The translations under genes and the position numbers were made by a program. The notes beneath the pieces are model-generated. The model worked only from the letters and a program-made list of their open reading frames with translations, did not search any database and had not been told where the DNA came from. From IMG/VR virus record IMGVR_UViG_2565956714_000007, positions 1-15,029 of that record: a stretch of 15,029 nucleotides of DNA. One strand, written 5' to 3'. How positions within the stretch are numbered: position 1 is the first letter of the stretch; every line of letters begins with the position of its first letter. Shown one piece after another: positions 1 to 15,029 of this stretch. This DNA is from a virus. Lineage: Duplodnaviria; Heunggongvirae; Uroviricota; Caudoviricetes.

Positions 1-519
1 CTAAATGGATAATTGCATGTCAAGGCTTTTAACAGCAACATGCTTAACTTTCTCAACACGTTTACGCATTTTGAAAGCATTTTGCATTGGCTGGTACAAA
101 ACAAATAACGACGCTTTCAGGATGTCGTCAATTTCGTTTCTACAGGTTGCCAGTGAAGGTTTTCTCCATCCCTCGCCACCACGTCCACACATCTTGCGTG
201 GCTTTGCAGTCGCGTGATAGTAGGATGCAATTGCTCGCTTAGATGAACCATGAGCGTAGTAGCTGAGGAGGATGCCAAAGGCTTTCTTGTCAATGCACAT
301 GACGGAATCGACGACCTGAGAAATCAACATTCCATCATCATCATTGCACATTGGCCTTGTCATAACTCTTCCCGGCTCTACGCTCTCCATGAACTTCGCT
401 ATTACGCTGCTCATACGCTTTTCCAGACGACCTGAATAAACCCATGCGCCCCACAGTTCAAGCCAGCCATTCAGCCACTCATGATGTTCTTTGGTGAGGT
501 TTAGTTCTCTTATGCCCAC
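1..519 (-). CDS. Q: Late-gene antiterminator Q, phage 21/QuuD-like family (172 aa)
   Basis: Complete ORF with stop at the window edge. Motifs LELWGAW and RPMCNDDD...YYAHG resemble the Q21/QuuD-type antiterminator family. Position is the last gene of the nin-phosphatase-Q series on the early rightward strand. Start overlaps the stop of the upstream phosphatase gene. Confidence 0.75.
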
Positions 520-1181
520 GCGCCTTCTCCCTGTACCTGAATCAATGTGAGATTTCCGCAGAACACTGCCCCAGTATCGATATACATCTGGTTGGCAAAT
601 TTGAGTGGTTTCACTGCTGGCGTATGACCAAAGATAAACGTGTCCGCGCCTTTAATTTCTTTAACGATCCCGTCTTGTGAGTTGCTGATTCGTTCGCGGT
701 TCCAGATTACCTGCTGATGATCAACTGGCTTTCCAAATTCGTATTCGTCACAAGGATAATCGGCGTGGCAGATGACATATTTTTTACCTTTGCTCACCAG
801 TTCGATGATTAACGGAAGTTCTTCTGCTTTATGGGCAAGAGCTTTAGCCAGAATTTCTTTGTCGTAATCGAGATTAAAGAACCAGCCACCGCCATTAAGC
901 AGCCAGTGATTAACGTTTCCACGCTCTGATAAGCCATCAATCATCATTTGCTCATGGTTTCCACGTACAGCTCTGAACCAGGGGAATGTGATTAATTCCA
1001 GGCATTCAACGTTCTCTGCACCACGATCAACCAAATCGCCCACCGAGATAAGCAGGTCTTTTTTGTTGTCGAATCCAATCGTATCCAGTTTGTTCATCAG
1101 GTTCGTGTAGCATCCGTGCTGATCGCCAACTACCCAAATATTTCGGTATTTGCTGCCATCAATTCTTTCGTAGATATTCAT
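510..1181 (-). CDS. Ser/Thr protein phosphatase, lambda PPase (orf221/NinI)-like, calcineurin-type metallophosphoesterase (223 aa)
   Basis: Metallophosphatase motifs in order: VVGDQHG, GDLVDRG, GNHE, and GHT near the C-terminus. RBS GAGG upstream of the ATG. ATGA start/stop overlap with ninG. Sits between ninG and Q as in lambda. Confidence 0.9.
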
Positions 1182-1789
1182 GCAGCCTCACTTCTGCTGT
1201 TTCGCAGTTTTTTAAGTTTCTGTTGATACTCCGCCTTGATGGTCCTGCACTCTTCGACAGTCCAGCGATGGCGGTTATGGTTTGATTCGATTTCGTCTAC
1301 TGCTTCCTGCCCGATGCGGTTAATCAGTTCGACGCGATACGGAACGAGATTTCCGCTTTTGTGCTGGTTGCACACCACGCATTGCTTGTGAATATTGCGT
1401 TCATCAAATCGGAGTTGAGGCGCCGCAGCAGTTGTCCGGTAATGCCCGGCATCCCACTGAGCAGACGTGAGCGTTCCGCACGAGATACATGGTAAGTCGC
1501 GGTCTCTTTCTCTGATGAAGGCGTTTACGGCTTGTTGGGCTTGTTTAATCCAGTAACTGCGGGGCTTTAAGGCGAGTTTTCGAATCTTAAGTTTATCTTT
1601 CTGTTTCTGCTCCTCTCGTCGTCGTTTCTTCTCTGCTGCCTTTTCCGCTTTTTCGCGTTCTTTGCTTCGTCGTTCGAGTGCTATCTTGGTTCCACACTCT
1701 GGAGAGCACCACCACTGATTGGCGAATGCAGGGTGAAACCATTCCCGACATTCATCGTTTTTACATCGTCTTCGCGCTGGTTTAGCCAT
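1178..1789 (-). CDS. ninG: NinG (Rap) recombination protein (203 aa)
   Basis: Cys-rich N-terminus ([10 protein letters not shown]...WWCSPECG), basic Lys/Glu-rich stretch and C-terminal C..C/H motifs typical of lambda NinG; same length class as lambda NinG (204 aa). Position between ninF and the phosphatase. Confidence 0.85.
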
Positions 1790-1952
1790 CGTCTTCTTCC
1801 TCGTGCATCGAGCTATTCGGATCGCTCATCAGTTCTGCGCAGCAGTGCTCACACACGTGAACTTCCAGCACATGCAGCTTCTGACCGCAGTTAGCGCACG
1901 TTAAAGCTCGCTCGACACTTCCTTGTTCGTAACTTCGATTTTGGTCAATCAC
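1782..1952 (-). CDS. ninF: NinF-like small zinc-binding protein (56 aa, GTG start)
   Basis: Hand translation of the minus strand gives [56 protein letters not shown], close to lambda NinF as I recall it. Absent from the ORF track because it is under 60 aa. GTG start overlaps the ninE stop (GTGA) and the stop overlaps the ninG start. Confidence 0.7.
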
Positions 1953-2131
1953 CTTGTTTTCCTCGCACGTTCTCTAAGCCACCGGATATCCCACAGGTGA
2001 GCCGTGTAGTTGAAGGTTTTTACGTCAGATTCTTTTGGGATTGGCTTGCGTTTATTTCTGGAGCGCTTCGTTGGAAGGTATTTGCAGTTTTCGCAGATGA
2101 TGTCGGTGATACTTCGTCGCTGTCGTCTCAT
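1949..2131 (-). CDS. ninE: NinE-like protein (60 aa from an internal Met of the 80-aa track ORF)
   Basis: [60 protein letters not shown]. Starting at this Met gives a 60-aa product with an ATGA overlap onto the ninB stop; the longer N-terminal extension would overlap ninB heavily. Confidence 0.65.
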
Positions 2132-2568
2132 GCCGCCCTGTCTCCCCATCGCGCTTTCCACTCCAGAGCCAGTCGCGCTTCGTCTGACCACTTAACGCCA
2201 CGCTCTGTACCGAATGCCTGTATAAGCTCTAATAGCTCCGCAAATTCGCTTACACGCATCCTGCTGGTTGACTGGCCTATTACCACAAAGCCATTCCCGG
2301 CAAGGTTAGGAACAACGTCCTGCTGCTTTAATGCTGCTGTAAAAACGCACTTCCAGCTTTCTGCATCCAGCCAGCGACCATGCCATTCAACCTGACGAGA
2401 GACGTCACCAAGGCAAGCCCAAAGCTTTCGATTCTGGTCTAAGCTGCGGTTGCGTTCCTGAATGGTTACTACGATTGGTTTGGTTGGGTCTGGAATGATT
2501 TGCTGTACTGCGTGAATAGCGTTCTGCTGATGGATGTGGCTTCTTAGTTCAAACGTTAGTTTCCTCAT
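2128..2568 (-). CDS. ninB: NinB (Orf-family recombination mediator, 146 aa)
   Basis: Length identical to lambda NinB (orf146). RBS GGAG 8 nt upstream of the ATG. Followed directly by ninE/ninF/ninG; ninC and ninD are absent. Confidence 0.85.
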
Positions 2569-2785
2569 GGGATGAACTCCAGTTTGCGATGTTAAATTCC
2601 CATTTAATTACCTTTGCATACCCAATTTTGAACCCATCAATACCTATCCACCGATTGCCACTCCAATAAGCTGTACCACTTTGCTTGAAATGATGTGGAT
2701 GCCTAGATTGAGTGGTCACAGTTACAGGTAAATATGGCTTCGGGTATTCCCCATTCCCTGGATAACCAGATTTAATTTTGCTCAT
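2549..2785 (-). CDS. Hypothetical protein (78 aa), AT-rich accessory gene
   Basis: ORF with RBS GAGAGGG before the ATG and an ATGA overlap with the upstream 108-aa gene. Visibly more AT-rich than the flanking nin genes. No recognisable motifs. Confidence 0.5.
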   Translation of the reverse strand: MSKIKSGYPGNGEYPKPYLPVTVTTQSRHPHHFKQSGTAYWSGNRWIGIDGFKIGYAKVIKWEFNIANWSSSHEETNV

Positions 2786-3108
2786 TGATACCCTCTCTCA
2801 CTTAATCGCGCCCACGCTTCGTTAAACTCTTCTCGGGTTGCGCCGGATTTTCTTTCTTCAAACATCATGCATTCGCTGATGTCTCCCCATGACTTTGGTC
2901 GCTTTTCAGCGAACAGATCATCCCATTCGAATACCCAGCGTCCTGATTTTCGGTAGTGGTAAATGGTCAGCCATGTTGTGCTGTTCGCTGGATACCCATA
3001 GAGAACTTCGACTTTTTGATCACGGTCTTTATGCTTTTTCAGCAGGATAAAGCCAGCAACCAGCGAAGCTCCGGCAAGAATGATGATTGGAATTTGCCAG
3101 TCAGCCAC
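2782..3108 (-). CDS. Hypothetical membrane-anchored protein (108 aa, GTG start)
   Basis: N-terminal hydrophobic helix (IPIIILAGASLVAGFILL) followed by a charged soluble domain. RBS GGGAG/AGGGAAG upstream of the GTG. Occupies the ninA position between ren and ninB. Confidence 0.5.
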   Translation of the reverse strand: MADWQIPIIILAGASLVAGFILLKKHKDRDQKVEVLYGYPANSTTWLTIYHYRKSGRWVFEWDDLFAEKRPKSWGDISECMMFEERKSGATREEFNEAWARLSERGYQ

Positions 3109-3122
3109 ACTTCCCTCTCCCC

Positions 3123-3155
3123 CAAATAAAAAGGCCTGCGATTACCAGCAGGCCT
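3123..3155 (-). terminator. Intrinsic terminator-like hairpin downstream of ren (minus-strand sense)
   Basis: 8-bp perfect stem AGGCCTGC/GCAGGCCT (3132-3139 / 3148-3155) with an 8-nt loop, followed on the minus-strand transcript by TTTTTATTT. Confidence 0.6.
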
Positions 3156-3180
3156 GTTATTAGCTCAGTGATGTAGATGG

Positions 3181-3471
3181 TCATTGCCTTACCTCCATAA
3201 GCGCCCTATTAATAAACGCCGTCATTGGATTTGCACATCCCCACCCCGTACCATCTGGATTTCTTTTAATTGGCTCCTTCTTCACTTTGCGTTTTGCATA
3301 AATAACCGTCTTCCACTTACGCTCAACAACACTCAAATGTCCTTGTTTCACCATATGCCTTGCTGCTTGAGCGATTCTGTTATTTGGTATTCCGGTGATC
3401 AGTGCTAATTCATGTGGGGAGAATTGTTCATGAGTTTTCAGATATTCCAGGATGATTTCTTTTCCAGTCAC
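3181..3471 (-). CDS. ren: Ren-like protein (96 aa)
   Basis: Same length and MTGKE start as lambda Ren, with scattered similarity to my recollection of the lambda sequence. ATGA overlap with the upstream DnaC-like gene. Lies between the replication genes and the nin region. Confidence 0.65.
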   Translation of the reverse strand: MTGKEIILEYLKTHEQFSPHELALITGIPNNRIAQAARHMVKQGHLSVVERKWKTVIYAKRKVKKEPIKRNPDGTGWGCANPMTAFINRALMEVRQ

Positions 3472-4313
3472 GATCTGCTCCTGTAACTATCCCATGTAAA
3501 CGCAAGAGTGCACCCGCCGCCATCATTCATCCTGTCAATAACACGCTCACCAATGAATGCAGACAGTTCATCTTTGCTCTGGTTGCTAATCAGGATTGTT
3601 GGCTTCATGCGCTCGTAGCGGGTGTTGATGATTTCGAACATGATCATCTTTTCCGCCTCGCTTCCAAACTGCACACCAACCTCATCGATAATTAGCAGGT
3701 CAGGTTTAGTGAACTGTCGGATCACTTCATCCTCTGTGCGGGTGGAGTTTTTCGACCATGTTGATTTATATTCTCTGGCAATTTTCAGCGCCGTTGTGAA
3801 AATAGCTGAGCTTTGATGTTCCGTAATTGCGTGCCGGGCGATAGCCAGTGCAAGATGATTCTTTCCAGTACCAGGCTTTCCACACATAACCAGCCCACCG
3901 CCTTTCTGTAACCTCTCAGGCCATTTGCTGGCGTATGCCTGACACACCCTGAGCACTCTCTTTGCATCGTCGTTGACTGGCTCGTAGTTCTGTAGTGTGC
4001 AACCCTTGAATCGTTCAGGAATATCAAGATTATTCAACAGAAACTCGACATTGCGCTTACGTGATTCCTCGTCGATTTTAATCTTCTCTGCCTGTAGCCG
4101 AATAAGCTCATCTCTCATGCATTCCGGGCATTCGCTAGGTCTTGAGGCAAACTTAATTGGCCCAGTCGAGTAACGGTTACGCTGCTCAAACTCACCATGT
4201 TTTTCACAGATGCCAGTGCCAATTTCTACAGATGTATGCTCGATAGCAATTGGCGGAGAACTCAATTCTGCAAGTTTTTTCTCCAGTTGGGAGATCTTTT
4301 CATCCAGCGTCAT
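3468..4313 (-). CDS. DnaC-like helicase loader / IstB-type AAA+ ATPase (replication protein P functional analogue)
   Basis: Walker A GKPGTGKNHLA, Walker B LLIIDEVG and a downstream arginine region typical of DnaC/IstB. Start placed at the second ATG (MTLDEK...), which has GGAG 6 nt upstream and sits 2 nt after the O stop; the track ORF extends to 4331. Confidence 0.85.
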   Translation of the reverse strand: MTLDEKISQLEKKLAELSSPPIAIEHTSVEIGTGICEKHGEFEQRNRYSTGPIKFASRPSECPECMRDELIRLQAEKIKIDEESRKRNVEFLLNNLDIPERFKGCTLQNYEPVNDDAKRVLRVCQAYASKWPERLQKGGGLVMCGKPGTGKNHLALAIARHAITEHQSSAIFTTALKIAREYKSTWSKNSTRTEDEVIRQFTKPDLLIIDEVGVQFGSEAEKMIMFEIINTRYERMKPTILISNQSKDELSAFIGERVIDRMNDGGGCTLAFTWDSYRSRS

Positions 4314-4315
4314 GT

Positions 4316-5158
4316 TCACTCCTGCGCCCATGAAGGCATTTCAGTTTGTCCGTAATCTTTGGTGGCAAAGTTTTCCTGCATAGCTCGATGCTGCGGCCTC
4401 GGTTGAGATTTCCCCTTTGGAGTCTTGGGCTCAAAAATCCCCTGCCAACCACTGGCGATGCTCTGGTTTATAATTTCTTCAGGTGTATATCCCTTCTCCA
4501 GACTTCTGCTTAGAACGTTGATAGCCTGAGTGACACTTTGCTTAGACTTGATCGACTTACCTATCTCCTTGCGATAGGTAACCCACGACAACCATGTTTC
4601 TGCTGATAACCAATCAGGCAACTCTGTTTCTAGCGGGTCGAACTTCTGAGAAACTTTTTTGGGGGATATAGGGGGTTTATTAATATTTTCTTTTGTCTTT
4701 AAAGAATGTCTTTTGTGTGTCTCTAACTTCGAGACATTGAGTGTCTCTAATTTGGGGACATTTTTTGTCTCTAACTTCGAGACAAAGTTGCTAACTTGGA
4801 GACACTTGCTGAATTGCCACGCAGATACCTCACTGTTTACACCGATTTGATTTCCATCCATAAACAGGCAATTCATTGAAATCAGTTCTTTTTTAGCCTT
4901 GTTAACATTCTGCCTTGACAGTCCTGTTAACTGAGCAATTTGCTCATCGGCTATTCGATCTGTTTTCTTATTGAATCCATATGTTTTCCGGACGTAGGCC
5001 AGCATAACTTTCAACTGGCGAGCGGTTAAATCGGCACTTGCGATAGCTTCCAGCAGCTCGTTAGCGAATCTGGTGTAACCATCATCGATATCAGCCACTC
5101 TTCGCTCCTGTTCAACAGGTTCACTCTTCGGCAGGTAAAATACTTCAGCAAGGCTCAT
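4316..5158 (-). CDS. Replication initiator, lambda O-like, with ori iterons inside the coding sequence
   Basis: N-terminal region resembles the phage O N-terminal DNA-binding domain. The central part of the protein (VSNFVSKLETKNVPKLETLNVSKLET) is encoded by the DNA iterons. Start placed at an internal Met (MSLAEV...) with RBS GGAGG; the track ORF extends to 5191 and would overlap the upstream gene by 47 bp. Confidence 0.8.
   Translation of the reverse strand: MSLAEVFYLPKSEPVEQERRVADIDDGYTRFANELLEAIASADLTARQLKVMLAYVRKTYGFNKKTDRIADEQIAQLTGLSRQNVNKAKKELISMNCLFMDGNQIGVNSEVSAWQFSKCLQVSNFVSKLETKNVPKLETLNVSKLETHKRHSLKTKENINKPPISPKKVSQKFDPLETELPDWLSAETWLSWVTYRKEIGKSIKSKQSVTQAINVLSRSLEKGYTPEEIINQSIASGWQGIFEPKTPKGKSQPRPQHRAMQENFATKDYGQTEMPSWAQE
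4718..4804. repeat. Origin of replication: four ~19-bp iterons at ~24-bp spacing, followed by an AT-rich segment (4676-4716)
   Basis: tgtctctaacttcgagaca (4718-4736), tgtctctaatttggggaca (4742-4760), tgtctctaacttcgagaca (4766-4784) and a degenerate copy gttgctaacttggagaca (4787-4804). Each is an inverted repeat TGTCTC...GAGACA. Architecture matches lambda ori inside O. Confidence 0.8.
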
Positions 5159-5789
5159 TTCCAACCTCCGCATCAAAGCATTGGGCTTCAAGAGACTTAA
5201 CCATCACCACACTGCCATCTGTATTAATAACTATCGATGAGTTATATTTGCTTATCAGTTGCTTCGCGTAATCAATTCCGGCGCGAATAAGGAAATTTTT
5301 CACCGCAGGAAGATGACCAACTACACTACCCAGACCTTGCTCTATAAGCTCCTCATTAAGATCAAGCTCATTTTCATGGCGAAAAGAAATGAATGAGTCG
5401 TAAATTGCGTATTCTGCCGTCTCGCCATTTCTTTCAGGGCCAACCAGCGCCCTTATTTCATTTAGAGATTCAGAAAGATCATTATCTTCAAGCTTGAAAA
5501 ACTCTCGATTATCACTAAGCCTCTCTTTTGCAAAGGCTTTATGAATGAGTTTTTCATCTGATGCGGGATTATTTGAATGAAAGGCTGCTATCACCTTAAA
5601 TGGCTTAGGAACGCCAGTAGAGGCTGAAATTTCTTTAGCCCTAACTTCTGGTGAATGCTTAGTCATCCCAATCTTATAAATTCCTGGCATGCACTCATTC
5701 GAAAGCACATAAACAAAGCCATTTGATTTAAAATCATCTGGCACCTTCATGCTCTTCAGAACCTGGAATTTGTCATTTTCGTATGTCAT
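5145..5789 (-). CDS. GIY-YIG-like (T5orf172-type) domain protein, 214 aa; accessory gene inserted between cII and the O-like gene
   Basis: N-terminal GFVYVL...PGIYKIGMT...R..E....P...IH..F...R...REFF pattern matches the T5orf172/GIY-YIG-like nuclease fold; C-terminal ~110 aa unassigned. Strong RBS AGGAG 6 nt before the ATG. Visibly AT-rich relative to cII and O. Confidence 0.7.
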   Translation of the reverse strand: MTYENDKFQVLKSMKVPDDFKSNGFVYVLSNECMPGIYKIGMTKHSPEVRAKEISASTGVPKPFKVIAAFHSNNPASDEKLIHKAFAKERLSDNREFFKLEDNDLSESLNEIRALVGPERNGETAEYAIYDSFISFRHENELDLNEELIEQGLGSVVGHLPAVKNFLIRAGIDYAKQLISKYNSSIVINTDGSVVMVKSLEAQCFDAEVGNEPC

Positions 5790-5823
5790 AATTACTCCTG
5801 TGGATTGATCCAGTCTTTCTACA

Positions 5824-6105
5824 TCAGGCCTCGAAGAATTCGCCGTTCTTCGGGGCTTTTTCTTTTGTCAGGTAATTGGCAAGCCGCTTAGTCAGCTCAG
5901 CCATTTCATCGTCTTCGATTCCGTATTCCAGAACAGCCAGCATCATGCTTACCTGCGAGAAGAAACCATTCTTCCATCGGCTTACCTGATATTCAGGAAC
6001 CCCCATTGCTCGAGCGAATGTCTTCTGCCCCATCAGTGCCAGTTTGTTCAGCAAGGCTGACTCGATGCGAGCCGCTTTCTTGCTTTTAGTTGCAATAGTA
6101 CCCAT
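5824..6105 (-). CDS. cII: CII transcriptional activator (93 aa)
   Basis: Strong similarity to lambda CII (RIESALLNK...SRWK...MLLAVLEYG...DDEMA). RBS AAGGA upstream. Immediately downstream of nutR and cro. Confidence 0.85.
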   Translation of the reverse strand: MGTIATKSKKAARIESALLNKLALMGQKTFARAMGVPEYQVSRWKNGFFSQVSMMLAVLEYGIEDDEMAELTKRLANYLTKEKAPKNGEFFEA

Positions 6106-6112
6106 AGATAAT
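6080..6112 (+). promoter_or_regulatory. Candidate PRE-like CII-activated promoter (TTGC-N6-TTGC box plus -10 GATAAT), antisense to cII/cro and directed toward cI
   Basis: TTGC (6080-6083), ttttag, TTGC (6090-6093) on the plus strand within the first codons of cII, exactly where lambda PRE sits; GATAAT at 6107-6112 is about 17 bp beyond the -35 position. Confidence 0.55.
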
Positions 6113-6181
6113 TTCCTTAATGATTAGATAGAGTTGGCTTCGCAAAGAAACGCAAAACCATAGAGATTTGTTTCTGGTAAT

Positions 6182-6213
6182 GCCCTTTTTCAGGGCGGGG
6201 ATGTGTAAGAGCG
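6182..6213 (-). promoter_or_regulatory. nutR (boxA + boxB) N-utilisation site
   Basis: Minus-strand boxA CGCTCTTAC (6205-6213) followed by boxB hairpin GCCCTGAAAAAGGGC (6182-6196), matching lambda nutR as I recall it; between cro and cII. Confidence 0.8.
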
Positions 6214-6221
6214 TTAATAAC

Positions 6222-6452
6222 TTAAGCGGCCATTAATTCAGGCCAGATGCTTTCCCAATCAACCGGATGAAGGTCTTTGCGAGTCACTTCACCATTGCTG
6301 AACTTCTCAATCAGAACACAAAGTGCTGCGCCCAATTCATGATTACGGCTAAGTGCTTTCCTCAAATAGCCGATAGAAGTTCCGCACTTGGTGGCAAATT
6401 CTCTCTGCTCTTCCAGTGAAAGGGAGTTCAGATACAAGCGGAGTTCTTCCAT
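6222..6452 (-). CDS. cro: Cro-like HTH repressor (76 aa)
   Basis: First gene of the PR operon, divergent from cI. HTH-like segment QREFATKCGTSIGYLRKAL. RBS GGGAAGGAG upstream of the ATG. Confidence 0.7.
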   Translation of the reverse strand: MEELRLYLNSLSLEEQREFATKCGTSIGYLRKALSRNHELGAALCVLIEKFSNGEVTRKDLHPVDWESIWPELMAA

Positions 6453-6484
6453 TTGCTATCTCCTTCCCGTTGTTGAATAAGATG

Positions 6485-6554
6485 AGTTTACCTGTAGGTA
6501 AAAAGCAAATCAATACCCATAGGTTATTTACCGGCAGGTAATCAAAGATAGAAT
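6485..6554. promoter_or_regulatory. OR region: divergent PR (toward cro) and PRM (toward cI) with repressor operators
   Basis: 12-bp operators of form TACCT-NN-AGGTA: TACCTGTAGGTA (6489-6500) and TACCGGCAGGTA (6529-6540), with a degenerate palindrome between (6514-6526). PR on minus strand: -35 TTGATT (6508-6513), 17-bp spacer, -10 TAAACT (6485-6490). PRM on plus strand: -10 TAGAAT (6549-6554) placed so the transcript would start at or near the cI ATG; no SD before cI, suggesting a leaderless mRNA as in lambda. Confidence 0.65.
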
Positions 6555-6560
6555 TAAATC

Positions 6561-7247
6561 ATGGATAAATACGAACAAAGACGACTAAGGCTGATAGAGA
6601 TAAGAGACCGATTCTGTAATGGAAAGGCCTCAGAGTTGGCTCGTCGAATAGAAAGGGAACCATCATACGTTTCCAGAATGCTGTATCCGGAAGGAAAAAG
6701 CGGAAAAAAACGCATTGCTGACGATATGATGGAACTAATTGAAAAATCTTTTAATCTCCCACGCGGATGGATGGACATGCTTGCAGATGGTAAAGCTGGA
6801 GCTACGGACCATCTTGAGTTTGCGGGTAACGTTCGTGCGGGTTTTGTTCCGGTAATTGGTGAAGCCGTTTTGGGAGTTGATGGCTCAGTGGATATGATTG
6901 AATTCAGATCCGGTTGGTTAAGCATCTACAGCGGCGATAAAGATGCTTACGGTCTGAAGGTTAAGGGTGACAGCATGTGGCCAAGGATTCAGTCAGGAGA
7001 ATATGTTGTTATTGAACCAAATACGCCAGTACATCCAGGTGATGAAGTCTTTGTAAGGACCAAAGACGGTCACAACATGATAAAGATCATGAACAAAACA
7101 AGAGACGGTGATTATCAGTTTAGTAGCATAAACAGTGATCACCGCCCAATCACTCTTCCTGTTGAAGAAGTTGATAAAATGCATTTTGTTTCAGCTATTG
7201 TGAAACACACCAGGTACGTAGACCAGGACGATCTGCCAAAAGTTTGA
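6561..7247 (+). CDS. cI: CI repressor (HTH N-terminal domain plus LexA/S24-type autocleavage domain), 228 aa
   Basis: C-terminal S24 peptidase-like region (GDSMWP... with a downstream Lys). Divergent from cro across an operator region. No SD upstream. Confidence 0.9.
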   Translation: MDKYEQRRLRLIEIRDRFCNGKASELARRIEREPSYVSRMLYPEGKSGKKRIADDMMELIEKSFNLPRGWMDMLADGKAGATDHLEFAGNVRAGFVPVIGEAVLGVDGSVDMIEFRSGWLSIYSGDKDAYGLKVKGDSMWPRIQSGEYVVIEPNTPVHPGDEVFVRTKDGHNMIKIMNKTRDGDYQFSSINSDHRPITLPVEEVDKMHFVSAIVKHTRYVDQDDLPKV

Positions 7248-7261
7248 GGATAAAGCAGCAA

Positions 7262-7558
7262 ATGTTTATACCCGGCATAGTAGTCGCTGTTGTAATCATC
7301 TGCTTCATATGGGCAAAGTTATCTCCTGTAAGCTCTAAGCATACAGCTGAACTCATGAGGAAGAAGAATCTTATACATGAGGCAGAATCGATAATTAAAA
7401 AGTTCAAAGGCATGTCATACGACGACATGTCATCAGAGCAGATTGCTATGTATAAATGCGCCATTGAGCGCCTTGACTACTTAAACGGACTCAAACCCAA
7501 ACACACCCCAGTAGAATCAAAATTGCCGCAATGGCCAAGCAATCCAAATAGCTTCTGA
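7262..7558 (+). CDS. Small membrane protein co-transcribed with cI (98 aa from ATG 7262; track ORF begins at TTG 7244)
   Basis: N-terminal TM helix (FIPGIVVAVVIICFIW) then a charged soluble domain. RBS GAGGA ~11 nt before the ATG. Lies between the cI stop and the immunity terminator, the lambda rexAB position. AT-rich. Confidence 0.55.
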   Translation: MFIPGIVVAVVIICFIWAKLSPVSSKHTAELMRKKNLIHEAESIIKKFKGMSYDDMSSEQIAMYKCAIERLDYLNGLKPKHTPVESKLPQWPSNPNSF

Positions 7559-7569
7559 CATCTCCTTTC

Positions 7570-7592
7570 AGCCCGCAAAGCGGGCTTTTTTA
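7570..7592 (+). terminator. Rho-independent terminator ending the cI operon
   Basis: Stem AGCCCGC/GCGGGCT with loop AAA, followed by TTTTTTAT. Confidence 0.8.
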
Positions 7593-7655
7593 TATCAATC
7601 CAAAAAATTAATTACCTGAAAATTCAAGCAGGTAAACTCTCACATCAATTTTATT

Positions 7656-7696
7656 TACCTACAGGTATAGACATGGGTTTTACCTGTAGGTATATT
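7656..7696. promoter_or_regulatory. OL operators and PL promoter
   Basis: Operators TACCTACAGGTA (7656-7667) and TACCTGTAGGTA (7681-7692), centres 25 bp apart, same family as the OR sites. PL candidate: -35 TAGACA (7668-7673), 17-bp spacer, -10 TATATT (7691-7696). Transcript start ATCAGCAGGACGCACTGACC matches the lambda pL leader from memory. Confidence 0.65.
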
Positions 7697-7736
7697 TTAA
7701 GCCATCAGCAGGACGCACTGACCACCATGAAGGTGA

Positions 7737-7767
7737 CGCTCTTAAAAATTAAGCCCTGAAGAAGGGC
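7737..7767 (+). promoter_or_regulatory. nutL (boxA + boxB)
   Basis: boxA CGCTCTTAA (7737-7745) and boxB hairpin GCCCTGAAGAAGGGC (7753-7767), matching lambda nutL as I recall it. Confidence 0.85.
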
Positions 7768-8035
7768 AGCATTCAAAGCAGAAGGCTTTGGGGTGTGGTG
7801 AAGCCAGCTAGTCACTGGCAAGTGCTTACCTACTGTTGAGCGGTGAAGCGCTCCCAATGCTAGCAATAGCGTGGACGAGATGGGGAGCCGCGGGCGATAA
7901 GGCCGCCATAACGCGCACGTTGTCGCATGGAAAAATCGCTGGGGTGCCGGTTATACCCCTCCGAATGAGACTCAACAAGCTGGAGCTAGACTACCAGCCA
8001 CCACACCACCAAAGCTAACTGACAGGAGAATCCAG

Positions 8036-8368
8036 ATGGATGCACAAACACGCCGCCGCGAACGTCGCGCAGAGAAACAGGCTCAATGGAAAGCAGCAAA
8101 TCCCCTGTTGGTTGGGGTAAGCGCAAAACCAGTTAACCGCCCTATTCTCTCGCTGAATCGCAAACCGAAATCACGAGTAGAAAGCGCACTGAATCCGATA
8201 GACCTTACAGTGCTGGCTGAATACCACGAACAGATTGAAAGCAACCTGCAACGTATTGAACGCAAGAATCAGCGCACATGGTACAGCAAGCCACGCAGTG
8301 AAATGGGTGTGACATGCTCAGGCCGCCAGAAGCGACGCGGAAAATCAATTCCAGCTTATTACGATTGA
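8036..8368 (+). CDS. N: Antitermination protein N (110 aa)
   Basis: MDAQTRRRERRAEKQAQWKAANPLLVGV... is essentially the lambda N arginine-rich motif and body; only the C-terminal tail differs. RBS AGGAGAA upstream. Downstream of PL/nutL. Confidence 0.9.
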   Translation: MDAQTRRRERRAEKQAQWKAANPLLVGVSAKPVNRPILSLNRKPKSRVESALNPIDLTVLAEYHEQIESNLQRIERKNQRTWYSKPRSEMGVTCSGRQKRRGKSIPAYYD

Positions 8369-8376
8369 GGTGAGCC

Positions 8377-8541
8377 ATGCTCAAGAAAGTCAAACGCCGA
8401 CTTTACAAAGAAGGTAGATATTCATGCCAATTGCCAAAATGCGACACAACAAAATGGAGTGTCGATGATTGGTGTAACTGGATAGATAGATACGGAACTT
8501 GGTGGGAACGTATTTATTTTCGCGGCAAACCACTTATTTGA
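8377..8541 (+). CDS. Hypothetical small Cys/Trp-rich protein (54 aa)
   Basis: Hand-translated ORF MLKKVKRRLYKEGRYSCQLPKCDTTKWSVDDWCNWIDRYGTWWERIYFRGKPLI with RBS GAGGTG 5 nt upstream. Below the ORF-track length cutoff. Confidence 0.4.
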   Translation: MLKKVKRRLYKEGRYSCQLPKCDTTKWSVDDWCNWIDRYGTWWERIYFRGKPLI

Positions 8542-8549
8542 GGTGAGAT

Positions 8550-8801
8550 ATGGAATTTCATGAAAGTGCGATTTGTGATTTTCGCGCTAACGCAAATTCA
8601 GTAAAACCACAGCCAATTGCAGTTCTTTTTAAAACAATGGGTGCGTGGGCTGTTTTATGCTTCGCCGCTGATGACACTGACGCAAGAATGGCAATAGGCC
8701 AAGAGATGGAGATGGACCCGACAAACGATGAATTCATAATTTATGGCGCTCCATCTAATTACTTACTTGATACCTGCAACATTTACAACAAGGCTGCCTG
8801 A
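8550..8801 (+). CDS. Hypothetical protein (83 aa) in the pL operon
   Basis: ORF with RBS GAGGTGAGAT before the ATG, the same RBS context as the preceding small ORF. No recognisable motifs. Confidence 0.5.
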   Translation: MEFHESAICDFRANANSVKPQPIAVLFKTMGAWAVLCFAADDTDARMAIGQEMEMDPTNDEFIIYGAPSNYLLDTCNIYNKAA

Positions 8802-8860
8802 TGGTGGCCTTTATTTTTTAGCCGTAAATAATTTCATGCTTATTACAATCAAGGTGATAT

Positions 8861-9226
8861 ATGGAAGAACAAGCAAACAAGATTCTCGTAGAACTACTGC
8901 AAAAAGCCAGCAATGGAATAGACGCGGCTGTTTCATTTAGCCAGGCACAGATTCCTGATGTCATCCATCAGCTTTTGATGTGGCACGCCGTATCATCAGC
9001 TGGAATTCAGGCTATCTGTGTATTGGTGATTATAGCGTGTGTTTATCTGATGATTTTTGCATGGAATAAAGGAGATGATGCAGATATTGTTCTTTTATCA
9101 CTACTTGTTACATCAGGAATAGCGATTACTTCTATTGTTGTTTTCTTCAATTATTTCGACTGGCTGAAAATTTGGCTGGCCCCAAAACTTTACCTTATCG
9201 AATATGCAGCATCATTGGTTAAGTAA
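8861..9226 (+). CDS. Two-TM small membrane protein (121 aa) in the pL operon
   Basis: Two hydrophobic helices (AGIQAICVLVIIACVYLMIFAW and IVLLSLLVTSGIAITSIVVFFNYF). RBS AAGGTG before the ATG. Lies in the N-to-cIII interval where lambda carries sieB/ral-type accessory genes. Confidence 0.6.
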   Translation: MEEQANKILVELLQKASNGIDAAVSFSQAQIPDVIHQLLMWHAVSSAGIQAICVLVIIACVYLMIFAWNKGDDADIVLLSLLVTSGIAITSIVVFFNYFDWLKIWLAPKLYLIEYAASLVK

Positions 9227-9375
9227 TTTCAGGCCGCATAATCGTCCTTTATTTTTGGCATAAACAACAGAATAAACACTGCACTGTGTATTCATTCCAA
9301 CGAGTGAATACACGGAGCAATGTCGCTCGTAACTAAACAGGAGCCGACTTGTTCTGATTATTGGAAATCTTCTTT

Positions 9376-9399
9376 GCCCTCCAGTGTGAGGGCCTTTTT
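9376..9399 (+). terminator. Intrinsic terminator-like hairpin upstream of cIII (tL-type)
   Basis: GCCCTC (9376-9381), loop cagtgt, GAGGGC (9388-9393), then CTTTTTA. Expected to be read through under N antitermination. Confidence 0.55.
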
Positions 9400-9465
9400 A
9401 TATGCATACCAATAACGCTTCACTCGAGGCGTTTTCGTTATGCAATCAAATATAAGGAGTTACCC

Positions 9466-9600
9466 ATGATGCACTTTCAGCTCGCGGGTAGCGGCGTCAT
9501 GTCCGCTTTCTACCCGCACGAATCTGAATTATCACGCCGAGTTAAACAATTAATTAGAGCAGCAAAGAAACAACTGGAGGCGTTATGCGCAATGAAATAG
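9466..9600 (+). CDS. cIII: CIII-like protein (44 aa; inhibitor of FtsH-mediated CII degradation)
   Basis: MMHFQLAGSGVMSAFYPHESELSRRVKQLIRAAKKQLEAL resembles the lambda CIII amphipathic core (ESLLERITRKLR...) as I recall it. RBS AAGGAG upstream. Start placed at an internal Met of the 79-aa track ORF. Confidence 0.6.
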   Translation: MMHFQLAGSGVMSAFYPHESELSRRVKQLIRAAKKQLEALCAMK

Positions 9601-9737
9601 CCATTAATCACCAGATGCTTCGTGCGGCACAAAACAAAGCAGTAATAGCCAGATTTATTGGTGATTCAAAAATGTGGCTTGAAGCAAATAAAGCGATGAA
9701 ATCAGCTATCAACCTTCCGTGGTATCGCAGGAAATGA
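9585..9737 (+). CDS. Kil-position small protein (50 aa)
   Basis: Hand-translated ORF MRNEIAINHQMLRAAQNKAVIARFIGDSKMWLEANKAMKSAINLPWYRRK with RBS GGAGG upstream. Overlaps the cIII 3' end in another frame, as kil does in lambda. Assignment is by position and size only. Confidence 0.4.
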   Translation: MRNEIAINHQMLRAAQNKAVIARFIGDSKMWLEANKAMKSAINLPWYRRK

Positions 9738-9904
9738 GTTTTACAGATAACTGGTCAGACGAAGAATTCATTCGTCAGATGAAAGAATTAATCGGTAACG
9801 AAGGAGATATTCATGTCACTTGCAACCACAGTGAAGGAGAGCAAGTTACAGAGACGCATGTACACGCAGCAGGCGTTAATGTATCGCCAGAAGGGAGATC
9901 GTGA
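9734..9904 (+). CDS. Hypothetical acidic small protein (56 aa)
   Basis: ATG overlaps the preceding stop (ATGA). Start taken at the internal Met (MSFTDN...) of the 61-aa track ORF. No recognisable motifs. Confidence 0.4.
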   Translation: MSFTDNWSDEEFIRQMKELIGNEGDIHVTCNHSEGEQVTETHVHAAGVNVSPEGRS

Positions 9905-9991
9905 AGGTGTTCGCGTATTTTTAAATGCGGCAAAGACTGAAGTATTAAATCAGCGTTATTTCCTTGGGCCATGTCCATTCTGAGGTGAATT

Positions 9992-10699
9992 ATGGATTTG
10001 AACAAATTCGATGAGCCATTCAGCCCTGAAGATATCGAATGGCGAATACAGCAAAGCGGTAAAACACGCGATGGCAAGGTGTGGGCTATGGTGCTGGCTT
10101 ATGTCACGAACCGGGCAATCATGAAGCGCCTGGACGATGTTTGCGGCAAAGCAGGATGGCGCAATGAATACCGCGATATTCCCAACAACGGCGGAGTTGA
10201 ATGCGGCATATCAATAAAGATTGATTCCGAATGGGTAACCAAATGGGATGCTGCTGAAAACACGCAGGTAGAAGCCGTCAAAGGCGGTCGTTCCGGTGCA
10301 ATGAAGCGCGCTGCCGTTCAGTGGGGAATCGGTCGGTATCTGTATAACCTTGAGGAAGGTTTTGCACAAACATCTCTCGATAAAAAGCAGGGATGGCACA
10401 GGGCAAAACTCAAGGATGGAACAGGATTTTACTGGCTCCCTCCATCGCTGCCGGGATGGGCAATCCCAGCATCAGATAACAAACCATCACCAGAAAATAC
10501 CAACCAGAAATCTCCATCGGTTGACTGCGAACAAATCCTGAAAGACTTCAGCGATTATGCGTCAACAGAAACTGACAAGAAAAAACTCATCGAGCGTTAT
10601 CAGCGTGACTGGCAATTAATGGCTGGCAACGAGGAGGCGCAGGCTAAATGCGTTCAGGTAATGAACATCAGAGTTAACGAACTAAAACAGGCGGCATAA
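9992..10699 (+). CDS. Rad52/Rad22-family single-strand annealing protein (235 aa)
   Basis: Collinear Rad52-type pattern: ...GW...(20)...G.ECGISI...AAEN...GGRSGAMKRAAVQWGIGRYLYNL. RBS GAGGTGA upstream. Directly followed by ssb. Confidence 0.75.
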   Translation: MDLNKFDEPFSPEDIEWRIQQSGKTRDGKVWAMVLAYVTNRAIMKRLDDVCGKAGWRNEYRDIPNNGGVECGISIKIDSEWVTKWDAAENTQVEAVKGGRSGAMKRAAVQWGIGRYLYNLEEGFAQTSLDKKQGWHRAKLKDGTGFYWLPPSLPGWAIPASDNKPSPENTNQKSPSVDCEQILKDFSDYASTETDKKKLIERYQRDWQLMAGNEEAQAKCVQVMNIRVNELKQAA

Positions 10700-11173
10700 A
10701 TGGCAAGCAGAGGCGTAAATAAGGTGATCATTATTGGTCGCCTTGGGCATGATCCAGAAATCAGATATTCACCATCAGGAACGGCATTTGCAAACCTTAC
10801 CGTTGCTACGTCAGAACAATGGCGTGATAAGAAAACTGGAGAGCAAAAGGAGCAGACGGAGTGGCACCGCGTGGTAATGAGCGGGAAACTGGCAGAAATT
10901 GCCAGCGAATATCTGCGAAAAGGCTCTGAGGTTTATCTTGAAGGCAAATTGCGGACAAGAAAATGGCAGGATCAAAGCGGACAGGATCGGTTCACTACCG
11001 AAGTCATCGTGGGCGTTGGTGGAACCATGCAAATGCTTGGTGGCAAGCAAGGAGGCAATGAACAGTCTTCACCTCAGCGAAATAATGGTCAGCAACAAAG
11101 ACAGCAACCTCAGCAGCAGGGAAATCACAGCGAACCACCTATAAACTTCGACGATTCGGATATTCCGTTCTAG
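10700..11173 (+). CDS. ssb: Single-stranded DNA-binding protein (157 aa)
   Basis: OB-fold N-terminal region ([17 protein letters not shown]...WHRVV), Gly/Gln-rich linker and acidic C-terminal tip DDSDIPF. Confidence 0.9.
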
Positions 11174-11182
11174 GAGCTGAAT

Positions 11183-11662
11183 ATGAAAATCTGCTCAAGA
11201 TGCCATCAACCGAAGGAAGAAAGGGACTTTCAAATCAGAAGAGCATCCAGAGATGGATTAACTGCCGCTTGCCGGGCTTGCCTGGCTGAATATGACAAAG
11301 AGCGCGCGGGATTGCCACATCGAGTATCAGCAAGGAGAGAATATCAATCATCGGAACGCGGCAGAGAACGGTGTAACGCAGCCAAAAAGCGGTTCATTCA
11401 GAGCAACCCATGGAAAAGAAAAGCCCACATCATCGTGGGTAATTTTTTGCGCGACGGTAAGCTAATCCGACCACCACAATGTGAGTGCTGCGGATCAGAA
11501 TGTAAACCACAGGCGCACCACTGCGACTACAGCAAACCAACCGATGTGATGTGGCTCTGCAAGTCATGTCATGTCGAGTGGCACAAACATAACAAACCTA
11601 TCTACCCAGACGAGGAGCCAGTAACTCTCCCCTTCCCTCGTCACGCTATTCACGCAATTTAA
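11183..11662 (+). CDS. HNH endonuclease-like zinc-binding protein (159 aa)
   Basis: N-terminal CxxC...CxxC zinc ribbon. C-terminal HNH-type motif CECCGSECKPQAHHCDYSKP...WLCKSCHVEWHKH. RBS AGGAG upstream. Confidence 0.7.
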   Translation: MKICSRCHQPKEERDFQIRRASRDGLTAACRACLAEYDKERAGLPHRVSARREYQSSERGRERCNAAKKRFIQSNPWKRKAHIIVGNFLRDGKLIRPPQCECCGSECKPQAHHCDYSKPTDVMWLCKSCHVEWHKHNKPIYPDEEPVTLPFPRHAIHAI

Positions 11663-11670
11663 GGACTTAC

Positions 11671-12219
11671 ATGAATCACTTGATGGTTGACCTTGAAACA
11701 ATGGGCAACGGGCCATACGCGCCAGTTATTTCTATTGGGGCGGTATTCTTTGACCCGAATACCGGAGAAACAGGAGAAGAGTTCTCGGTAAATATCTCGC
11801 TTGAATCATCAATGCGATATCGAGCGCGTCCTGACGCTTCAACGATTTTATGGTGGCTGGAACAGAGTGAAGAAGCCAGGAAATCGCTAACCAGCAACAC
11901 TCAGGAGCTTTCAACGGCTCTTTCATGGTTATCTGAATTCATCATAAAGAACGCTAACCACAAATTCGTTCAGGTTTGGGGGAATGGAGCATCATTTGAC
12001 TGCGTTATTCTCCGCAACAGTTATTCGCTGACAGGGCAGCCAGTTCCGTGGCAGTGGTGGAATGACCGCGACGTAAGAACAATCGTCGAACTTGGGAAGG
12101 CAATAGGATTCGACCCTAAGCGAGATATGCCATTCAAAGGAACTCGCCACAACGCTCTTGATGATGCCATTCACCAAGCCAAATACGTTTCAGCGATCTG
12201 GAAAAAGTTAGCTAAATAA
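11671..12219 (+). CDS. DnaQ-like DEDDh 3'-5' exonuclease (182 aa)
   Basis: Exo I motif MVDLETMG, Exo II motif GNGASFDCVIL and Exo III motif HNALDDAIHQAKY, in order. RBS AAGGA upstream. Confidence 0.8.
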   Translation: MNHLMVDLETMGNGPYAPVISIGAVFFDPNTGETGEEFSVNISLESSMRYRARPDASTILWWLEQSEEARKSLTSNTQELSTALSWLSEFIIKNANHKFVQVWGNGASFDCVILRNSYSLTGQPVPWQWWNDRDVRTIVELGKAIGFDPKRDMPFKGTRHNALDDAIHQAKYVSAIWKKLAK

Positions 12220-12235
12220 TCAACAGGAGAAAACC

Positions 12236-12532
12236 ATGCCAGCGCCTCTGTATGGTGCGGATGACCCGCGCCGCTGTTCCGGCAATTCCGTATCGGAGGT
12301 GCTGGATAAATTCAGAAAAAACTACGACCTGATAATGTCTCTACCGCAGGAAACGAAAGAGGAAAAGGAATTTCGCCACTGTATATGGCTTGCAGAGAAA
12401 GAAGAACGCGAGCGAATTTACCAGACATCAATCCGACCATTCCGCAAAGCCACATATACCCACTTCCCTGAATATATCGACCCGCGCCTGCGTAATTACC
12501 GCTCACGCTATGGCGCTATCAGTAATGACTGA
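12236..12532 (+). CDS. Hypothetical protein (98 aa)
   Basis: ORF with RBS AGGAGA before the ATG. No recognisable motifs. Confidence 0.5.
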
Positions 12533-12542
12533 GGAATTTACC

Positions 12543-12710
12543 ATGAGAGGACTTGCATACAATCCCGGCATTCTTCCGGCAGAAATGATTATTCGCCAAC
12601 GCGTAAAGCCAATGCCATCGAGAGAGGAATTGCTTAAGAGAAAGAGTTTCGGTTCTGTTAATGACAACAAATATCTGAATGCGATGTTGCGCAAAGGAGG
12701 CAACCGGTGA
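12543..12710 (+). CDS. Hypothetical protein (55 aa; internal start of the 106-aa track ORF)
   Basis: ATG preceded by RBS GAGGAA. The upstream part of the track ORF overlaps the 98-aa gene in another frame and lacks an RBS. Confidence 0.4.
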
Positions 12711-12840
12711 CTGGACATGCAGCGATCCTCGACATGTGCTGTGGCAGTCGCATGTTCTGGTTAGATAAGAATGACGAACGGGCGAGATAAGCGATCGGTT
12801 AAGTGCTATAGTAATGCGCTTTTGTATTTATGGAGTGAAT

Positions 12841-13539
12841 ATGAAAAATATCCTACTGGCATCATTGTTAGTGGCATCGCCGGGTGCATTTGCAGCCAGC
12901 TTTGACTGCCAAAAGGCTTCGACAGCAATCGAACATAAAATCTGCGATAACGAACGTCTGTCAAAATTAGACGAACAGCTTAGCTCTGCCTATTCTAGTG
13001 CCCTCAAAGAAAACCCAGAGAACGCAGACACCATAAAAATGGTTCAACGTCAGTGGGTAAATATGCGTGGAAAACTCACTGATAATAAGGCTCTGGAGCT
13101 GGCTTATCTTATCCAAATTAATGGCCTCAAAGGTTTGGGGAGTTCAGTCAGCGTAACAGCGGCCAATGAGATACCCACGTCGACGCAGAAACATTCTGAA
13201 GAGCAGGAAGAAACAAGTAAGGCAGAAGTTAAGTCGGTCAAGAACGGCAATAAGCTAACCTTAGAGTCATTCCGAGCTAAATATGTAGAAGTAGATGGTG
13301 AGTATTACAGCACGACATCCATTCCTAGAGGCAGTTCGTTCTTGTTCACTTGCGCCAGTCGTATTGCTGATGACCAAGTGAATGTTTGGAAGAAACATGC
13401 AGCCAAAGAGGGCAAAATCGACCTATTCTTTGAGGTTGAGAATCACTTACACACTGCTATGTTGAACGCCAATTTCCAGAAGTTGAATTCAGACCCTGCC
13501 AAAAGAGGTATTTGTAATCTGATTAACGCAGTGCCGTAA
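12841..13539 (+). CDS. Secreted DUF1311 (LprI N-terminal-like) domain protein, 232 aa with signal peptide
   Basis: Signal peptide MKNILLASLLVASPGAFA. DUF1311-like motif FDCQKASTAIEHKICDNERLSKLDEQLSSAY...QRQWV. RBS GGAGTG before the ATG. Start taken at M10 of the track ORF. Followed by a hairpin. Confidence 0.7.
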   Translation: MKNILLASLLVASPGAFAASFDCQKASTAIEHKICDNERLSKLDEQLSSAYSSALKENPENADTIKMVQRQWVNMRGKLTDNKALELAYLIQINGLKGLGSSVSVTAANEIPTSTQKHSEEQEETSKAEVKSVKNGNKLTLESFRAKYVEVDGEYYSTTSIPRGSSFLFTCASRIADDQVNVWKKHAAKEGKIDLFFEVENHLHTAMLNANFQKLNSDPAKRGICNLINAVP

Positions 13540-13549
13540 GTAAATTTAG

Positions 13550-13580
13550 GGCCACAGTTGTGGCCTTAAATATTTTTTCA
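13550..13580 (+). terminator. Terminator-like hairpin after the secreted-protein gene
   Basis: GGCCAC (13550-13555), loop AGTT, GTGGCC (13560-13565); the T-run TATTTTTT begins ~9 nt later, so this is a weaker terminator. Confidence 0.4.
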
Positions 13581-13745
13581 GCCTTTTCTTATTTGTAATA
13601 AGCAGTACTTAGTAGTGCTTATAAAACAGAATAAAAAACATATGACTTTGGCGATTACCCAGTAAAGATATTCGAAATAAATGTAAATATCGGCAATGAA
13701 TAACAATCCTCGCACTCGCGGGGATTTCTTTTATATGGGGATAAT

Positions 13746-14546
13746 ATGACCATCCACTTTCACGGCAGCCCAATATGGGGGGATGAGCATGCCCCTACAG
13801 ATATGCTGATTAAAGCCCTTTACCGTGATGGTGGGGCTTTTGTTTCATTTGCCAGACCAGAGCAGATGAAAAAGATTGCCATGTTCCCTTGTGATATACG
13901 CCTTGATAACGGTGCTTTTAGCGACTGGATGAAAGCATTAAAGAAAGGCACTCCGGTAGACTGGAGTAAGAGACGAGCAAAATTCTACGACTTTGTTGGG
14001 AAGTGGTTCAGCAGAATTGAATGGTTTCTTATACCTGACGTTATCGAAGGGACAGAGGCAGAAAACGACGAGCAGATTGAGTTGGTTCCTGATTGGCTAA
14101 AATCAAAAGCGGTTCCGGTCTGGCATACCGACGAATCAATTGAACGTCTTTTACGCCTTTCTAGCAAATTTGAATGGGTGGCGATTGGATACTGCGGACC
14201 ACACAGGCACATACGCTCTAAATGGTGGGAACAGAGAATGGATGAAGTTTTCACTGAGCTTTATATCAATCGTAATTTGAAAGTGAAAATTCATGGTCTT
14301 CGAATGCTCGACGTGAGAGTTCTTGGTATGTATCCGTTCGCCAGTGCGGATTCTACTAATGTTGCTGTTAACGTACCGAAGACAGAGAAGCGATTTCCTG
14401 AGATTACCGACAAACTGGCACGCACAGCTGTACTTCGCGCTGCTATTGAAAAGGTGCACCCGCCATCGATATCAGCATGGGTAGACAGAAAGATGAGAGA
14501 GCCGGCGCAAGCCGGTTTTTTATTTGAATTCACCGACGCCGCTTAA
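13746..14546 (+). CDS. Candidate TGT-superfamily (DpdA-like) transglycosylase, 266 aa; standalone accessory gene
   Basis: Collinear resemblance to the TGT catalytic motifs: LDNGAF (cf. DSGGFQ), FLIPDVIEG (cf. IFDEC), WVAIGYCG (cf. YAVGGLAVG), KIHGL (cf. MGVG), FASADSTNV (cf. FDCVMPTRN). No C-terminal Cys/His zinc site. Own AT-rich upstream region with a 25-bp palindrome and a downstream terminator. Family call is from by-eye motif matching only. Confidence 0.45.
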   Translation: MTIHFHGSPIWGDEHAPTDMLIKALYRDGGAFVSFARPEQMKKIAMFPCDIRLDNGAFSDWMKALKKGTPVDWSKRRAKFYDFVGKWFSRIEWFLIPDVIEGTEAENDEQIELVPDWLKSKAVPVWHTDESIERLLRLSSKFEWVAIGYCGPHRHIRSKWWEQRMDEVFTELYINRNLKVKIHGLRMLDVRVLGMYPFASADSTNVAVNVPKTEKRFPEITDKLARTAVLRAAIEKVHPPSISAWVDRKMREPAQAGFLFEFTDAA

Positions 14547-14565
14547 TGCGGATTTCTTTTATCTG

Positions 14566-14590
14566 AACTCGCTACGGCGAGTTTTGTTTT
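14566..14590 (+). terminator. Rho-independent terminator after the 266-aa gene
   Basis: AACTCGC (14566-14572), loop TACG, GCGAGTT (14577-14583), followed by TTTTGTTTT. Confidence 0.7.
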
Positions 14591-14603
14591 ATGGAGATGA
14601 TAA

Positions 14604-14771
14604 ATGCACTTCCGAGTAACAGGTGAATGGAATGGAGAACCATTCAACAGAGTTATCGAAGCAGAGAACATCAACGACTGCTATGACCACTGGATGCTGT
14701 GGGCGCAGATGGCACATGCAGACGTAACCAATATTCGAATTGAAGAACTGAAAGAACACCAAGCCGCCTGA
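14604..14771 (+). CDS. Hypothetical small protein (55 aa)
   Basis: Hand-translated ORF MHFRVTGEWNGEPFNRVIEAENINDCYDHWMLWAQMAHADVTNIRIEELKEHQAA with RBS GGAG before the ATG; ends inside a terminator hairpin. Confidence 0.4.
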   Translation: MHFRVTGEWNGEPFNRVIEAENINDCYDHWMLWAQMAHADVTNIRIEELKEHQAA

Positions 14772-14784
14772 TGGCGGTTTTTTA
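14764..14784 (+). terminator. Rho-independent terminator upstream of xis
   Basis: CCGCC/GGCGG stem with loop TGAT, followed by TTTTTTATT. Confidence 0.7.
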
Positions 14785-14828
14785 TTGCCTGATTTGCAGG
14801 TTCGATTCCCTATTCGGAGATAGCACTC

Positions 14829-15029
14829 ATGCAACACGAACTACAACCTGATTCACTGGTTGATTTGAAATTCATCATGGCTGATACTGGCTTCGGTAAA
14901 ACCTTCATCTACGACCGGATTAAGTCCGGCGACCTGCCAAAAGCCAAAGTTATCCACGGGCGAGCAAGATGGTTATATCGTGACCATTGTGAATTCAAAA
15001 ATAAGCTCTTAAGCCGCGCCAATGGGTAA
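14829..15029 (+). CDS. xis: Excisionase-type small DNA-binding protein (66 aa); integrase expected just beyond the window
   Basis: Small basic protein with a winged-helix-like segment (FIMADTGFGKTFIYDRIKSGDLPKAKVIHGRARW). Sits at the end of the leftward operon where xis precedes int. RBS GGAGA upstream. Stop at the window edge. Confidence 0.65.
   Translation: MQHELQPDSLVDLKFIMADTGFGKTFIYDRIKSGDLPKAKVIHGRARWLYRDHCEFKNKLLSRANG

Follow-up and report, generated by a model that had tools for sequence, protein, structure and literature searches.

The stretch of viral DNA considered here (15,029 nucleotides, hereafter the window) carries on its minus strand a lambda-like prophage's early-right (pR) operon, which runs through cro, nutR, cII, a T5orf172 gene, O, the gene for a DnaC-like loader, a ren-like gene and ninA, with the terminator tR2 lying inside the latter. 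Past ninA the operon continues with two small genes, which we term orf108 and orf78, and then with ninB, ninE, ninF, ninG, a phosphatase gene and Q. Situated between the replication genes and Q, the two small genes make up a 540-bp insert (2569-3108) that follows the conserved ninA/tR2 boundary and has ninB as its right-hand border. The features relevant to the locus are the following:

1-519: antiterminator Q (profile match)
2128-2568, minus strand: ninB, the Orf recombination mediator (Pfam NinB, E = 3.6e-54)
2549-2785, minus strand: orf78 (phrog_29435), ATG start, 78 aa, a predicted small all-beta protein
2782-3108, minus strand: orf108, a homologue of Sf6 gene 46 (phrog_5903), GTG start, 108 aa
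3101-3184, minus strand: ninA, an intact 27-codon ORF with the translation MTIYITELITGLLVIAGLFIWGRGKCG
3113-3120, minus strand: GGAGAGGG, a Shine-Dalgarno-like site that closes the boundary sequence, from the sequence and alignments
3122-3155, minus strand: tR2, a lambda-type intrinsic terminator recovered in a terminator scan, with its stem-loop at 3132-3155 and T tract at 3122-3131
3468-4331: IstB-like loader (profile match)
4316-5191: Phage_rep_O (profile match)
6182-6196, minus strand: nutR boxB with the exact lambda sequence, and boxA CGCTCTTA a few bases upstream
7753-7767: nutL boxB
8036-8368, plus strand: lambda-type N antiterminator gene (Pfam N36, E = 1.3e-26)

A scan of the whole window with Rfam recovered no RNA family.

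A preliminary description of the locus had the two small genes replacing ninA, directly behind a strong hairpin terminator at 3123-3155. The hairpin is present and is lambda tR2 by sequence: an 8-bp stem with six G-C pairs and an 8-nt loop is followed by TTTTTATTT, the hairpin and T tract are identical to those of lambda tR2 (J02459), and the same hairpin is annotated as a terminator or as tR2 in Sf6 and phage 21. Its folding in a 66-nt context is not exceptional against shuffled sequences (z = -1.06), and we accept it as real because of its near-identity to lambda tR2 rather than because of its folding energy. As for ninA, it has not been replaced; it is intact, with its ATG at 3184 and the stem of tR2 starting inside it at 3155, and in lambda, too, tR2 has been placed 30 bp past the NinA AUG (PMC4824070). 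The ninA/tR2 boundary differs from that of lambda by 1 nt across about 80 nt, and the segment from the ninA ATG to GGGAAGT shows no change relative to phage 21, a single-base difference in Sf6 and another in Oslo. The annotated counterparts of ninA are gene 45/bsq6 of Sf6 and NinA/Orf26 of phage 21. The gene overlaps the stop of the ren-like gene by ATGA and the start of orf108 by GTGGCTGA, and the Shine-Dalgarno-like site of the boundary serves whichever gene comes next: orf108 in this phage, ninB in lambda and phage 21. As a side reading, translation of ninA through tR2 might tune the transcription that reaches orf108 and orf78. A second terminator-like hairpin, at 3052-3064 inside orf108, was discarded, as it lies within chance expectation.

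In-frame NinA-orf108 fusions of 133-137 aa, which stem from indels in the T/G runs past the hairpin, are rare (2/80 viral loci). We also considered whether ninA might be a vestige of the N terminus of gene-46 proteins, since in the protein P0085 (locus L020) the gene-46 core directly continues a NinA-like helix. This was rejected in favor of a secondary fusion, which is the simpler reading because the contig L185 carries the same NinA variant as a separate ORF of 30 codons, with another gene behind it.

The 108-aa product of orf108 is a full-length member of phrog_5903 (E = 8.9e-76, profile positions 1-108 of 108) and shows 99% identity to the product of Sf6 gene 46 (AAQ12235.1) over 107 of its 108 residues. 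Its earlier characterization as membrane-anchored holds good: the AlphaFold2 model (pLDDT 84.8) has an N-terminal hydrophobic helix at residues 5-27 (about 3040-3093), the Kyte-Doolittle maximum over 17 residues is 2.54, and lysine and arginine residues number zero before the helix and five behind it. We infer that the protein is bitopic in the inner membrane, the N terminus being predicted outside and the C terminus inside, so that a conserved 75-aa alpha/beta domain, with the motifs GYP, TWLTIYH and FEWDDLFD, would face the cytoplasm at the membrane. In virulent phages, relatives have a short amphipathic helix instead of the TM helix, and this swap suggests that the membrane-held soluble domain is the working part. 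Elsewhere, relatives are found beside replication genes, either behind DNA polymerase A or between a primase/helicase and a helicase, and those in lambdoids lie behind a helicase or primase; their neighbors in the phages KookSpook and Goslar are uninformative. This adjacency to replication genes may be merely a matter of early-gene clustering in small genomes. In Pfam, NCBIfam and PADLOC the N terminus draws weak matches to small single-pass membrane proteins and nothing more, and a viral fold library returned only relatives of its own kind, from Goslar and IME207.

The 78-aa ORF also stands as first described. Its start overlaps the end of orf108 in a 4-nt ATGA (2782-2785), GAGG is found 6 nt ahead of its ATG, and its last 20 nt overlap the start of ninB. 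It is a full-length member of phrog_29435 (E = 1.3e-57, profile positions 1-78 of 78) for which 1.84 billion cluster representatives yielded 12 true relatives; two further proteins matching its profile (P0074 and P0075) are long and repetitive, and were set aside as low-complexity artefacts. A kinship to DUF551, considered on account of a motif resemblance, was likewise rejected: hhalign gave the DUF551 protein of L020 a probability of 0.08%, and none of the aligned orf78 sequences matched the Pfam DUF551 model. One relative is a 78-aa protein of an Enterobacter ludwigii prophage, which is 78% identical to orf78 and likewise lies immediately upstream of, and overlaps, ninB; there, however, it is behind a PF26207 protein rather than orf108. 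Copies in Klebsiella phages (e.g., VLCpiS13c S13c_00065) are 54-56% identical, follow a DUF7740 protein and are housed with a DNA methyltransferase in a small islet between tail genes.

That orf78 might be a spurious ORF is a thought invited by its lack of any annotated feature in all 25 RefSeq E. coli genomes with a copy, where NCBI's pipeline did not call it, and by the very small size of its family. We regard this as exceedingly improbable, given that comparison with the Enterobacter homologue yields a dN/dS of 0.15 at a dS of about 0.9-1.0, that in an alignment of 14 sequences reaching down to 39% identity 8 columns are invariant and a further 8 nearly so, that the model has a confident fold (pLDDT 85.2), that GAGG precedes the ATG and that a PHROG family exists. 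The dN/dS of orf108 is 0.04-0.27. Both are real genes under purifying selection, each with a confident fold, and orf78 is one that the pipeline missed in 25/25 complete E. coli carriers.

The segment had been depicted as AT-rich and, on that ground, as compatible with horizontally acquired cargo. Its composition gives no such signal: 2549-3155 has a GC of 0.453, where the window averages 0.454, and ranks at the 47th percentile of equal-sized windows, and the GC of the 540-bp insert (0.450; 46th percentile) equals that of the upstream replication genes (0.450), being below only that of the downstream nin genes (0.502). Taken alone, orf78 is lowish (0.405; 15th percentile), much as are the T5orf172 (0.403) and ren-like (0.423) genes. 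The exchange itself is nonetheless borne out by comparative evidence, in the form of four upstream modules and three downstream neighbors. In the 80 IMG/VR loci with orf108, the module ahead of it is of four kinds (DnaB-type, primase-helicase, lambda-ren or ren-like), and the gene behind it is a homologue of Sf6 gene 47 in 47, orf78 in 23 and ninB in 10; annotated contexts are those of Sf6, Oslo, E2348/69 and EC01307. Conversely, among 115 tR2-bearing viral loci the next gene is ninB in 58 and orf108 in 10, with other small genes in the rest, which comprise one homologue of Sf6 gene 48 and at least six other kinds, several of them membrane-anchored. These comparisons indicate that the tR2-ninB joint is a recombination site for swaps of small genes among lambdoid phages. 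As the boundary sequence combines a recombination joint with a ribosome-binding site, the slot would work on while its contents change.

The same surveys bear on whether orf108 and orf78 belong together. In complete E. coli genomes orf108 occurs in 108/5,426 and orf78 in 25/5,426, and orf108 is without orf78 in 83 of those 108 genomes and in 57 of the 80 viral loci; the diverged relatives of orf78 in phrog_29435, for their part, have other upstream neighbors and lack orf108. Profile-profile comparison gave no ground for a relationship between the two, which share only a GYP tetrapeptide. They are, on this evidence from gene neighborhoods, two independent non-core accessory genes, each found without the other. 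Because the close copies of orf78 sampled so far (at least 96.7% identical) always lie behind orf108, one might alternatively entertain a facultative, lineage-specific partnership, wherein orf78 has joined orf108 as a helper or modulator while each family is also able to act alone. Such copies are directly behind orf108, with the coupled start, in 25/25 E. coli genomes and in 23/23 cases in IMG/VR, the latter loci having themselves been selected for carrying orf108. However, the linked copies are 96.7-100% identical and could thus go back to a single recent recombination event, the link is gone at greater divergence, and neither the profile-profile comparison nor domain content hints at a shared system; we consider the partnership unlikely.

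The preliminary description had further raised, as speculation, a small toxin/antitoxin-like or exclusion pair. In such a pair, or in one that acts by abortive infection, one protein would be toxic, the other would neutralize it, and the two together would exclude other phages. Two small ORFs with an ATGA overlap, one of them membrane-anchored, together with the constant company of orf108 around close orf78 copies, speak in its favor. The overlap is as described, but it is not distinctive, being the local norm: all 11 junctions from O to Q in this operon overlap, by 4-20 nt. The independent assortment of the two genes, with orf108 so often alone and diverged orf78 homologues next to unrelated partners, argues against a pair, as does the presence of orf108 relatives in virulent phages. 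The homology and structure searches that had been called for placed both proteins in PHROG families (phrog_5903 and phrog_29435) but gave no significant match in Pfam, NCBIfam or PADLOC, toxin-antitoxin and defense profiles included, even with family members added to the queries (best Pfam E = 0.083), nor any match of either family profile to PDB sequences (best E = 0.93). Moreover, a scan for sigma-70 consensus sites found no promoter-like site by the pair, which sits behind tR2 in an operon repressed in the lysogen. A toxin/antitoxin-like pair is, in our estimate, very improbable.

A related proposal would make the insert a moron expressed from the prophage, which acts in lysogenic conversion or superinfection exclusion and has transcription signals of its own. 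In favor, the segment is small, accessory and lodged between conserved genes, and orf108 is membrane-anchored, as are some exclusion proteins. Against this, the tR2 T tract and the start of orf108 are separated by only about 14 nt; a scan of 2000-3700 on both strands for sigma-70 consensus sites, the class of promoter that it covers, found no sigma-70-like site; the pair has no terminator behind it, since orf78 overlaps ninB by 20 nt; and the composition is not deviant. We deem a moron of this kind quite improbable. The pR operon behind tR2 is silent in a lambda lysogen, and the combination of a lambda-type N gene with the exact nutR boxB suggests that orf108 and orf78 are probably N-dependent and delayed-early. 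By analogy to lambda, the two genes would be transcribed from pR only, once N permits read-through of tR1 and tR2; they would be delayed-early lytic genes, silent in the lysogen, and would be translated as links in the overlapping chain of nin genes. Overall, we consider it likely that orf108 and orf78 are independent accessory genes in the tR2-ninB slot with N-dependent, delayed-early expression.

Literature searches on both PHROG families, including Sf6 gp46, yielded nothing on function, and neither protein has a detectable structural or sequence relative outside its own family. As a best guess, though a rather doubtful one, orf108 would act at the membrane in the course of lytic growth by binding or sequestering a cytoplasmic factor of the host or the phage, in the service of host takeover or anti-defense; its action could possibly be linked to replication, and orf78 would be a separate soluble small beta-protein that acts alone. 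A broader conjecture, which we likewise advance at low likelihood, is that the tR2-ninB joint might be a dedicated slot for interchangeable lytic-only effectors, many of them membrane-targeted, with orf108 and orf78 as independent members; orf108 would in that case inhibit a conserved host factor from its tether at the membrane, in anti-defense or replication takeover. The locus as such is an ordinary, already known lambdoid mosaic, of which both genes are already catalogued as 'unknown function'; it is textbook mosaicism with little new biology. One modest point of interest is the Sf6 gene-46 family, a compact membrane-tethered domain without a recognizable fold relative, which is common to temperate and virulent phages of Enterobacterales and is therefore a reasonable candidate for accessory-gene screens.

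Comparison with known systems helps to place the insert. Type II toxin-antitoxin modules resemble it in that two small ORFs adjoin and the stop codon of one overlaps the start codon of the next; unlike them, orf108 and orf78 co-occur inconsistently, belong to no known toxin or antitoxin family and lack a detectable promoter of their own. Lambdoid morons, which the HK97 and HK022 literature treats as independently transcribed accessory inserts, are similar in being small, non-core, inserted between conserved genes and variable among related phages. In contrast to them, the insert shows no sigma-70-like promoter and no terminator of its own (the upstream terminator being the operon's tR2), does not deviate in composition as a whole, and is tied into the operon through codons that overlap. 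A further parallel is Sf6, where gene 46 occupies the same place as orf108, directly behind the ninA/tR2 boundary sequence (bsq6); there, however, it is preceded by a DnaB-type helicase and followed by genes 47-49, whereas here orf108 comes behind a DnaC-like loader and a ren-like gene and leads to orf78. In lambda and phage 21, ninB lies directly behind the ninA/tR2 boundary, whereas this phage has two extra genes between them. With the lambdoid nin region itself (described in 1995, and compared here as it is cited in PMC8022706 and PMC10695390) the insert shares the position in the pR operon, the tight packing with stop and start codons that overlap, the entry through tR2, and N and nut elements of the lambda type. 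ATGA overlaps and stop-start linkage are typical of nin regions (PMC8022706), and the nin genes of lambda are non-essential (PMC10695390).

The window covers the early region of a prophage of lambda type; its rightward (pR) operon runs on the minus strand, and its features are as follows:

6222-6452, minus: cro-like gene, first in pR order
6182-6211, minus: nutR, with boxA CGCTCTTA upstream of an exact lambda boxB (6182-6196)
5824-6105, minus: cII-like gene
5145-5789, minus: T5orf172 gene, between the cII-like gene and O
4316-5191, minus: replication protein O
3468-4331, minus: IstB/DnaC-like loader
3181-3471, minus: ren/MarR-like gene (96 aa)
3101-3184, minus: ninA (27 codons)
2782-3108, minus: orf108
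2549-2785, minus: orf78
2128-2568, minus: ninB
1949-2131, minus: ninE
after ninE, minus: ninF, then ninG
after ninG and before Q, minus: phosphatase
1-519, minus: antiterminator Q
strand opposite the pR operon: repressor of the S24 peptidase family
7753-7767, strand opposite the pR operon: nutL, with an exact lambda boxB
8036-8368, strand opposite the pR operon: lambda-type N gene (Pfam N36, E = 1.3e-26)

Given the exact lambda boxB in both nutR and nutL and the lambda-type N, this phage has lambda N specificity, though its replication and nin modules differ. A mechanical ORF list gives ninE as 80 aa (1949-2191, minus) from a GTG inside ninB; the lambda-like NinE has 60 aa, starting at an ATG at 2131 in an ATGA overlap with the ninB stop. 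The T5orf172/MUG113 (GIY-YIG-like) protein of 214 aa is encoded by a GC-poor gene (0.403) overlapping the start of O by 47 nt. Its PADLOC matches are to the candidate defence family PDC-S57 (E = 6.4e-29) and to a C-terminal region of PD-Lambda-1 (E = 8.5e-12); the gene is possibly an insertion of defence or homing type between cII and O. The module combination of the 15-kb window is contiguous in none of 5,426 complete E. coli genomes (best coverage 58%), and its pairing of an upstream ren-like gene with a downstream orf78 was not seen among 80 orf108-bearing viral loci.

Both orf108 and orf78 are real genes, present at the lengths first described (108 and 78 aa). The former matches phrog_5903, the family of Sf6 gene 46, over its full length (E = 8.9e-76), shares 99% identity with that gene and shows a dN/dS of 0.04-0.27 with four close homologues. 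The latter matches phrog_29435 (E = 1.3e-57) and is under purifying selection (dN/dS = 0.15 at a dS of about 0.9-1.0 against a 78%-identical Enterobacter homologue); it goes unannotated in all 25 complete RefSeq E. coli genomes where it occurs. The structural models of both are confident (pLDDT 84.8 and pTM 0.67 for orf108; 85.2 and 0.71 for orf78).

The preliminary description held that these genes form an AT-rich cassette replacing ninA behind a hairpin terminator. The hairpin is indeed there, but it sits within ninA, the ORF of which (MTIYITELITGLLVIAGLFIWGRGKCG) is intact. About 80 nt, from the ninA ATG through GGGAAGT, are nearly invariant across the compared phages: this boundary stretch is identical between the window and phage 21, and differs by one base each in Sf6, Oslo and lambda. 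The Sf6 record labels it gene 45 (NinA-like), boundary sequence bsq6 and terminator tR2, and a terminator is annotated at the same stretch in the phage 21 record. In lambda, tR2 lies 30 bp past the NinA start codon (PMC4824070), a spacing with which the ninA start (3184) and hairpin (3155) of the window agree. Whereas in lambda and phage 21 ninB begins 1 nt past GGGAAGT, in the window orf108 begins at that point; hence, the insert is 540 bp long (2569-3108). Within the boundary sequence, a Shine-Dalgarno-like GGAGAGGG serves any gene placed next. An intact 27-codon ninA precedes orf108 in 65 of the 80 IMG/VR loci; ten lack a recognizable ninA start, about eight of these having a different upstream gene and no tR2 hairpin. 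As for composition, the GC content of 2549-3155 (0.453; 47th percentile) is that of the window (0.454), and the insert (0.450) equals the upstream replication genes, being below only the downstream nin genes (0.502). Even orf78 alone (0.405; 15th percentile) is not below the ren-like or T5orf172 genes.

In-frame fusions of NinA to orf108, 133-137 aa long and with two hydrophobic helices, are also found in the databases (among proteins P0002-P0014); they are rare (2/80 viral loci, L021-L100) and stem from single-base indels in the T and G tracts immediately past the tR2 hairpin. In one diverged variant of NinA/tR2, the hairpin stem has one compensatory change (C-G to G-C, costing a Gly-to-Ala substitution) and one wobble pair. 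In viral locus L020 (899-1222; P0085) this variant supplies the N-terminal TM helix to a protein that resembles gene 46 and otherwise has none, and in L185 (about 3680-3800) it is a free 30-codon ORF. In this variant the same bases thus encode a terminator hairpin and a hydrophobic helix; on the basis of this single lineage, the tR2 hairpin appears to be under selection.

A tR2 sequence scan of viral contigs gave 115 usable loci (among L105-L224, IMG/VR), revealing the slot between tR2 and ninB to be a hotspot for small genes. Directly past tR2 stands ninB in 58 loci and orf108 in ten; the others have different small genes, namely a homologue of Sf6 gene 48 and six or more other kinds. The commonest, in about 27 loci, codes for a 68-aa protein with two TM helices, which stands ahead of orf108 in at least two loci; others code for a PF26207-like protein of 92 aa, a protein of 71 aa and two distinct proteins of about 90 aa, each anchored at its N terminus. 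Several of these alternatives are small membrane proteins.

The two genes are tied into the pR operon by overlapping codons directly behind tR2, and no sigma-70-like promoter was found in 2000-3700 on either strand; that they constitute an autonomous moron is quite improbable. In lambda the nin region is dispensable, and every gene past cro requires N antitermination (PMC10695390). With a lambda-type N/nut system in the window, lambda biology would predict both genes to be silent in the lysogen and, after induction or infection, to be made as delayed-early products through the coupled nin gene chain. The ATGA overlap noted between them (2782-2785) is present but no special signature: each of the 11 gene junctions between O and Q has an overlap (4-20 nt), and ATGA junctions are typical of all lambdoid nin regions (phage L genome paper, PMC8022706).

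Nor are orf108 and orf78 a unit. Among the 5,426 complete E. coli genomes, orf108 occurs in 108 and orf78 in 25, with the exact pair in 25. In the 80 IMG/VR loci with near-identical orf108, it is followed by an Sf6 gene-47 homologue (47), orf78 (23) or ninB (10), and preceded by a DnaB-type helicase, a primase-helicase, lambda ren or a ren-like gene, in all combinations. Sf6 has genes 46-49 and then ninB; phage Oslo and an E2348/69 prophage have ninB directly after orf108, and strain EC01307 offers a further annotated example. More distant relatives of orf78 occur between a PF26207 protein and ninB in an Enterobacter ludwigii prophage, and after a helical DUF7740 protein in Klebsiella siphophages, within a small islet that lies between tail genes and includes a DNA methyltransferase. 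With partners differing in this way, the toxin/antitoxin pair suggested earlier is very improbable. A facultative partnership, while somewhat less so, is still unlikely: the sole point in favor of linkage is that close copies of orf78 always directly follow orf108 in the samples covered, but these are 96.7-100% identical and may derive from one recent event.

Taken separately, orf78 is probably a soluble protein acting alone. It is small and mostly beta and belongs to a very small family: a search of 1.84 billion cluster representatives yielded 12 true relatives. For orf108, the searches made gave a family of about 100 clusters, all of them single-domain proteins (51-149 aa) and none fused to another domain; every named organism belongs to the Enterobacterales or is one of their phages. 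Its conserved core reads K-V-x-V-L-Y-G-Y-P ... T-W-L-T-I-Y-H-x-R ... F-E-W-D-D-L-F-D-x-G-R-P-K-S-W-G ... G-A-T-x-E-E-x-x-x-A-W, and the AlphaFold2 model shows one helix at each terminus, a three-stranded sheet and a fourth strand. The membrane anchor proposed earlier is supported by the N-terminal helix at residues 5-27 and a hydrophobic 17-residue segment scoring 2.54. A TM helix is seen in 65/100 members, typically preceded by no K/R and followed by 2-6 of them, which predicts an N-out/C-in topology. As another 32/100 have only a short amphipathic N-terminal helix (e.g., MGKWWEKIRKRFNDW in Goslar-like phages; MKLLKWLINLF), the functional part would seem to be the soluble domain, kept at the membrane's cytoplasmic face. 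From sequence, we infer that orf108 is a membrane-tethered cytoplasmic domain acting alone. Relatives occur in the jumbo phage Goslar and the 112-kb phage KookSpook; between primase/helicase and helicase genes in Skatevirus and Shuimuvirus siphophages; immediately after the polymerase in phages encoding DNA polymerase A; and after a helicase or primase in lambdoid phages. We tentatively suggest that, at the inner membrane, orf108 might bind or inhibit a factor of host or phage origin in lytic growth, perhaps with a link to replication in light of these recurring neighbors, though the odds are against this specific role.

Neither protein has a detectable structural or sequence relative beyond its own family, and standard annotation misses orf78. 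The kind of arrangement is already known: mosaic joints like this one are typical of the nin region in lambdoid phages, PHROG families exist for both genes, and orf108 is gene 46 of Sf6, annotated in its genome record AF547987 (Casjens et al. 2004).

Follow-up and report, generated by a model that had tools for sequence, protein, structure and literature searches.

Organization of the locus

The window, a stretch of 15,029 nucleotides, contains a lambda-like E. coli prophage locus in which a gene for a T5orf172/GIY-YIG nuclease lies between cII and an O-like replication initiator gene (Table 1). As the earlier note had described, this gene is co-oriented with the PR operon, being on the minus strand like cro, cII and O, and it occupies a junction that is closed in lambda, where cII (38360–38653) and O (from 38686) directly adjoin. 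There is very little doubt about the identity and anatomy of the gene and its surroundings as given below. Where present in lambdoid replication modules, which can also do without it, the gene is their first cistron and comes directly after the cII/oop linker. It borrows the usual ribosome-binding site (RBS) of the initiator, whose own gene comes next, overlapping and re-started.

Table 1. Features at and around the junction of cII and the replication module, in window coordinates.
Feature	Positions	Strand	Description
DnaC-like loader	3468–4331	minus	Co-oriented with nuclease gene
O-like replication initiator	4316–5158	minus	280 aa; Pfam Phage_rep_O, 124 bits; PHROG 678
ori iterons	4713–4804		Four, 24-nt-spaced, within O
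Segment absent from empty-site relatives	5114–5783	minus	670 bp in place of 42 bp of lambda-type O 5′ sequence
T5orf172/GIY-YIG nuclease gene	5145–5789	minus	214 aa, ATG start, stop TGA at 5145–5147; from ORF list
Acidic C-terminal domain, family-private	5148–5441	minus	aa 117–214
Substitute translation start for O	5156–5169	minus	GGAGG 5165–5169 and ATG 5156–5158, inside nuclease gene 3′ end
Nuclease domain	5442–5726	minus	aa 22–116; GFVY27...IY38KIGMT...R50AKE...H83...R95E96FF
Putative pO −10, CATAAT	5787–5792		Overlaps low end of linker; three bases reach into nuclease gene ATG
Conserved cII-to-replication-module linker	5790–5823	minus	RBS, LexA-box-like sequence, oop-like RNA 5′ end
RBS AGGAG	5795–5799		In linker
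LexA-box-like sequence, CTG-N10-CAG	5798–5813		In linker
Complement of oop-like RNA 5′ end	~5800		In linker
Oop-like antisense terminator	5826–5868	plus	14-bp stem and T-run within cII 3′ end; terminator scan
cII	5824–6105	minus	Pfam Phage_CII, 103 bits; upstream neighbour of nuclease gene
cro	6222–6452	minus	Co-oriented with nuclease gene
S24-peptidase CI repressor	6561–7247	plus	Opposite to nuclease gene, cro, cII, O and loader

The linker is identical or near-identical in the window, Bas106, N7, S107 and lambda, and the approximately 30 nt upstream of the nuclease gene are kept across the whole family, regardless of the initiator. The functions of its elements are putative and follow from homology, with the lambda OOP 5′ end, −10 position and LexA site used for comparison (PMC5869508). 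In phages without the nuclease gene, the AGGAG of the linker serves O. Thus, what had been taken for the nuclease gene's own strong RBS is the conserved RBS of the cII–O linker. The oop-like terminator aligns with the lambda tO region, and no Rfam family matches the oop-like region. No promoter-like site was found between cII and the start of the nuclease gene; lying in the CI-repressed PR operon without a promoter of its own, the gene would be silent in a lysogen. In addition, because carriers have cassette sequence where the −35/upstream part of the oop promoter would be, their lysis–lysogeny setting may differ.

The O gene starts at the ATG at 5158 and not at the TTG at 5191 given by the mechanical ORF list, and the annotation of phage Bas106 begins O at the equivalent ATG. 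At the nuclease stop, the two genes overlap by 14 nt. The copy number of the iterons varies among O alleles.

Domains of the nuclease protein

The protein is intact and has two domains, an N-terminal T5orf172-type GIY-YIG nuclease domain and an acidic C-terminal domain that is private to the family. Two Pfam profiles match the former: MUG113 (PF13455; 59.7 bits, cut-off 22.3, aa 38–111) and T5orf172 (PF10544; 57.4 bits, cut-off 20, aa 24–112, profile positions 1–100 of 101). Both scores exceed the curated gathering score by which membership in the T5orf172/MUG113 branch of the GIY-YIG superfamily is judged, which places the protein in this branch. The motif proposed earlier from the sequence is thereby borne out by profile search, and the GIY-YIG fold has solid support as well, with a confident AF2 model (pLDDT 86.7). 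A search of PDB sequences gave no match below E 0.3 for either the full protein or the C-domain profile, NCBIfam returned nothing meaningful, and hhalign of the family against an approximate I-TevI N-terminal sequence gave no significant match.

The protein is 99.5% identical to Bas106_0049 of phage Bas106, and its RefSeq name is 'GIY-YIG nuclease family protein'. Approximately 50 homologs were found, and dN/dS is about 0.09 (long-term) in each half of the gene; together with the confident model, these observations put the gene far beyond chance. The family has ~540 hits in IMG/VR. All 14 near-identical copies are intact, with no pseudogenes among them. The ORF had also been called AT-rich, but its AT-richness is modest (40.3% GC, compared with 45.4% for the window). 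Across 38 homologs at 33–99% identity, Y27, Y38, R50, H83 and E96 are invariant; these are putative catalytic residues, with roles assigned by their position in the motif.

The C-domain is laid out as a long helix (160–182), a hairpin (184–198) and a second helix (200–210). Its pI is 4.45 (family median 4.6), and that of the whole protein is 5.1. It has no match in Pfam, the PDB or known folds and is unlike any known DNA-binding fold, so that no DNA-binding module of the kind that gives long-target specificity was found in the protein. Instead, the target might be recognised by a dimeric nuclease domain. The C-domain has no similarity to O either: an origin from an initiator DNA-binding domain, as in the ICP1 nuclease Odn, was rejected when hhalign of the C-domain profile against the window O returned a probability of 1.4%. 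In many relatives, the protein ends in G(I/A)YGPxxP...(D/E)F or ...D(S/T)DIPF, which resembles the C-terminal tip of SSB; this tail is missing from the window protein and from all 18 distinct proteins encoded upstream of Phage_rep_O. As hhalign paired the 'GIYGPxxP' of relatives with 'GIFEPKTP' of O, the tail was also considered as a mimic of the loader-binding tail of the initiator. This was ruled out by initiators that lack the motif where the nuclease carries the tail.

Filled and empty sites among relatives

The segment that distinguishes carriers consists of the nuclease gene from its third codon and a replacement for O codons 1 to 15. It is absent from phage N7 and from at least four prophages (E. 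coli SC422, EC2001, 10035776-3 and F344), in which the same O allele (~99% identical) is joined straight to cII through the lambda-type junction, ACTGGATCAATCCACAGGAGTCATTATGACAAATACAGC...GCCGAACAGGAGC. The junction is identical in these five empty alleles, which have three different cII alleles. By blastn, the window and N7 are 99.4% identical over 3401–5113 and 84% identical over 5784–5946. The ~99% identity of O ends abruptly at O codon 16, the sequences are unalignable from there up to the third codon of the nuclease gene, and the carrier O has a 5′ end homologous to, but diverged from, the lambda-type version. Of 5,426 complete E. coli genomes, 19 carry the nuclease gene and 46 the same O allele. 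Thus, the comparison with intact cII–O junctions that the earlier note had proposed does find empty sites, and the gene is not universally conserved at this place. Such variation between close relatives, with the gene present or absent at a single fixed site, is what a free-standing homing endonuclease gene should display.

Whether the gene was inserted is a separate matter: its absence from the exact spot in relatives stands, but an insertion in the sense of a recent gain is too simple a picture. The gene has co-diverged with the O module. The nuclease gene and the adjoining half of O form one low-diversity block (0.60% vs 0.42%), and lower diversity in the gene than in its flanks, a sign of a recent sweep, was not found. 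Furthermore, at locus L045, which encodes a 70%-identical homolog, the cII end, the gene, O and DnaC are all ~79% identical to the window. This even identity and the shared low diversity indicate a long-standing linkage of the gene with O, and the empty alleles may have arisen by loss. Among O haplotypes, carriers and non-carriers are interleaved, and linkage to the cassette fades over a few hundred bp. One contig (P0032) was considered as a decayed nuclease–O fusion and rejected, since its genes are split throughout, CI included, probably by an assembly error.

Position ahead of unrelated replication initiators

Across about 90 related loci, members of the family are always the first cistron ahead of a replication initiator. 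The following co-oriented ORF starts between −74 and +12 nt from the nuclease stop in 89 of 93 loci and is an initiator in every class checked. These initiators belong to several unrelated families, including Phage_rep_O, the phrog_17247/16167 type, HTH_36/DnaD-like and DUF1376. Even nuclease proteins that are at least 60% identical to each other (one cluster) precede three unrelated initiator families. The nuclease did not co-vary with the tail type of the initiator or with the type of loader; nuclease clusters track only the physically adjacent half of the initiator, as plain linkage predicts.

Relationship to known nucleases

The window gene belongs to a known kind, the putatively selfish or competitive nuclease genes of phages. 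The T4 seg/mob and I-TevI-type GIY-YIG enzymes have the same N-terminal catalytic domain followed by a second domain, the same intergenic place beside an essential gene and the same marker-exclusion logic; the structure of the I-TevI catalytic domain is 1ln0. The structure-specific nucleases Slx1 and HIGLE, at 9–13% sequence identity, resemble the window protein, which lacks a RING/zinc-finger domain and an Slx4-type partner, at the level of the fold only.

The free-standing T5orf172 genes, putative homing endonuclease genes of ICP1, T5-like and other phages (Barth, Dunham and Seed 2023, PMC10448857), encode the same domain family, PF10544, and likewise adjoin an essential replication gene, vary among close relatives and lie at an exchange boundary. 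Nevertheless, in their proteins the nuclease is paired with recognisable DNA-binding domains, and frameshifts or decay are frequent (PMC10448857), neither of which applies to the window protein, with its N-terminal nuclease domain, acidic private C-domain and always intact gene. The window family is also set apart by its occurrence in temperate lambdoid phages, always as the first cistron before the initiator. The origin-directed nuclease of ICP1, Odn (Gp88), is another T5orf172 nuclease tied functionally to an initiator and an origin (PMC8263062), and PHROG 8130 shares its fused architecture. In Odn, however, an initiator-like DNA-binding domain is fused in cis (PMC8263062), whereas the window has its initiator as a gene of its own, downstream of the nuclease gene, and the C-domain shows no relationship to it. 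Literature searches on GIY-YIG proteins near cII in lambdoid phages, and on PDC-S57, found nothing.

Possible roles of the nuclease

A selfish homing-like gene and a nuclease for competition between phages, the two readings of the earlier note, are the leading candidates. Tentatively, the protein may be a free-standing homing or marker-exclusion endonuclease that is made early, cuts rivals and is then copied into them. It would be produced from PR together with O, on infection or induction, and would cut co-resident lambdoid genomes that lack the gene, at or near the linker/initiator junction. The carrier genome would be spared since its first 15 O codons are a diverged replacement, and recombinational repair off the carrier would bring the gene and the adjoining O/ori segment into the rival. 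The gene would then be both selfish and a weapon, in the manner of T4 seg/mob, with the acidic C-domain serving dimerisation or regulation and not DNA recognition.

This possibility is favoured by the sporadic presence of the gene at a fixed site, by the sharp boundaries at O codon 16 and the third nuclease codon, and by the repeated exchange seen in the interleaved O haplotypes. The diverged 5′ end of the carrier O could provide self-immunity, and the upstream linker common to the whole family could be a shared target. Among the putative homing endonuclease genes of ICP1 and T5-like phages, T5orf172 genes are also the main class, clustering beside essential and replisome genes and where genetic exchange has its boundaries, although homing by any T5orf172 gene has had no experimental demonstration (PMC10448857). 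There are several points against homing. The cycle of gain and decay typical of homing genes is not seen, all near-identical copies being intact. With diversity equal to that of the adjoining O and even identity at L045, the gene looks vertically co-inherited with O and not independently mobile, although one nuclease cluster does precede three unrelated initiator families. Given these three families, a target inside the initiator gene cannot be general. Moreover, lambdoid module boundaries recombine at the linker even without the nuclease gene. Finally, classical GIY-YIG homing enzymes carry a basic DNA-binding domain, and here none was found and the C-domain is acidic.

It is an old question whether lambdoid modules are swapped at sharp boundaries via short conserved linkers or by random breaks followed by selection. 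The nuclease gene is located exactly on the classical immunity/replication boundary, and its filled and empty states both occur, on replication modules that are otherwise ~99% identical. Cultured phages represent each state (Bas106 as carrier, N7 as empty), and with this pair it can be tested directly whether T5orf172 nucleases bias inheritance and cause mosaicism in temperate phages.

A second lead, towards a replisome-linked function, comes from the fixed place before unrelated initiators and from the tails of relatives, which resemble the SSB tip. It is somewhat unlikely, yet arguable, that the protein is an accessory nuclease serving the phage, which would dock on replication or repair proteins via its private C-domain (in relatives, via the C-terminal tip) and nick or cut at forks or origins, for a switch of replication mode, for clearing obstacles or for destroying competing replicons. 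The position of the gene, its old linkage, the strong purifying selection on both domains and a C-domain that does not look DNA-binding agree with such a role. In addition, fusions of an initiator N-domain with T5orf172, in the PHROG 8130 profile and in ICP1 Odn (PMC8263062), are a Rosetta-stone hint that nuclease and initiator work together. Nevertheless, the tail is lacking in the window protein and in all 18 distinct proteins upstream of Phage_rep_O, nuclease clusters follow neither the loader-binding tail of the initiator nor the loader type, and the C-domain does not resemble O. The gene is also dispensable, being absent from many phages that have this O allele, and no step in lambdoid replication is known to require such a nuclease.

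Extended to the Enterobacterales-wide family, this idea becomes that of a dedicated replication-module nuclease and not a homing element, always the first cistron before whichever initiator is present; we regard this as unlikely. Such a nuclease would be brought to the replisome or SSB interactome by its acidic domain, in most relatives with an SSB-tip-like or clamp-motif-like C-terminal peptide, and would cut the replicating DNA of rivals or process replication intermediates of its own phage. If true, lambdoid replication modules would have an accessory function that has so far gone undescribed.

It is improbable that the gene is a passive accessory, moved by ordinary homologous recombination at the linker or within O, with a fold that may be non-catalytic or act as a regulator or adaptor. 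Exchange at the linker does occur without it (three cII alleles on identical empty junctions), the protein is acidic, and a domesticated, non-cutting T5orf172 relative is reported from a phage satellite. However, the invariance of the motif residues and the strong purifying selection on the nuclease half would be hard to explain without catalysis.

Least probable is a defence effector that shields the lysogen from superinfecting phages like SNIPE/PD-Lambda-1 or PDC-S57: the PADLOC PDC-S57 (E 6e-29) and PD-Lambda-1 (E 1e-11) profiles match, the homologous nuclease domain of SNIPE is an experimentally proven anti-phage nuclease (PMC13190303), and PDC-S57 proteins, at ~212 aa, are about as long and have the T5orf172 domain at their N-terminus, but the matches are restricted to the nuclease domain (aa 21–112; PDC-S57 positions 3–93 of 212, PD-Lambda-1 positions 354–450), the C-terminal half of PDC-S57 does not align, and the transmembrane anchor and DUF4041 that precede the C-terminal nuclease of SNIPE are missing. 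Since no promoter-like site lies between cII and its start and the PR operon is repressed, the gene should be off in the lysogen, and the context of this early-operon family is never a defence island or moron-type but always a replication module.

The nuclease gene and its surroundings

Lambda has no gene between cII (38360-38653) and O, the replication initiator gene, which follows directly at 38686. In the window, this junction is occupied by the nuclease gene. As the genes for Cro, cII, O and the helicase loader lie on one strand and that for CI on the other, the window shows a lambdoid prophage's early-right (PR) region in reverse, with the nuclease ORF pointing the same way as the PR operon. 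Thus, the location and orientation proposed in the earlier note are correct, as judged by the ORF list, Pfam and comparison with lambda.

Features of the window around the cII-O junction and on the PL side
Feature	Position	Strand	Details
DnaC/IstB-like helicase loader	3468-4331	-	
O-type replication initiator	ATG at 5158	-	Phage_rep_O, 124 bits
Nuclease gene	5145-5789	-	214 aa, ATG start; mechanical ORF list
cII	5824-6105	-	Pfam Phage_CII, 103 bits
Terminator, counterpart of lambda tO	5826-5858	+	14-bp stem
Cro-like gene	6222-6452	-	ORF list
CI repressor, S24-peptidase	6561-7247	opposite to nuclease gene, cII and O	
Rad52/Rad22-family annealase	9992-10699	+	PL-side cluster
Phage SSB	10700-11173	+	PL-side cluster; C-terminus ..FDDSDIPF
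Cys-rich ORF	11183-11662	+	PL-side cluster; 159 aa, no Pfam match
Rv2179c-like 3'-5' exonuclease	11671-12219	+	PL-side cluster

The protein

The GIY-YIG/T5orf172 assignment made earlier is supported by profile search: MUG113 (59.7 bits) and T5orf172 (PF10544; 57.4 bits) match far above their curated cut-offs over aa 24-112, with the T5orf172 profile covered whole. Profile, fold and motif agree in placing the gene within the T5orf172 branch of the GIY-YIG superfamily. Its matches in PHROGs (8430 and 16524) carry the label 'unknown function'. A search of 5.8 billion proteins yielded about 50 relatives in two tiers, the first comprising 28 full-length homologs (52-99% identity, ~214 aa) from E. 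coli, Klebsiella aerogenes, Pectobacterium, Cronobacter and Pantoea, and the second more distant ones (33-47% identity, ~232 aa). The motif positions G24, Y27, Y38, K39, G41, T43, R50, E53, H83, R95, E96, F97 and F98 are invariant in an alignment of 38 sequences.

A profile of the C-terminal domain (aa 117-214), searched against 1.84 billion representative proteins, matched 13 clusters, all with the same architecture or fragments of it; it thus belongs to this family alone and has not been shuffled elsewhere. It is acidic, with a pI of 4.45 in the window protein (family median 4.6; whole protein 5.1), whereas the DNA-binding modules of classical GIY-YIG homing enzymes are basic. In both halves of the protein dN/dS is ~0.09, a rough figure given that dS is saturated, which indicates strong long-term purifying selection on both. 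All 14 near-identical gene copies examined are intact. An apparent nuclease-O fusion (P0032; locus L118, ENA ERZ1714338 contig_1816) was considered as a decayed copy, but several genes of that contig, including CI, are split, so that an assembly or frameshift error is the likeliest explanation.

Filled and empty junctions

The cultured P22-like coliphage Bas106 has a 99.5% identical copy of the gene, its genes being arranged as cII, nuclease gene, O, DnaC-like gene, whereas in phage N7 cII is followed directly by O. The window and N7 are 99.4% identical over 3401-5113 and 84% over 5784-5946; between these lie 670 bp in the window and 42 bp in N7. All these phages have in common, in gene orientation, '...ACTGGATCAATCCACAGGAGT(A/C)ATT ATG AC', the ATG of which starts O in N7 and lambda (MTNTAKILNFGRGNF...) and the nuclease gene in the window. 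This start-region sequence opens O in N7 and lambda, and consequently the strong RBS that had been ascribed to the nuclease gene is not its own. The last codons of the nuclease gene hold GGAGG and a new ATG (5158), at which O restarts as MSLAEVFYLPKSEPVEQE..., regaining homology with N7 at GAACAGGAGC. The alignment thus indicates that the cassette consists of the nuclease gene plus a substitute, diverged but homologous N-terminus for O.

The slot has another occupant, a DUF2740 gene of 48 aa, found between cII and a nuclease homolog or right after cII (L003 2856-3002, Salmonella phage S107 orf63; H123, a match in E. coli O111). Small accessory genes of more than one kind thus occupy the cII-initiator junction.

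The linker and an oop-like unit

About 30 nt ahead of the nuclease start are conserved across the family, whichever initiator comes next, as (A)ACTGGATCAATTCACAGGAGTAATT in most members and as a second type after YdaT. In lambda, the antisense OOP RNA has its 5' end at 38,675, with the pO -10 element 8-13 nt to the right and a LexA site (PMC5869508). Alignment with lambda places the OOP RNA 5' end near 5800 in the window, and a pO -10 element, CATAAT, overlapping the nuclease ATG; the unit, which is conserved, spans 5787-5868 and includes a LexA-box-like CTG-N10-CAG (5798-5813). Rfam had no family for this region, and a promoter scan of the window reported no promoter at the pO position. As we read the sequence, the cassette takes the place of the pO -35 and upstream part, TTGAGT of lambda being TGGAAT here at the same spacing. 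Since full pO activity requires 94 bp to the right (PMC5869508), carriers may express OOP differently, perhaps making less of it.

A fixed place ahead of replication initiators

Family context was surveyed in 100 loci from GTDB genomes and IMG/VR, plus contigs of individual homologs, with heuristic ORF calling, IMG/VR near-duplicates included, and the best 80 of at least 538 viral matches. Downstream sequence was available for 93 loci, and in 89 of them the next co-oriented ORF begins -74 to +12 nt from the nuclease stop; the other four encode short proteins consisting of the N-domain alone. In every class checked this ORF encodes a replication initiator, and the initiators belong to several families unrelated to one another: Phage_rep_O (26), HTH_36/DnaD-like (10), a large group lacking a Pfam match but called 'replication initiation protein' in PHROGs (phrog_17247/16167/12556), and DUF1376 and others. 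On the upstream side, 54 of 91 loci have cII as the neighbor and 14 have YdaT. Nuclease clusters at ≥70% identity each have essentially one initiator type, while at 60% identity one cluster sits before three unrelated types; the clusters do not track the loader-binding tail of the initiator or the loader type. We found no paper on this gene or on any nuclease in the cII-O slot, and neither the positional rule that holds across the family nor its private C-domain appears to have been described before.

The initiators (loci L003-L111) have about four types of C-terminal tail, ..TDWAYEVMR (lambda-O-like), ..KDYGQTEMPSWAQE, ..HWNSREAWENEFL and ..PMNYIPEGFTG, independent of the N-terminal DNA-binding type. 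The lambda-O-like tail pairs with lambda-P-like loaders and the KDYGQTE tail with DnaC-like loaders. These combinations indicate domain-level shuffling within the initiators.

Distribution and history in E. coli

Among 5,426 complete E. coli genomes, 19 contain the 670-bp segment, in each case with ≥99% identity and adjoining a 'replication protein'; RefSeq already names the gene 'GIY-YIG nuclease family protein'. The O allele, at ≥80% coverage, is present in 46 of the complete genomes, and carriers are interleaved with non-carriers among O haplotypes. All four non-carriers fetched share the empty junction of N7 despite three different cII alleles; together with N7, they are the empty-site relatives that the earlier note's insertion called for. 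Losses of the cassette by recombination with a lambda-type junction could equally account for the empty alleles. The cassette shows partial linkage to SNPs at +10, +137 and +281 from the junction and none to SNPs farther off. Compared pairwise, 14 carriers differ on average by 19.6% over the 150 nt upstream, 0.60% over the nuclease gene, 0.42% over the initial 320 nt of the O body, 1.47% over the 3' part of O and 12.4% over the loader gene; the nuclease gene and the N-terminal/ori half of O thus seem to be inherited as one block. The linkage is old, since locus L045, whose protein is 70% identical, shows an even ~79% identity to the window throughout the cII end, the nuclease gene, O and the loader.

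Possible roles

Tentatively, the gene may be read as encoding a homing or marker-exclusion endonuclease. The nuclease family, the polymorphism at a fixed site, the sharp boundaries, the diverged O start and the conserved linker all fit such a role: the O start could give carriers self-immunity, and the linker could serve as a shared target. The classification of free-standing phage T5orf172 genes as homing endonuclease genes has a purely genomic basis (PMC10448857). In where it sits and how it is distributed, the window gene is like free-standing homing endonuclease genes, but its protein lacks their DNA-binding domain, and the reading is further weakened by the lack of decay, the co-divergence with O and a boundary that recombines without the gene.

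The main rival, a replisome-linked accessory nuclease, is somewhat doubtful. It would suit the invariable first-cistron place ahead of any kind of initiator and the acidic, family-private C-domain. Initiator-T5orf172 fusions also exist elsewhere: on the PHROG 8130 profile (434 positions) initiators match 11-104 and the nuclease 181-257, so Odn-like fusions of an initiator N-domain to T5orf172 occur in phages. Moreover, the C-terminal tail of the nuclease co-varies with the downstream initiator type. Most tier-2 homologs (L009-L012, L015-L018, L051-L107) have the C-terminal ending G(I/A)YGPxxP..(D/E)F or ..D(S/T)DIPF (for example G(I/A)YGPxxP...EF and ...DDSDIPF), similar to the C-terminal tip of SSB and, loosely, to a clamp-binding motif. 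Of the 42 distinct proteins encoded ahead of phrog_17247-type initiators, 31 have such a tip, as do 7 of the 9 ahead of HTH_36/DnaD-like ones, but none of the 18 ahead of Phage_rep_O, the window protein among them.

The invariant motif residues make a non-catalytic role unlikely, and defense of the lysogen is very improbable, as PADLOC matches are limited to the nuclease domain and the gene, being part of the repressed PR operon, has no promoter of its own. Experimentally characterized T5orf172-type nucleases include Odn, in which T5orf172 is fused to an initiator-like DNA-binding domain (PMC8263062), and SNIPE (PMC13190303); the window gene belongs to none of SNIPE, PDC-S57 and the Odn type, as it lacks their defining features.

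The value of the locus lies mainly in the ready-made experimental pair of Bas106 (carrier) and N7 (empty), with which one can ask if nucleases of this kind are what drives the exchange of modules in temperate phages.

Other features

A sigma-70-like site within the nuclease gene (TCGAGA-16-GATAAT, 9/12; 5481-5508, -) is directed at O; such sites are no commoner than in shuffled sequence, and it is probably due to chance. Four ori iterons lie inside O (4713-4804, spacing 24 nt), and their number varies among related alleles, with 75 nt of the array missing in L034 and an extra 24-nt unit in L041 and L043. On the PL side, the window holds a recombination cluster (9992-12219, +).

Follow-up and report, generated by a model that had tools for sequence, protein, structure and literature searches.

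A phrog_10450 membrane protein encoded behind cI, with homologs at the sieA position, as a candidate for keeping other phages out of lysogens

In phage lambda, RexA and RexB pair a cytoplasmic sensor with a channel protein of four transmembrane (TM) helices, and a range of small envelope proteins that resident phages make, among them HK97 gp15/YebO-like proteins, T4 Imm and Sp, P1 Sim and the Cor/Llp lipoproteins, block the entry of incoming phage DNA. The interval between cI and N, which is also the home of rexAB, is a mosaic hotspot (PMC8585504). BstA, at about 305 aa, is soluble, localizes to where phages replicate, and comes with a self-immunity element called aba (Owen et al. 2021, PMC8585504). 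SieA proteins are 162-164 aa or longer, have 3-4 TM helices and the motif FxRYPxEAxxFNK, and fall into types A, B and C; Leavitt et al. (2024, PMC10883804) found SieA to be active in both Escherichia and Salmonella.

Here we consider a small gene, orf98, in a window that comprises the whole 15,029-nt stretch of a Caudoviricetes virus record (IMGVR_UViG_2565956714_000007) that was analyzed. Like rexAB and bstA, orf98 lies behind the repressor gene, while its distant homologs occupy the position of sieA.

The immunity operon and its last gene

The features of the immunity region that bear on orf98 are as follows, in order along the window.

6080-6093, + strand: cII-box-like TTGC-N6-TTGC, a candidate PRE found by pattern match inside the start of cII and directed at cI and orf98
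6527-6554, + strand: putative PRM-like promoter TTTACC-16-TAGAAT from a consensus scan, overlapping an OR operator
6561-7247, + strand: cI-type repressor of 228 aa with a C-terminal S24 peptidase domain (Pfam PF00717, 1.4e-17; phrog_4, transcriptional repressor)
7246-7250, + strand: GAGGA, Shine-Dalgarno-like on reading the sequence, overlapping the cI stop codon and 11 nt upstream of the orf98 ATG
7262-7558, + strand: orf98, a 98-aa single-pass membrane protein, phrog_10450 member and mEp043_049 ortholog (ORF list, profile match, conservation)
7265-7321, + strand: N-terminal TM helix (FIPGIVVAVVIICFIWAKL), codons 2-20 of orf98 (Kyte-Doolittle, AlphaFold2 helix)
7570-7592, + strand: intrinsic terminator AGCCCGC-AAA-GCGGGCT followed by T6 (stem 7570-7586, T-run to about 7592)
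7612-7635, no strand assigned: palindrome TTACCTG-N10-CAGGTAA between the terminator and OL, from reading the sequence
7653-7696, + strand: OL operators (7653-7667 and 7681-7695) with PL, TAGACA-17-TATATT (7668-7696), from a scan; the downstream boundary of the slot

The cI gene has 98.8% nucleotide identity with the mEp043 immunity region. Upstream of it, OR operator palindromes lie at 6488-6502 and 6527-6541, and 6 nt separate the -10 element of the PRM-like promoter from the cI ATG, a spacing that points to a leaderless cI mRNA like that of lambda. The cII-box pattern gave 3 matches against 1.2 expected, a count that is not above chance by itself; the mEp043 annotation has the same site as a putative cII binding site, and likewise marks the same putative PL. 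On the other side of orf98, the terminator folds at -12.6 kcal/mol (z = -2.3), and a comparable GC hairpin and T-run follows the homolog in the diverged module L041. The palindrome beyond it keeps its arms and varies in its spacer in the diverged modules L041 and L042, and may form a hairpin or serve as a distal operator.

The orf98 ATG is 14 nt downstream of the cI stop, and the gene ends 11 nt before the terminator, with OL/PL further downstream. By the test that we applied for immunity-operon cargo, orf98 is such cargo: it is on the cI strand, follows cI with no intervening terminator, has a terminator at its 3' side, and lies upstream of OL/PL. The original prediction had placed the gene in the cI transcription unit ahead of the immunity terminator. 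This agrees with the presence of the PRM-like promoter and the cII box upstream, and with the lack of any other terminator-like site on the + strand between cI and 7570. From operon position and sequence signals we predict that orf98 is expressed in lysogens; it would be co-transcribed with cI from PRM, and from PRE while lysogeny is established, and the transcript would end at 7570-7592.

Translation would start at the ATG, probably through coupling or re-initiation aided by the distant GAGGA. An in-frame TTG at 7244 offers an alternative start that would give 104 aa, and the earlier claim that the start region overlaps the cI stop holds for this TTG only; the start conserved in the family is at 7262, past the stop, and is always ATG or GTG among 33 related loci. 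In L042 and L041, GAGGA or GGGA lies 8 nt upstream of the homolog's start. The 11-nt spacing in orf98 is long, and the Shine-Dalgarno sequence is weak.

That weak and distant ribosome-binding sequence, together with the lack of an orf98 annotation by RefSeq/PGAP in any of the 30 genomes listed, out of 52 E. coli carriers, is what would be expected if the cI-OL spacer held an open frame that arose by chance, or the decaying remains of a gene. We regard this reading as very improbable, and conservation effectively refutes it. The frame is open, with neither indels nor stops, in 33 related loci, and purifying selection is confined to it: pooled synonymous to non-synonymous changes are 10:11 in the orf98 frame as compared with 2:18 and 5:15 in the two shifted frames, and pairwise dN/dS is 0.13-0.20, versus 0.10-0.12 for cI. 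Protein homologs at 28-45% identity occur in two syntenic contexts and across Escherichia, Salmonella and Enterobacter, and a paralogous group has strong, conserved Shine-Dalgarno sequences. An 89-aa antisense ORF at 7195-7464 was rejected, as coding-type substitutions and protein homology are found only in the + frame. The gene had also been described as AT-rich, which turned out not to be distinctive (GC is 41.4% in orf98 and 43.2% in cI, and the immunity region as a whole spans 39-47%), and we rejected a horizontally acquired AT-rich island since the GC content of orf98 matches the rest of the region. We are highly confident that orf98 is a real gene, and that its family, two genomic slots and single-TM architecture are as described here.

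A family of membrane-anchored helical hairpins

Along its entire length (residues 1-98 of a 98-position profile), orf98 matches phrog_10450 at E = 3.7e-54, and mEp043_049, at the identical position in its phage, has 98.8% nucleotide identity to it. A word-index protein search with orf98 alone returned relatives above 90% identity only, and a scan of genome contigs a single close relative; it was an exhaustive phmmer search of 1.8 billion representatives that revealed the family, with homologs of 97-114 aa at 33-43% identity. The distant homologs and phage N7 ORF14 match the phrog_10450 profile at 1e-24 to 3e-52, all tested members at 1e-24 to 1e-54, and a 13-sequence family alignment has 10 invariant positions. 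Homologs come from Escherichia, Salmonella and Enterobacter, and each subfamily (the cI-linked one and the one in the sieA slot) is present in about 1% of complete E. coli genomes.

No function is assigned to phrog_10450, whose members are named 'hypothetical protein' in every public source, and a literature search on mEp043, the family accessions and the PHROG identifier found no functional study. For orf98 itself, Pfam gave no family at E <= 1, NCBIfam gave noise far below cut-off, and the best match in a PDB sequence-profile search was to designed helical filaments (E 0.83). Scans of orf98 and five homologs against Pfam, NCBIfam and PADLOC yielded nothing usable, with no PADLOC model at E <= 1 for any of them. 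The original prediction of a protein with no recognizable motifs is thus accurate for these three collections, but orf98 is nonetheless a full-length phrog_10450 member.

The predicted single N-terminal TM helix was confirmed by a Kyte-Doolittle scan, in which residues 2-20 of orf98 have a mean of 2.53 and the next-best segment 0.05. One TM segment is present in all 14 family members, with the next-best 19-residue window at <= 0.46. There is no K or R ahead of the helix in orf98 and there are 4 within the 15 residues after it; across the family the numbers are zero before and 2-6 after. An AlphaFold2 model of orf98 built with the alignment (pLDDT 79) has helices at 5-47 and 58-76, and homologs at 28-45% identity have in common the one N-terminal TM helix and a basic helical-hairpin domain. 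The protein would then be anchored by its N-terminus, of which 0-2 residues protrude from the membrane, and continue as a helical hairpin of about 75 residues and, beyond the hairpin, a tail that bears a conserved W-P pair. By the positive-inside rule, the basic hairpin domain is predicted to be cytoplasmic.

Two other readings of the protein were discarded. A lipoprotein or cleaved signal peptide does not fit a family that lacks a basic n-region and conserves no lipobox or AXA site. H27 and C66, invariant in alignments A2 (14 sequences) and A3 (13 sequences), were considered as a metal site, which was rejected because both residues are absent from L153, the most remote member. Foldseek searches found nothing at E <= 0.001, whether with the single-sequence model against BFVD or with the alignment-built model against the PDB, and the top hits in both were generic helical hairpins.

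Two genomic slots

What is new here is that the phrog_10450 family holds two slots, both predicted to be expressed in lysogens. Slot 1 is directly after cI in the mEp043-type immunity modules of Escherichia and Enterobacter. The search for homologs next to repressors elsewhere, proposed at the outset, succeeded: in P0006 and P0007, the nearest of the diverged relatives (the P0007 cluster being from the Enterobacter cloacae complex), the gene starts 3-4 nt after the cI stop, and in L077 and L079 the homolog is likewise behind cI. Modules that agree at 84% in cI and about 90% in cro (84-92% for the two) have only 42% identity in this protein, and DNA identity is 0.75-0.85 over cI, 0.3-0.6 over the orf98 homolog, and recovers at OL.

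Viral contigs whose cI is 53-85% identical have other cargo in this slot, and the cargo found with related cI alleles includes BstA, an M78/RmrA-like protein and an SDH protease, among others. BstA, a proven abortive-infection defense, was recognized by PADLOC at 7e-122 (the occupant in L082) and 1e-117; cI alleles 78-83% identical to that of the window carry BstA where the window has orf98, and alleles at 83-85% identity occur both with and without an orf98 homolog. The premise that this position typically houses exclusion or abortive-infection genes is well founded, given the BstA-bearing alleles, and the literature on the hotspot concurs (PMC8585504).

Since orf98 is at the position of rexAB and BstA, both of them abortive-infection systems, and since a small membrane-anchored helical protein could oligomerize, orf98 might be a single-component abortive-infection effector that senses infection and depolarizes or permeabilizes the inner membrane in the manner of RexB or a holin, so that the lysogen is dead by the time the infecting phage would complete its cycle. 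We consider this quite unlikely. RexB has four TM helices where orf98 has one, the slot holds a single ORF with no RexA-like partner gene, neither Pfam nor PADLOC has a match, and predicted constitutive expression from PRM would proceed with no visible antitoxin. Moreover, the family's second home is the sieA slot by the ejection-protein genes, and SieA blocks entry rather than acting abortively.

Slot 2 is in P22-like prophages, where distant homologs are encoded on the opposite strand to the ejection-protein gene 16 and convergent with it, with about 10 nt between their ends and the stop codon of gene 16. In P22, sieA sits at this same position, between genes 16 and 9 (PMC10883804). Our sample of slot 2 comprised 8 look-up loci and 25 IMG/VR loci, and in these 33 the position between genes 16 and 9 is held by the distant homologs, whereas orf98 of the window is after cI. 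Where the upstream flank was covered, the genes are downstream of Mnt/Arc-type genes. AAGGAGG is conserved 6-7 nt ahead of their GTG or ATG start codons, a strong expression signal, and simple consensus scans found no dedicated promoter for them. A tblastn search found no SieA homolog in any of the 33 loci, which also lack the SieA motif and any multi-TM ORF, and the P22 control scored positive; the orf98 family and sieA are mutually exclusive in the loci examined. A tblastn search of all phage records with P0027, a member from the sieA slot, matched N7, HZ41 and mEp043 only, and left P22 and other sieA-positive phages unmatched.

Among the P22-like phages, the slot-2 gene and the gp16 next to it diverge in step (Spearman 0.81, over non-independent pairs), which plain physical linkage or a role in the phage's own biology could explain. 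Such stable linkage across deep divergence, unlike that of swapped cargo, would suit a non-defense accessory, either a lysogenic-conversion factor acting on the host envelope or a membrane-tethered modulator of the prophage's lysis-lysogeny circuitry (for example through FtsH/HflKC or antirepressor control). Lysogeny regulators adjoin the gene in both slots (cI in one, mnt/arc/ant in the other), and a host protein close to the membrane could be bound by the basic domain, which is predicted to be cytoplasmic. On balance we judge an accessory role unlikely, as the protein diverges very fast in comparison with cI and cro, a pattern more in keeping with antagonistic co-evolution than with housekeeping regulation, the gene is dispensable given that closely similar cI alleles occur with and without it, it and sieA are mutually exclusive in the 33 loci, and the family is found with unrelated virion types, mEp043 being a siphovirus.

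Proposed function and comparison with known systems

The positions of the family, in the sieA slot and behind cI, make it a good candidate for a new protein by which lysogens shut out other phages. The case for an exclusion or abortive-infection function is wholly positional, and we grade its parts separately. We lean slightly towards an anti-phage role of some kind. That orf98 is an inner-membrane superinfection-exclusion protein unrelated to SieA is our tentative proposal from genomic position, to which we would give somewhat less than an even chance, and we hold a specific block of DNA entry to be possible at about that level or a shade below. Under this proposal orf98 would interfere, at the inner membrane, with the delivery of DNA from incoming phages, as a functional analog and not a homolog of P22 SieA. 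The most plausible target would be the gp16/gp20 ejection-protein conduit of P22-like phages, and a lambdoid lysogen such as that of the siphovirus mEp043 would thereby be protected from podoviruses. A soluble domain that is predicted to be cytoplasmic would make no contact with periplasmic parts of the injection conduit, but gp16 inserted in the membrane could be within its reach, and a cytoplasmic location is predicted for the conserved SieA motif as well.

A bolder version, which we find doubtful as a whole, makes phrog_10450, though no relative of SieA, the fourth occupant of its slot: a minimal single-pass inner-membrane protein that would block the gp16/gp20 conduit of P22-like phages from the cytoplasmic face. 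Lambdoid immunity operons would have captured it, so that siphovirus lysogens exclude podoviruses, and alleles covarying with gp16 would encode the specificity of exclusion. One 38-kb P22-like contig bears both paralogs, which are about 30% identical, and this argues against simple redundancy; specificity encoded by alleles, if true, would account for one phage having two such different copies.

Should orf98 exclude phages, it would be a very small and tractable addition to the few known inner-membrane blockers of DNA entry. A 98-residue, one-helix analog of SieA with alleles that track gp16 could help to locate the vulnerable part of the conduit, and the cI-downstream and sieA slots would be seen to trade the same cargo. 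Because the cI-linked subfamily is unannotated by RefSeq in the genomes listed, current censuses of defense systems miss it. If it is not anti-phage, orf98 would still be a conserved prophage membrane protein of lysogens, whose role would be new.

Among described proteins, phrog_10450, mEp043_049 and phage N7 ORF14 are full-length family kin with no sequence difference in kind from orf98. The small exclusion proteins (HK97 gp15, T4 Imm and Sp, P1 Sim, Cor/Llp) differ in that orf98 has no Pfam match at E <= 1 and no significant PDB or BFVD fold match, and in that its family has no conserved lipobox and no signal-peptide n-region. As with lambda RexA/RexB, orf98 is 3' of cI, within the PRM/PRE transcript and before the immunity terminator and OL/PL; however, the stretch from the cI stop (7247) to the terminator (7570) has room for one ORF instead of two genes, and its product is a 1-TM protein that neither Pfam nor PADLOC matches. 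With BstA it shares the arrangement of a single gene behind cI under the repressor promoter, but orf98 is membrane-anchored and has no match to the BstA model (PADLOC, E <= 1). P22 SieA (types A-C) blocks DNA injection by P22-like phages, and escape mutations are in gp16/gp20. Alignment of the family (A1) with P22 SieA by hhalign gave a probability of 0.3%, and orf98 differs from it in its 98 aa and one TM helix, in its lack of FxRYPxEAxxFNK, and in its place in the cI operon and not in a P22-like virion module. Yet SieA, too, is a prophage-expressed inner-membrane protein, as orf98 and its family are predicted to be, sequences are highly diverse in both, and the distant homologs of orf98 are at the exact SieA position, abutting the convergent gene 16 on the mnt side of immI.

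An intact gene between cI and the immunity terminator

Relative to the lambda map, the window shows the early region of a lambdoid prophage in inverted orientation. From cro through cI and the ORF to OL it matches the immunity region of coliphage mEp043 at 98.8% identity; there, the orthologue of orf98, the ORF studied here, is mEp043_049, annotated as a hypothetical protein.

Features of the window
3468-4331, minus strand: IstB/DnaC-like loader (replication)
4316-5191, minus strand: O protein (replication)
5145-5789, minus strand: T5orf172/MUG113-domain protein, 214 aa (Pfam 2e-15 and 4e-16)
5824-6105, minus strand: cII
6222-6452, minus strand: cro
6561-7247, plus strand: cI, stop codon 7245-7247
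7262-7558, plus strand: orf98, 98 codons, ATG 14 nt 3' of the cI stop
7570-7586, plus strand: intrinsic terminator stem, then T6; fold -12.6 kcal/mol, z = -2.3
8036-8368, plus strand: lambda-type N, with orf98, the terminator and OL/PL upstream and recombination and accessory genes beyond

As originally predicted, orf98 directly follows cI and precedes the immunity terminator, which starts 11 nt past the orf98 stop and is the sole terminator-like plus-strand site from PRM to PL. On this layout orf98 is placed inside the cI transcription unit, and it would be expressed in lysogens from PRM/PRE. Two minor corrections apply to an otherwise confirmed observation. The start region was said to overlap the cI stop, but the family ATG lies 14 nt downstream, with GAGGA at 7246-7250 (11 nt 5' of it), and the overlap exists just for an alternative in-frame TTG at 7244. 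The gene was also called AT-rich, but its GC content of 41.4%, against 43.2% for cI, falls within the 39-47% of the immunity region overall, and it is therefore no compositional island.

The frame is intact in every one of 33 related loci, which are colinear with the window from cro to PL and 97-100% identical there: mEp043, three E. coli chromosomes, 28 contigs from IMG/VR and one from Escherichia sp. Their only gap is a single nucleotide outside the ORF, in locus L027, and the codon at 7262 is always ATG or GTG. Third codon positions account for 12 of the 21 variable sites, and pooled synonymous to non-synonymous changes stand at 10:11 in the orf98 frame as against 2:18 and 5:15 when the frame is shifted. 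Comparison with the most divergent haplotypes gives a dN/dS of 0.13-0.20 for orf98 and 0.10-0.12 for cI. PGAP places no feature at the locus in any of the 30 listed of 52 carrier genomes, but a spurious ORF is contradicted by this conservation, and we regard that explanation as highly improbable. orf98 is a conserved gene under selection, encoding a single-pass membrane protein.

Searched exhaustively with phmmer, 1.8 billion representatives yielded homologues of 97-114 aa at 33-43% identity. M1, I3, H27, K34, I38, E40, A41, M56, C66, A67, L71, W91 and P92 are common to the trimmed 14-sequence alignment. All members match PHROGs family phrog_10450, which has no assigned function, and are named hypothetical in every public source; orf98 thus belongs to an uncharacterised family and is itself already in databases as a hypothetical protein. 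It is present in 52 of 5426 complete E. coli genomes, among them the RefSeq chromosome NZ_CP073981.1 (583497-583793). With no PGAP feature over orf98 in the 30 listed genomes, gene-based censuses on RefSeq will miss the cI-linked subfamily.

Other features of the region merit mention. The -10 element (TAGAAT) of a PRM-like promoter (6527-6554) ends 6 nt 5' of the cI ATG, so the cI mRNA is probably leaderless, like lambda's. Between the immunity terminator and OL lies a palindrome, TTACCTG-N10-CAGGTAA (7612-7635), found also in the diverged immunity modules L041 (about 2765-2790) and L042 (about 4310-4335); its arms, which look like operator half-sites (TACCTGTAGGTA), are kept while the spacer varies across three modules otherwise diverged there. 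The T5orf172 gene sits as an insertion between cII and O, overlapping the O start, and also occurs right after cII in L041. In the PL operon 3' of N, a 121-aa ORF (8861-9226, plus strand) with two apparent hydrophobic segments and no Pfam match likewise encodes a putative membrane protein, also uncharacterised, at an accessory position of an early operon.

The cI-downstream position as a cargo site

The original prediction proposed looking for homologues beside repressors in other prophages, and they occur there. In the nearest diverged relatives, P0006 and P0007 (the latter cluster from the Enterobacter cloacae complex), the gene start follows the stop codon of a 231-aa S24 repressor by 3-4 nt, the modules being ordered cII-cro-cI-gene-(N), and IMG/VR contigs L077 and L079 share this after-cI arrangement. 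Eighty viral contigs with a related cI were compared. Where cI is at least 97% identical, all complete loci carry the family gene (one truncated contig was left out). At 83-85% cI identity a family member is present in some contigs and an unrelated single-TM protein of 133 aa in others, and alleles at 78-83% carry BstA downstream (PADLOC 7e-122 and 1e-117). Further cargo includes an SDH-type protease, an HTH-M78 (RmrA-like) protein, a ParA-like ATPase and small unknown proteins. Previous work places BstA downstream of cI, presumably under a common promoter, and describes the cI-N interval, occupied in lambda by rexAB, as a mosaic hotspot (Owen et al., PMC8585504).

BstA, a proven abortive-infection defence, lies directly downstream of cI in IMG/VR contigs L082 (3350-4267) and L117 (3045-3965), the slot held by orf98 in the window. 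That orf98 is likewise an abortive-infection effector, acting as a one-component membrane protein, strikes us as distinctly unlikely. The 133-aa protein occupies the orf98 slot in L074 and L075 (3309-3710, cI 85% identical); it has one TM helix near the N-terminus, a helical C-terminal part and no Pfam, PADLOC or orf98-family profile match, and may be another candidate membrane cargo protein.

Between the window and L041 or L042, which have a family member after cI, protein identity is 84% for cI and 90-92% for cro, but only 42% for the small protein. DNA identity is about 0.75-0.85 across cI, drops to 0.3-0.6 within the gene and is back at 0.73 or above at OL. The gene is thus the part of the immunity module that evolves fast, the rest being conserved. 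Within lineages it is under purifying selection despite this divergence.

A second home in the sieA slot

All other homologues with readable context, with one further exception, lie in P22-like (Lederbergvirus) prophages. In eight look-up loci, phage N7 and 25 IMG/VR loci, the family gene and the ejection-protein genes 7-20-16 are on opposite strands; about 10 nt separate the stop of the family gene from that of gene 16, and the family gene is downstream of Mnt/Arc-type repressor genes where that flank is covered. In P22, this position belongs to sieA. These genes share a conserved AAGGAGG 6-7 nt 5' of a GTG/ATG start, beyond which the upstream sequence is unrelated between lineages; the mosaicism of this flank reaches as far as the SD. 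The N7-type subfamily occurs in 57 of 5426 complete E. coli genomes, and the 20 listed genomes of those 57 all annotate this paralogue next to gene 16 as hypothetical.

The exception, P0009 (114 aa; L035, Logan SRR10692002 contig), is near P22-type gp7 and injection-translocase genes, with no gp16 match nearby. T6SS Hcp and Tlde1-domain genes form its other flank, suggesting that a prophage remnant borders a T6SS effector island.

sieA genes are reported to be found in all cases between genes 16 and 9, and only 22 of 66 P22-like phages to carry one (Leavitt et al., PMC10883804). No SieA homologue, SieA motif or multi-TM ORF was found in the 33 family-bearing P22-like loci, while the P22 control was positive on all three, and tblastn of P0027, a sieA-slot member, against all phage records matched only N7, HZ41 and mEp043. 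In the sample examined the two are therefore alternative slot occupants, and the family's second home is the sieA slot, without sieA.

In P22-like phages (L034, L036, L037, L039, L043, L045, L046 and L153), divergence of the small protein tracks that of adjacent gp16 (Spearman 0.81, over pairs that come from about five lineages and are not independent). The gene thus moves together with the 3' end of gene 16; this covariation shows long-term linkage, whether or not functional coupling lies behind it. A single P22-like contig of 38 kb, IMGVR_UViG_2563366933_000009, has both copies, about 30% identical: a window-type copy after cI (L010/L055) and an N7-type copy abutting gene 16 (L148).

Predicted topology and possible function

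The predicted single N-terminal TM helix holds up: residues 2-20 (Kyte-Doolittle mean 2.53) are the only strongly hydrophobic segment. In all 14 aligned members this segment is preceded by 0-2 residues without K/R and followed by 2-6 K/R within 15 residues, which by the positive-inside rule points to an N-out, C-in protein, probably in the inner membrane with a cytoplasmic domain of about 75 residues. In an AlphaFold2 model built with the family alignment (pLDDT 79), a long helix (5-47) is predicted to run on beyond the membrane, with a second helix (58-76) folded back against it; the W-P pair lies in an extended tail. A lipoprotein or cleaved signal peptide was rejected, as the family alignment has no conserved lipobox or signal-peptidase site.

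The absence of recognisable motifs is also borne out. Scans gave zero Pfam families at E <= 1, only noise in NCBIfam and nothing in PADLOC; the best PDB profile match had E = 0.83, and Foldseek against BFVD and PDB found nothing at E <= 0.001. A non-defence accessory or regulatory role seems unlikely to us, though less so than the abortive-infection effector. The exclusion or abortive-infection interpretation in the original prediction is circumstantially strengthened, not proven, and we lean slightly towards an anti-phage role of some kind.

The most economical reading would be inner-membrane superinfection exclusion analogous to SieA, with orf98 acting on incoming DNA delivery, perhaps at the gp16/gp20 conduit of P22-like phages; such a block to DNA entry is a tentative proposal, to which we give rather less than even chances. 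mEp043 has cor too and is a siphovirus with a lambda-type tail, so phages of other types would be the targets of the cI-linked copy. The function should be easy to test experimentally.

SieA itself is 162-164 aa or longer, with 3-4 transmembrane helices and the motif FxRYPxEAxxFNK (PMC10883804), whereas orf98 has 98 aa and one hydrophobic segment; size, TM number, motif and an hhalign probability of 0.3% rule out that the family is SieA. New here are the connection of the cI-downstream slot to the sieA slot and the evidence for a family distinct from and unrelated to SieA.

Follow-up and report, generated by a model that had tools for sequence, protein, structure and literature searches.

Three horizontally shuffled accessory cassettes between N and cIII in the pL operon of a lambdoid phage

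In phage lambda, the interval between the antiterminator gene N and cIII carries the accessory genes ral, sieB and ea10. Two of the proteins encoded in this neighborhood have host targets, with cIII acting on FtsH and kil acting on FtsZ. Small membrane exclusion proteins of phages include T4 Imm, SieB of lambda and P22, and HK97 gp15-type proteins; P22 SieA and HK97 gp15 block superinfecting phages at the inner membrane. Accessory genes of this kind have recently been screened with a 200-gene library (Silas et al., bioRxiv 10.1101/2023.04.06.535777; Nat Commun 2025, PMC12373910), and Ral-labelled regions rank 2, 11 and 14 among its top-scoring accessory regions (PMC12373910). As members of this library, proteins identical to two of the three analyzed here, UDP0060 (ORF2) and UDP0047 (ORF3), have been synthesised and screened, while ORF1 is not part of it (PMC12373910). 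Neither UDP0060 nor UDP0047 is among the conditional-lethal or counter-defence genes reported for the ECOR screens (PMC12373910).

Our analysis concerned a stretch of 15,029 nucleotides (nt) of a Caudoviricetes virus (IMG/VR record IMGVR_UViG_2565956714_000007, positions 1 to 15,029), here referred to as the window. In the pL operon of this P22-like/lambdoid phage, three open reading frames lie on the plus strand with N upstream and cIII downstream: ORF1 (8377-8541, 54 amino acids [aa]), ORF2 (8550-8801, 83 aa) and ORF3 (8861-9226, 121 aa). A preliminary description of the window, made from its letters, had already placed three small genes in the N-cIII interval. The ORF list agrees exactly with the span and lengths it gave, and the flanks are also as it described them; its statement that the lambda interval holds ral, sieB and ea10 agrees with the lambda record. 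The N gene (8036-8368, plus strand, 110 aa) was identified by its matches to Pfam N36 (PF11438, E value of 1.3e-26) and to phrog_271. The operon is driven from the pL start and nutL region at 7703-7797 (plus strand), all 95 nt of which are identical to lambda 35489-35583, a segment that contains the annotated nutL. The downstream boundary of the interval is cIII (9466-9600, plus strand, 44 aa), whose identity is based on its translation (MMHFQLAGSG...RAAKKQLEALCAMK) and on annotated cIII at the equivalent position in relatives, namely, in the Sf6 annotation and, likewise, in the PGAP calls for matching E. coli genomes. Kil (9585-9737) comes after cIII.

Inspection of the sequence revealed a GGTGA Shine-Dalgarno motif ahead of each of the three ORFs, where the window reads tGAGGTGAgccATG, tGAGGTGAgatATG and cAAGGTGAtatATG, respectively. 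The Shine-Dalgarno motif of ORF1 contains the stop codon of N (TGA) and that of ORF2 contains the stop codon of ORF1 (TGAGGTGA); the N-ORF1 and ORF1-ORF2 spacers are 8 nt each. On the sequence evidence, ORF1, ORF2 and ORF3 are real genes, each of which matches over its full length a catalogued phage family of unknown function. All sources annotate the homologues as hypothetical, searches of NCBIfam yielded no significant match and sequence searches of the PDB no match for any of the three proteins, and we found no functional report in the literature on DUF5484, on the PHROG identifiers of ORF1-3 or on Sf6 gp34 and gp36.

It could be argued that at least one of the three ORFs is spurious and that the real feature is noncoding (the terminators or boundaries) or lies on the other strand, since PGAP leaves ORF1 unannotated in the listed RefSeq E. 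coli genomes and phage HK633 annotates the stretch differently. We consider this extremely improbable. The full-length HMM matches, purifying selection and the fact that lambdoid and T4-like phages share a conserved ORF1 all argue against it, the longest minus-strand ORF of the list in 8377-9226 has 59 aa, and an Rfam search of 7500-9700 returned only sub-threshold noise. The HK633 difference is itself a 1-bp deletion or an annotation artefact: the 129-aa and 58-aa proteins annotated there were rejected as the true structure because of a 1-bp deletion at the equivalent of window position 8797, and the ORF3 frame is present intact in HK633.

The interval is best read as three independent, horizontally shuffled accessory cassettes, none of them housekeeping. 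A blastn map assigned separate ancestries to 8332-8552, 8522-8831 and 8785-9399, with the joints located in the 3′ ends of genes. The last 6 codons of ORF1, together with the next ribosome-binding site, come from the 3′ terminus of an N gene of the HK633 type, which places a recombination joint near 8522; the 9-residue tail of ORF1 beyond its conserved core was taken from an N gene 3′ end and is shared with Bas106. Similarly, the last ~5 codons of ORF2 and the hairpin downstream of them have their homologue at the 3′ end of lambda and Sf6 ral. The ORF3 cassette (8832-9245, plus strand) amounts to 414 bp that lambda, mEp234 and VT2-Sakai lack, an insertion flanked by an imperfect direct repeat of ~22 bp (8808-8831 and 9246-9267). 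Accordingly, in blastn alignments positions 1304-1260 of lambda L010 match window 8785-8831 and positions 1281-1124 match 9246-9403.

The distribution of the three genes agrees with the earlier characterization of them as uncharacterised accessory genes in a variable interval: they are absent from lambda (all three) and from many relatives and are freely recombined with other cassettes. Among 5426 complete E. coli genomes, ORF1 was found in 145, ORF2 in 403 and ORF3 in 238. Of the 80 IMG/VR loci in which a homologue was recovered, 75 have ORF3 downstream of N, with varying partners. The exact order N-ORF1-ORF2-ORF3-cIII is rare and occurs in a single one of the 80 loci. Within phage records and complete E. 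coli genomes, no entry covers at least 80% of the queried stretches.

A terminator scan detected an intrinsic-terminator-like hairpin followed by a T run at 8790-8821 on the plus strand (hairpin at 8790-8811), with a 9-bp stem and a UGAU loop (RNA fold of −13.9 kcal/mol, z of −2.2). This hairpin overlaps the ORF2 stop codon. Going downstream from pL, it is the first terminator of the window, with ORF1 and ORF2 ahead of it and ORF3 behind it; its equivalent in mEp234 is annotated as a rho-independent terminator. Two further terminator-like hairpins (9376-9393 and 9414-9433, plus strand) are situated in the noncoding, lambda-homologous stretch upstream of cIII, and by blastn coordinates the former corresponds to the annotated tL2A of Sf6. 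Ahead of ORF3, a consensus scan, which an atypical promoter could escape, found no sigma-70-like promoter in 8812-8860. The only promoter-like site in the vicinity (8713-8740) precedes the terminator, and the best −10-like hexamer ahead of ORF3, chosen by eye, has no usable −35.

This arrangement suggests a schedule of expression in which pL would transcribe all three genes after infection or induction. Because ORF1 and ORF2 are upstream of the first terminator and packed behind N, they would be immediate-early proteins, synthesised alongside N. ORF3, because it sits behind the terminator and lacks a recognisable promoter, would be delayed-early, requiring N antitermination, and is predicted to be silent in a repressed lysogen. 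Taken as a whole, the locus is best explained as a set of shuffled pL-operon cassettes, expressed with this timing and serving putative roles in conflict, a reading to which we assign a probability of roughly 0.55.

According to the preliminary description, no motif could be assigned to any of the three proteins. This is incorrect for ORF1, which scores 46.5 bits with Pfam DUF5484 (PF17583; the T4 gp55.4 family), above the gathering threshold of 27 (E value of 3e-12), with residues 5-42 aligned to profile positions 3-41 of 43, and which also belongs to phrog_1871 (E value of 1.7e-22). The protein is basic (pI 9.7) and its core comprises residues 1-45, over which Sf6 gp36, encoded at the same position of its pL operon, is 96% identical. 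ORF1 also has ~50% identity with the gp55.4 proteins of T4-like phages, and homologues were found in ~1000 T4-like phage records; the T4 gp55.4 gene is located in the 55-nrdH cluster, whereas ORF1 is part of a temperate-phage early operon. An alignment of ORF1 with Sf6 gp36, RB69 gp55.4 and homologues from Klebsiella and Enterobacter phages contains 14 invariant columns, and K6, R7, G13, Y15, P20, K21, T24, W27, W32, I36, D37 and G40 are invariant in lambdoid and T4-like members. The protein had been described as Cys/Trp-rich, and its 54 aa do include 3 Cys and 5 Trp; the family keeps the Trp, but the Cys are not conserved, T4-like members having L/I, G and I in place of the three. For this reason, a zinc-binding role was rejected. 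ORF1 is best regarded as a presumptive small, basic, Trp-containing early protein.

ORF2 matches phrog_2471 from end to end (E value of 1.4e-61, residues 1-83 on 1-83 of 83). This family is tiny, restricted to enterobacteria and present in few Enterobacteriaceae, and an exhaustive profile HMM search of 1.84 billion representatives retrieved only ~5 genuine relatives; matches to two giant repeat proteins were discarded as spurious, their score being summed over repeats. ORF2 is 100% identical to mEp234 gp34 (AFM76313.1), to VT2-Sakai orf20, both of which occupy the same pL operon position, and to the HK633 copies. Compared with diverged homologues, its dN/dS is 0.12. Its AlphaFold2 model (pLDDT of 54) is unreliable and too poor for a fold search.

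Judged from its genomic context, ORF2 is an alternative occupant of the ral slot. Like lambda Ral, it is encoded after N (or N and sieB), ends in ...NKAA codons and is followed by the hairpin terminator. In the 80 IMG/VR loci, ORF2 (7 loci) and ral (17 loci) never occur together, and in a Salmonella phage (ABTNLsp11242) ORF2 follows N and sieB, at the position expected for ral. In place of ral, ORF2 would most likely provide an alternative counter-defence or host-takeover protein. One specific version of this proposal is that ORF2 counteracts restriction in place of Ral, working as an acidic DNA mimic or as a modulator of restriction-modification, for which its mutually exclusive occupancy of the slot, the 3′ boundary common to ORF2 and ral, its acidity (pI 4.2, net charge of −7) and its presumably immediate-early place upstream of the first terminator could be adduced. 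ORF2 differs from Ral in being strongly acidic and, in this phage, in lying upstream of the first terminator. Against the proposal, alignment to Ral gave an hhalign probability of 0.2%, i.e., no similarity, and neither Pfam nor NCBIfam provided a match that would link ORF2 to Ral. Because of this and of the unreliable model, the argument of "same slot, same kind of job" amounts to guilt by position only. The family is, moreover, limited to few Enterobacteriaceae, and the identical UDP0060 is not among the reported ECOR-sensitising genes, although Ral, Ocr and ArdA scored. Anti-restriction by ORF2 is therefore improbable in our estimation, and its absence from the reported hits weakens the broader counter-defence reading too, for the hosts and phages tested.

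ORF3 belongs to phrog_3054, the Sf6 gp34 family (E value of 9e-47), and all 8 diverse family members tested (8/8) match the same PHROG; Sf6 gp34 has the ends in common with ORF3 and the same position in the pL operon. Its homologues form 574 clusters and occur in temperate as well as virulent phages of Gammaproteobacteria (rV5/phi92-like, N4-like and Vibrio phages); in the virulent phages, the gene is found in early or DNA-metabolism gene regions. The AlphaFold2 model comprises helices at residues 2-70, 74-97 and 100-120 and forms a transmembrane (TM) hairpin, and for the 100% identical protein of SPN9CC (AEW47744.1), likewise encoded at this pL operon position, a published table lists a TMHMM count of 2. 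The earlier prediction of a two-TM membrane protein is thereby upheld. Fold matches of the model were to generic helical hairpins. Counts of K and R favor an N-in/C-in topology for alleles with short loops and are tied for alleles with long loops.

The conservation of this family is concentrated at its two ends. Residues 1-45 and 99-121 are conserved and near-invariant, while the TM hairpin and loop between them (46-98) are variable; F26, Q30, P32, Q37, L38, W41 and the WLKIWLAPKLYLIEYAASLVK tail are invariant, and in the alignments this extends even to the proteins of Vibrio, N4-like and rV5/phi92-like phages. In the hairpin any hydrophobic sequence is tolerated, and its loops range from 7 to ~45 aa across the family. 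In enterobacterial temperate phages, unrelated core types are found inside the conserved frame: grouped at 50% identity, 41 proteins fall into at least 10 core types, with ends that are 83-100% identical, and many E. coli genomes match the ORF3 gene at its two ends only. With respect to diverged homologues, dN/dS of ORF3 is 0.29, and that of the C-terminal segment is 0.05. The value for the variable core is 0.36 with saturated dS, and because of this the core may reflect weak constraint on a membrane anchor and recombination rather than an arms race.

We propose that the conserved N- and C-terminal helices, located on the same, probably cytoplasmic, side of the membrane, carry a function common to the family and that the TM hairpin, together with its loop, is swapped in cassette fashion. 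ORF3 would then most likely take part in phage-phage or phage-host conflict at the inner membrane during lytic growth, either by T4 Imm-like exclusion or by interference with a membrane-bound host factor. The preliminary description had nominated ORF3 as a candidate exclusion or host-modulating factor. In favor of this are its early-operon location, its probable inner-membrane placement and its variable hairpin; speaking against an exclusion gene expressed in the lysogen are the missing promoter, the place behind a terminator in the repressed pL operon and the lack of similarity to SieB, Imm or PADLOC entries. Neither ORF3 nor 35 family members matched the T4 Imm family PF14373 at E values up to 1, and hhalign gave a probability of 0.1% both for T4 Imm and for Salmonella-phage SieB. 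In the comparison with PADLOC 2TM defence effectors, the best hits of ORF3 (E values of 0.059 and 0.089, ~10.5-10.8 bits) were not significant and covered the hydrophobic hairpin only. As in lambda, where sieB is located within the N-cIII interval, ORF3 is found in this interval. Nevertheless, SieB has ~190 aa and is encoded between N and ral on the strand opposite to pL, whereas ORF3 has 121 aa and is encoded on the plus strand, and 8377-9226 contains no SieB-type minus-strand ORF of more than 59 aa. What distinguishes ORF3 from Imm and SieB is the combination of conserved termini and a swappable hairpin, with no match in PADLOC or Pfam.

Two other candidates were considered and dismissed. 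A holin or antiholin function was rejected on the grounds that ORF3 is part of the early-left operon and not of a lysis module and that none of the holin families of Pfam was matched by 35 family members. A two-gene module formed by ORF3 and the ~320-aa gene found behind it in Sf6, N7 and HK633 was rejected as well because the neighbors elsewhere are unrelated: downstream of ORF3 homologues in other phages are an AAA ATPase, a DUF2800 nuclease or a collagen/YadA-anchor protein, and in lambdoid phages the partners of ORF3 vary freely.

The shape of the ORF3 cassette could also indicate a moron that is expressed in the lysogen and acts at the inner membrane to exclude superinfecting phages, in the manner of P22 SieA or HK97 gp15. 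The cassette is inserted between genes that are adjacent in relatives, as a moron would be; a terminator closely precedes it, and terminator-like hairpins come after it; the product is a small two-TM protein, and its hypervariable hairpin and loop could determine specificity. A moron should, however, also possess its own promoter, and the consensus scan found no sigma-70-like one in the 48 nt from the terminator to the start codon. The gene is, furthermore, within the repressor-controlled pL operon, it resembles no known Sie protein, and its homologues in virulent rV5/phi92-like, N4-like and Vibrio phages belong to phages that have no lysogenic state. No protective phenotype is reported for it from the screen, although that screen was insensitive to exclusion phenotypes (PMC12373910). 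We hence regard lysogenic exclusion by ORF3 as unlikely.

Somewhat less unlikely, and possible in our view, is that ORF3 is a host-takeover factor whose cytoplasmic helices bind a conserved inner-membrane or membrane-associated machine of Gammaproteobacteria, the hairpin being a mere anchor. Examples of such a target would be a protease or a division or secretion component. The persistence of the terminal motifs from E. coli to Vibrio phages, next to a hairpin that is tolerant in sequence and loop length, is in line with this proposal, as are the early or DNA-metabolism gene regions in which virulent phages carry the gene and, here, the neighboring cIII and kil. An anchor role, on the other hand, does not obviously explain why there are many discrete recombining cores with near-identical DNA ends, and no neighbor gene is conserved across phages. 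Nor is the identical protein reported as conditionally lethal in ECOR hosts, in a figure that does not show genes lethal in all hosts (PMC12373910). Returning to conflict at the inner membrane, its most far-reaching form is that PHROG 3054 constitutes a class of inner-membrane conflict proteins that is widespread among phages of Gammaproteobacteria but has gone unrecognised, in which the terminal helices perform a common job and the recombining hairpin provides specificity, for example, for the phages to be excluded or for a membrane-bound host sensor to be evaded, and which temperate and virulent phages may both use. We advance this form as rather doubtful.

The genes, their families and their status as part of an accessory region had been documented before. 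The finding, though correct, is an ordinary one, because the families had been catalogued and the ORF2 and ORF3 proteins had been included in a published screen with no phenotype reported for either. With two of the three genes screened, it adds little to what was documented. Two by-products are nevertheless of use. The first is a base-level map of three cassettes joined via in-frame boundary sequences at gene 3′ ends, in which the N tail is reused by ORF1 and the ral tail by ORF2. The second is the architecture of the ORF3 family, with near-invariant termini and a freely exchanged TM core across very different phages, and if this architecture does encode conflict specificity, the family would offer a tractable allelic series.

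The window corresponds to the early region of a P22-like/lambdoid phage, with Escherichia phage CurroJimenez_Bas106, Shigella phage Sf6 and Escherichia phage N7 as its top overall matches; since the best relatives cover only 45-59% of the window each, the genome is a mosaic. On the plus strand, the ORF list placed a cI-type repressor at 6561-7247, followed by a pL start/nutL stretch (7703-7797) that is 100% identical to lambda and by the N gene (8036-8368; Pfam N36, E value of 1.3e-26). Next come the three small genes of interest, ORF1 (8377-8541, 54 aa), ORF2 (8550-8801, 83 aa) and ORF3 (8861-9226, 121 aa), and then cIII (9466-9600), identified by its own translation and by the annotated cIII at the equivalent position in relatives. 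The gene kil (9585-9737) precedes two small 'recombinase' ORFs, erf and ssb, all on the plus strand. The G+C-rich leader (55-57% GC) separating nutL from N also holds a 60-aa ORF (7836-8018, plus strand), whose Bas106 equivalent bears a hypothetical-protein annotation; it has no PHROG match and may not be a true gene.

Judging from their sequences, ORF1, ORF2 and ORF3 are all true genes. Their frames agree exactly with those given in the preliminary description, and the ribosome-binding sites that it had pointed out were found as GAGGTGA, GAGGTGA and AAGGTGA, respectively, 3-4 nt upstream of the three ATGs. Furthermore, the TGA stops of N and ORF1 fall within the Shine-Dalgarno sequence of the following gene, with spacers of 8 nt. 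ORF1 scores above the Pfam DUF5484 gathering threshold (46.5 versus 27 bits) and also matches phrog_1871, ORF2 aligns end to end with phrog_2471 (E value of 1.4e-61), and ORF3 matches phrog_3054 (E value of 9e-47) and has 574 homologous clusters in a large protein collection. On these profile matches, we assign ORF1 to DUF5484, ORF2 to PHROG 2471 and ORF3 to PHROG 3054. The dN/dS ratio was 0.12 for ORF2, compared with a 76%-identical Salmonella-phage copy, and 0.29 for ORF3 overall, with 0.05 for its C-terminal segment. Minus-strand ORFs across the three-gene stretch do not exceed 59 aa, and an Rfam search of 7500-9700 returned no match. The earlier reading of uncharacterised accessory genes was right; the families are catalogued without a function, and the genes are carried on three mosaic cassettes.

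ORF1 is a basic protein (pI 9.7) that contains five Trp residues. Its DUF5484 relatives (gp55.4) are encoded in about 1000 phage records, most of them T4-like; RB69 gp55.4 is ~50% identical to ORF1, and 14 alignment columns are invariant over the lambdoid and T4-like members. The description of ORF1 as Cys/Trp-rich held in part: W27 and W32 are invariant, whereas C17, C22 and C33 are replaced by L/I, G and I in the T4-like homologues, so a conserved metal site can be ruled out. Among the papers searched for DUF5484, none mentions the family. ORF1 DNA occurs in 145 of 5426 complete E. coli genomes, and PGAP placed no feature beneath the match in any of the 12 RefSeq E. coli rows listed, so this small gene seems to be commonly missed. 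The 90%-identity cluster holding ORF1 is represented by an unrelated 90-aa 'antitermination protein N', apparently an artefact of how that protein collection was clustered.

Mapping by blastn onto seven annotated relatives resolved three cassettes. The first (8332-8552, ORF1) is common to Sf6, Bas106 and N7. The ORF1 counterpart is 45 aa long in Sf6 (gp36) and 54 aa in the window and Bas106, because in the latter two an HK633-type N gene supplies, from its 3' end, the last six codons (GKPLI-stop) and the next ribosome-binding site, with the joint near 8522. The second cassette (8522-8831, ORF2) is common to HK633, mEp234 and VT2-Sakai, where ORF2 directly follows N and is itself followed by a hairpin annotated in mEp234 as a rho-independent terminator; homology to the 3' end of lambda/Sf6 ral extends over the last ~5 codons of ORF2 (NKAA-stop) and this hairpin. 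Compared with lambda, mEp234 and VT2-Sakai, the third (8832-9245, ORF3) is inserted DNA; it is edged by an imperfect ~22-bp direct repeat and gives way to a lambda-like noncoding stretch with a tL2A-type hairpin (9376-9393). HK633 is annotated with 129-aa (gp43, 2526-2915) and 58-aa (gp42, 3025-3201) proteins over the region corresponding to 8550-9226. We rejected this as a gene structure, since HK633 lacks 1 bp at the place corresponding to window 8797, a deletion that joins ORF2 to out-of-frame sequence and hides ORF3, whose complete 121-aa frame is encoded by HK633 DNA. Within a noncoding stretch 97% identical to the lambda ral-ea10 interval lies a 14-bp perfect stem (9284-9315; -24.9 kcal/mol, z of -5.9), which has no T run and is therefore not an obvious terminator. 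Many relatives, among them Sf6, N7, HK633 and mEp234, carry a 300-322-aa gene (Sf6 gp33 type), in which no Pfam domain was found, between the tL2 terminators and cIII; the window has no such gene, and cIII directly follows the terminators.

ORF2 is acidic (pI 4.2, net charge of -7), and its AlphaFold2 model is unreliable (pLDDT of 54). A word-indexed search revealed a very narrow family of 19 clusters, all from Enterobacteriaceae and mostly at least 70% identical. A search of 1.84 billion representatives with the ORF2 profile, run exhaustively, yielded essentially one more relative besides two spurious repeat proteins. Comparison with Ral revealed no similarity. Nevertheless, ORF2 is a positional alternative to Ral: a Salmonella P22-like phage has it in precisely the place expected for ral, behind N and a sieB on the opposite strand, and of 80 IMG/VR loci with ORF3, 17 had Ral, 7 had ORF2 and none had both. 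Though no Ral homologue, ORF2 may act in the same arena.

The first terminator-like element downstream of pL is a hairpin at 8790-8811 (9-bp stem, -13.9 kcal/mol, U run). ORF1 and ORF2 lie upstream of it, tightly coupled to N, and should be immediate-early; ORF3 lies behind it, with no sigma-70-like site detected by consensus scan between 8812 and 8860, and should depend on N, as expected from the established N antitermination of lambda. None of the three would be transcribed from a repressed prophage. We therefore consider a membrane role in the lytic cycle more likely for ORF3 than a lysogen-expressed one. As in a moron, an autonomous insertion of promoter, gene and terminator, ORF3 is inserted DNA, but the scan found no promoter of its own. 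Near the repressor, in the 'rex slot', a gene at 7244-7558 (plus strand) overlaps the cI-type stop and encodes a 98-104-aa protein with one N-terminal transmembrane (TM) helix that matches phrog_10450 (unknown function); a strong terminator-like hairpin (7570-7586) follows. This gene is likely cotranscribed with the repressor in lysogens and is a better candidate than ORF3 for a lysogen-expressed exclusion or defence gene.

The prediction that ORF3 is a two-helix membrane protein was borne out by AlphaFold2 (pLDDT of 76), which placed an N-terminal segment and TM1 in a long helix (2-70), TM2 at 74-97 and a C-terminal helix at 100-120, and by the two TMHMM segments reported for an identical protein. 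Fold searches gave nothing informative among the matches. K+R counts favoured an N-in/C-in orientation for short-loop alleles and were tied for long-loop alleles. We rejected SieB (~190 aa, encoded on the opposite strand, no similarity), T4 Imm (no similarity), a PADLOC 2TM effector (no significant model match) and, by position and family, a holin.

Two of the three genes had already been screened, and identical proteins and catalogued families exist in public records. According to Supplementary File 3 of Silas et al. (bioRxiv 10.1101/2023.04.06.535777), UDP0047 (AEW47744.1, Salmonella phage SPN9CC) is identical to ORF3 and UDP0060 (AFM76313.1, mEp234) to ORF2. Both were among 200 accessory genes synthesised from high-scoring accessory regions, of which Ral-labelled ones rank 2nd, 11th and 14th; the available text does not state the source region of these two genes. 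In ECOR strains expressing the library genes, conditional lethality and sensitisation to eight phages were scored; orf47 and orf60 are absent from the genes reported with phenotypes in that preprint and its follow-up (PMC12373910). As the authors state that exclusion phenotypes were picked up only erratically, this negative result weighs more against counter-defence by ORF2 in those hosts than against the proposed exclusion by ORF3.

Alignment of the ORF3 family showed almost no variation in residues 1-45 and 99-121, including F26, Q30, P32, Q37, L38, W41 and WLKIWLAPKLYLIEYAASLVK, but extreme variation in the TM hairpin and loop, both in sequence and in length (loops of 7 to ~45 aa). These motifs are kept in homologues of 33-44% identity from Vibrio phages, an N4-like Salmonella phage and an ~145-kb Escherichia phage, and so reflect constraint at the protein level and not merely recombination boundaries. 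Enterobacterial temperate phages supplied 41 distinct proteins, in which we counted at least 10 core types at 50% identity, with ends 83-100% identical. At the DNA level, the 149-aa allele shared 91-93% identity with the window at its two ends and 42-45% in its core. Of 238 E. coli genomes with a match, many align over the two ends of the gene alone (~48% of the query), while the alignment reaches 80% or more of the query in 43. Together with a much higher synonymous divergence in the core, this pattern is one of old core alleles swapped inside a constant frame, not of point mutations under recent positive selection. In three unrelated virulent phages, the genes that follow the ORF3 homologue are mutually unrelated, and partners in lambdoid phages vary freely, so ORF3 is a stand-alone cassette. 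It is this family architecture, conserved termini around a swappable core, that is the only feature here with some potential.

Follow-up and report, generated by a model that had tools for sequence, protein, structure and literature searches.

[quoted passage not shown]

The stretch of DNA analysed here (the window; 15,029 nucleotides, positions 1 to 15,029 of IMG/VR record IMGVR_UViG_2565956714_000007, from a Caudoviricetes virus) encodes a compact Rec module in its early-left region, where the gene order is cI-like, N, cIII, kil, Rec module, and xis (Table 1). Four open reading frames, for a single-strand annealing protein (SAP), an SSB, an HNH-like protein, and a DEDDh exonuclease, lie exactly where the initial annotation placed them, all on the plus strand. 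A fifth gene, abc2, begins directly past the end of that annotation, which stopped one gene short. The gaps in this run (annealase/SSB/HNH/exonuclease/abc2) are 0, 9, 8, and 16 nucleotides, and neither promoter-like nor terminator-like sites are in excess across positions 9300-13000. Together, the short gaps and the lack of such an excess argue for one operon. A moron arrangement, in which cassettes bring their own promoter or terminator, was rejected on the same count of sites.

Table 1. Features of the window, with coordinates, strand, and basis of assignment
Feature	Coordinates	Strand	Basis or remarks
NinG/Rap-family protein	1178..1789	-	PF05766 E 8e-91; nin region
NinB/Orf recombination mediator	2128..2568	-	PF05772 E 3.6e-54; nin region
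N	8036..8368		
cIII-like	9361..9600		
kil	9585..9737		
Two small overlapping ORFs (9719-9904 and 9813-9983)	9719..9983	+	Homologous to Sf6 gp30/gp29
Rec module	9992..12532		
Single-strand annealing protein (SAP)	9992..10699	+	PF04098 E 5e-26; phrog_1097 E 3.5e-130
Phage SSB, OB fold	10700..11173	+	PF00436 E 3e-38; TIGR00621
HNH cassette	11155..11616	+	Alignment to HNH-less phages; replacement SSB tip (last ~6 codons and TAG), RBS, HNH core
HNH-like protein, 159 aa	11183..11662	+	N-terminal CxxC...CxxC zinc ribbon, helical linker, putative C-terminal CxxC-HH-(D)-CxxCH-H His-Me (HNH-like) finger
Conserved 45-bp tail, encoding PVTLPFPRHAIHAI and stop	11617..11662	+	Alignment to HNH-less phages
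Exonuclease cassette (ORF 11671-12219, 182 aa, predicted DexA/Rv2179c-type DEDDh 3'-5' exonuclease)	11663..12223	+	PF16473 E 7e-74
Abc2 anti-RecBCD protein, Pro68 included	12236..12532	+	PF11043 E 4e-63
xis-like	from 14829		

Contiguous SAP, SSB, nuclease, and anti-RecBCD genes in the early-left region, between kil/cIII and int, are the arrangement of a lambdoid Rec module. Judged from its sequence context, the module is in the lambda red/gam slot of the N-antiterminated early-left operon. This agrees with the original proposal that it stands where lambda has gam-bet-exo, as does the outcome of profile searches: among 30 window ORFs scanned, none matched lambda Exo (YqaJ), RecE, or Gam. The pair that marks a lambda Red-type module, a phage 5'-3' exonuclease and Gam, was not found. 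NinB/Orf, in the nin region, gives this phage a further recombination function, distinct from the module.

Profile searches place three of the four proteins first reported here, the annealase, the SSB, and the exonuclease, above their family cut-offs; the HNH-like protein has no Pfam HNH match, and all four family guesses stand. The SAP, described initially as a Rad52-family annealing protein, matches Rad52_Rad22 (PF04098) with 91.9 bits (cut-off 20.3), residues 4-136 covering profile positions 7-153 of 153. These residues form an N-terminal Rad52-fold domain. The C-terminal domain (residues 157-235, nucleotides 10460-10696) is instead 63% identical to P22 Erf residues 134-205 (E 7e-30), a Rad52-type/Erf domain swap reported previously (PMC2629481). 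Sequence search found no solved homologue of the SAP. Searches with the C-terminal domain alone, aimed at linkage to Abc2, returned only fragments or 17 representatives. The two small ORFs just upstream share the position of Sf6p30/p29 and match phrog_2123 (E 5e-40) and phrog_1723 (E 4.5e-34), two families that carry the label "recombinase"; neither ORF is homologous to P22 Arf. By sequence they may be accessory genes.

The SSB is the phage's own, as first suggested: it scores 130.5 bits against PF00436 (cut-off 26) and 180 bits against TIGR00621 (cut-off 54). Like bacterial-type SSBs, it ends in a free canonical acidic tip, FDDSDIPF followed by the stop codon.

The exonuclease matches PF16473 over its full length with 247.8 bits (cut-off 27). 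Among 36 homologues, D7, D110, H160, and D165 never vary and E9 is kept in at least 90%, giving the D, E, D, H, D set of a DEDDh enzyme. The DnaQ-type assignment holds at the family level. From family membership the polarity would be 3'-5'. The best solved relative is T4 DexA (8kel/8ken, E 1.5e-13), which, like M. tuberculosis Rv2179c, shares the Pfam family and the conserved DEDDh residues. Identity to DexA is only about 30%, however; DexA is longer (227 residues), and its tetramer residue D90 falls in a gap of the alignment. The family is represented in 1858 phage records, including T-even dexA. The window gene has a dN/dS of 0.10, which indicates purifying selection. Two identities were considered and rejected. 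The protein is not the reported anti-T4 "EcD" (PMC12153337), whose cloning primers give the start MIDTET and the end TIPETYD; no exonuclease homologue has these ends. Nor is it assigned to a defence system, the PADLOC DEDDh match being weak, sub-threshold, and with no stretch that passes on its own.

The HNH assignment is the least secure of the four families. Across 55 sequences, C100, C103, H112, H113, H130, and H134 are invariant, and C4, C7, C30, C33, and C126 near-invariant (C126 at least 90% conserved). These residues include the catalytic His and Cys4 zinc ligands expected of HNH/His-Me finger endonucleases; the canonical Asn is not identifiable, and Asp/Glu is found in that region. The initial description as an HNH zinc-finger endonuclease has in its favour the conserved ligands and a confident AF2 model (pLDDT 94), but it lacks a Pfam HNH match: a search of the protein and 54 homologues against the curated HNH profiles (PF01844 and relatives) gave no match up to E = 1. 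A profile of the protein found nothing among PDB sequences, and Foldseek of the model against the PDB gave nothing significant (best, Cap5, probability 0.44). The gene is under purifying selection (dN/dS 0.06). Homologues at 37-50% identity lie directly 3' of an SSB-type gene ending in DIPF in Erf, Rad52, and Sak4 modules, and fusion and deletion derivatives are common.

Abc2 changes the interpretation of the module. The window protein scores 210 bits against PF11043 (cut-off 25), matches PDB 8b1t at E 1.8e-57, and is 94% identical to the P22 Abc2 of that structure (8B1T), with P68 present. According to the published model, Abc2 attaches to RecC and thereby makes host RecBCD the resection enzyme of the phage; phages that encode Abc2-like proteins have no exonuclease, which the co-opted RecBCD provides (PMC9836394). 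At this identity the window Abc2 would be expected to bind RecC and modify RecBCD in the same way, and host RecBCD so re-programmed most likely would resect DNA for the annealase. The initial annotation considered the gene set mechanistically unexplained: an annealase without a 5'-3' exonuclease. That puzzle is removed because Abc2 is encoded immediately downstream.

P22 has the order cIII-kil-arf-erf-abc1-abc2; the window has cIII-kil-(small ORFs)-SAP-SSB-HNH-exonuclease-abc2. Abc2 with its Pro68, the Erf C-terminal domain, the cIII and kil flanks, and the lack of a phage 5'-3' exonuclease are common to both. The window differs in having a Rad52-type annealing domain instead of an Erf-type one, and SSB, HNH, and exonuclease in the abc1 position; no Arf or Abc1 homologue was found in the window. 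With lambda Red (exo-bet-gam) the module shares the genomic slot and the general task, recombination by single-strand annealing with RecBCD neutralised. Unlike Red, which blocks RecBCD, it would outsource resection to the Abc2-modified enzyme.

The window module is a known, already catalogued P22/Sf6-like lambdoid type. A 2025 survey of lambdoid Rec modules (Genome Res; PMC12315714) defines an ES18 functional type, anti-RecBCD plus SSB plus nuclease plus SAP, in 25/314 phages; it explicitly lists DnaQ-like and HNH nucleases and treats nucleases as recombination components. The 2008 epsilon34 genome paper describes the same arrangement (PMC2629481). Examples are epsilon34 (SAP-SSB-DnaQ-like-Abc2) and Sf6/ES18 (SAP-SSB-HNH-Abc2). 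The window shares with these phages the early-left position, the gene order, and the sequence families of SAP, SSB, HNH, exonuclease, and Abc2; over shared parts, DNA identity is 96-98% to Sf6 and mEp235 and about 90% to epsilon34. The difference from the ES18-type panel is that the window has both nuclease cassettes at once. In that panel only three phages are named as having two genes for a single function, and in none of them are these HNH plus DnaQ-like (PMC12315714). Phage CurroJimenez_Bas106 has the identical five-gene layout, annotated, at 98.2% identity. With the arrangement published and a near-identical copy annotated, the nuclease set is not the unusual one that it first seemed.

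Both nuclease genes lie in cassettes with clean boundaries at the ssb/abc2 boundary. Relative to Sf6, the exonuclease cassette is a clean insertion: window positions 11662 and 12224 correspond to positions 3171 and 3173 of the Sf6 locus (L003). The HNH cassette lies within the 3' end of ssb and includes a replacement SSB tip; when the window is aligned to ECP1 and mEp235, similarity is lost at 11154/11043 and returns at 11617/11618. What follows is the 45-bp tail, which in the window forms the end of the HNH ORF and in HNH-less phages encodes a 15-residue extension of SSB past DIPF, the ssb/tail junction there reading GATTTTGACGACGATATACCCTTTGCACCAGTAACTCTCC. The SSB tip haplotype tracks HNH: HNH-carrying modules have FDDSDIPF and stop, and HNH-less modules have DFDDDIPF plus the tail. 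HNH presence always goes with the free canonical tip, and the extended form is found in about 79% of related modules. The HNH-less allele is not a simple deletion of HNH, since the preceding ~27 bp of ssb differ, including a one-codon insertion. It is doubtful that the tail is a conserved functional peptide, as homologous DNA at another locus (L219) is read in a different frame. In the AF2 prediction of the HNH protein the tail residues have low pLDDT (55-76).

All four combinations of the two cassettes occur. Among named phages, ECP1 has neither nuclease, Sf6 HNH only, mEp235 exonuclease only, and Bas106, like the window, both. Of 99 IMG/VR contigs, all with the tail, 7 carry both, 14 HNH only, 32 exonuclease only, and 46 neither (Fisher p = 0.62); Abc2 is present in 90/99 and a Rad52-like SAP in 92/99. 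In 5426 E. coli genomes, by counts that are not phylogeny-corrected, HNH occurs in 98, the exonuclease in 152, the tail in 408, and the HNH-exonuclease junction in 36, where about 36.5 would be expected for independence. The layout with both nucleases was found in 36/5426 genomes and 7/99 viral contigs. At most 58% of the window is covered by any one E. coli genome. HNH is found in about 21-24% of otherwise near-identical modules. The two nuclease genes assort independently, so they appear from these distributions to be separate optional cassettes, not a functional pair or a co-adapted machine.

These results make it probable that positions 9992-12532 are a P22/Sf6-type Rec module, transcribed from pL under N antitermination, with annealase, SSB, and Abc2 as its core and the nucleases as optional extras. 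According to the published P22 model, Abc2 would bind RecC, and RecBCD would unwind DNA and degrade the 5' strand from the DNA end without responding to Chi, with the phage annealase, not RecA, receiving the 3' single strand. Annealase and SSB would then pair complementary strands, a step established only for annealases in general. (Even in P22, Erf loading by Abc2-RecBCD "remains to be tested experimentally"; PMC9836394.) The terminally redundant genome would thereby be circularised and recombination-dependent replication supported, with a phage 5'-3' exonuclease unneeded.

The contrary view, that the nucleases belong to the machinery, comes in several forms. The most elaborate makes the four genes one co-adapted machine: HNH breaks the DNA, resection by the DEDDh enzyme runs in reversed polarity, and the annealase uses 5' overhangs. 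Tight packing in one operon and purifying selection on both nucleases fit this scheme, which is nonetheless disfavoured and very improbable given Abc2 immediately downstream (and in nine-tenths of the related modules), the independent assortment of HNH and exonuclease, the 46 modules that lack both, and an exonuclease family widespread without any annealase. A T4-like homing engine, in which HNH homes, a DexA-like exonuclease trims the broken 3' ends, and annealase plus SSB finish gene conversion, has a precedent: the 3'-5' activity of DexA contributes to I-TevI intron homing in T4 (PMC12153337). HNH and exonuclease also adjoin in the window, and the ssb tip haplotypes differ with HNH. The scheme links the two nucleases, however, and the genomes do not: observed co-occurrence equals that expected, HNH is kept on its own in Sf6-type phages, and the exonuclease is kept on its own in epsilon34/mEp235-type phages. 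We consider it improbable. A further form is a recruited nuclease: the free SSB tip brings in HNH, which nicks or cuts DNA and so creates entry sites for Abc2-RecBCD. The position 3' of genes ending in DIPF, kept across three module types despite diverged sequence, the strong purifying selection, and the free tip whenever HNH is present all favour this, and the 2025 survey takes the same view (PMC12315714). Against it, HNH is missing from most otherwise near-identical modules and is commonly deleted or fused, and the target sequence next to the gene is a variant that comes with the cassette, as is typical of free-standing homing genes; we regard this role for HNH as unlikely. On balance we lean slightly towards a family of site-specific, homing-type endonucleases that reside at the 3' ends of ssb genes in phages; the replacement SSB tip within the cassette, the tip haplotypes that differ with HNH, and the fusion and deletion derivatives speak for this. 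As in free-standing HNH homing genes of phages (T4 MobE, for example), the gene is small, optional between near-identical flanks, and next to a highly conserved target gene; carriers have a variant target sequence, and decayed copies exist. The window protein differs from these in its lack of a Pfam HNH match, and its linkage to ssb could reflect function. A functional SSB-HNH partnership explains the position after SSB-type genes equally well.

The exonuclease raises the converse issue, whether it has anything to do with recombination. It may instead be a DexA-like scavenger or degrader of host DNA, or an EcD-like discriminator of modified DNA, housed in a permissive insertion site. A ~60%-identical subfamily adjoins xis/int, a dATP/dGTP pyrophosphohydrolase, and DndB, with no SAP, SSB, or Abc2 recognised by the reference set within 4 kb; members of the family abound in virulent phages; DexA has a role in scavenging host DNA and nucleotides, and the E. 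coli EcD claim comes from the same report (PMC12153337); and 3'-5' exonucleases usually inhibit recombination (PMC12315714). Against this, the close subfamily (identity of 75% or more) occupies the Rec slot, between ssb and abc2, at 26/28 viral loci; the pL operon is repressed in lysogens, contrary to prophage-borne defence; the PADLOC match is sub-threshold; and EcD is a different protein. A purpose wholly outside recombination is somewhat unlikely. The role we favour, at rather less than even odds, is the trimming of 3' tails or flaps from recombination intermediates, with the exonuclease perhaps recruited through SSB, much as DexA does in T4 homing; nucleotide scavenging is likely to be its other use. 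The Rec-slot placement of the close subfamily and the strong purifying selection on both nucleases also count against the preferred reading of an SAP-SSB-Abc2 core: because of the former for the exonuclease, and the latter for both, either nuclease could be a genuine recombination component.

As a discovery the module matters little: catalogues already include its type, a published phage has an annotated copy that is nearly identical, and the paradox is gone once Abc2 is included. The 2025 survey itself calls a 3'-5' DEDDh exonuclease within an annealase module curious (PMC12315714). The natural variants with and without each nuclease are ready-made isogenic material for recombineering tests.

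A further idea, distinctly unlikely, is that the HNH proteins are homing endonucleases whose special target is the acidic-tip DNA, the most conserved part of phage ssb genes, so that gain or loss of HNH would switch SSB between two forms: one with a free DIPF carboxyl terminus, and one with the tip buried under a 15-residue extension. If so, the switch could alter which host or phage partners are recruited (ExoI-like nucleases, the annealase, SSB-sensing defence systems), and where the DexA-like exonuclease also is present, the phage would carry a self-contained kit for cut-trim-anneal gene conversion. Two alternative SSB carboxyl termini that track HNH could matter for the biology of SSB partners, and for the choice of SSAP-SSB pairs in recombineering.

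Profile searches of its ORFs give the window a typical lambdoid arrangement (table). The four ORFs of the recombination (Rec) module lie exactly where the initial annotation placed them, and its family assignments are beyond doubt for three: the single-strand annealing protein (SAP; Rad52_Rad22, 91.9 bits against a cut-off of 20.3), the single-strand binding protein (SSB profile, 130.5 bits; TIGR00621, 180 bits), and the exonuclease (Rv2179c-like DEDDh, 247.8 bits). The HNH identification is less secure. The module does stand in for lambda Red, as had been proposed.

Features of the window
Feature	Coordinates	Strand	Remarks
Early-right operon		-	cro-like, cII, T5orf172 protein, O, DnaC-like loader, NinB, NinG, phosphatase, Q
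NinG/Rap homologue	1178-1789	-	nin region
NinB/Orf homologue	2128-2568	-	nin region
T5orf172/MUG113-domain gene	5145-5789	-	between cII and O replication gene
Early-left operon	from about 6561	+	cI-like repressor, N, cIII-like, kil, then module genes
SAP	9992-10699	+	Rad52-like
SSB	10700-11173	+
Segments bearing on SSB extension	11100-11173; 11617-11662
HNH	11183-11662	+
Tail	11617-11662		45 bp
Exonuclease cassette	11663-12223		clean insertion between preceding stop codon and abc2 RBS
Exonuclease	11671-12219	+	DEDDh
Abc2	12236-12532		98 codons; begins sixteen bases past exonuclease stop
LprI-domain gene	12814-13539	+	lysozyme-inhibitor domain, signal peptide; lower-GC stretch of early-left operon
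266-aa protein	13746-14546	+	xis/TorI-like gene just downstream

Several other features deserve mention. Beyond the Rec module, the NinB/Orf and NinG/Rap homologues provide the phage with additional recombination functions. The T5orf172/MUG113-domain gene, in place of which an E. coli locus (L002) has merely a 162-nt ORF, may be another optional insert, and the LprI-domain gene looks like a moron. The 266-aa protein matches phrog_887, 'queuine tRNA-ribosyltransferase' (E 1e-101), with no match in Pfam and NCBIfam scans; it is a candidate DpdA-like DNA-modification enzyme. At megablast level, any one complete E. coli genome accounts for at most 58% of the 15-kb window, yet nearly all segments find 96-99% matches somewhere, a patchwork that is the typical lambdoid mosaic.

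The module had been called unusual, but its type is already known. The 2.5-kb region matches phage CurroJimenez_Bas106, in which all five module genes are annotated, over its full length at 98.2% identity; partial matches to it turn up in 224 phage records and in 1107 of the 5426 complete E. coli genomes. A survey from 2025, covering 325 lambdoid phages, describes the Rec module as a combination of SSB, nuclease, SAP, and anti-RecBCD functions, recognises four nuclease types that include DnaQ-like 3'-5' and HNH nucleases, and cautions that HNH genes appear mobile (PMC12315714). The present module belongs to the survey's ES18 functional type, which comprises all four functions and accounts for 25 of 314 phages (PMC12315714). 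Its sole peculiarity relative to that type is the presence of both nuclease genes together: the three phages named there as having one function represented by two genes do not include this HNH and DnaQ-like pair (PMC12315714).

Nor is the module mechanistically unexplained. The initial annotation held that annealases normally partner with 5'-3' exonucleases, and overlooked the adjacent abc2 gene (PF11043, E 4e-63; PDB 8b1t, E 1.8e-57), whose product is 94% identical to P22 Abc2 and retains Pro68. P22 itself encodes no exonuclease; according to the published model, Abc2 bound to RecC makes RecBCD act as if constitutively Chi-activated, feeding single strand to the phage annealase (PMC9836394). 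The authors see in this the reason why an exonuclease is absent from phages with Abc2-like proteins (PMC9836394). Moreover, the SAP carboxyl-terminal domain is 63% identical to that of P22 Erf over 79 residues (E 7e-30), a Rad52-fold/Erf domain swap already reported for epsilon34 in 2008 (PMC2629481), and the layout parallels the P22 order cIII-kil-arf-erf-abc1-abc2. Arf and Abc1 homologues are absent from the window. The annealase thus has its 5'-3' partner, most likely host RecBCD in the Abc2-modified form.

The two nucleases are optional, independently assorting cassettes. Alignments reveal all four states among related phages: SAP-SSB-Abc2 with no nuclease (ECP1), with HNH (Sf6), with exonuclease (mEp235), and with both (the window). 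Of the complete E. coli genomes, 98 contain HNH, 152 the exonuclease, and 408 the 45-bp tail; 36 have the junction between HNH and exonuclease, against about 36.5 expected under independence. Among 99 IMG/VR contigs with the tail, 7 carry both, 14 HNH only, 32 exonuclease only, and 46 neither (Fisher p = 0.62), around a core of Abc2 (90/99) and Rad52-like SAP (92/99). There is thus no hint of linkage in these counts, which are uncorrected for phylogeny. Promoter-like and terminator-like sites are not in excess around the cassettes, so these are not independent transcription units.

Alignment to HNH-less phages places the HNH cassette inside the 3' end of ssb rather than between genes. SSB ends in MDFDDDIPF-APVTLPFPRHAIHAI in HNH-less phages, and in FDDSDIPF in the window and Sf6, where the HNH ORF reads into the tail common to HNH-less phages. 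The tail is no part of the HNH family: its confidence in the predicted structure is low, and HNH homologues elsewhere stop near NKPIY. At locus L219, homologous DNA is read in another frame, and thus the tail appears to be conserved as DNA, not peptide. In the related modules compared (loci L003, L004, L006, L007-L125), about 79%, those without HNH, have an SSB that runs on past the canonical DIPF tip with a conserved 15-residue extension, APVTLPFPRHAIHAI.

Across 119 viral loci, ssb-tip haplotypes follow HNH presence or absence with one exception: MDFDDDIPF in 75 of 95 HNH-less alleles; FDDSDIPF in 21 of 24 HNH-bearing alleles, set apart by one additional codon and several synonymous changes; and MNFDDEIPF in both classes (two alleles with HNH, one without). 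The cassette thus comes with a replacement SSB tip of its own, and interconversion by simple deletion is excluded. The pattern is that of a homing endonuclease of the free-standing kind whose target has an immune variant. Possibly, instead, HNH has a real SSB-linked function: homologues only 37-50% identical still lie directly 3' of a gene ending in DIPF in Erf, Rad52, and Sak4 modules, and purifying selection is strong (dN/dS 0.06, one diverged pair). (The HNH ORF is intact, and unannotated by RefSeq/PGAP, in all E. coli matches listed, H46-H53, and in L002; selection was measured in viral contigs.) Fusion ORFs, some joining SSB to HNH and others HNH to the exonuclease, point to decay of the locus by deletion; the former probably link the 159-aa HNH protein and the 157-aa SSB, which fall in one 90%-identity cluster (proteins concerned in clustering and fusions: P0016/P0017, P0070, P0073, P0083, P0114, P0121, P0122).

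Among solved structures, T4 DexA is the nearest to the exonuclease (8kel/8ken, E 1.5e-13; what distinguishes the sequences of the two entries is S87 and D90, the mutant of PMC12153337). The DEDDh residues D7, E9, D110, H160, and D165 are kept, dN/dS is about 0.10, indicating purifying selection, and the family occurs in 1858 phage records, T-even dexA among them. Of 28 viral loci with homologues at least 75% identical, 26 have the gene in the Rec slot. A subfamily about 60% identical instead adjoins xis/int, with dATP/dGTP pyrophosphohydrolase, DndB, DUF2303, and YfdP; no SAP, SSB, or Abc2 was recognised within 4 kb, the reference set lacking Bet and RecT. In Salmonella and Klebsiella prophages (L126-L132), such a gene directly follows a PF04447 dATP/dGTP pyrophosphohydrolase or DndB-domain gene and precedes xis/int, a context that hints at nucleotide pools or DNA modification. 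The published anti-T4 exonuclease EcD is a different protein, and PADLOC did not support a role in defence. T4 DexA is documented both to scavenge host DNA and to carry out 3'-5' processing in recombination-dependent intron homing (PMC12153337). By this analogy, trimming of 3' ends or flaps of annealing intermediates is favoured, with nucleotide scavenging a strong alternative.

For a module of known type, the remaining interest lies in the role of this DexA-like exonuclease and in the switch between ssb tip and HNH.

Follow-up and report, generated by a model that had tools for sequence, protein, structure and literature searches.

Results

Gene content of the window

The stretch of DNA analysed here (the window, 15,029 nucleotides of an E. 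coli lambda-like prophage) carries an open reading frame of 266 codons whose start is backed by the conserved N-terminus of its homologues, MTxH[YF]HGxPIWG, and by a Shine-Dalgarno sequence (Table 1), in agreement with the gene called in an earlier sequence-only reading of this DNA. The sizeable open reading frames that were scanned all fall either within a lambdoid early region or in a phage family that lacks annotation. The early genes comprise Q, NinI, NinG, NinB, DnaC-like and O-like genes, cII, cI, N, Erf, SSB, nucleases, Abc2 and an LprI-like gene, and a TorI-like excisionase was identified at the end of the window from the matching RefSeq locus. The same scan bears out the earlier statement that queC, queD, queE and folE are absent from the window, which also has no VUT gene, no DpdB, no Cap9/QueC-like gene and no CD-NTase.

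Table 1. Coordinates of the DpdA-type gene and of the elements around it in the window.
Feature	Position	Strand	Basis and remarks
CDS, 266-aa short phage DpdA-type (TGT-fold) enzyme	13746..14546	+	catalytic roles given in the text are proposed
Shine-Dalgarno-like GGGGA	13737..13741	+	ATG 4 nt downstream; within cassette; read from sequence
Inserted cassette, 828 bp (RBS, CDS and one direct-repeat copy)	13735..14562	+	lambda and ev099 lack it at a site that is otherwise collinear
Direct repeat GGATTTCTTTTAT, 13 nt, left copy	13722..13734	+	exact-match search; junction sequences; overlaps 3' arm of backbone hairpin
Direct repeat GGATTTCTTTTAT, 13 nt, right copy	14550..14562	+	exact-match search; junction sequences
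Terminator-like hairpin, 11-bp stem, -16.6 kcal/mol, plus T-run	14496..14531	+	terminator scan; RNAfold
Backbone hairpin directly upstream of cassette	13705..13726	+	found in lambda, ev099 and HK106; not gene-specific
Backbone terminator-like hairpin with T-run	14565..14584	+	precedes lambda orf55-like gene; kept in lambda and ev099 (both without DpdA gene)
Near-perfect palindrome, 25 bp, 11/12 arm pairs	13598..13622	.	3' flank of LprI-like gene; read directly

An inserted cassette in a lambdoid backbone

The insertion was defined by blastn comparison of the window with ev099 (L018), lambda (L019) and HK106 (L001). At the empty sites of ev099 and lambda, two segments of the window abut with a 13-nt overlap. 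The cassette is present in about 1% of complete E. coli genomes, and its sole terminator-like element is the hairpin within the last 50 nt of the coding sequence, where it encodes the residues ...EPAQAGFLFEF.

The gene had been described as its own unit, framed by an upstream palindrome and a clean terminator. Both elements are real: the palindrome pairs as listed (a repeat finder gives wider arms of 26 nt at 77% for the region, and two such palindromes are observed in the window against 0.28 expected), and the downstream hairpin is followed by a T-run. However, they belong to the backbone and not to the cassette, because ev099, which lacks the gene, also has both, the palindrome with one substitution. 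The idea of a self-contained unit is thus abandoned, since ev099 keeps the palindrome region and both backbone hairpins without the gene, and lambda keeps both hairpins. A promoter belonging to the gene itself was likewise rejected: no sigma-70-like site was found in a scan of positions 13540-13745, and a mere 11 nt separate the start of the inserted segment from the ATG, so that the cassette carries no promoter.

Catalytic motifs and conservation

The five TGT-like motifs named in the sequence-only reading are all found at the residues it gave, far beyond chance. D54, D98, H127, H183 and D202 are kept in 115-116 of the 116 full-length homologues, and they are invariant or at least 90% conserved among 114 representatives at 50% identity; the catalytic pair of aspartates and the aspartate and histidine of base recognition are also in register with the DpdA of phage 9g. 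We propose that D54 acts as general acid/base, that D98 and H127 recognize the base, and that H183 and D202 form a catalytic pair with D202 as the nucleophile. The reported lack of a Zn subdomain was confirmed, the Zn motif being absent from a protein that has only two cysteines (C49 and C150). The short clade to which the protein belongs has, in addition, invariant residues of its own: H4-x-H6-G7, N55, N107, R186, D189, R226, E235 and PP239-240. The gene is under purifying selection (dN/dS 0.07-0.3). Truncated copies also exist in E. coli (L070, L071 and P0023).

Placement in the phage DpdA branch of the TGT superfamily

Several lines of evidence support the TGT/DpdA-like identity that had been suggested from the motifs, and assign the protein to the DpdA enzymes of phages within the TGT superfamily, a family that exchanges guanines in DNA for 7-deazaguanines. 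The neighbours and fusion partners of relatives, described below, are in line with this placement. It is a member of PHROG 887 (E 1.4e-101), together with the DpdAs of 9g (2e-98), MS1 (Dp-1 type, 6e-68) and 7-11 (7e-74). Alignment by hhalign of its family with the 9g DpdA1 family gave 97.1% (E 6e-11, 147 columns), pairing D54 with D72, D98 with D114, H127 with H141, H183 with H196 and D202 with D215 of 9g, and a broader profile built from the 114 representatives raised the match to 99.0% (E 7e-18). A tblastn search with the protein found MS1 DpdA at E 3e-4, and the reverse search at 1e-4; MS1 DpdA is in turn linked to 9g at E 4e-26. The AF2 model (pLDDT 90.7) is a TGT-like (beta/alpha)8 barrel with the conserved residues at or just past the C-terminal ends of strands 3, 4, 5, 7 and 8. 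The Foldseek comparison that had been proposed as a check of the fold, run against BFVD, returned 27 matches at E <= 1e-3, and all the named ones are phage queuine/queuosine tRNA-ribosyltransferases. The order and spacing of the motifs also agree with D95/D130/H181/D256 of bacterial DpdA and with D73-S74/D122/K154/H226-D248 of Cap10.

The protein matches neither the TGT nor the DpdA model of Pfam, and nothing in NCBIfam, in PADLOC or among the sequences of the PDB; the Pfam DpdA model (PF23859) leaves it unmatched even at E <= 1-10, and in the PDB neither the protein, nor the profile of its family, nor a profile combining DpdAs found more than chance matches. When Pfam, NCBIfam and PADLOC were applied to 36 family members, nothing was found beyond noise-level TatD matches. 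These negatives say little, because the Dp-1-type DpdA of MS1, related to a phage in which dPreQ1 has been proven, fails the PDB searches too and reaches the Pfam DpdA model only at E 0.001. In the same way, hhalign against the single sequence of E. coli Tgt was insignificant and out of register, but it is uninformative since the validated 9g family fails equally.

Comparison with known systems

HK106 gp29, which occupies the same genomic site and is annotated in RefSeq as 'queuine tRNA-ribosyltransferase', is 98% identical to the protein and 97.6% identical in DNA, and the DpdA of phage 7-11 is 57-58% identical. The 'DpdA-only' group of HK106 and 7-11 has no que genes nearby, as in the window, and the window protein represents one more allele of it, with no difference of substance. 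The DpdA1 of 9g/CAjan (Queuovirinae), a validated DNA preQ0 transglycosylase from the same PHROG, shares with it an identical order of motifs (LD[SN]GAFS, D, PxxH, a G-rich strand, KxHG and [SC]xDS) and the lack of a Zn site, and acts in E. coli without a DpdB partner. The two are only about 18% identical, however, and 9g DpdA1, at 317 aa, extends further at the N-terminus and has a helical region at the C-terminus, both of which are absent here. It also lacks the HxHG motif, and its gene lies within a folE-queD-queE-(gat-)queC cluster.

More distant systems differ in their architecture. Bacterial DpdA (S. Montevideo, PDB 7UI4) is a 413-aa protein that carries four insertions together with a structural Zn site (CXCX2CX22H); it depends on the DpdB ATPase, and its gene is part of a dpd island of 20 kb. 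The window protein has none of these features and, as noted, does not match PF23859. Bacterial TGT and ArcTGT (PF01702) show no significant sequence or profile match to it, a test that the 9g DpdA family fails as well, and their Zn site, N-terminal beta-sheet lid and tRNA-binding domains are all missing; H127 falls, by eye only, at the position of the Gln in the IIQG motif of E. coli Tgt. Among full-pathway DpdAs, that of MS1 is the closest by BLAST, and in the Dp-1/MS1 cassette (queC-queD-queE-folE-vut-dpdA) VUT lies directly upstream of dpdA, as it does in half of the relatives of our gene. That cassette has the full synthesis pathway and a full-length VUT of 223 aa, whereas the VUT of the short module has about 155 aa; the window has no VUT at all. 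The operon of Cap10 (type IV CBASS) includes a QueC-like Cap9 and a CD-NTase, both absent from the window, and the protein is not matched by PADLOC.

Gene neighbourhoods and fusions

The related loci were grouped into 31 lineages (clusters at 90% identity), and in 15 of them a short gene of the YhhQ/VUT family of transporters, scoring above the Pfam Vut_1 cutoff, abuts the DpdA gene on the same strand; in one locus, L003, where a 155-aa VUT is encoded at 7540-8004, the stop and start of the two genes overlap as ATGA. QueD adjoins the DpdA gene in Caulobacter phage DMCA and is fused to a DpdA relative in another locus (P0310), and in further relatives the DpdA part is joined to a DNA N6-adenine methyltransferase, with three Pfam families of these enzymes represented. 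A search with reference sequences detected no QueC, QueD, QueE or FolE within 6 kb of the gene in 79 related viral loci, and no CD-NTase occurs among the Pfam-annotated neighbours of the related loci. A DpdB-like partner was considered and rejected, as a DndB/DGQHR gene about 2 kb upstream was found only in three related prophages (L002, L044 and L068) and is regarded as incidental.

Discussion

The gene in this window is already known, and our analysis re-finds a published annotation. HK106 gp29 (YP_007151699) is listed among 76 'DpdA-only' phages in Supplementary Data 1 of Hutinet et al. (2019, Nat Commun 10:5442), so that the novelty implied by the sequence-only reading is not sustained. 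The gamma-proteobacterial cluster of that group includes HK106, Salmonella phage 7-11 (gp032), PEAT2, SEN1, SPN3UB, BTP1 and SfI; dependence on host precursors was proposed for the group, its singleton DpdAs form a cluster of their own in sequence networks, and the authors raised the question of functional divergence (Hutinet et al. 2019). In the literature on lambdoid or singleton DpdA (HK106, prophage, temperate) we found nothing beyond this 2019 listing. What is added here is the cassette structure, the backbone origin of the palindrome and terminator, the pairing with VUT, and the fusions with methyltransferases and with QueD.

The DNA of phage 7-11, the only phage of the short clade with DNA analysed, contains dADG at 50 per 10^6 nt, or about 0.02% of G, and not dPreQ0, and the DNA of Orion, a 'DpdA-only' phage of a different clade and host, has no modification in the tests made. 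The DpdA of 9g inserts preQ0 into plasmid DNA in E. coli on its own, and modifies 25-32% of G. In weighing the DpdA reading, the 7-11 and Orion results were counted against it, as were the missing Pfam, NCBIfam, PADLOC and PDB matches, the functional divergence raised for singleton DpdAs, the clade-specific invariant residues and the truncated E. coli copies.

We consider it fairly likely that the gene encodes a minimal phage DpdA, that is, a DNA-guanine transglycosylase of the TGT fold which takes its base from the queuosine pathway of the host and leaves a sparse mark. From the chemistry of TGT and bacterial DpdA we infer how such an enzyme would work. Upon prophage induction the gene would be transcribed with the delayed-early pL operon (N ... 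erf-ssb-abc2 ... dpdA-orf55-xis), and once the phage DNA has replicated, the enzyme would act on the duplex. [quoted passage not shown] Since the window has neither synthesis genes nor the YhhQ/VUT-type importer that about half of the related lineages have, the incoming base would have to be drawn from the E. coli queuosine pathway, either as preQ0 made by FolE-QueD-QueE-QueC or through import by the host YhhQ. The window's clade lacks both the transporter gene and the fusions seen in relatives, and it therefore probably depends on host preQ0. The product is expected to be a mark of dPreQ0 or dADG that is sparse and probably specific to a motif, and not a bulk replacement, and it could shield particular sites from restriction or from other defences that sense DNA.

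The main competing explanation, to which we give a minor share of the probability, keeps the DpdA fold and the TGT-type base pocket but assigns the enzyme a different job, on another nucleic acid, with another base, or as a glycosylase that removes bases. As part of the same reading, its substrate might be host tRNA or the host chromosome of the lysogen, the base might be ADG, CDG, preQ1 or queuine, and H4-x-H6 would give a new chemistry. The separate clustering of singleton DpdAs, for which divergence has already been raised (Hutinet et al. 2019), points in this direction, and so do the dADG of 7-11, where no DpdC-like gene is known, the invariant HxHG of the clade in strand 1 beside the catalytic strands, and the lack of some 45 residues at the N-terminus and some 60 at the C-terminus that DpdA1 has. 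On the other hand, the fusions to DNA adenine methyltransferases argue for a DNA substrate and the linkage to VUT and QueD for a 7-deazaguanine, the whole catalytic constellation of DpdA1 is kept, and the tRNA-binding and Zn subdomains are missing.

Explanations outside phage DpdA fare much worse. An unrelated TIM barrel with convergent TGT motifs, for example a metal-dependent nuclease of the TatD/amidohydrolase type that uses the HxH, is very improbable. Its appeal lies in weak Pfam TatD_DNase matches in 3 of 36 family members (best E 0.0086) and in the placement of an HxH on strand 1, a His following strand 5 and an Asp on strand 8, which recalls the amidohydrolase pattern; but hhalign against E. 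coli TatD and YcfH gave only 0.2-7%, over residues 131-184, whereas the same profiles gave 97-99% against DpdA1, and the protein shares its PHROG with validated DpdAs and its context with VUT and QueD. Given these low values, and an alignment that does not cover the HxH, a TatD/amidohydrolase role for this motif was rejected. A Cap10-like enzyme that handles protein-conjugated 7-deazaguanine in type IV CBASS, instead of modifying DNA, can be given hardly any weight: neither a Cap9/QueC-like gene nor a CD-NTase accompanies it in the window, no QueC lies within 6 kb in the 79 related loci, PADLOC finds nothing, and the kinship in sequence is with phage DpdA1.

Returning to the minimal DpdA, a broader and rather doubtful reading would make the short singleton clade a distinct two-part salvage-and-insert system, not a trimmed DpdA of the 9g type, that writes a rare, site-specific 7-deazaguanine mark. 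Such a system would combine a half-size VUT importer with a minimal transglycosylase that in some cases forms a fusion with a DNA methyltransferase or with QueD. The mark might then be ADG rather than preQ0, the HxHG site beside the nucleophile would add chemistry or specificity, and the mark would be an epigenetic or anti-defence signal on the DNA of temperate phages, possibly also on the chromosome of the lysogen. The allele of the window would be a derived one that has shed the importer and relies on the YhhQ and QueC of its host.

Taken at face value, our results do not change what is known. Their value lies in the system itself, as no group of 7-deazaguanine phages is larger or less well understood than the 'DpdA-only' phages, which made up 76 of the genomes in the 2019 survey, and the window belongs to a lambdoid prophage of E. 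coli that is easy to manipulate and whose 828-bp cassette shows a natural presence/absence polymorphism. The VUT-DpdA gene pair and the fusions with methyltransferases and QueD provide concrete hypotheses. The locus thus bears on whether a temperate phage can hijack the queuosine pathway of its host to mark DNA, with which base and at which motif, and on whether a mark on 0.02% of G can protect from restriction or trigger defences that sense deazaguanines.

Results

The 266-aa protein, which the sequence-only reading had taken for a DpdA-like enzyme on the strength of its motifs, is almost certainly a member of the DpdA family. It matched PHROG 887, 'queuine tRNA-ribosyltransferase', in the viral library (E 1.4e-101), a profile matched as well by three other phage DpdAs, that of 9g, validated by experiment (2e-98), the Dp-1-type one of MS1 (6e-68) and that of Salmonella phage 7-11 (7e-74), and at the level of sequence we regard this match as decisive for its identity. 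A profile of 36 homologues aligned by hhalign with the 9g DpdA1 family over 147 columns (97.1% probability, E 6e-11), pairing D54, D98, H127, H183 and D202 with 9g D72, D114, H141, H196 and D215, and with 114 representatives (50% identity) in the profile this rose to 99.0% (E 7e-18). By tblastn the protein found MS1 DpdA at E 3e-4 (1e-4 in the reverse search), and MS1 DpdA matches 9g DpdA at 4e-26. The general libraries (Pfam, NCBIfam, PADLOC, PDB sequences and profiles) returned no match for the protein, negatives that carry little weight because control DpdAs fail as well: MS1 DpdA, close kin of that of Dp-1, which has dPreQ1 in its DNA, gives no better than E 0.001 with the Pfam DpdA model and has no sequence match in PDB, and the 9g family fails in hhalign against a single E. 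coli Tgt sequence.

The five key residues are kept in 115-116 of 116 full-length homologues and are invariant or at least 90% conserved among the 114 diverse representatives. The TGT-like motifs named in the sequence-only reading are all present in the protein. The zinc motif is absent, as had been proposed, the only cysteines being C49 and C150. An AlphaFold2 model built with the family alignment (pLDDT 90.7) predicts eight alternating strand-helix units, with the conserved residues at or just past the C-terminal ends of strands 3, 4, 5, 7 and 8, on what would be the catalytic face of a TIM barrel. Profile and structure comparison upheld the family call, through the 9g alignment and a viral structure library with 27 matches at E <= 1e-3, where all named matches are phage queuine/queuosine tRNA-ribosyltransferases and a gap separates them from unrelated folds. 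The predicted fold alone is supportive but not conclusive, because unrelated TIM barrels score near it (PdxJ 14.0) and make up most of the Foldseek-PDB results. In bacterial DpdA, D95, D130, H181 and D256 match window D54/N55, D98, H127 and H183/D202 in order and spacing.

The most striking clade-specific invariant residues, H4-x-H6-G7, lie in the model on strand 1, beside the catalytic strands, and are absent from 9g and MS1 DpdA. The motif recalls an amidohydrolase metal site, yet a TatD/amidohydrolase reading was ruled out by hhalign, which found no similarity to TatD/YcfH. The first residue of the annotated 7-11 protein (gp032, 234 aa) corresponds to window-protein residue 21 (...LIKALYR...), and the tblastn match continues upstream to residue 10; the true start probably lies upstream of the deposited one, which would cut off strand 1 and its HxHG.

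An ORF scan identified the window as the early region of a lambdoid E. coli prophage (see table), in which the DpdA-like start codon is fixed by the N-terminus common to homologues. In lambda and phage ev099, both without the gene, one backbone hairpin directly follows another (...GCGGGGATTTCTTTTAT|CTGAACTCGC...), and an 828-bp insert separates the two in the window; the gene is therefore a discrete presence/absence cassette. The sequence-only reading had made it a regulatory unit of its own, with an upstream palindrome and a downstream terminator. Both elements exist, but they are backbone and unlinked to the cassette, because ev099 has them without the gene. Of the insert, 11 nt lie ahead of the ATG, and they include a GGGGA ribosome-binding site. 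The insert contains no promoter; the gene is most likely read as part of the pL operon under N antitermination, as established lambda biology would lead one to expect. The palindrome is near-perfect, lies in an AT-rich spacer (32% GC) after the LprI-like gene and differs by one substitution in ev099. The insert's only terminator-like element is a strong hairpin inside the coding sequence, conserved as ...EPAQAGFL... in close homologues, which may terminate transcription of the cassette or be left over from the way the cassette arose.

The complete gene is present in 67 of 5,426 complete E. coli genomes, the flanks in 2,649. Against HK106 and more distant alleles dN/dS is 0.07-0.3, which indicates that selection maintains the protein. 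A few E. coli copies (97-99% identity) encode a truncated product of ~150 aa, and the cassette is in decay in part of the population.

Features of the window and of related loci
Feature	Coordinates	Strand	Remarks
Q, NinI, NinG, NinB, DnaC-like loader, O-like initiator, cII		-	window
cI-like repressor		+	window, after the minus-strand block
pL operon		+	N, Erf, SSB, endonuclease, Rv2179c-like exonuclease, Abc2, LprI-like, DpdA-like ORF, lambda orf55 homologue, TorI-like excisionase
Endonuclease, Lar-like N-terminal region	11183-11659		pL operon, between SSB and Abc2
Rv2179c-like 3'-5' exoribonuclease-domain protein	11671-12216		pL operon, between SSB and Abc2
Palindrome, 25-bp	13598-13622		11/12 arm pairs
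Direct repeat GGATTTCTTTTAT, 13-nt	13722-13734 and 14550-14562		bounds insert (junction comparison)
DpdA-like CDS	13746-14546	+	266 aa
H-x-H-G motif	13755-13766		codons 4-7
Terminator-like hairpin + T-run	14496-14531		hairpin 14496-14521, -16.6 kcal/mol; last 50 nt of CDS
Hairpin + T-run	14565-14584		downstream of gene
7-11 gp032	L006 5025-5729
Short VUT-family genes	L003 7540-8004; L059 5534-6001; L049 5387-5998		abut DpdA-like gene; 15/31 lineages, among L020-L098
Fusions to DNA N6-adenine methyltransferases or QueD/PTPS	P0006 (L003 8001-9383); L053; L055; L056/L057; P0245; P0310
DndB/DGQHR genes	L002 13227-14291; L044 3074-4147; L068 2969-4042
SIR2_2-domain gene	L003/L004 791-2398
Truncated copies	L070 4396-4845; L071 6348-6797; P0023; P0018

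The family comprises 2,227 clusters at 90% identity and 1,826 at 50% (E <= 1e-3), and every gene context inspected was phage or prophage. We used reference proteins to query the ORFs of 79 viral loci, which cluster at 90% identity into 31 lineages. QueC, QueD, QueE and FolE were absent within 6 kb in all 79 and, as the first reading had noted, queC, queD, queE and folE are missing among the window ORFs. In 15 of the lineages the DpdA gene has as its immediate same-strand neighbour a gene for a short (~155 aa) polytopic YhhQ/VUT membrane protein (35-37 bits against Pfam Vut_1, cutoff 27.2), and in one locus (L003) the stop codon of one gene overlaps the start codon of the other; VUT is absent from the 26 loci (>=97% identity) of the clade to which the window belongs. 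These proteins are roughly four-segment and belong to PHROG 4899, 'unknown function'. More distant members adjoin QueD (Caulobacter phage DMCA) or lie near VUT/DUF165 genes (Pam5, RHph_X2_30). Three lineages carry fusions to phage Dam (PF05869), and single cases join the protein to a D12-class DNA methyltransferase, an N6_N4 DNA methyltransferase or QueD/PTPS (P0310).

A gene for a DndB/DGQHR-domain protein of 354 aa (E 4e-46 with Pfam DndB) lies ~2 kb 5' of the DpdA gene in a small number of E. coli prophages; bacterial DpdA needs a DndB-like ATPase (DpdB), whereas this prophage pairing is rare and non-adjacent. Prophages with the VUT/DpdA-Dam module also encode, directly 3' of the cI-like repressor, a 535-aa SIR2_2-domain protein, probably a prophage-borne defence gene.

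Discussion

The window gene is an already catalogued family member. Escherichia phage HK106 carries the same gene (gp29; 97.6% nucleotide and 98% amino acid identity), named queuine tRNA-ribosyltransferase in RefSeq, and its product, YP_007151699, is listed by Hutinet et al. (2019; Supplementary Data 1) in a 'third group', 76 phages with DpdA and without synthesis genes, for which those authors proposed use of host preQ0 or imported precursors. In our literature search we found no later work on the singleton clade beyond that listing.

The best-supported reading, and in our judgement a reasonably probable one, is that of a minimal DpdA that exchanges guanines of the phage DNA for a host-derived 7-deazaguanine, where we infer activity, base and modification level. 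After prophage induction, selected guanines would be replaced through the TGT double-displacement mechanism, with D202, held by H183, as nucleophile, D54 as acid/base, and D98 and H127 as readers of the base. The fusions to DNA methyltransferases argue that DNA is the substrate of these proteins, and the links to QueD and VUT that the co-substrate is a 7-deazaguanine. YhhQ is reported to be the E. coli preQ0 transporter (Zallot 2017), and the full queuosine cassette of MS1 has the same vut-dpdA order as the VUT-bearing relatives. The abutting gene pair of these relatives suggests a two-gene module for import and insertion. Such half-size proteins may have escaped the 2019 survey, which could explain why YhhQ homologues were reported there as uncorrelated with phage groups.

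The main rival, to which we give a small chance, is that the clade has diverged in function within the fold, acting on another base (e.g., ADG) or another target, or as a glycosylase instead of exchanging bases. Among phages of gamma-proteobacteria, singleton DpdAs cluster by themselves and may be functionally diverged (Hutinet et al. 2019). The tested member of that group, 7-11, whose DpdA is 57-58% identical to the window protein, has dADG at 50 per 10^6 nucleotides (~0.02% of G) and no dPreQ0, whereas plasmid DNA in E. coli acquires preQ0 when 9g DpdA is expressed there alone; the dADG result and the clade-specific invariant residues, notably H4-x-H6-G7, are what prompt this rival. A role in protein conjugation like that of Cap10, whose D73/S74, D122, K154 and H226/D248 likewise match the window residues in order and spacing, is unlikely because partner genes are absent from the window, QueC is absent within 6 kb in the 79 related loci and no CD-NTase appears among Pfam-annotated neighbours, with no PADLOC match. 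The identity and the purpose of the base inserted by singleton DpdAs of temperate phages are directly testable in this tractable E. coli prophage.
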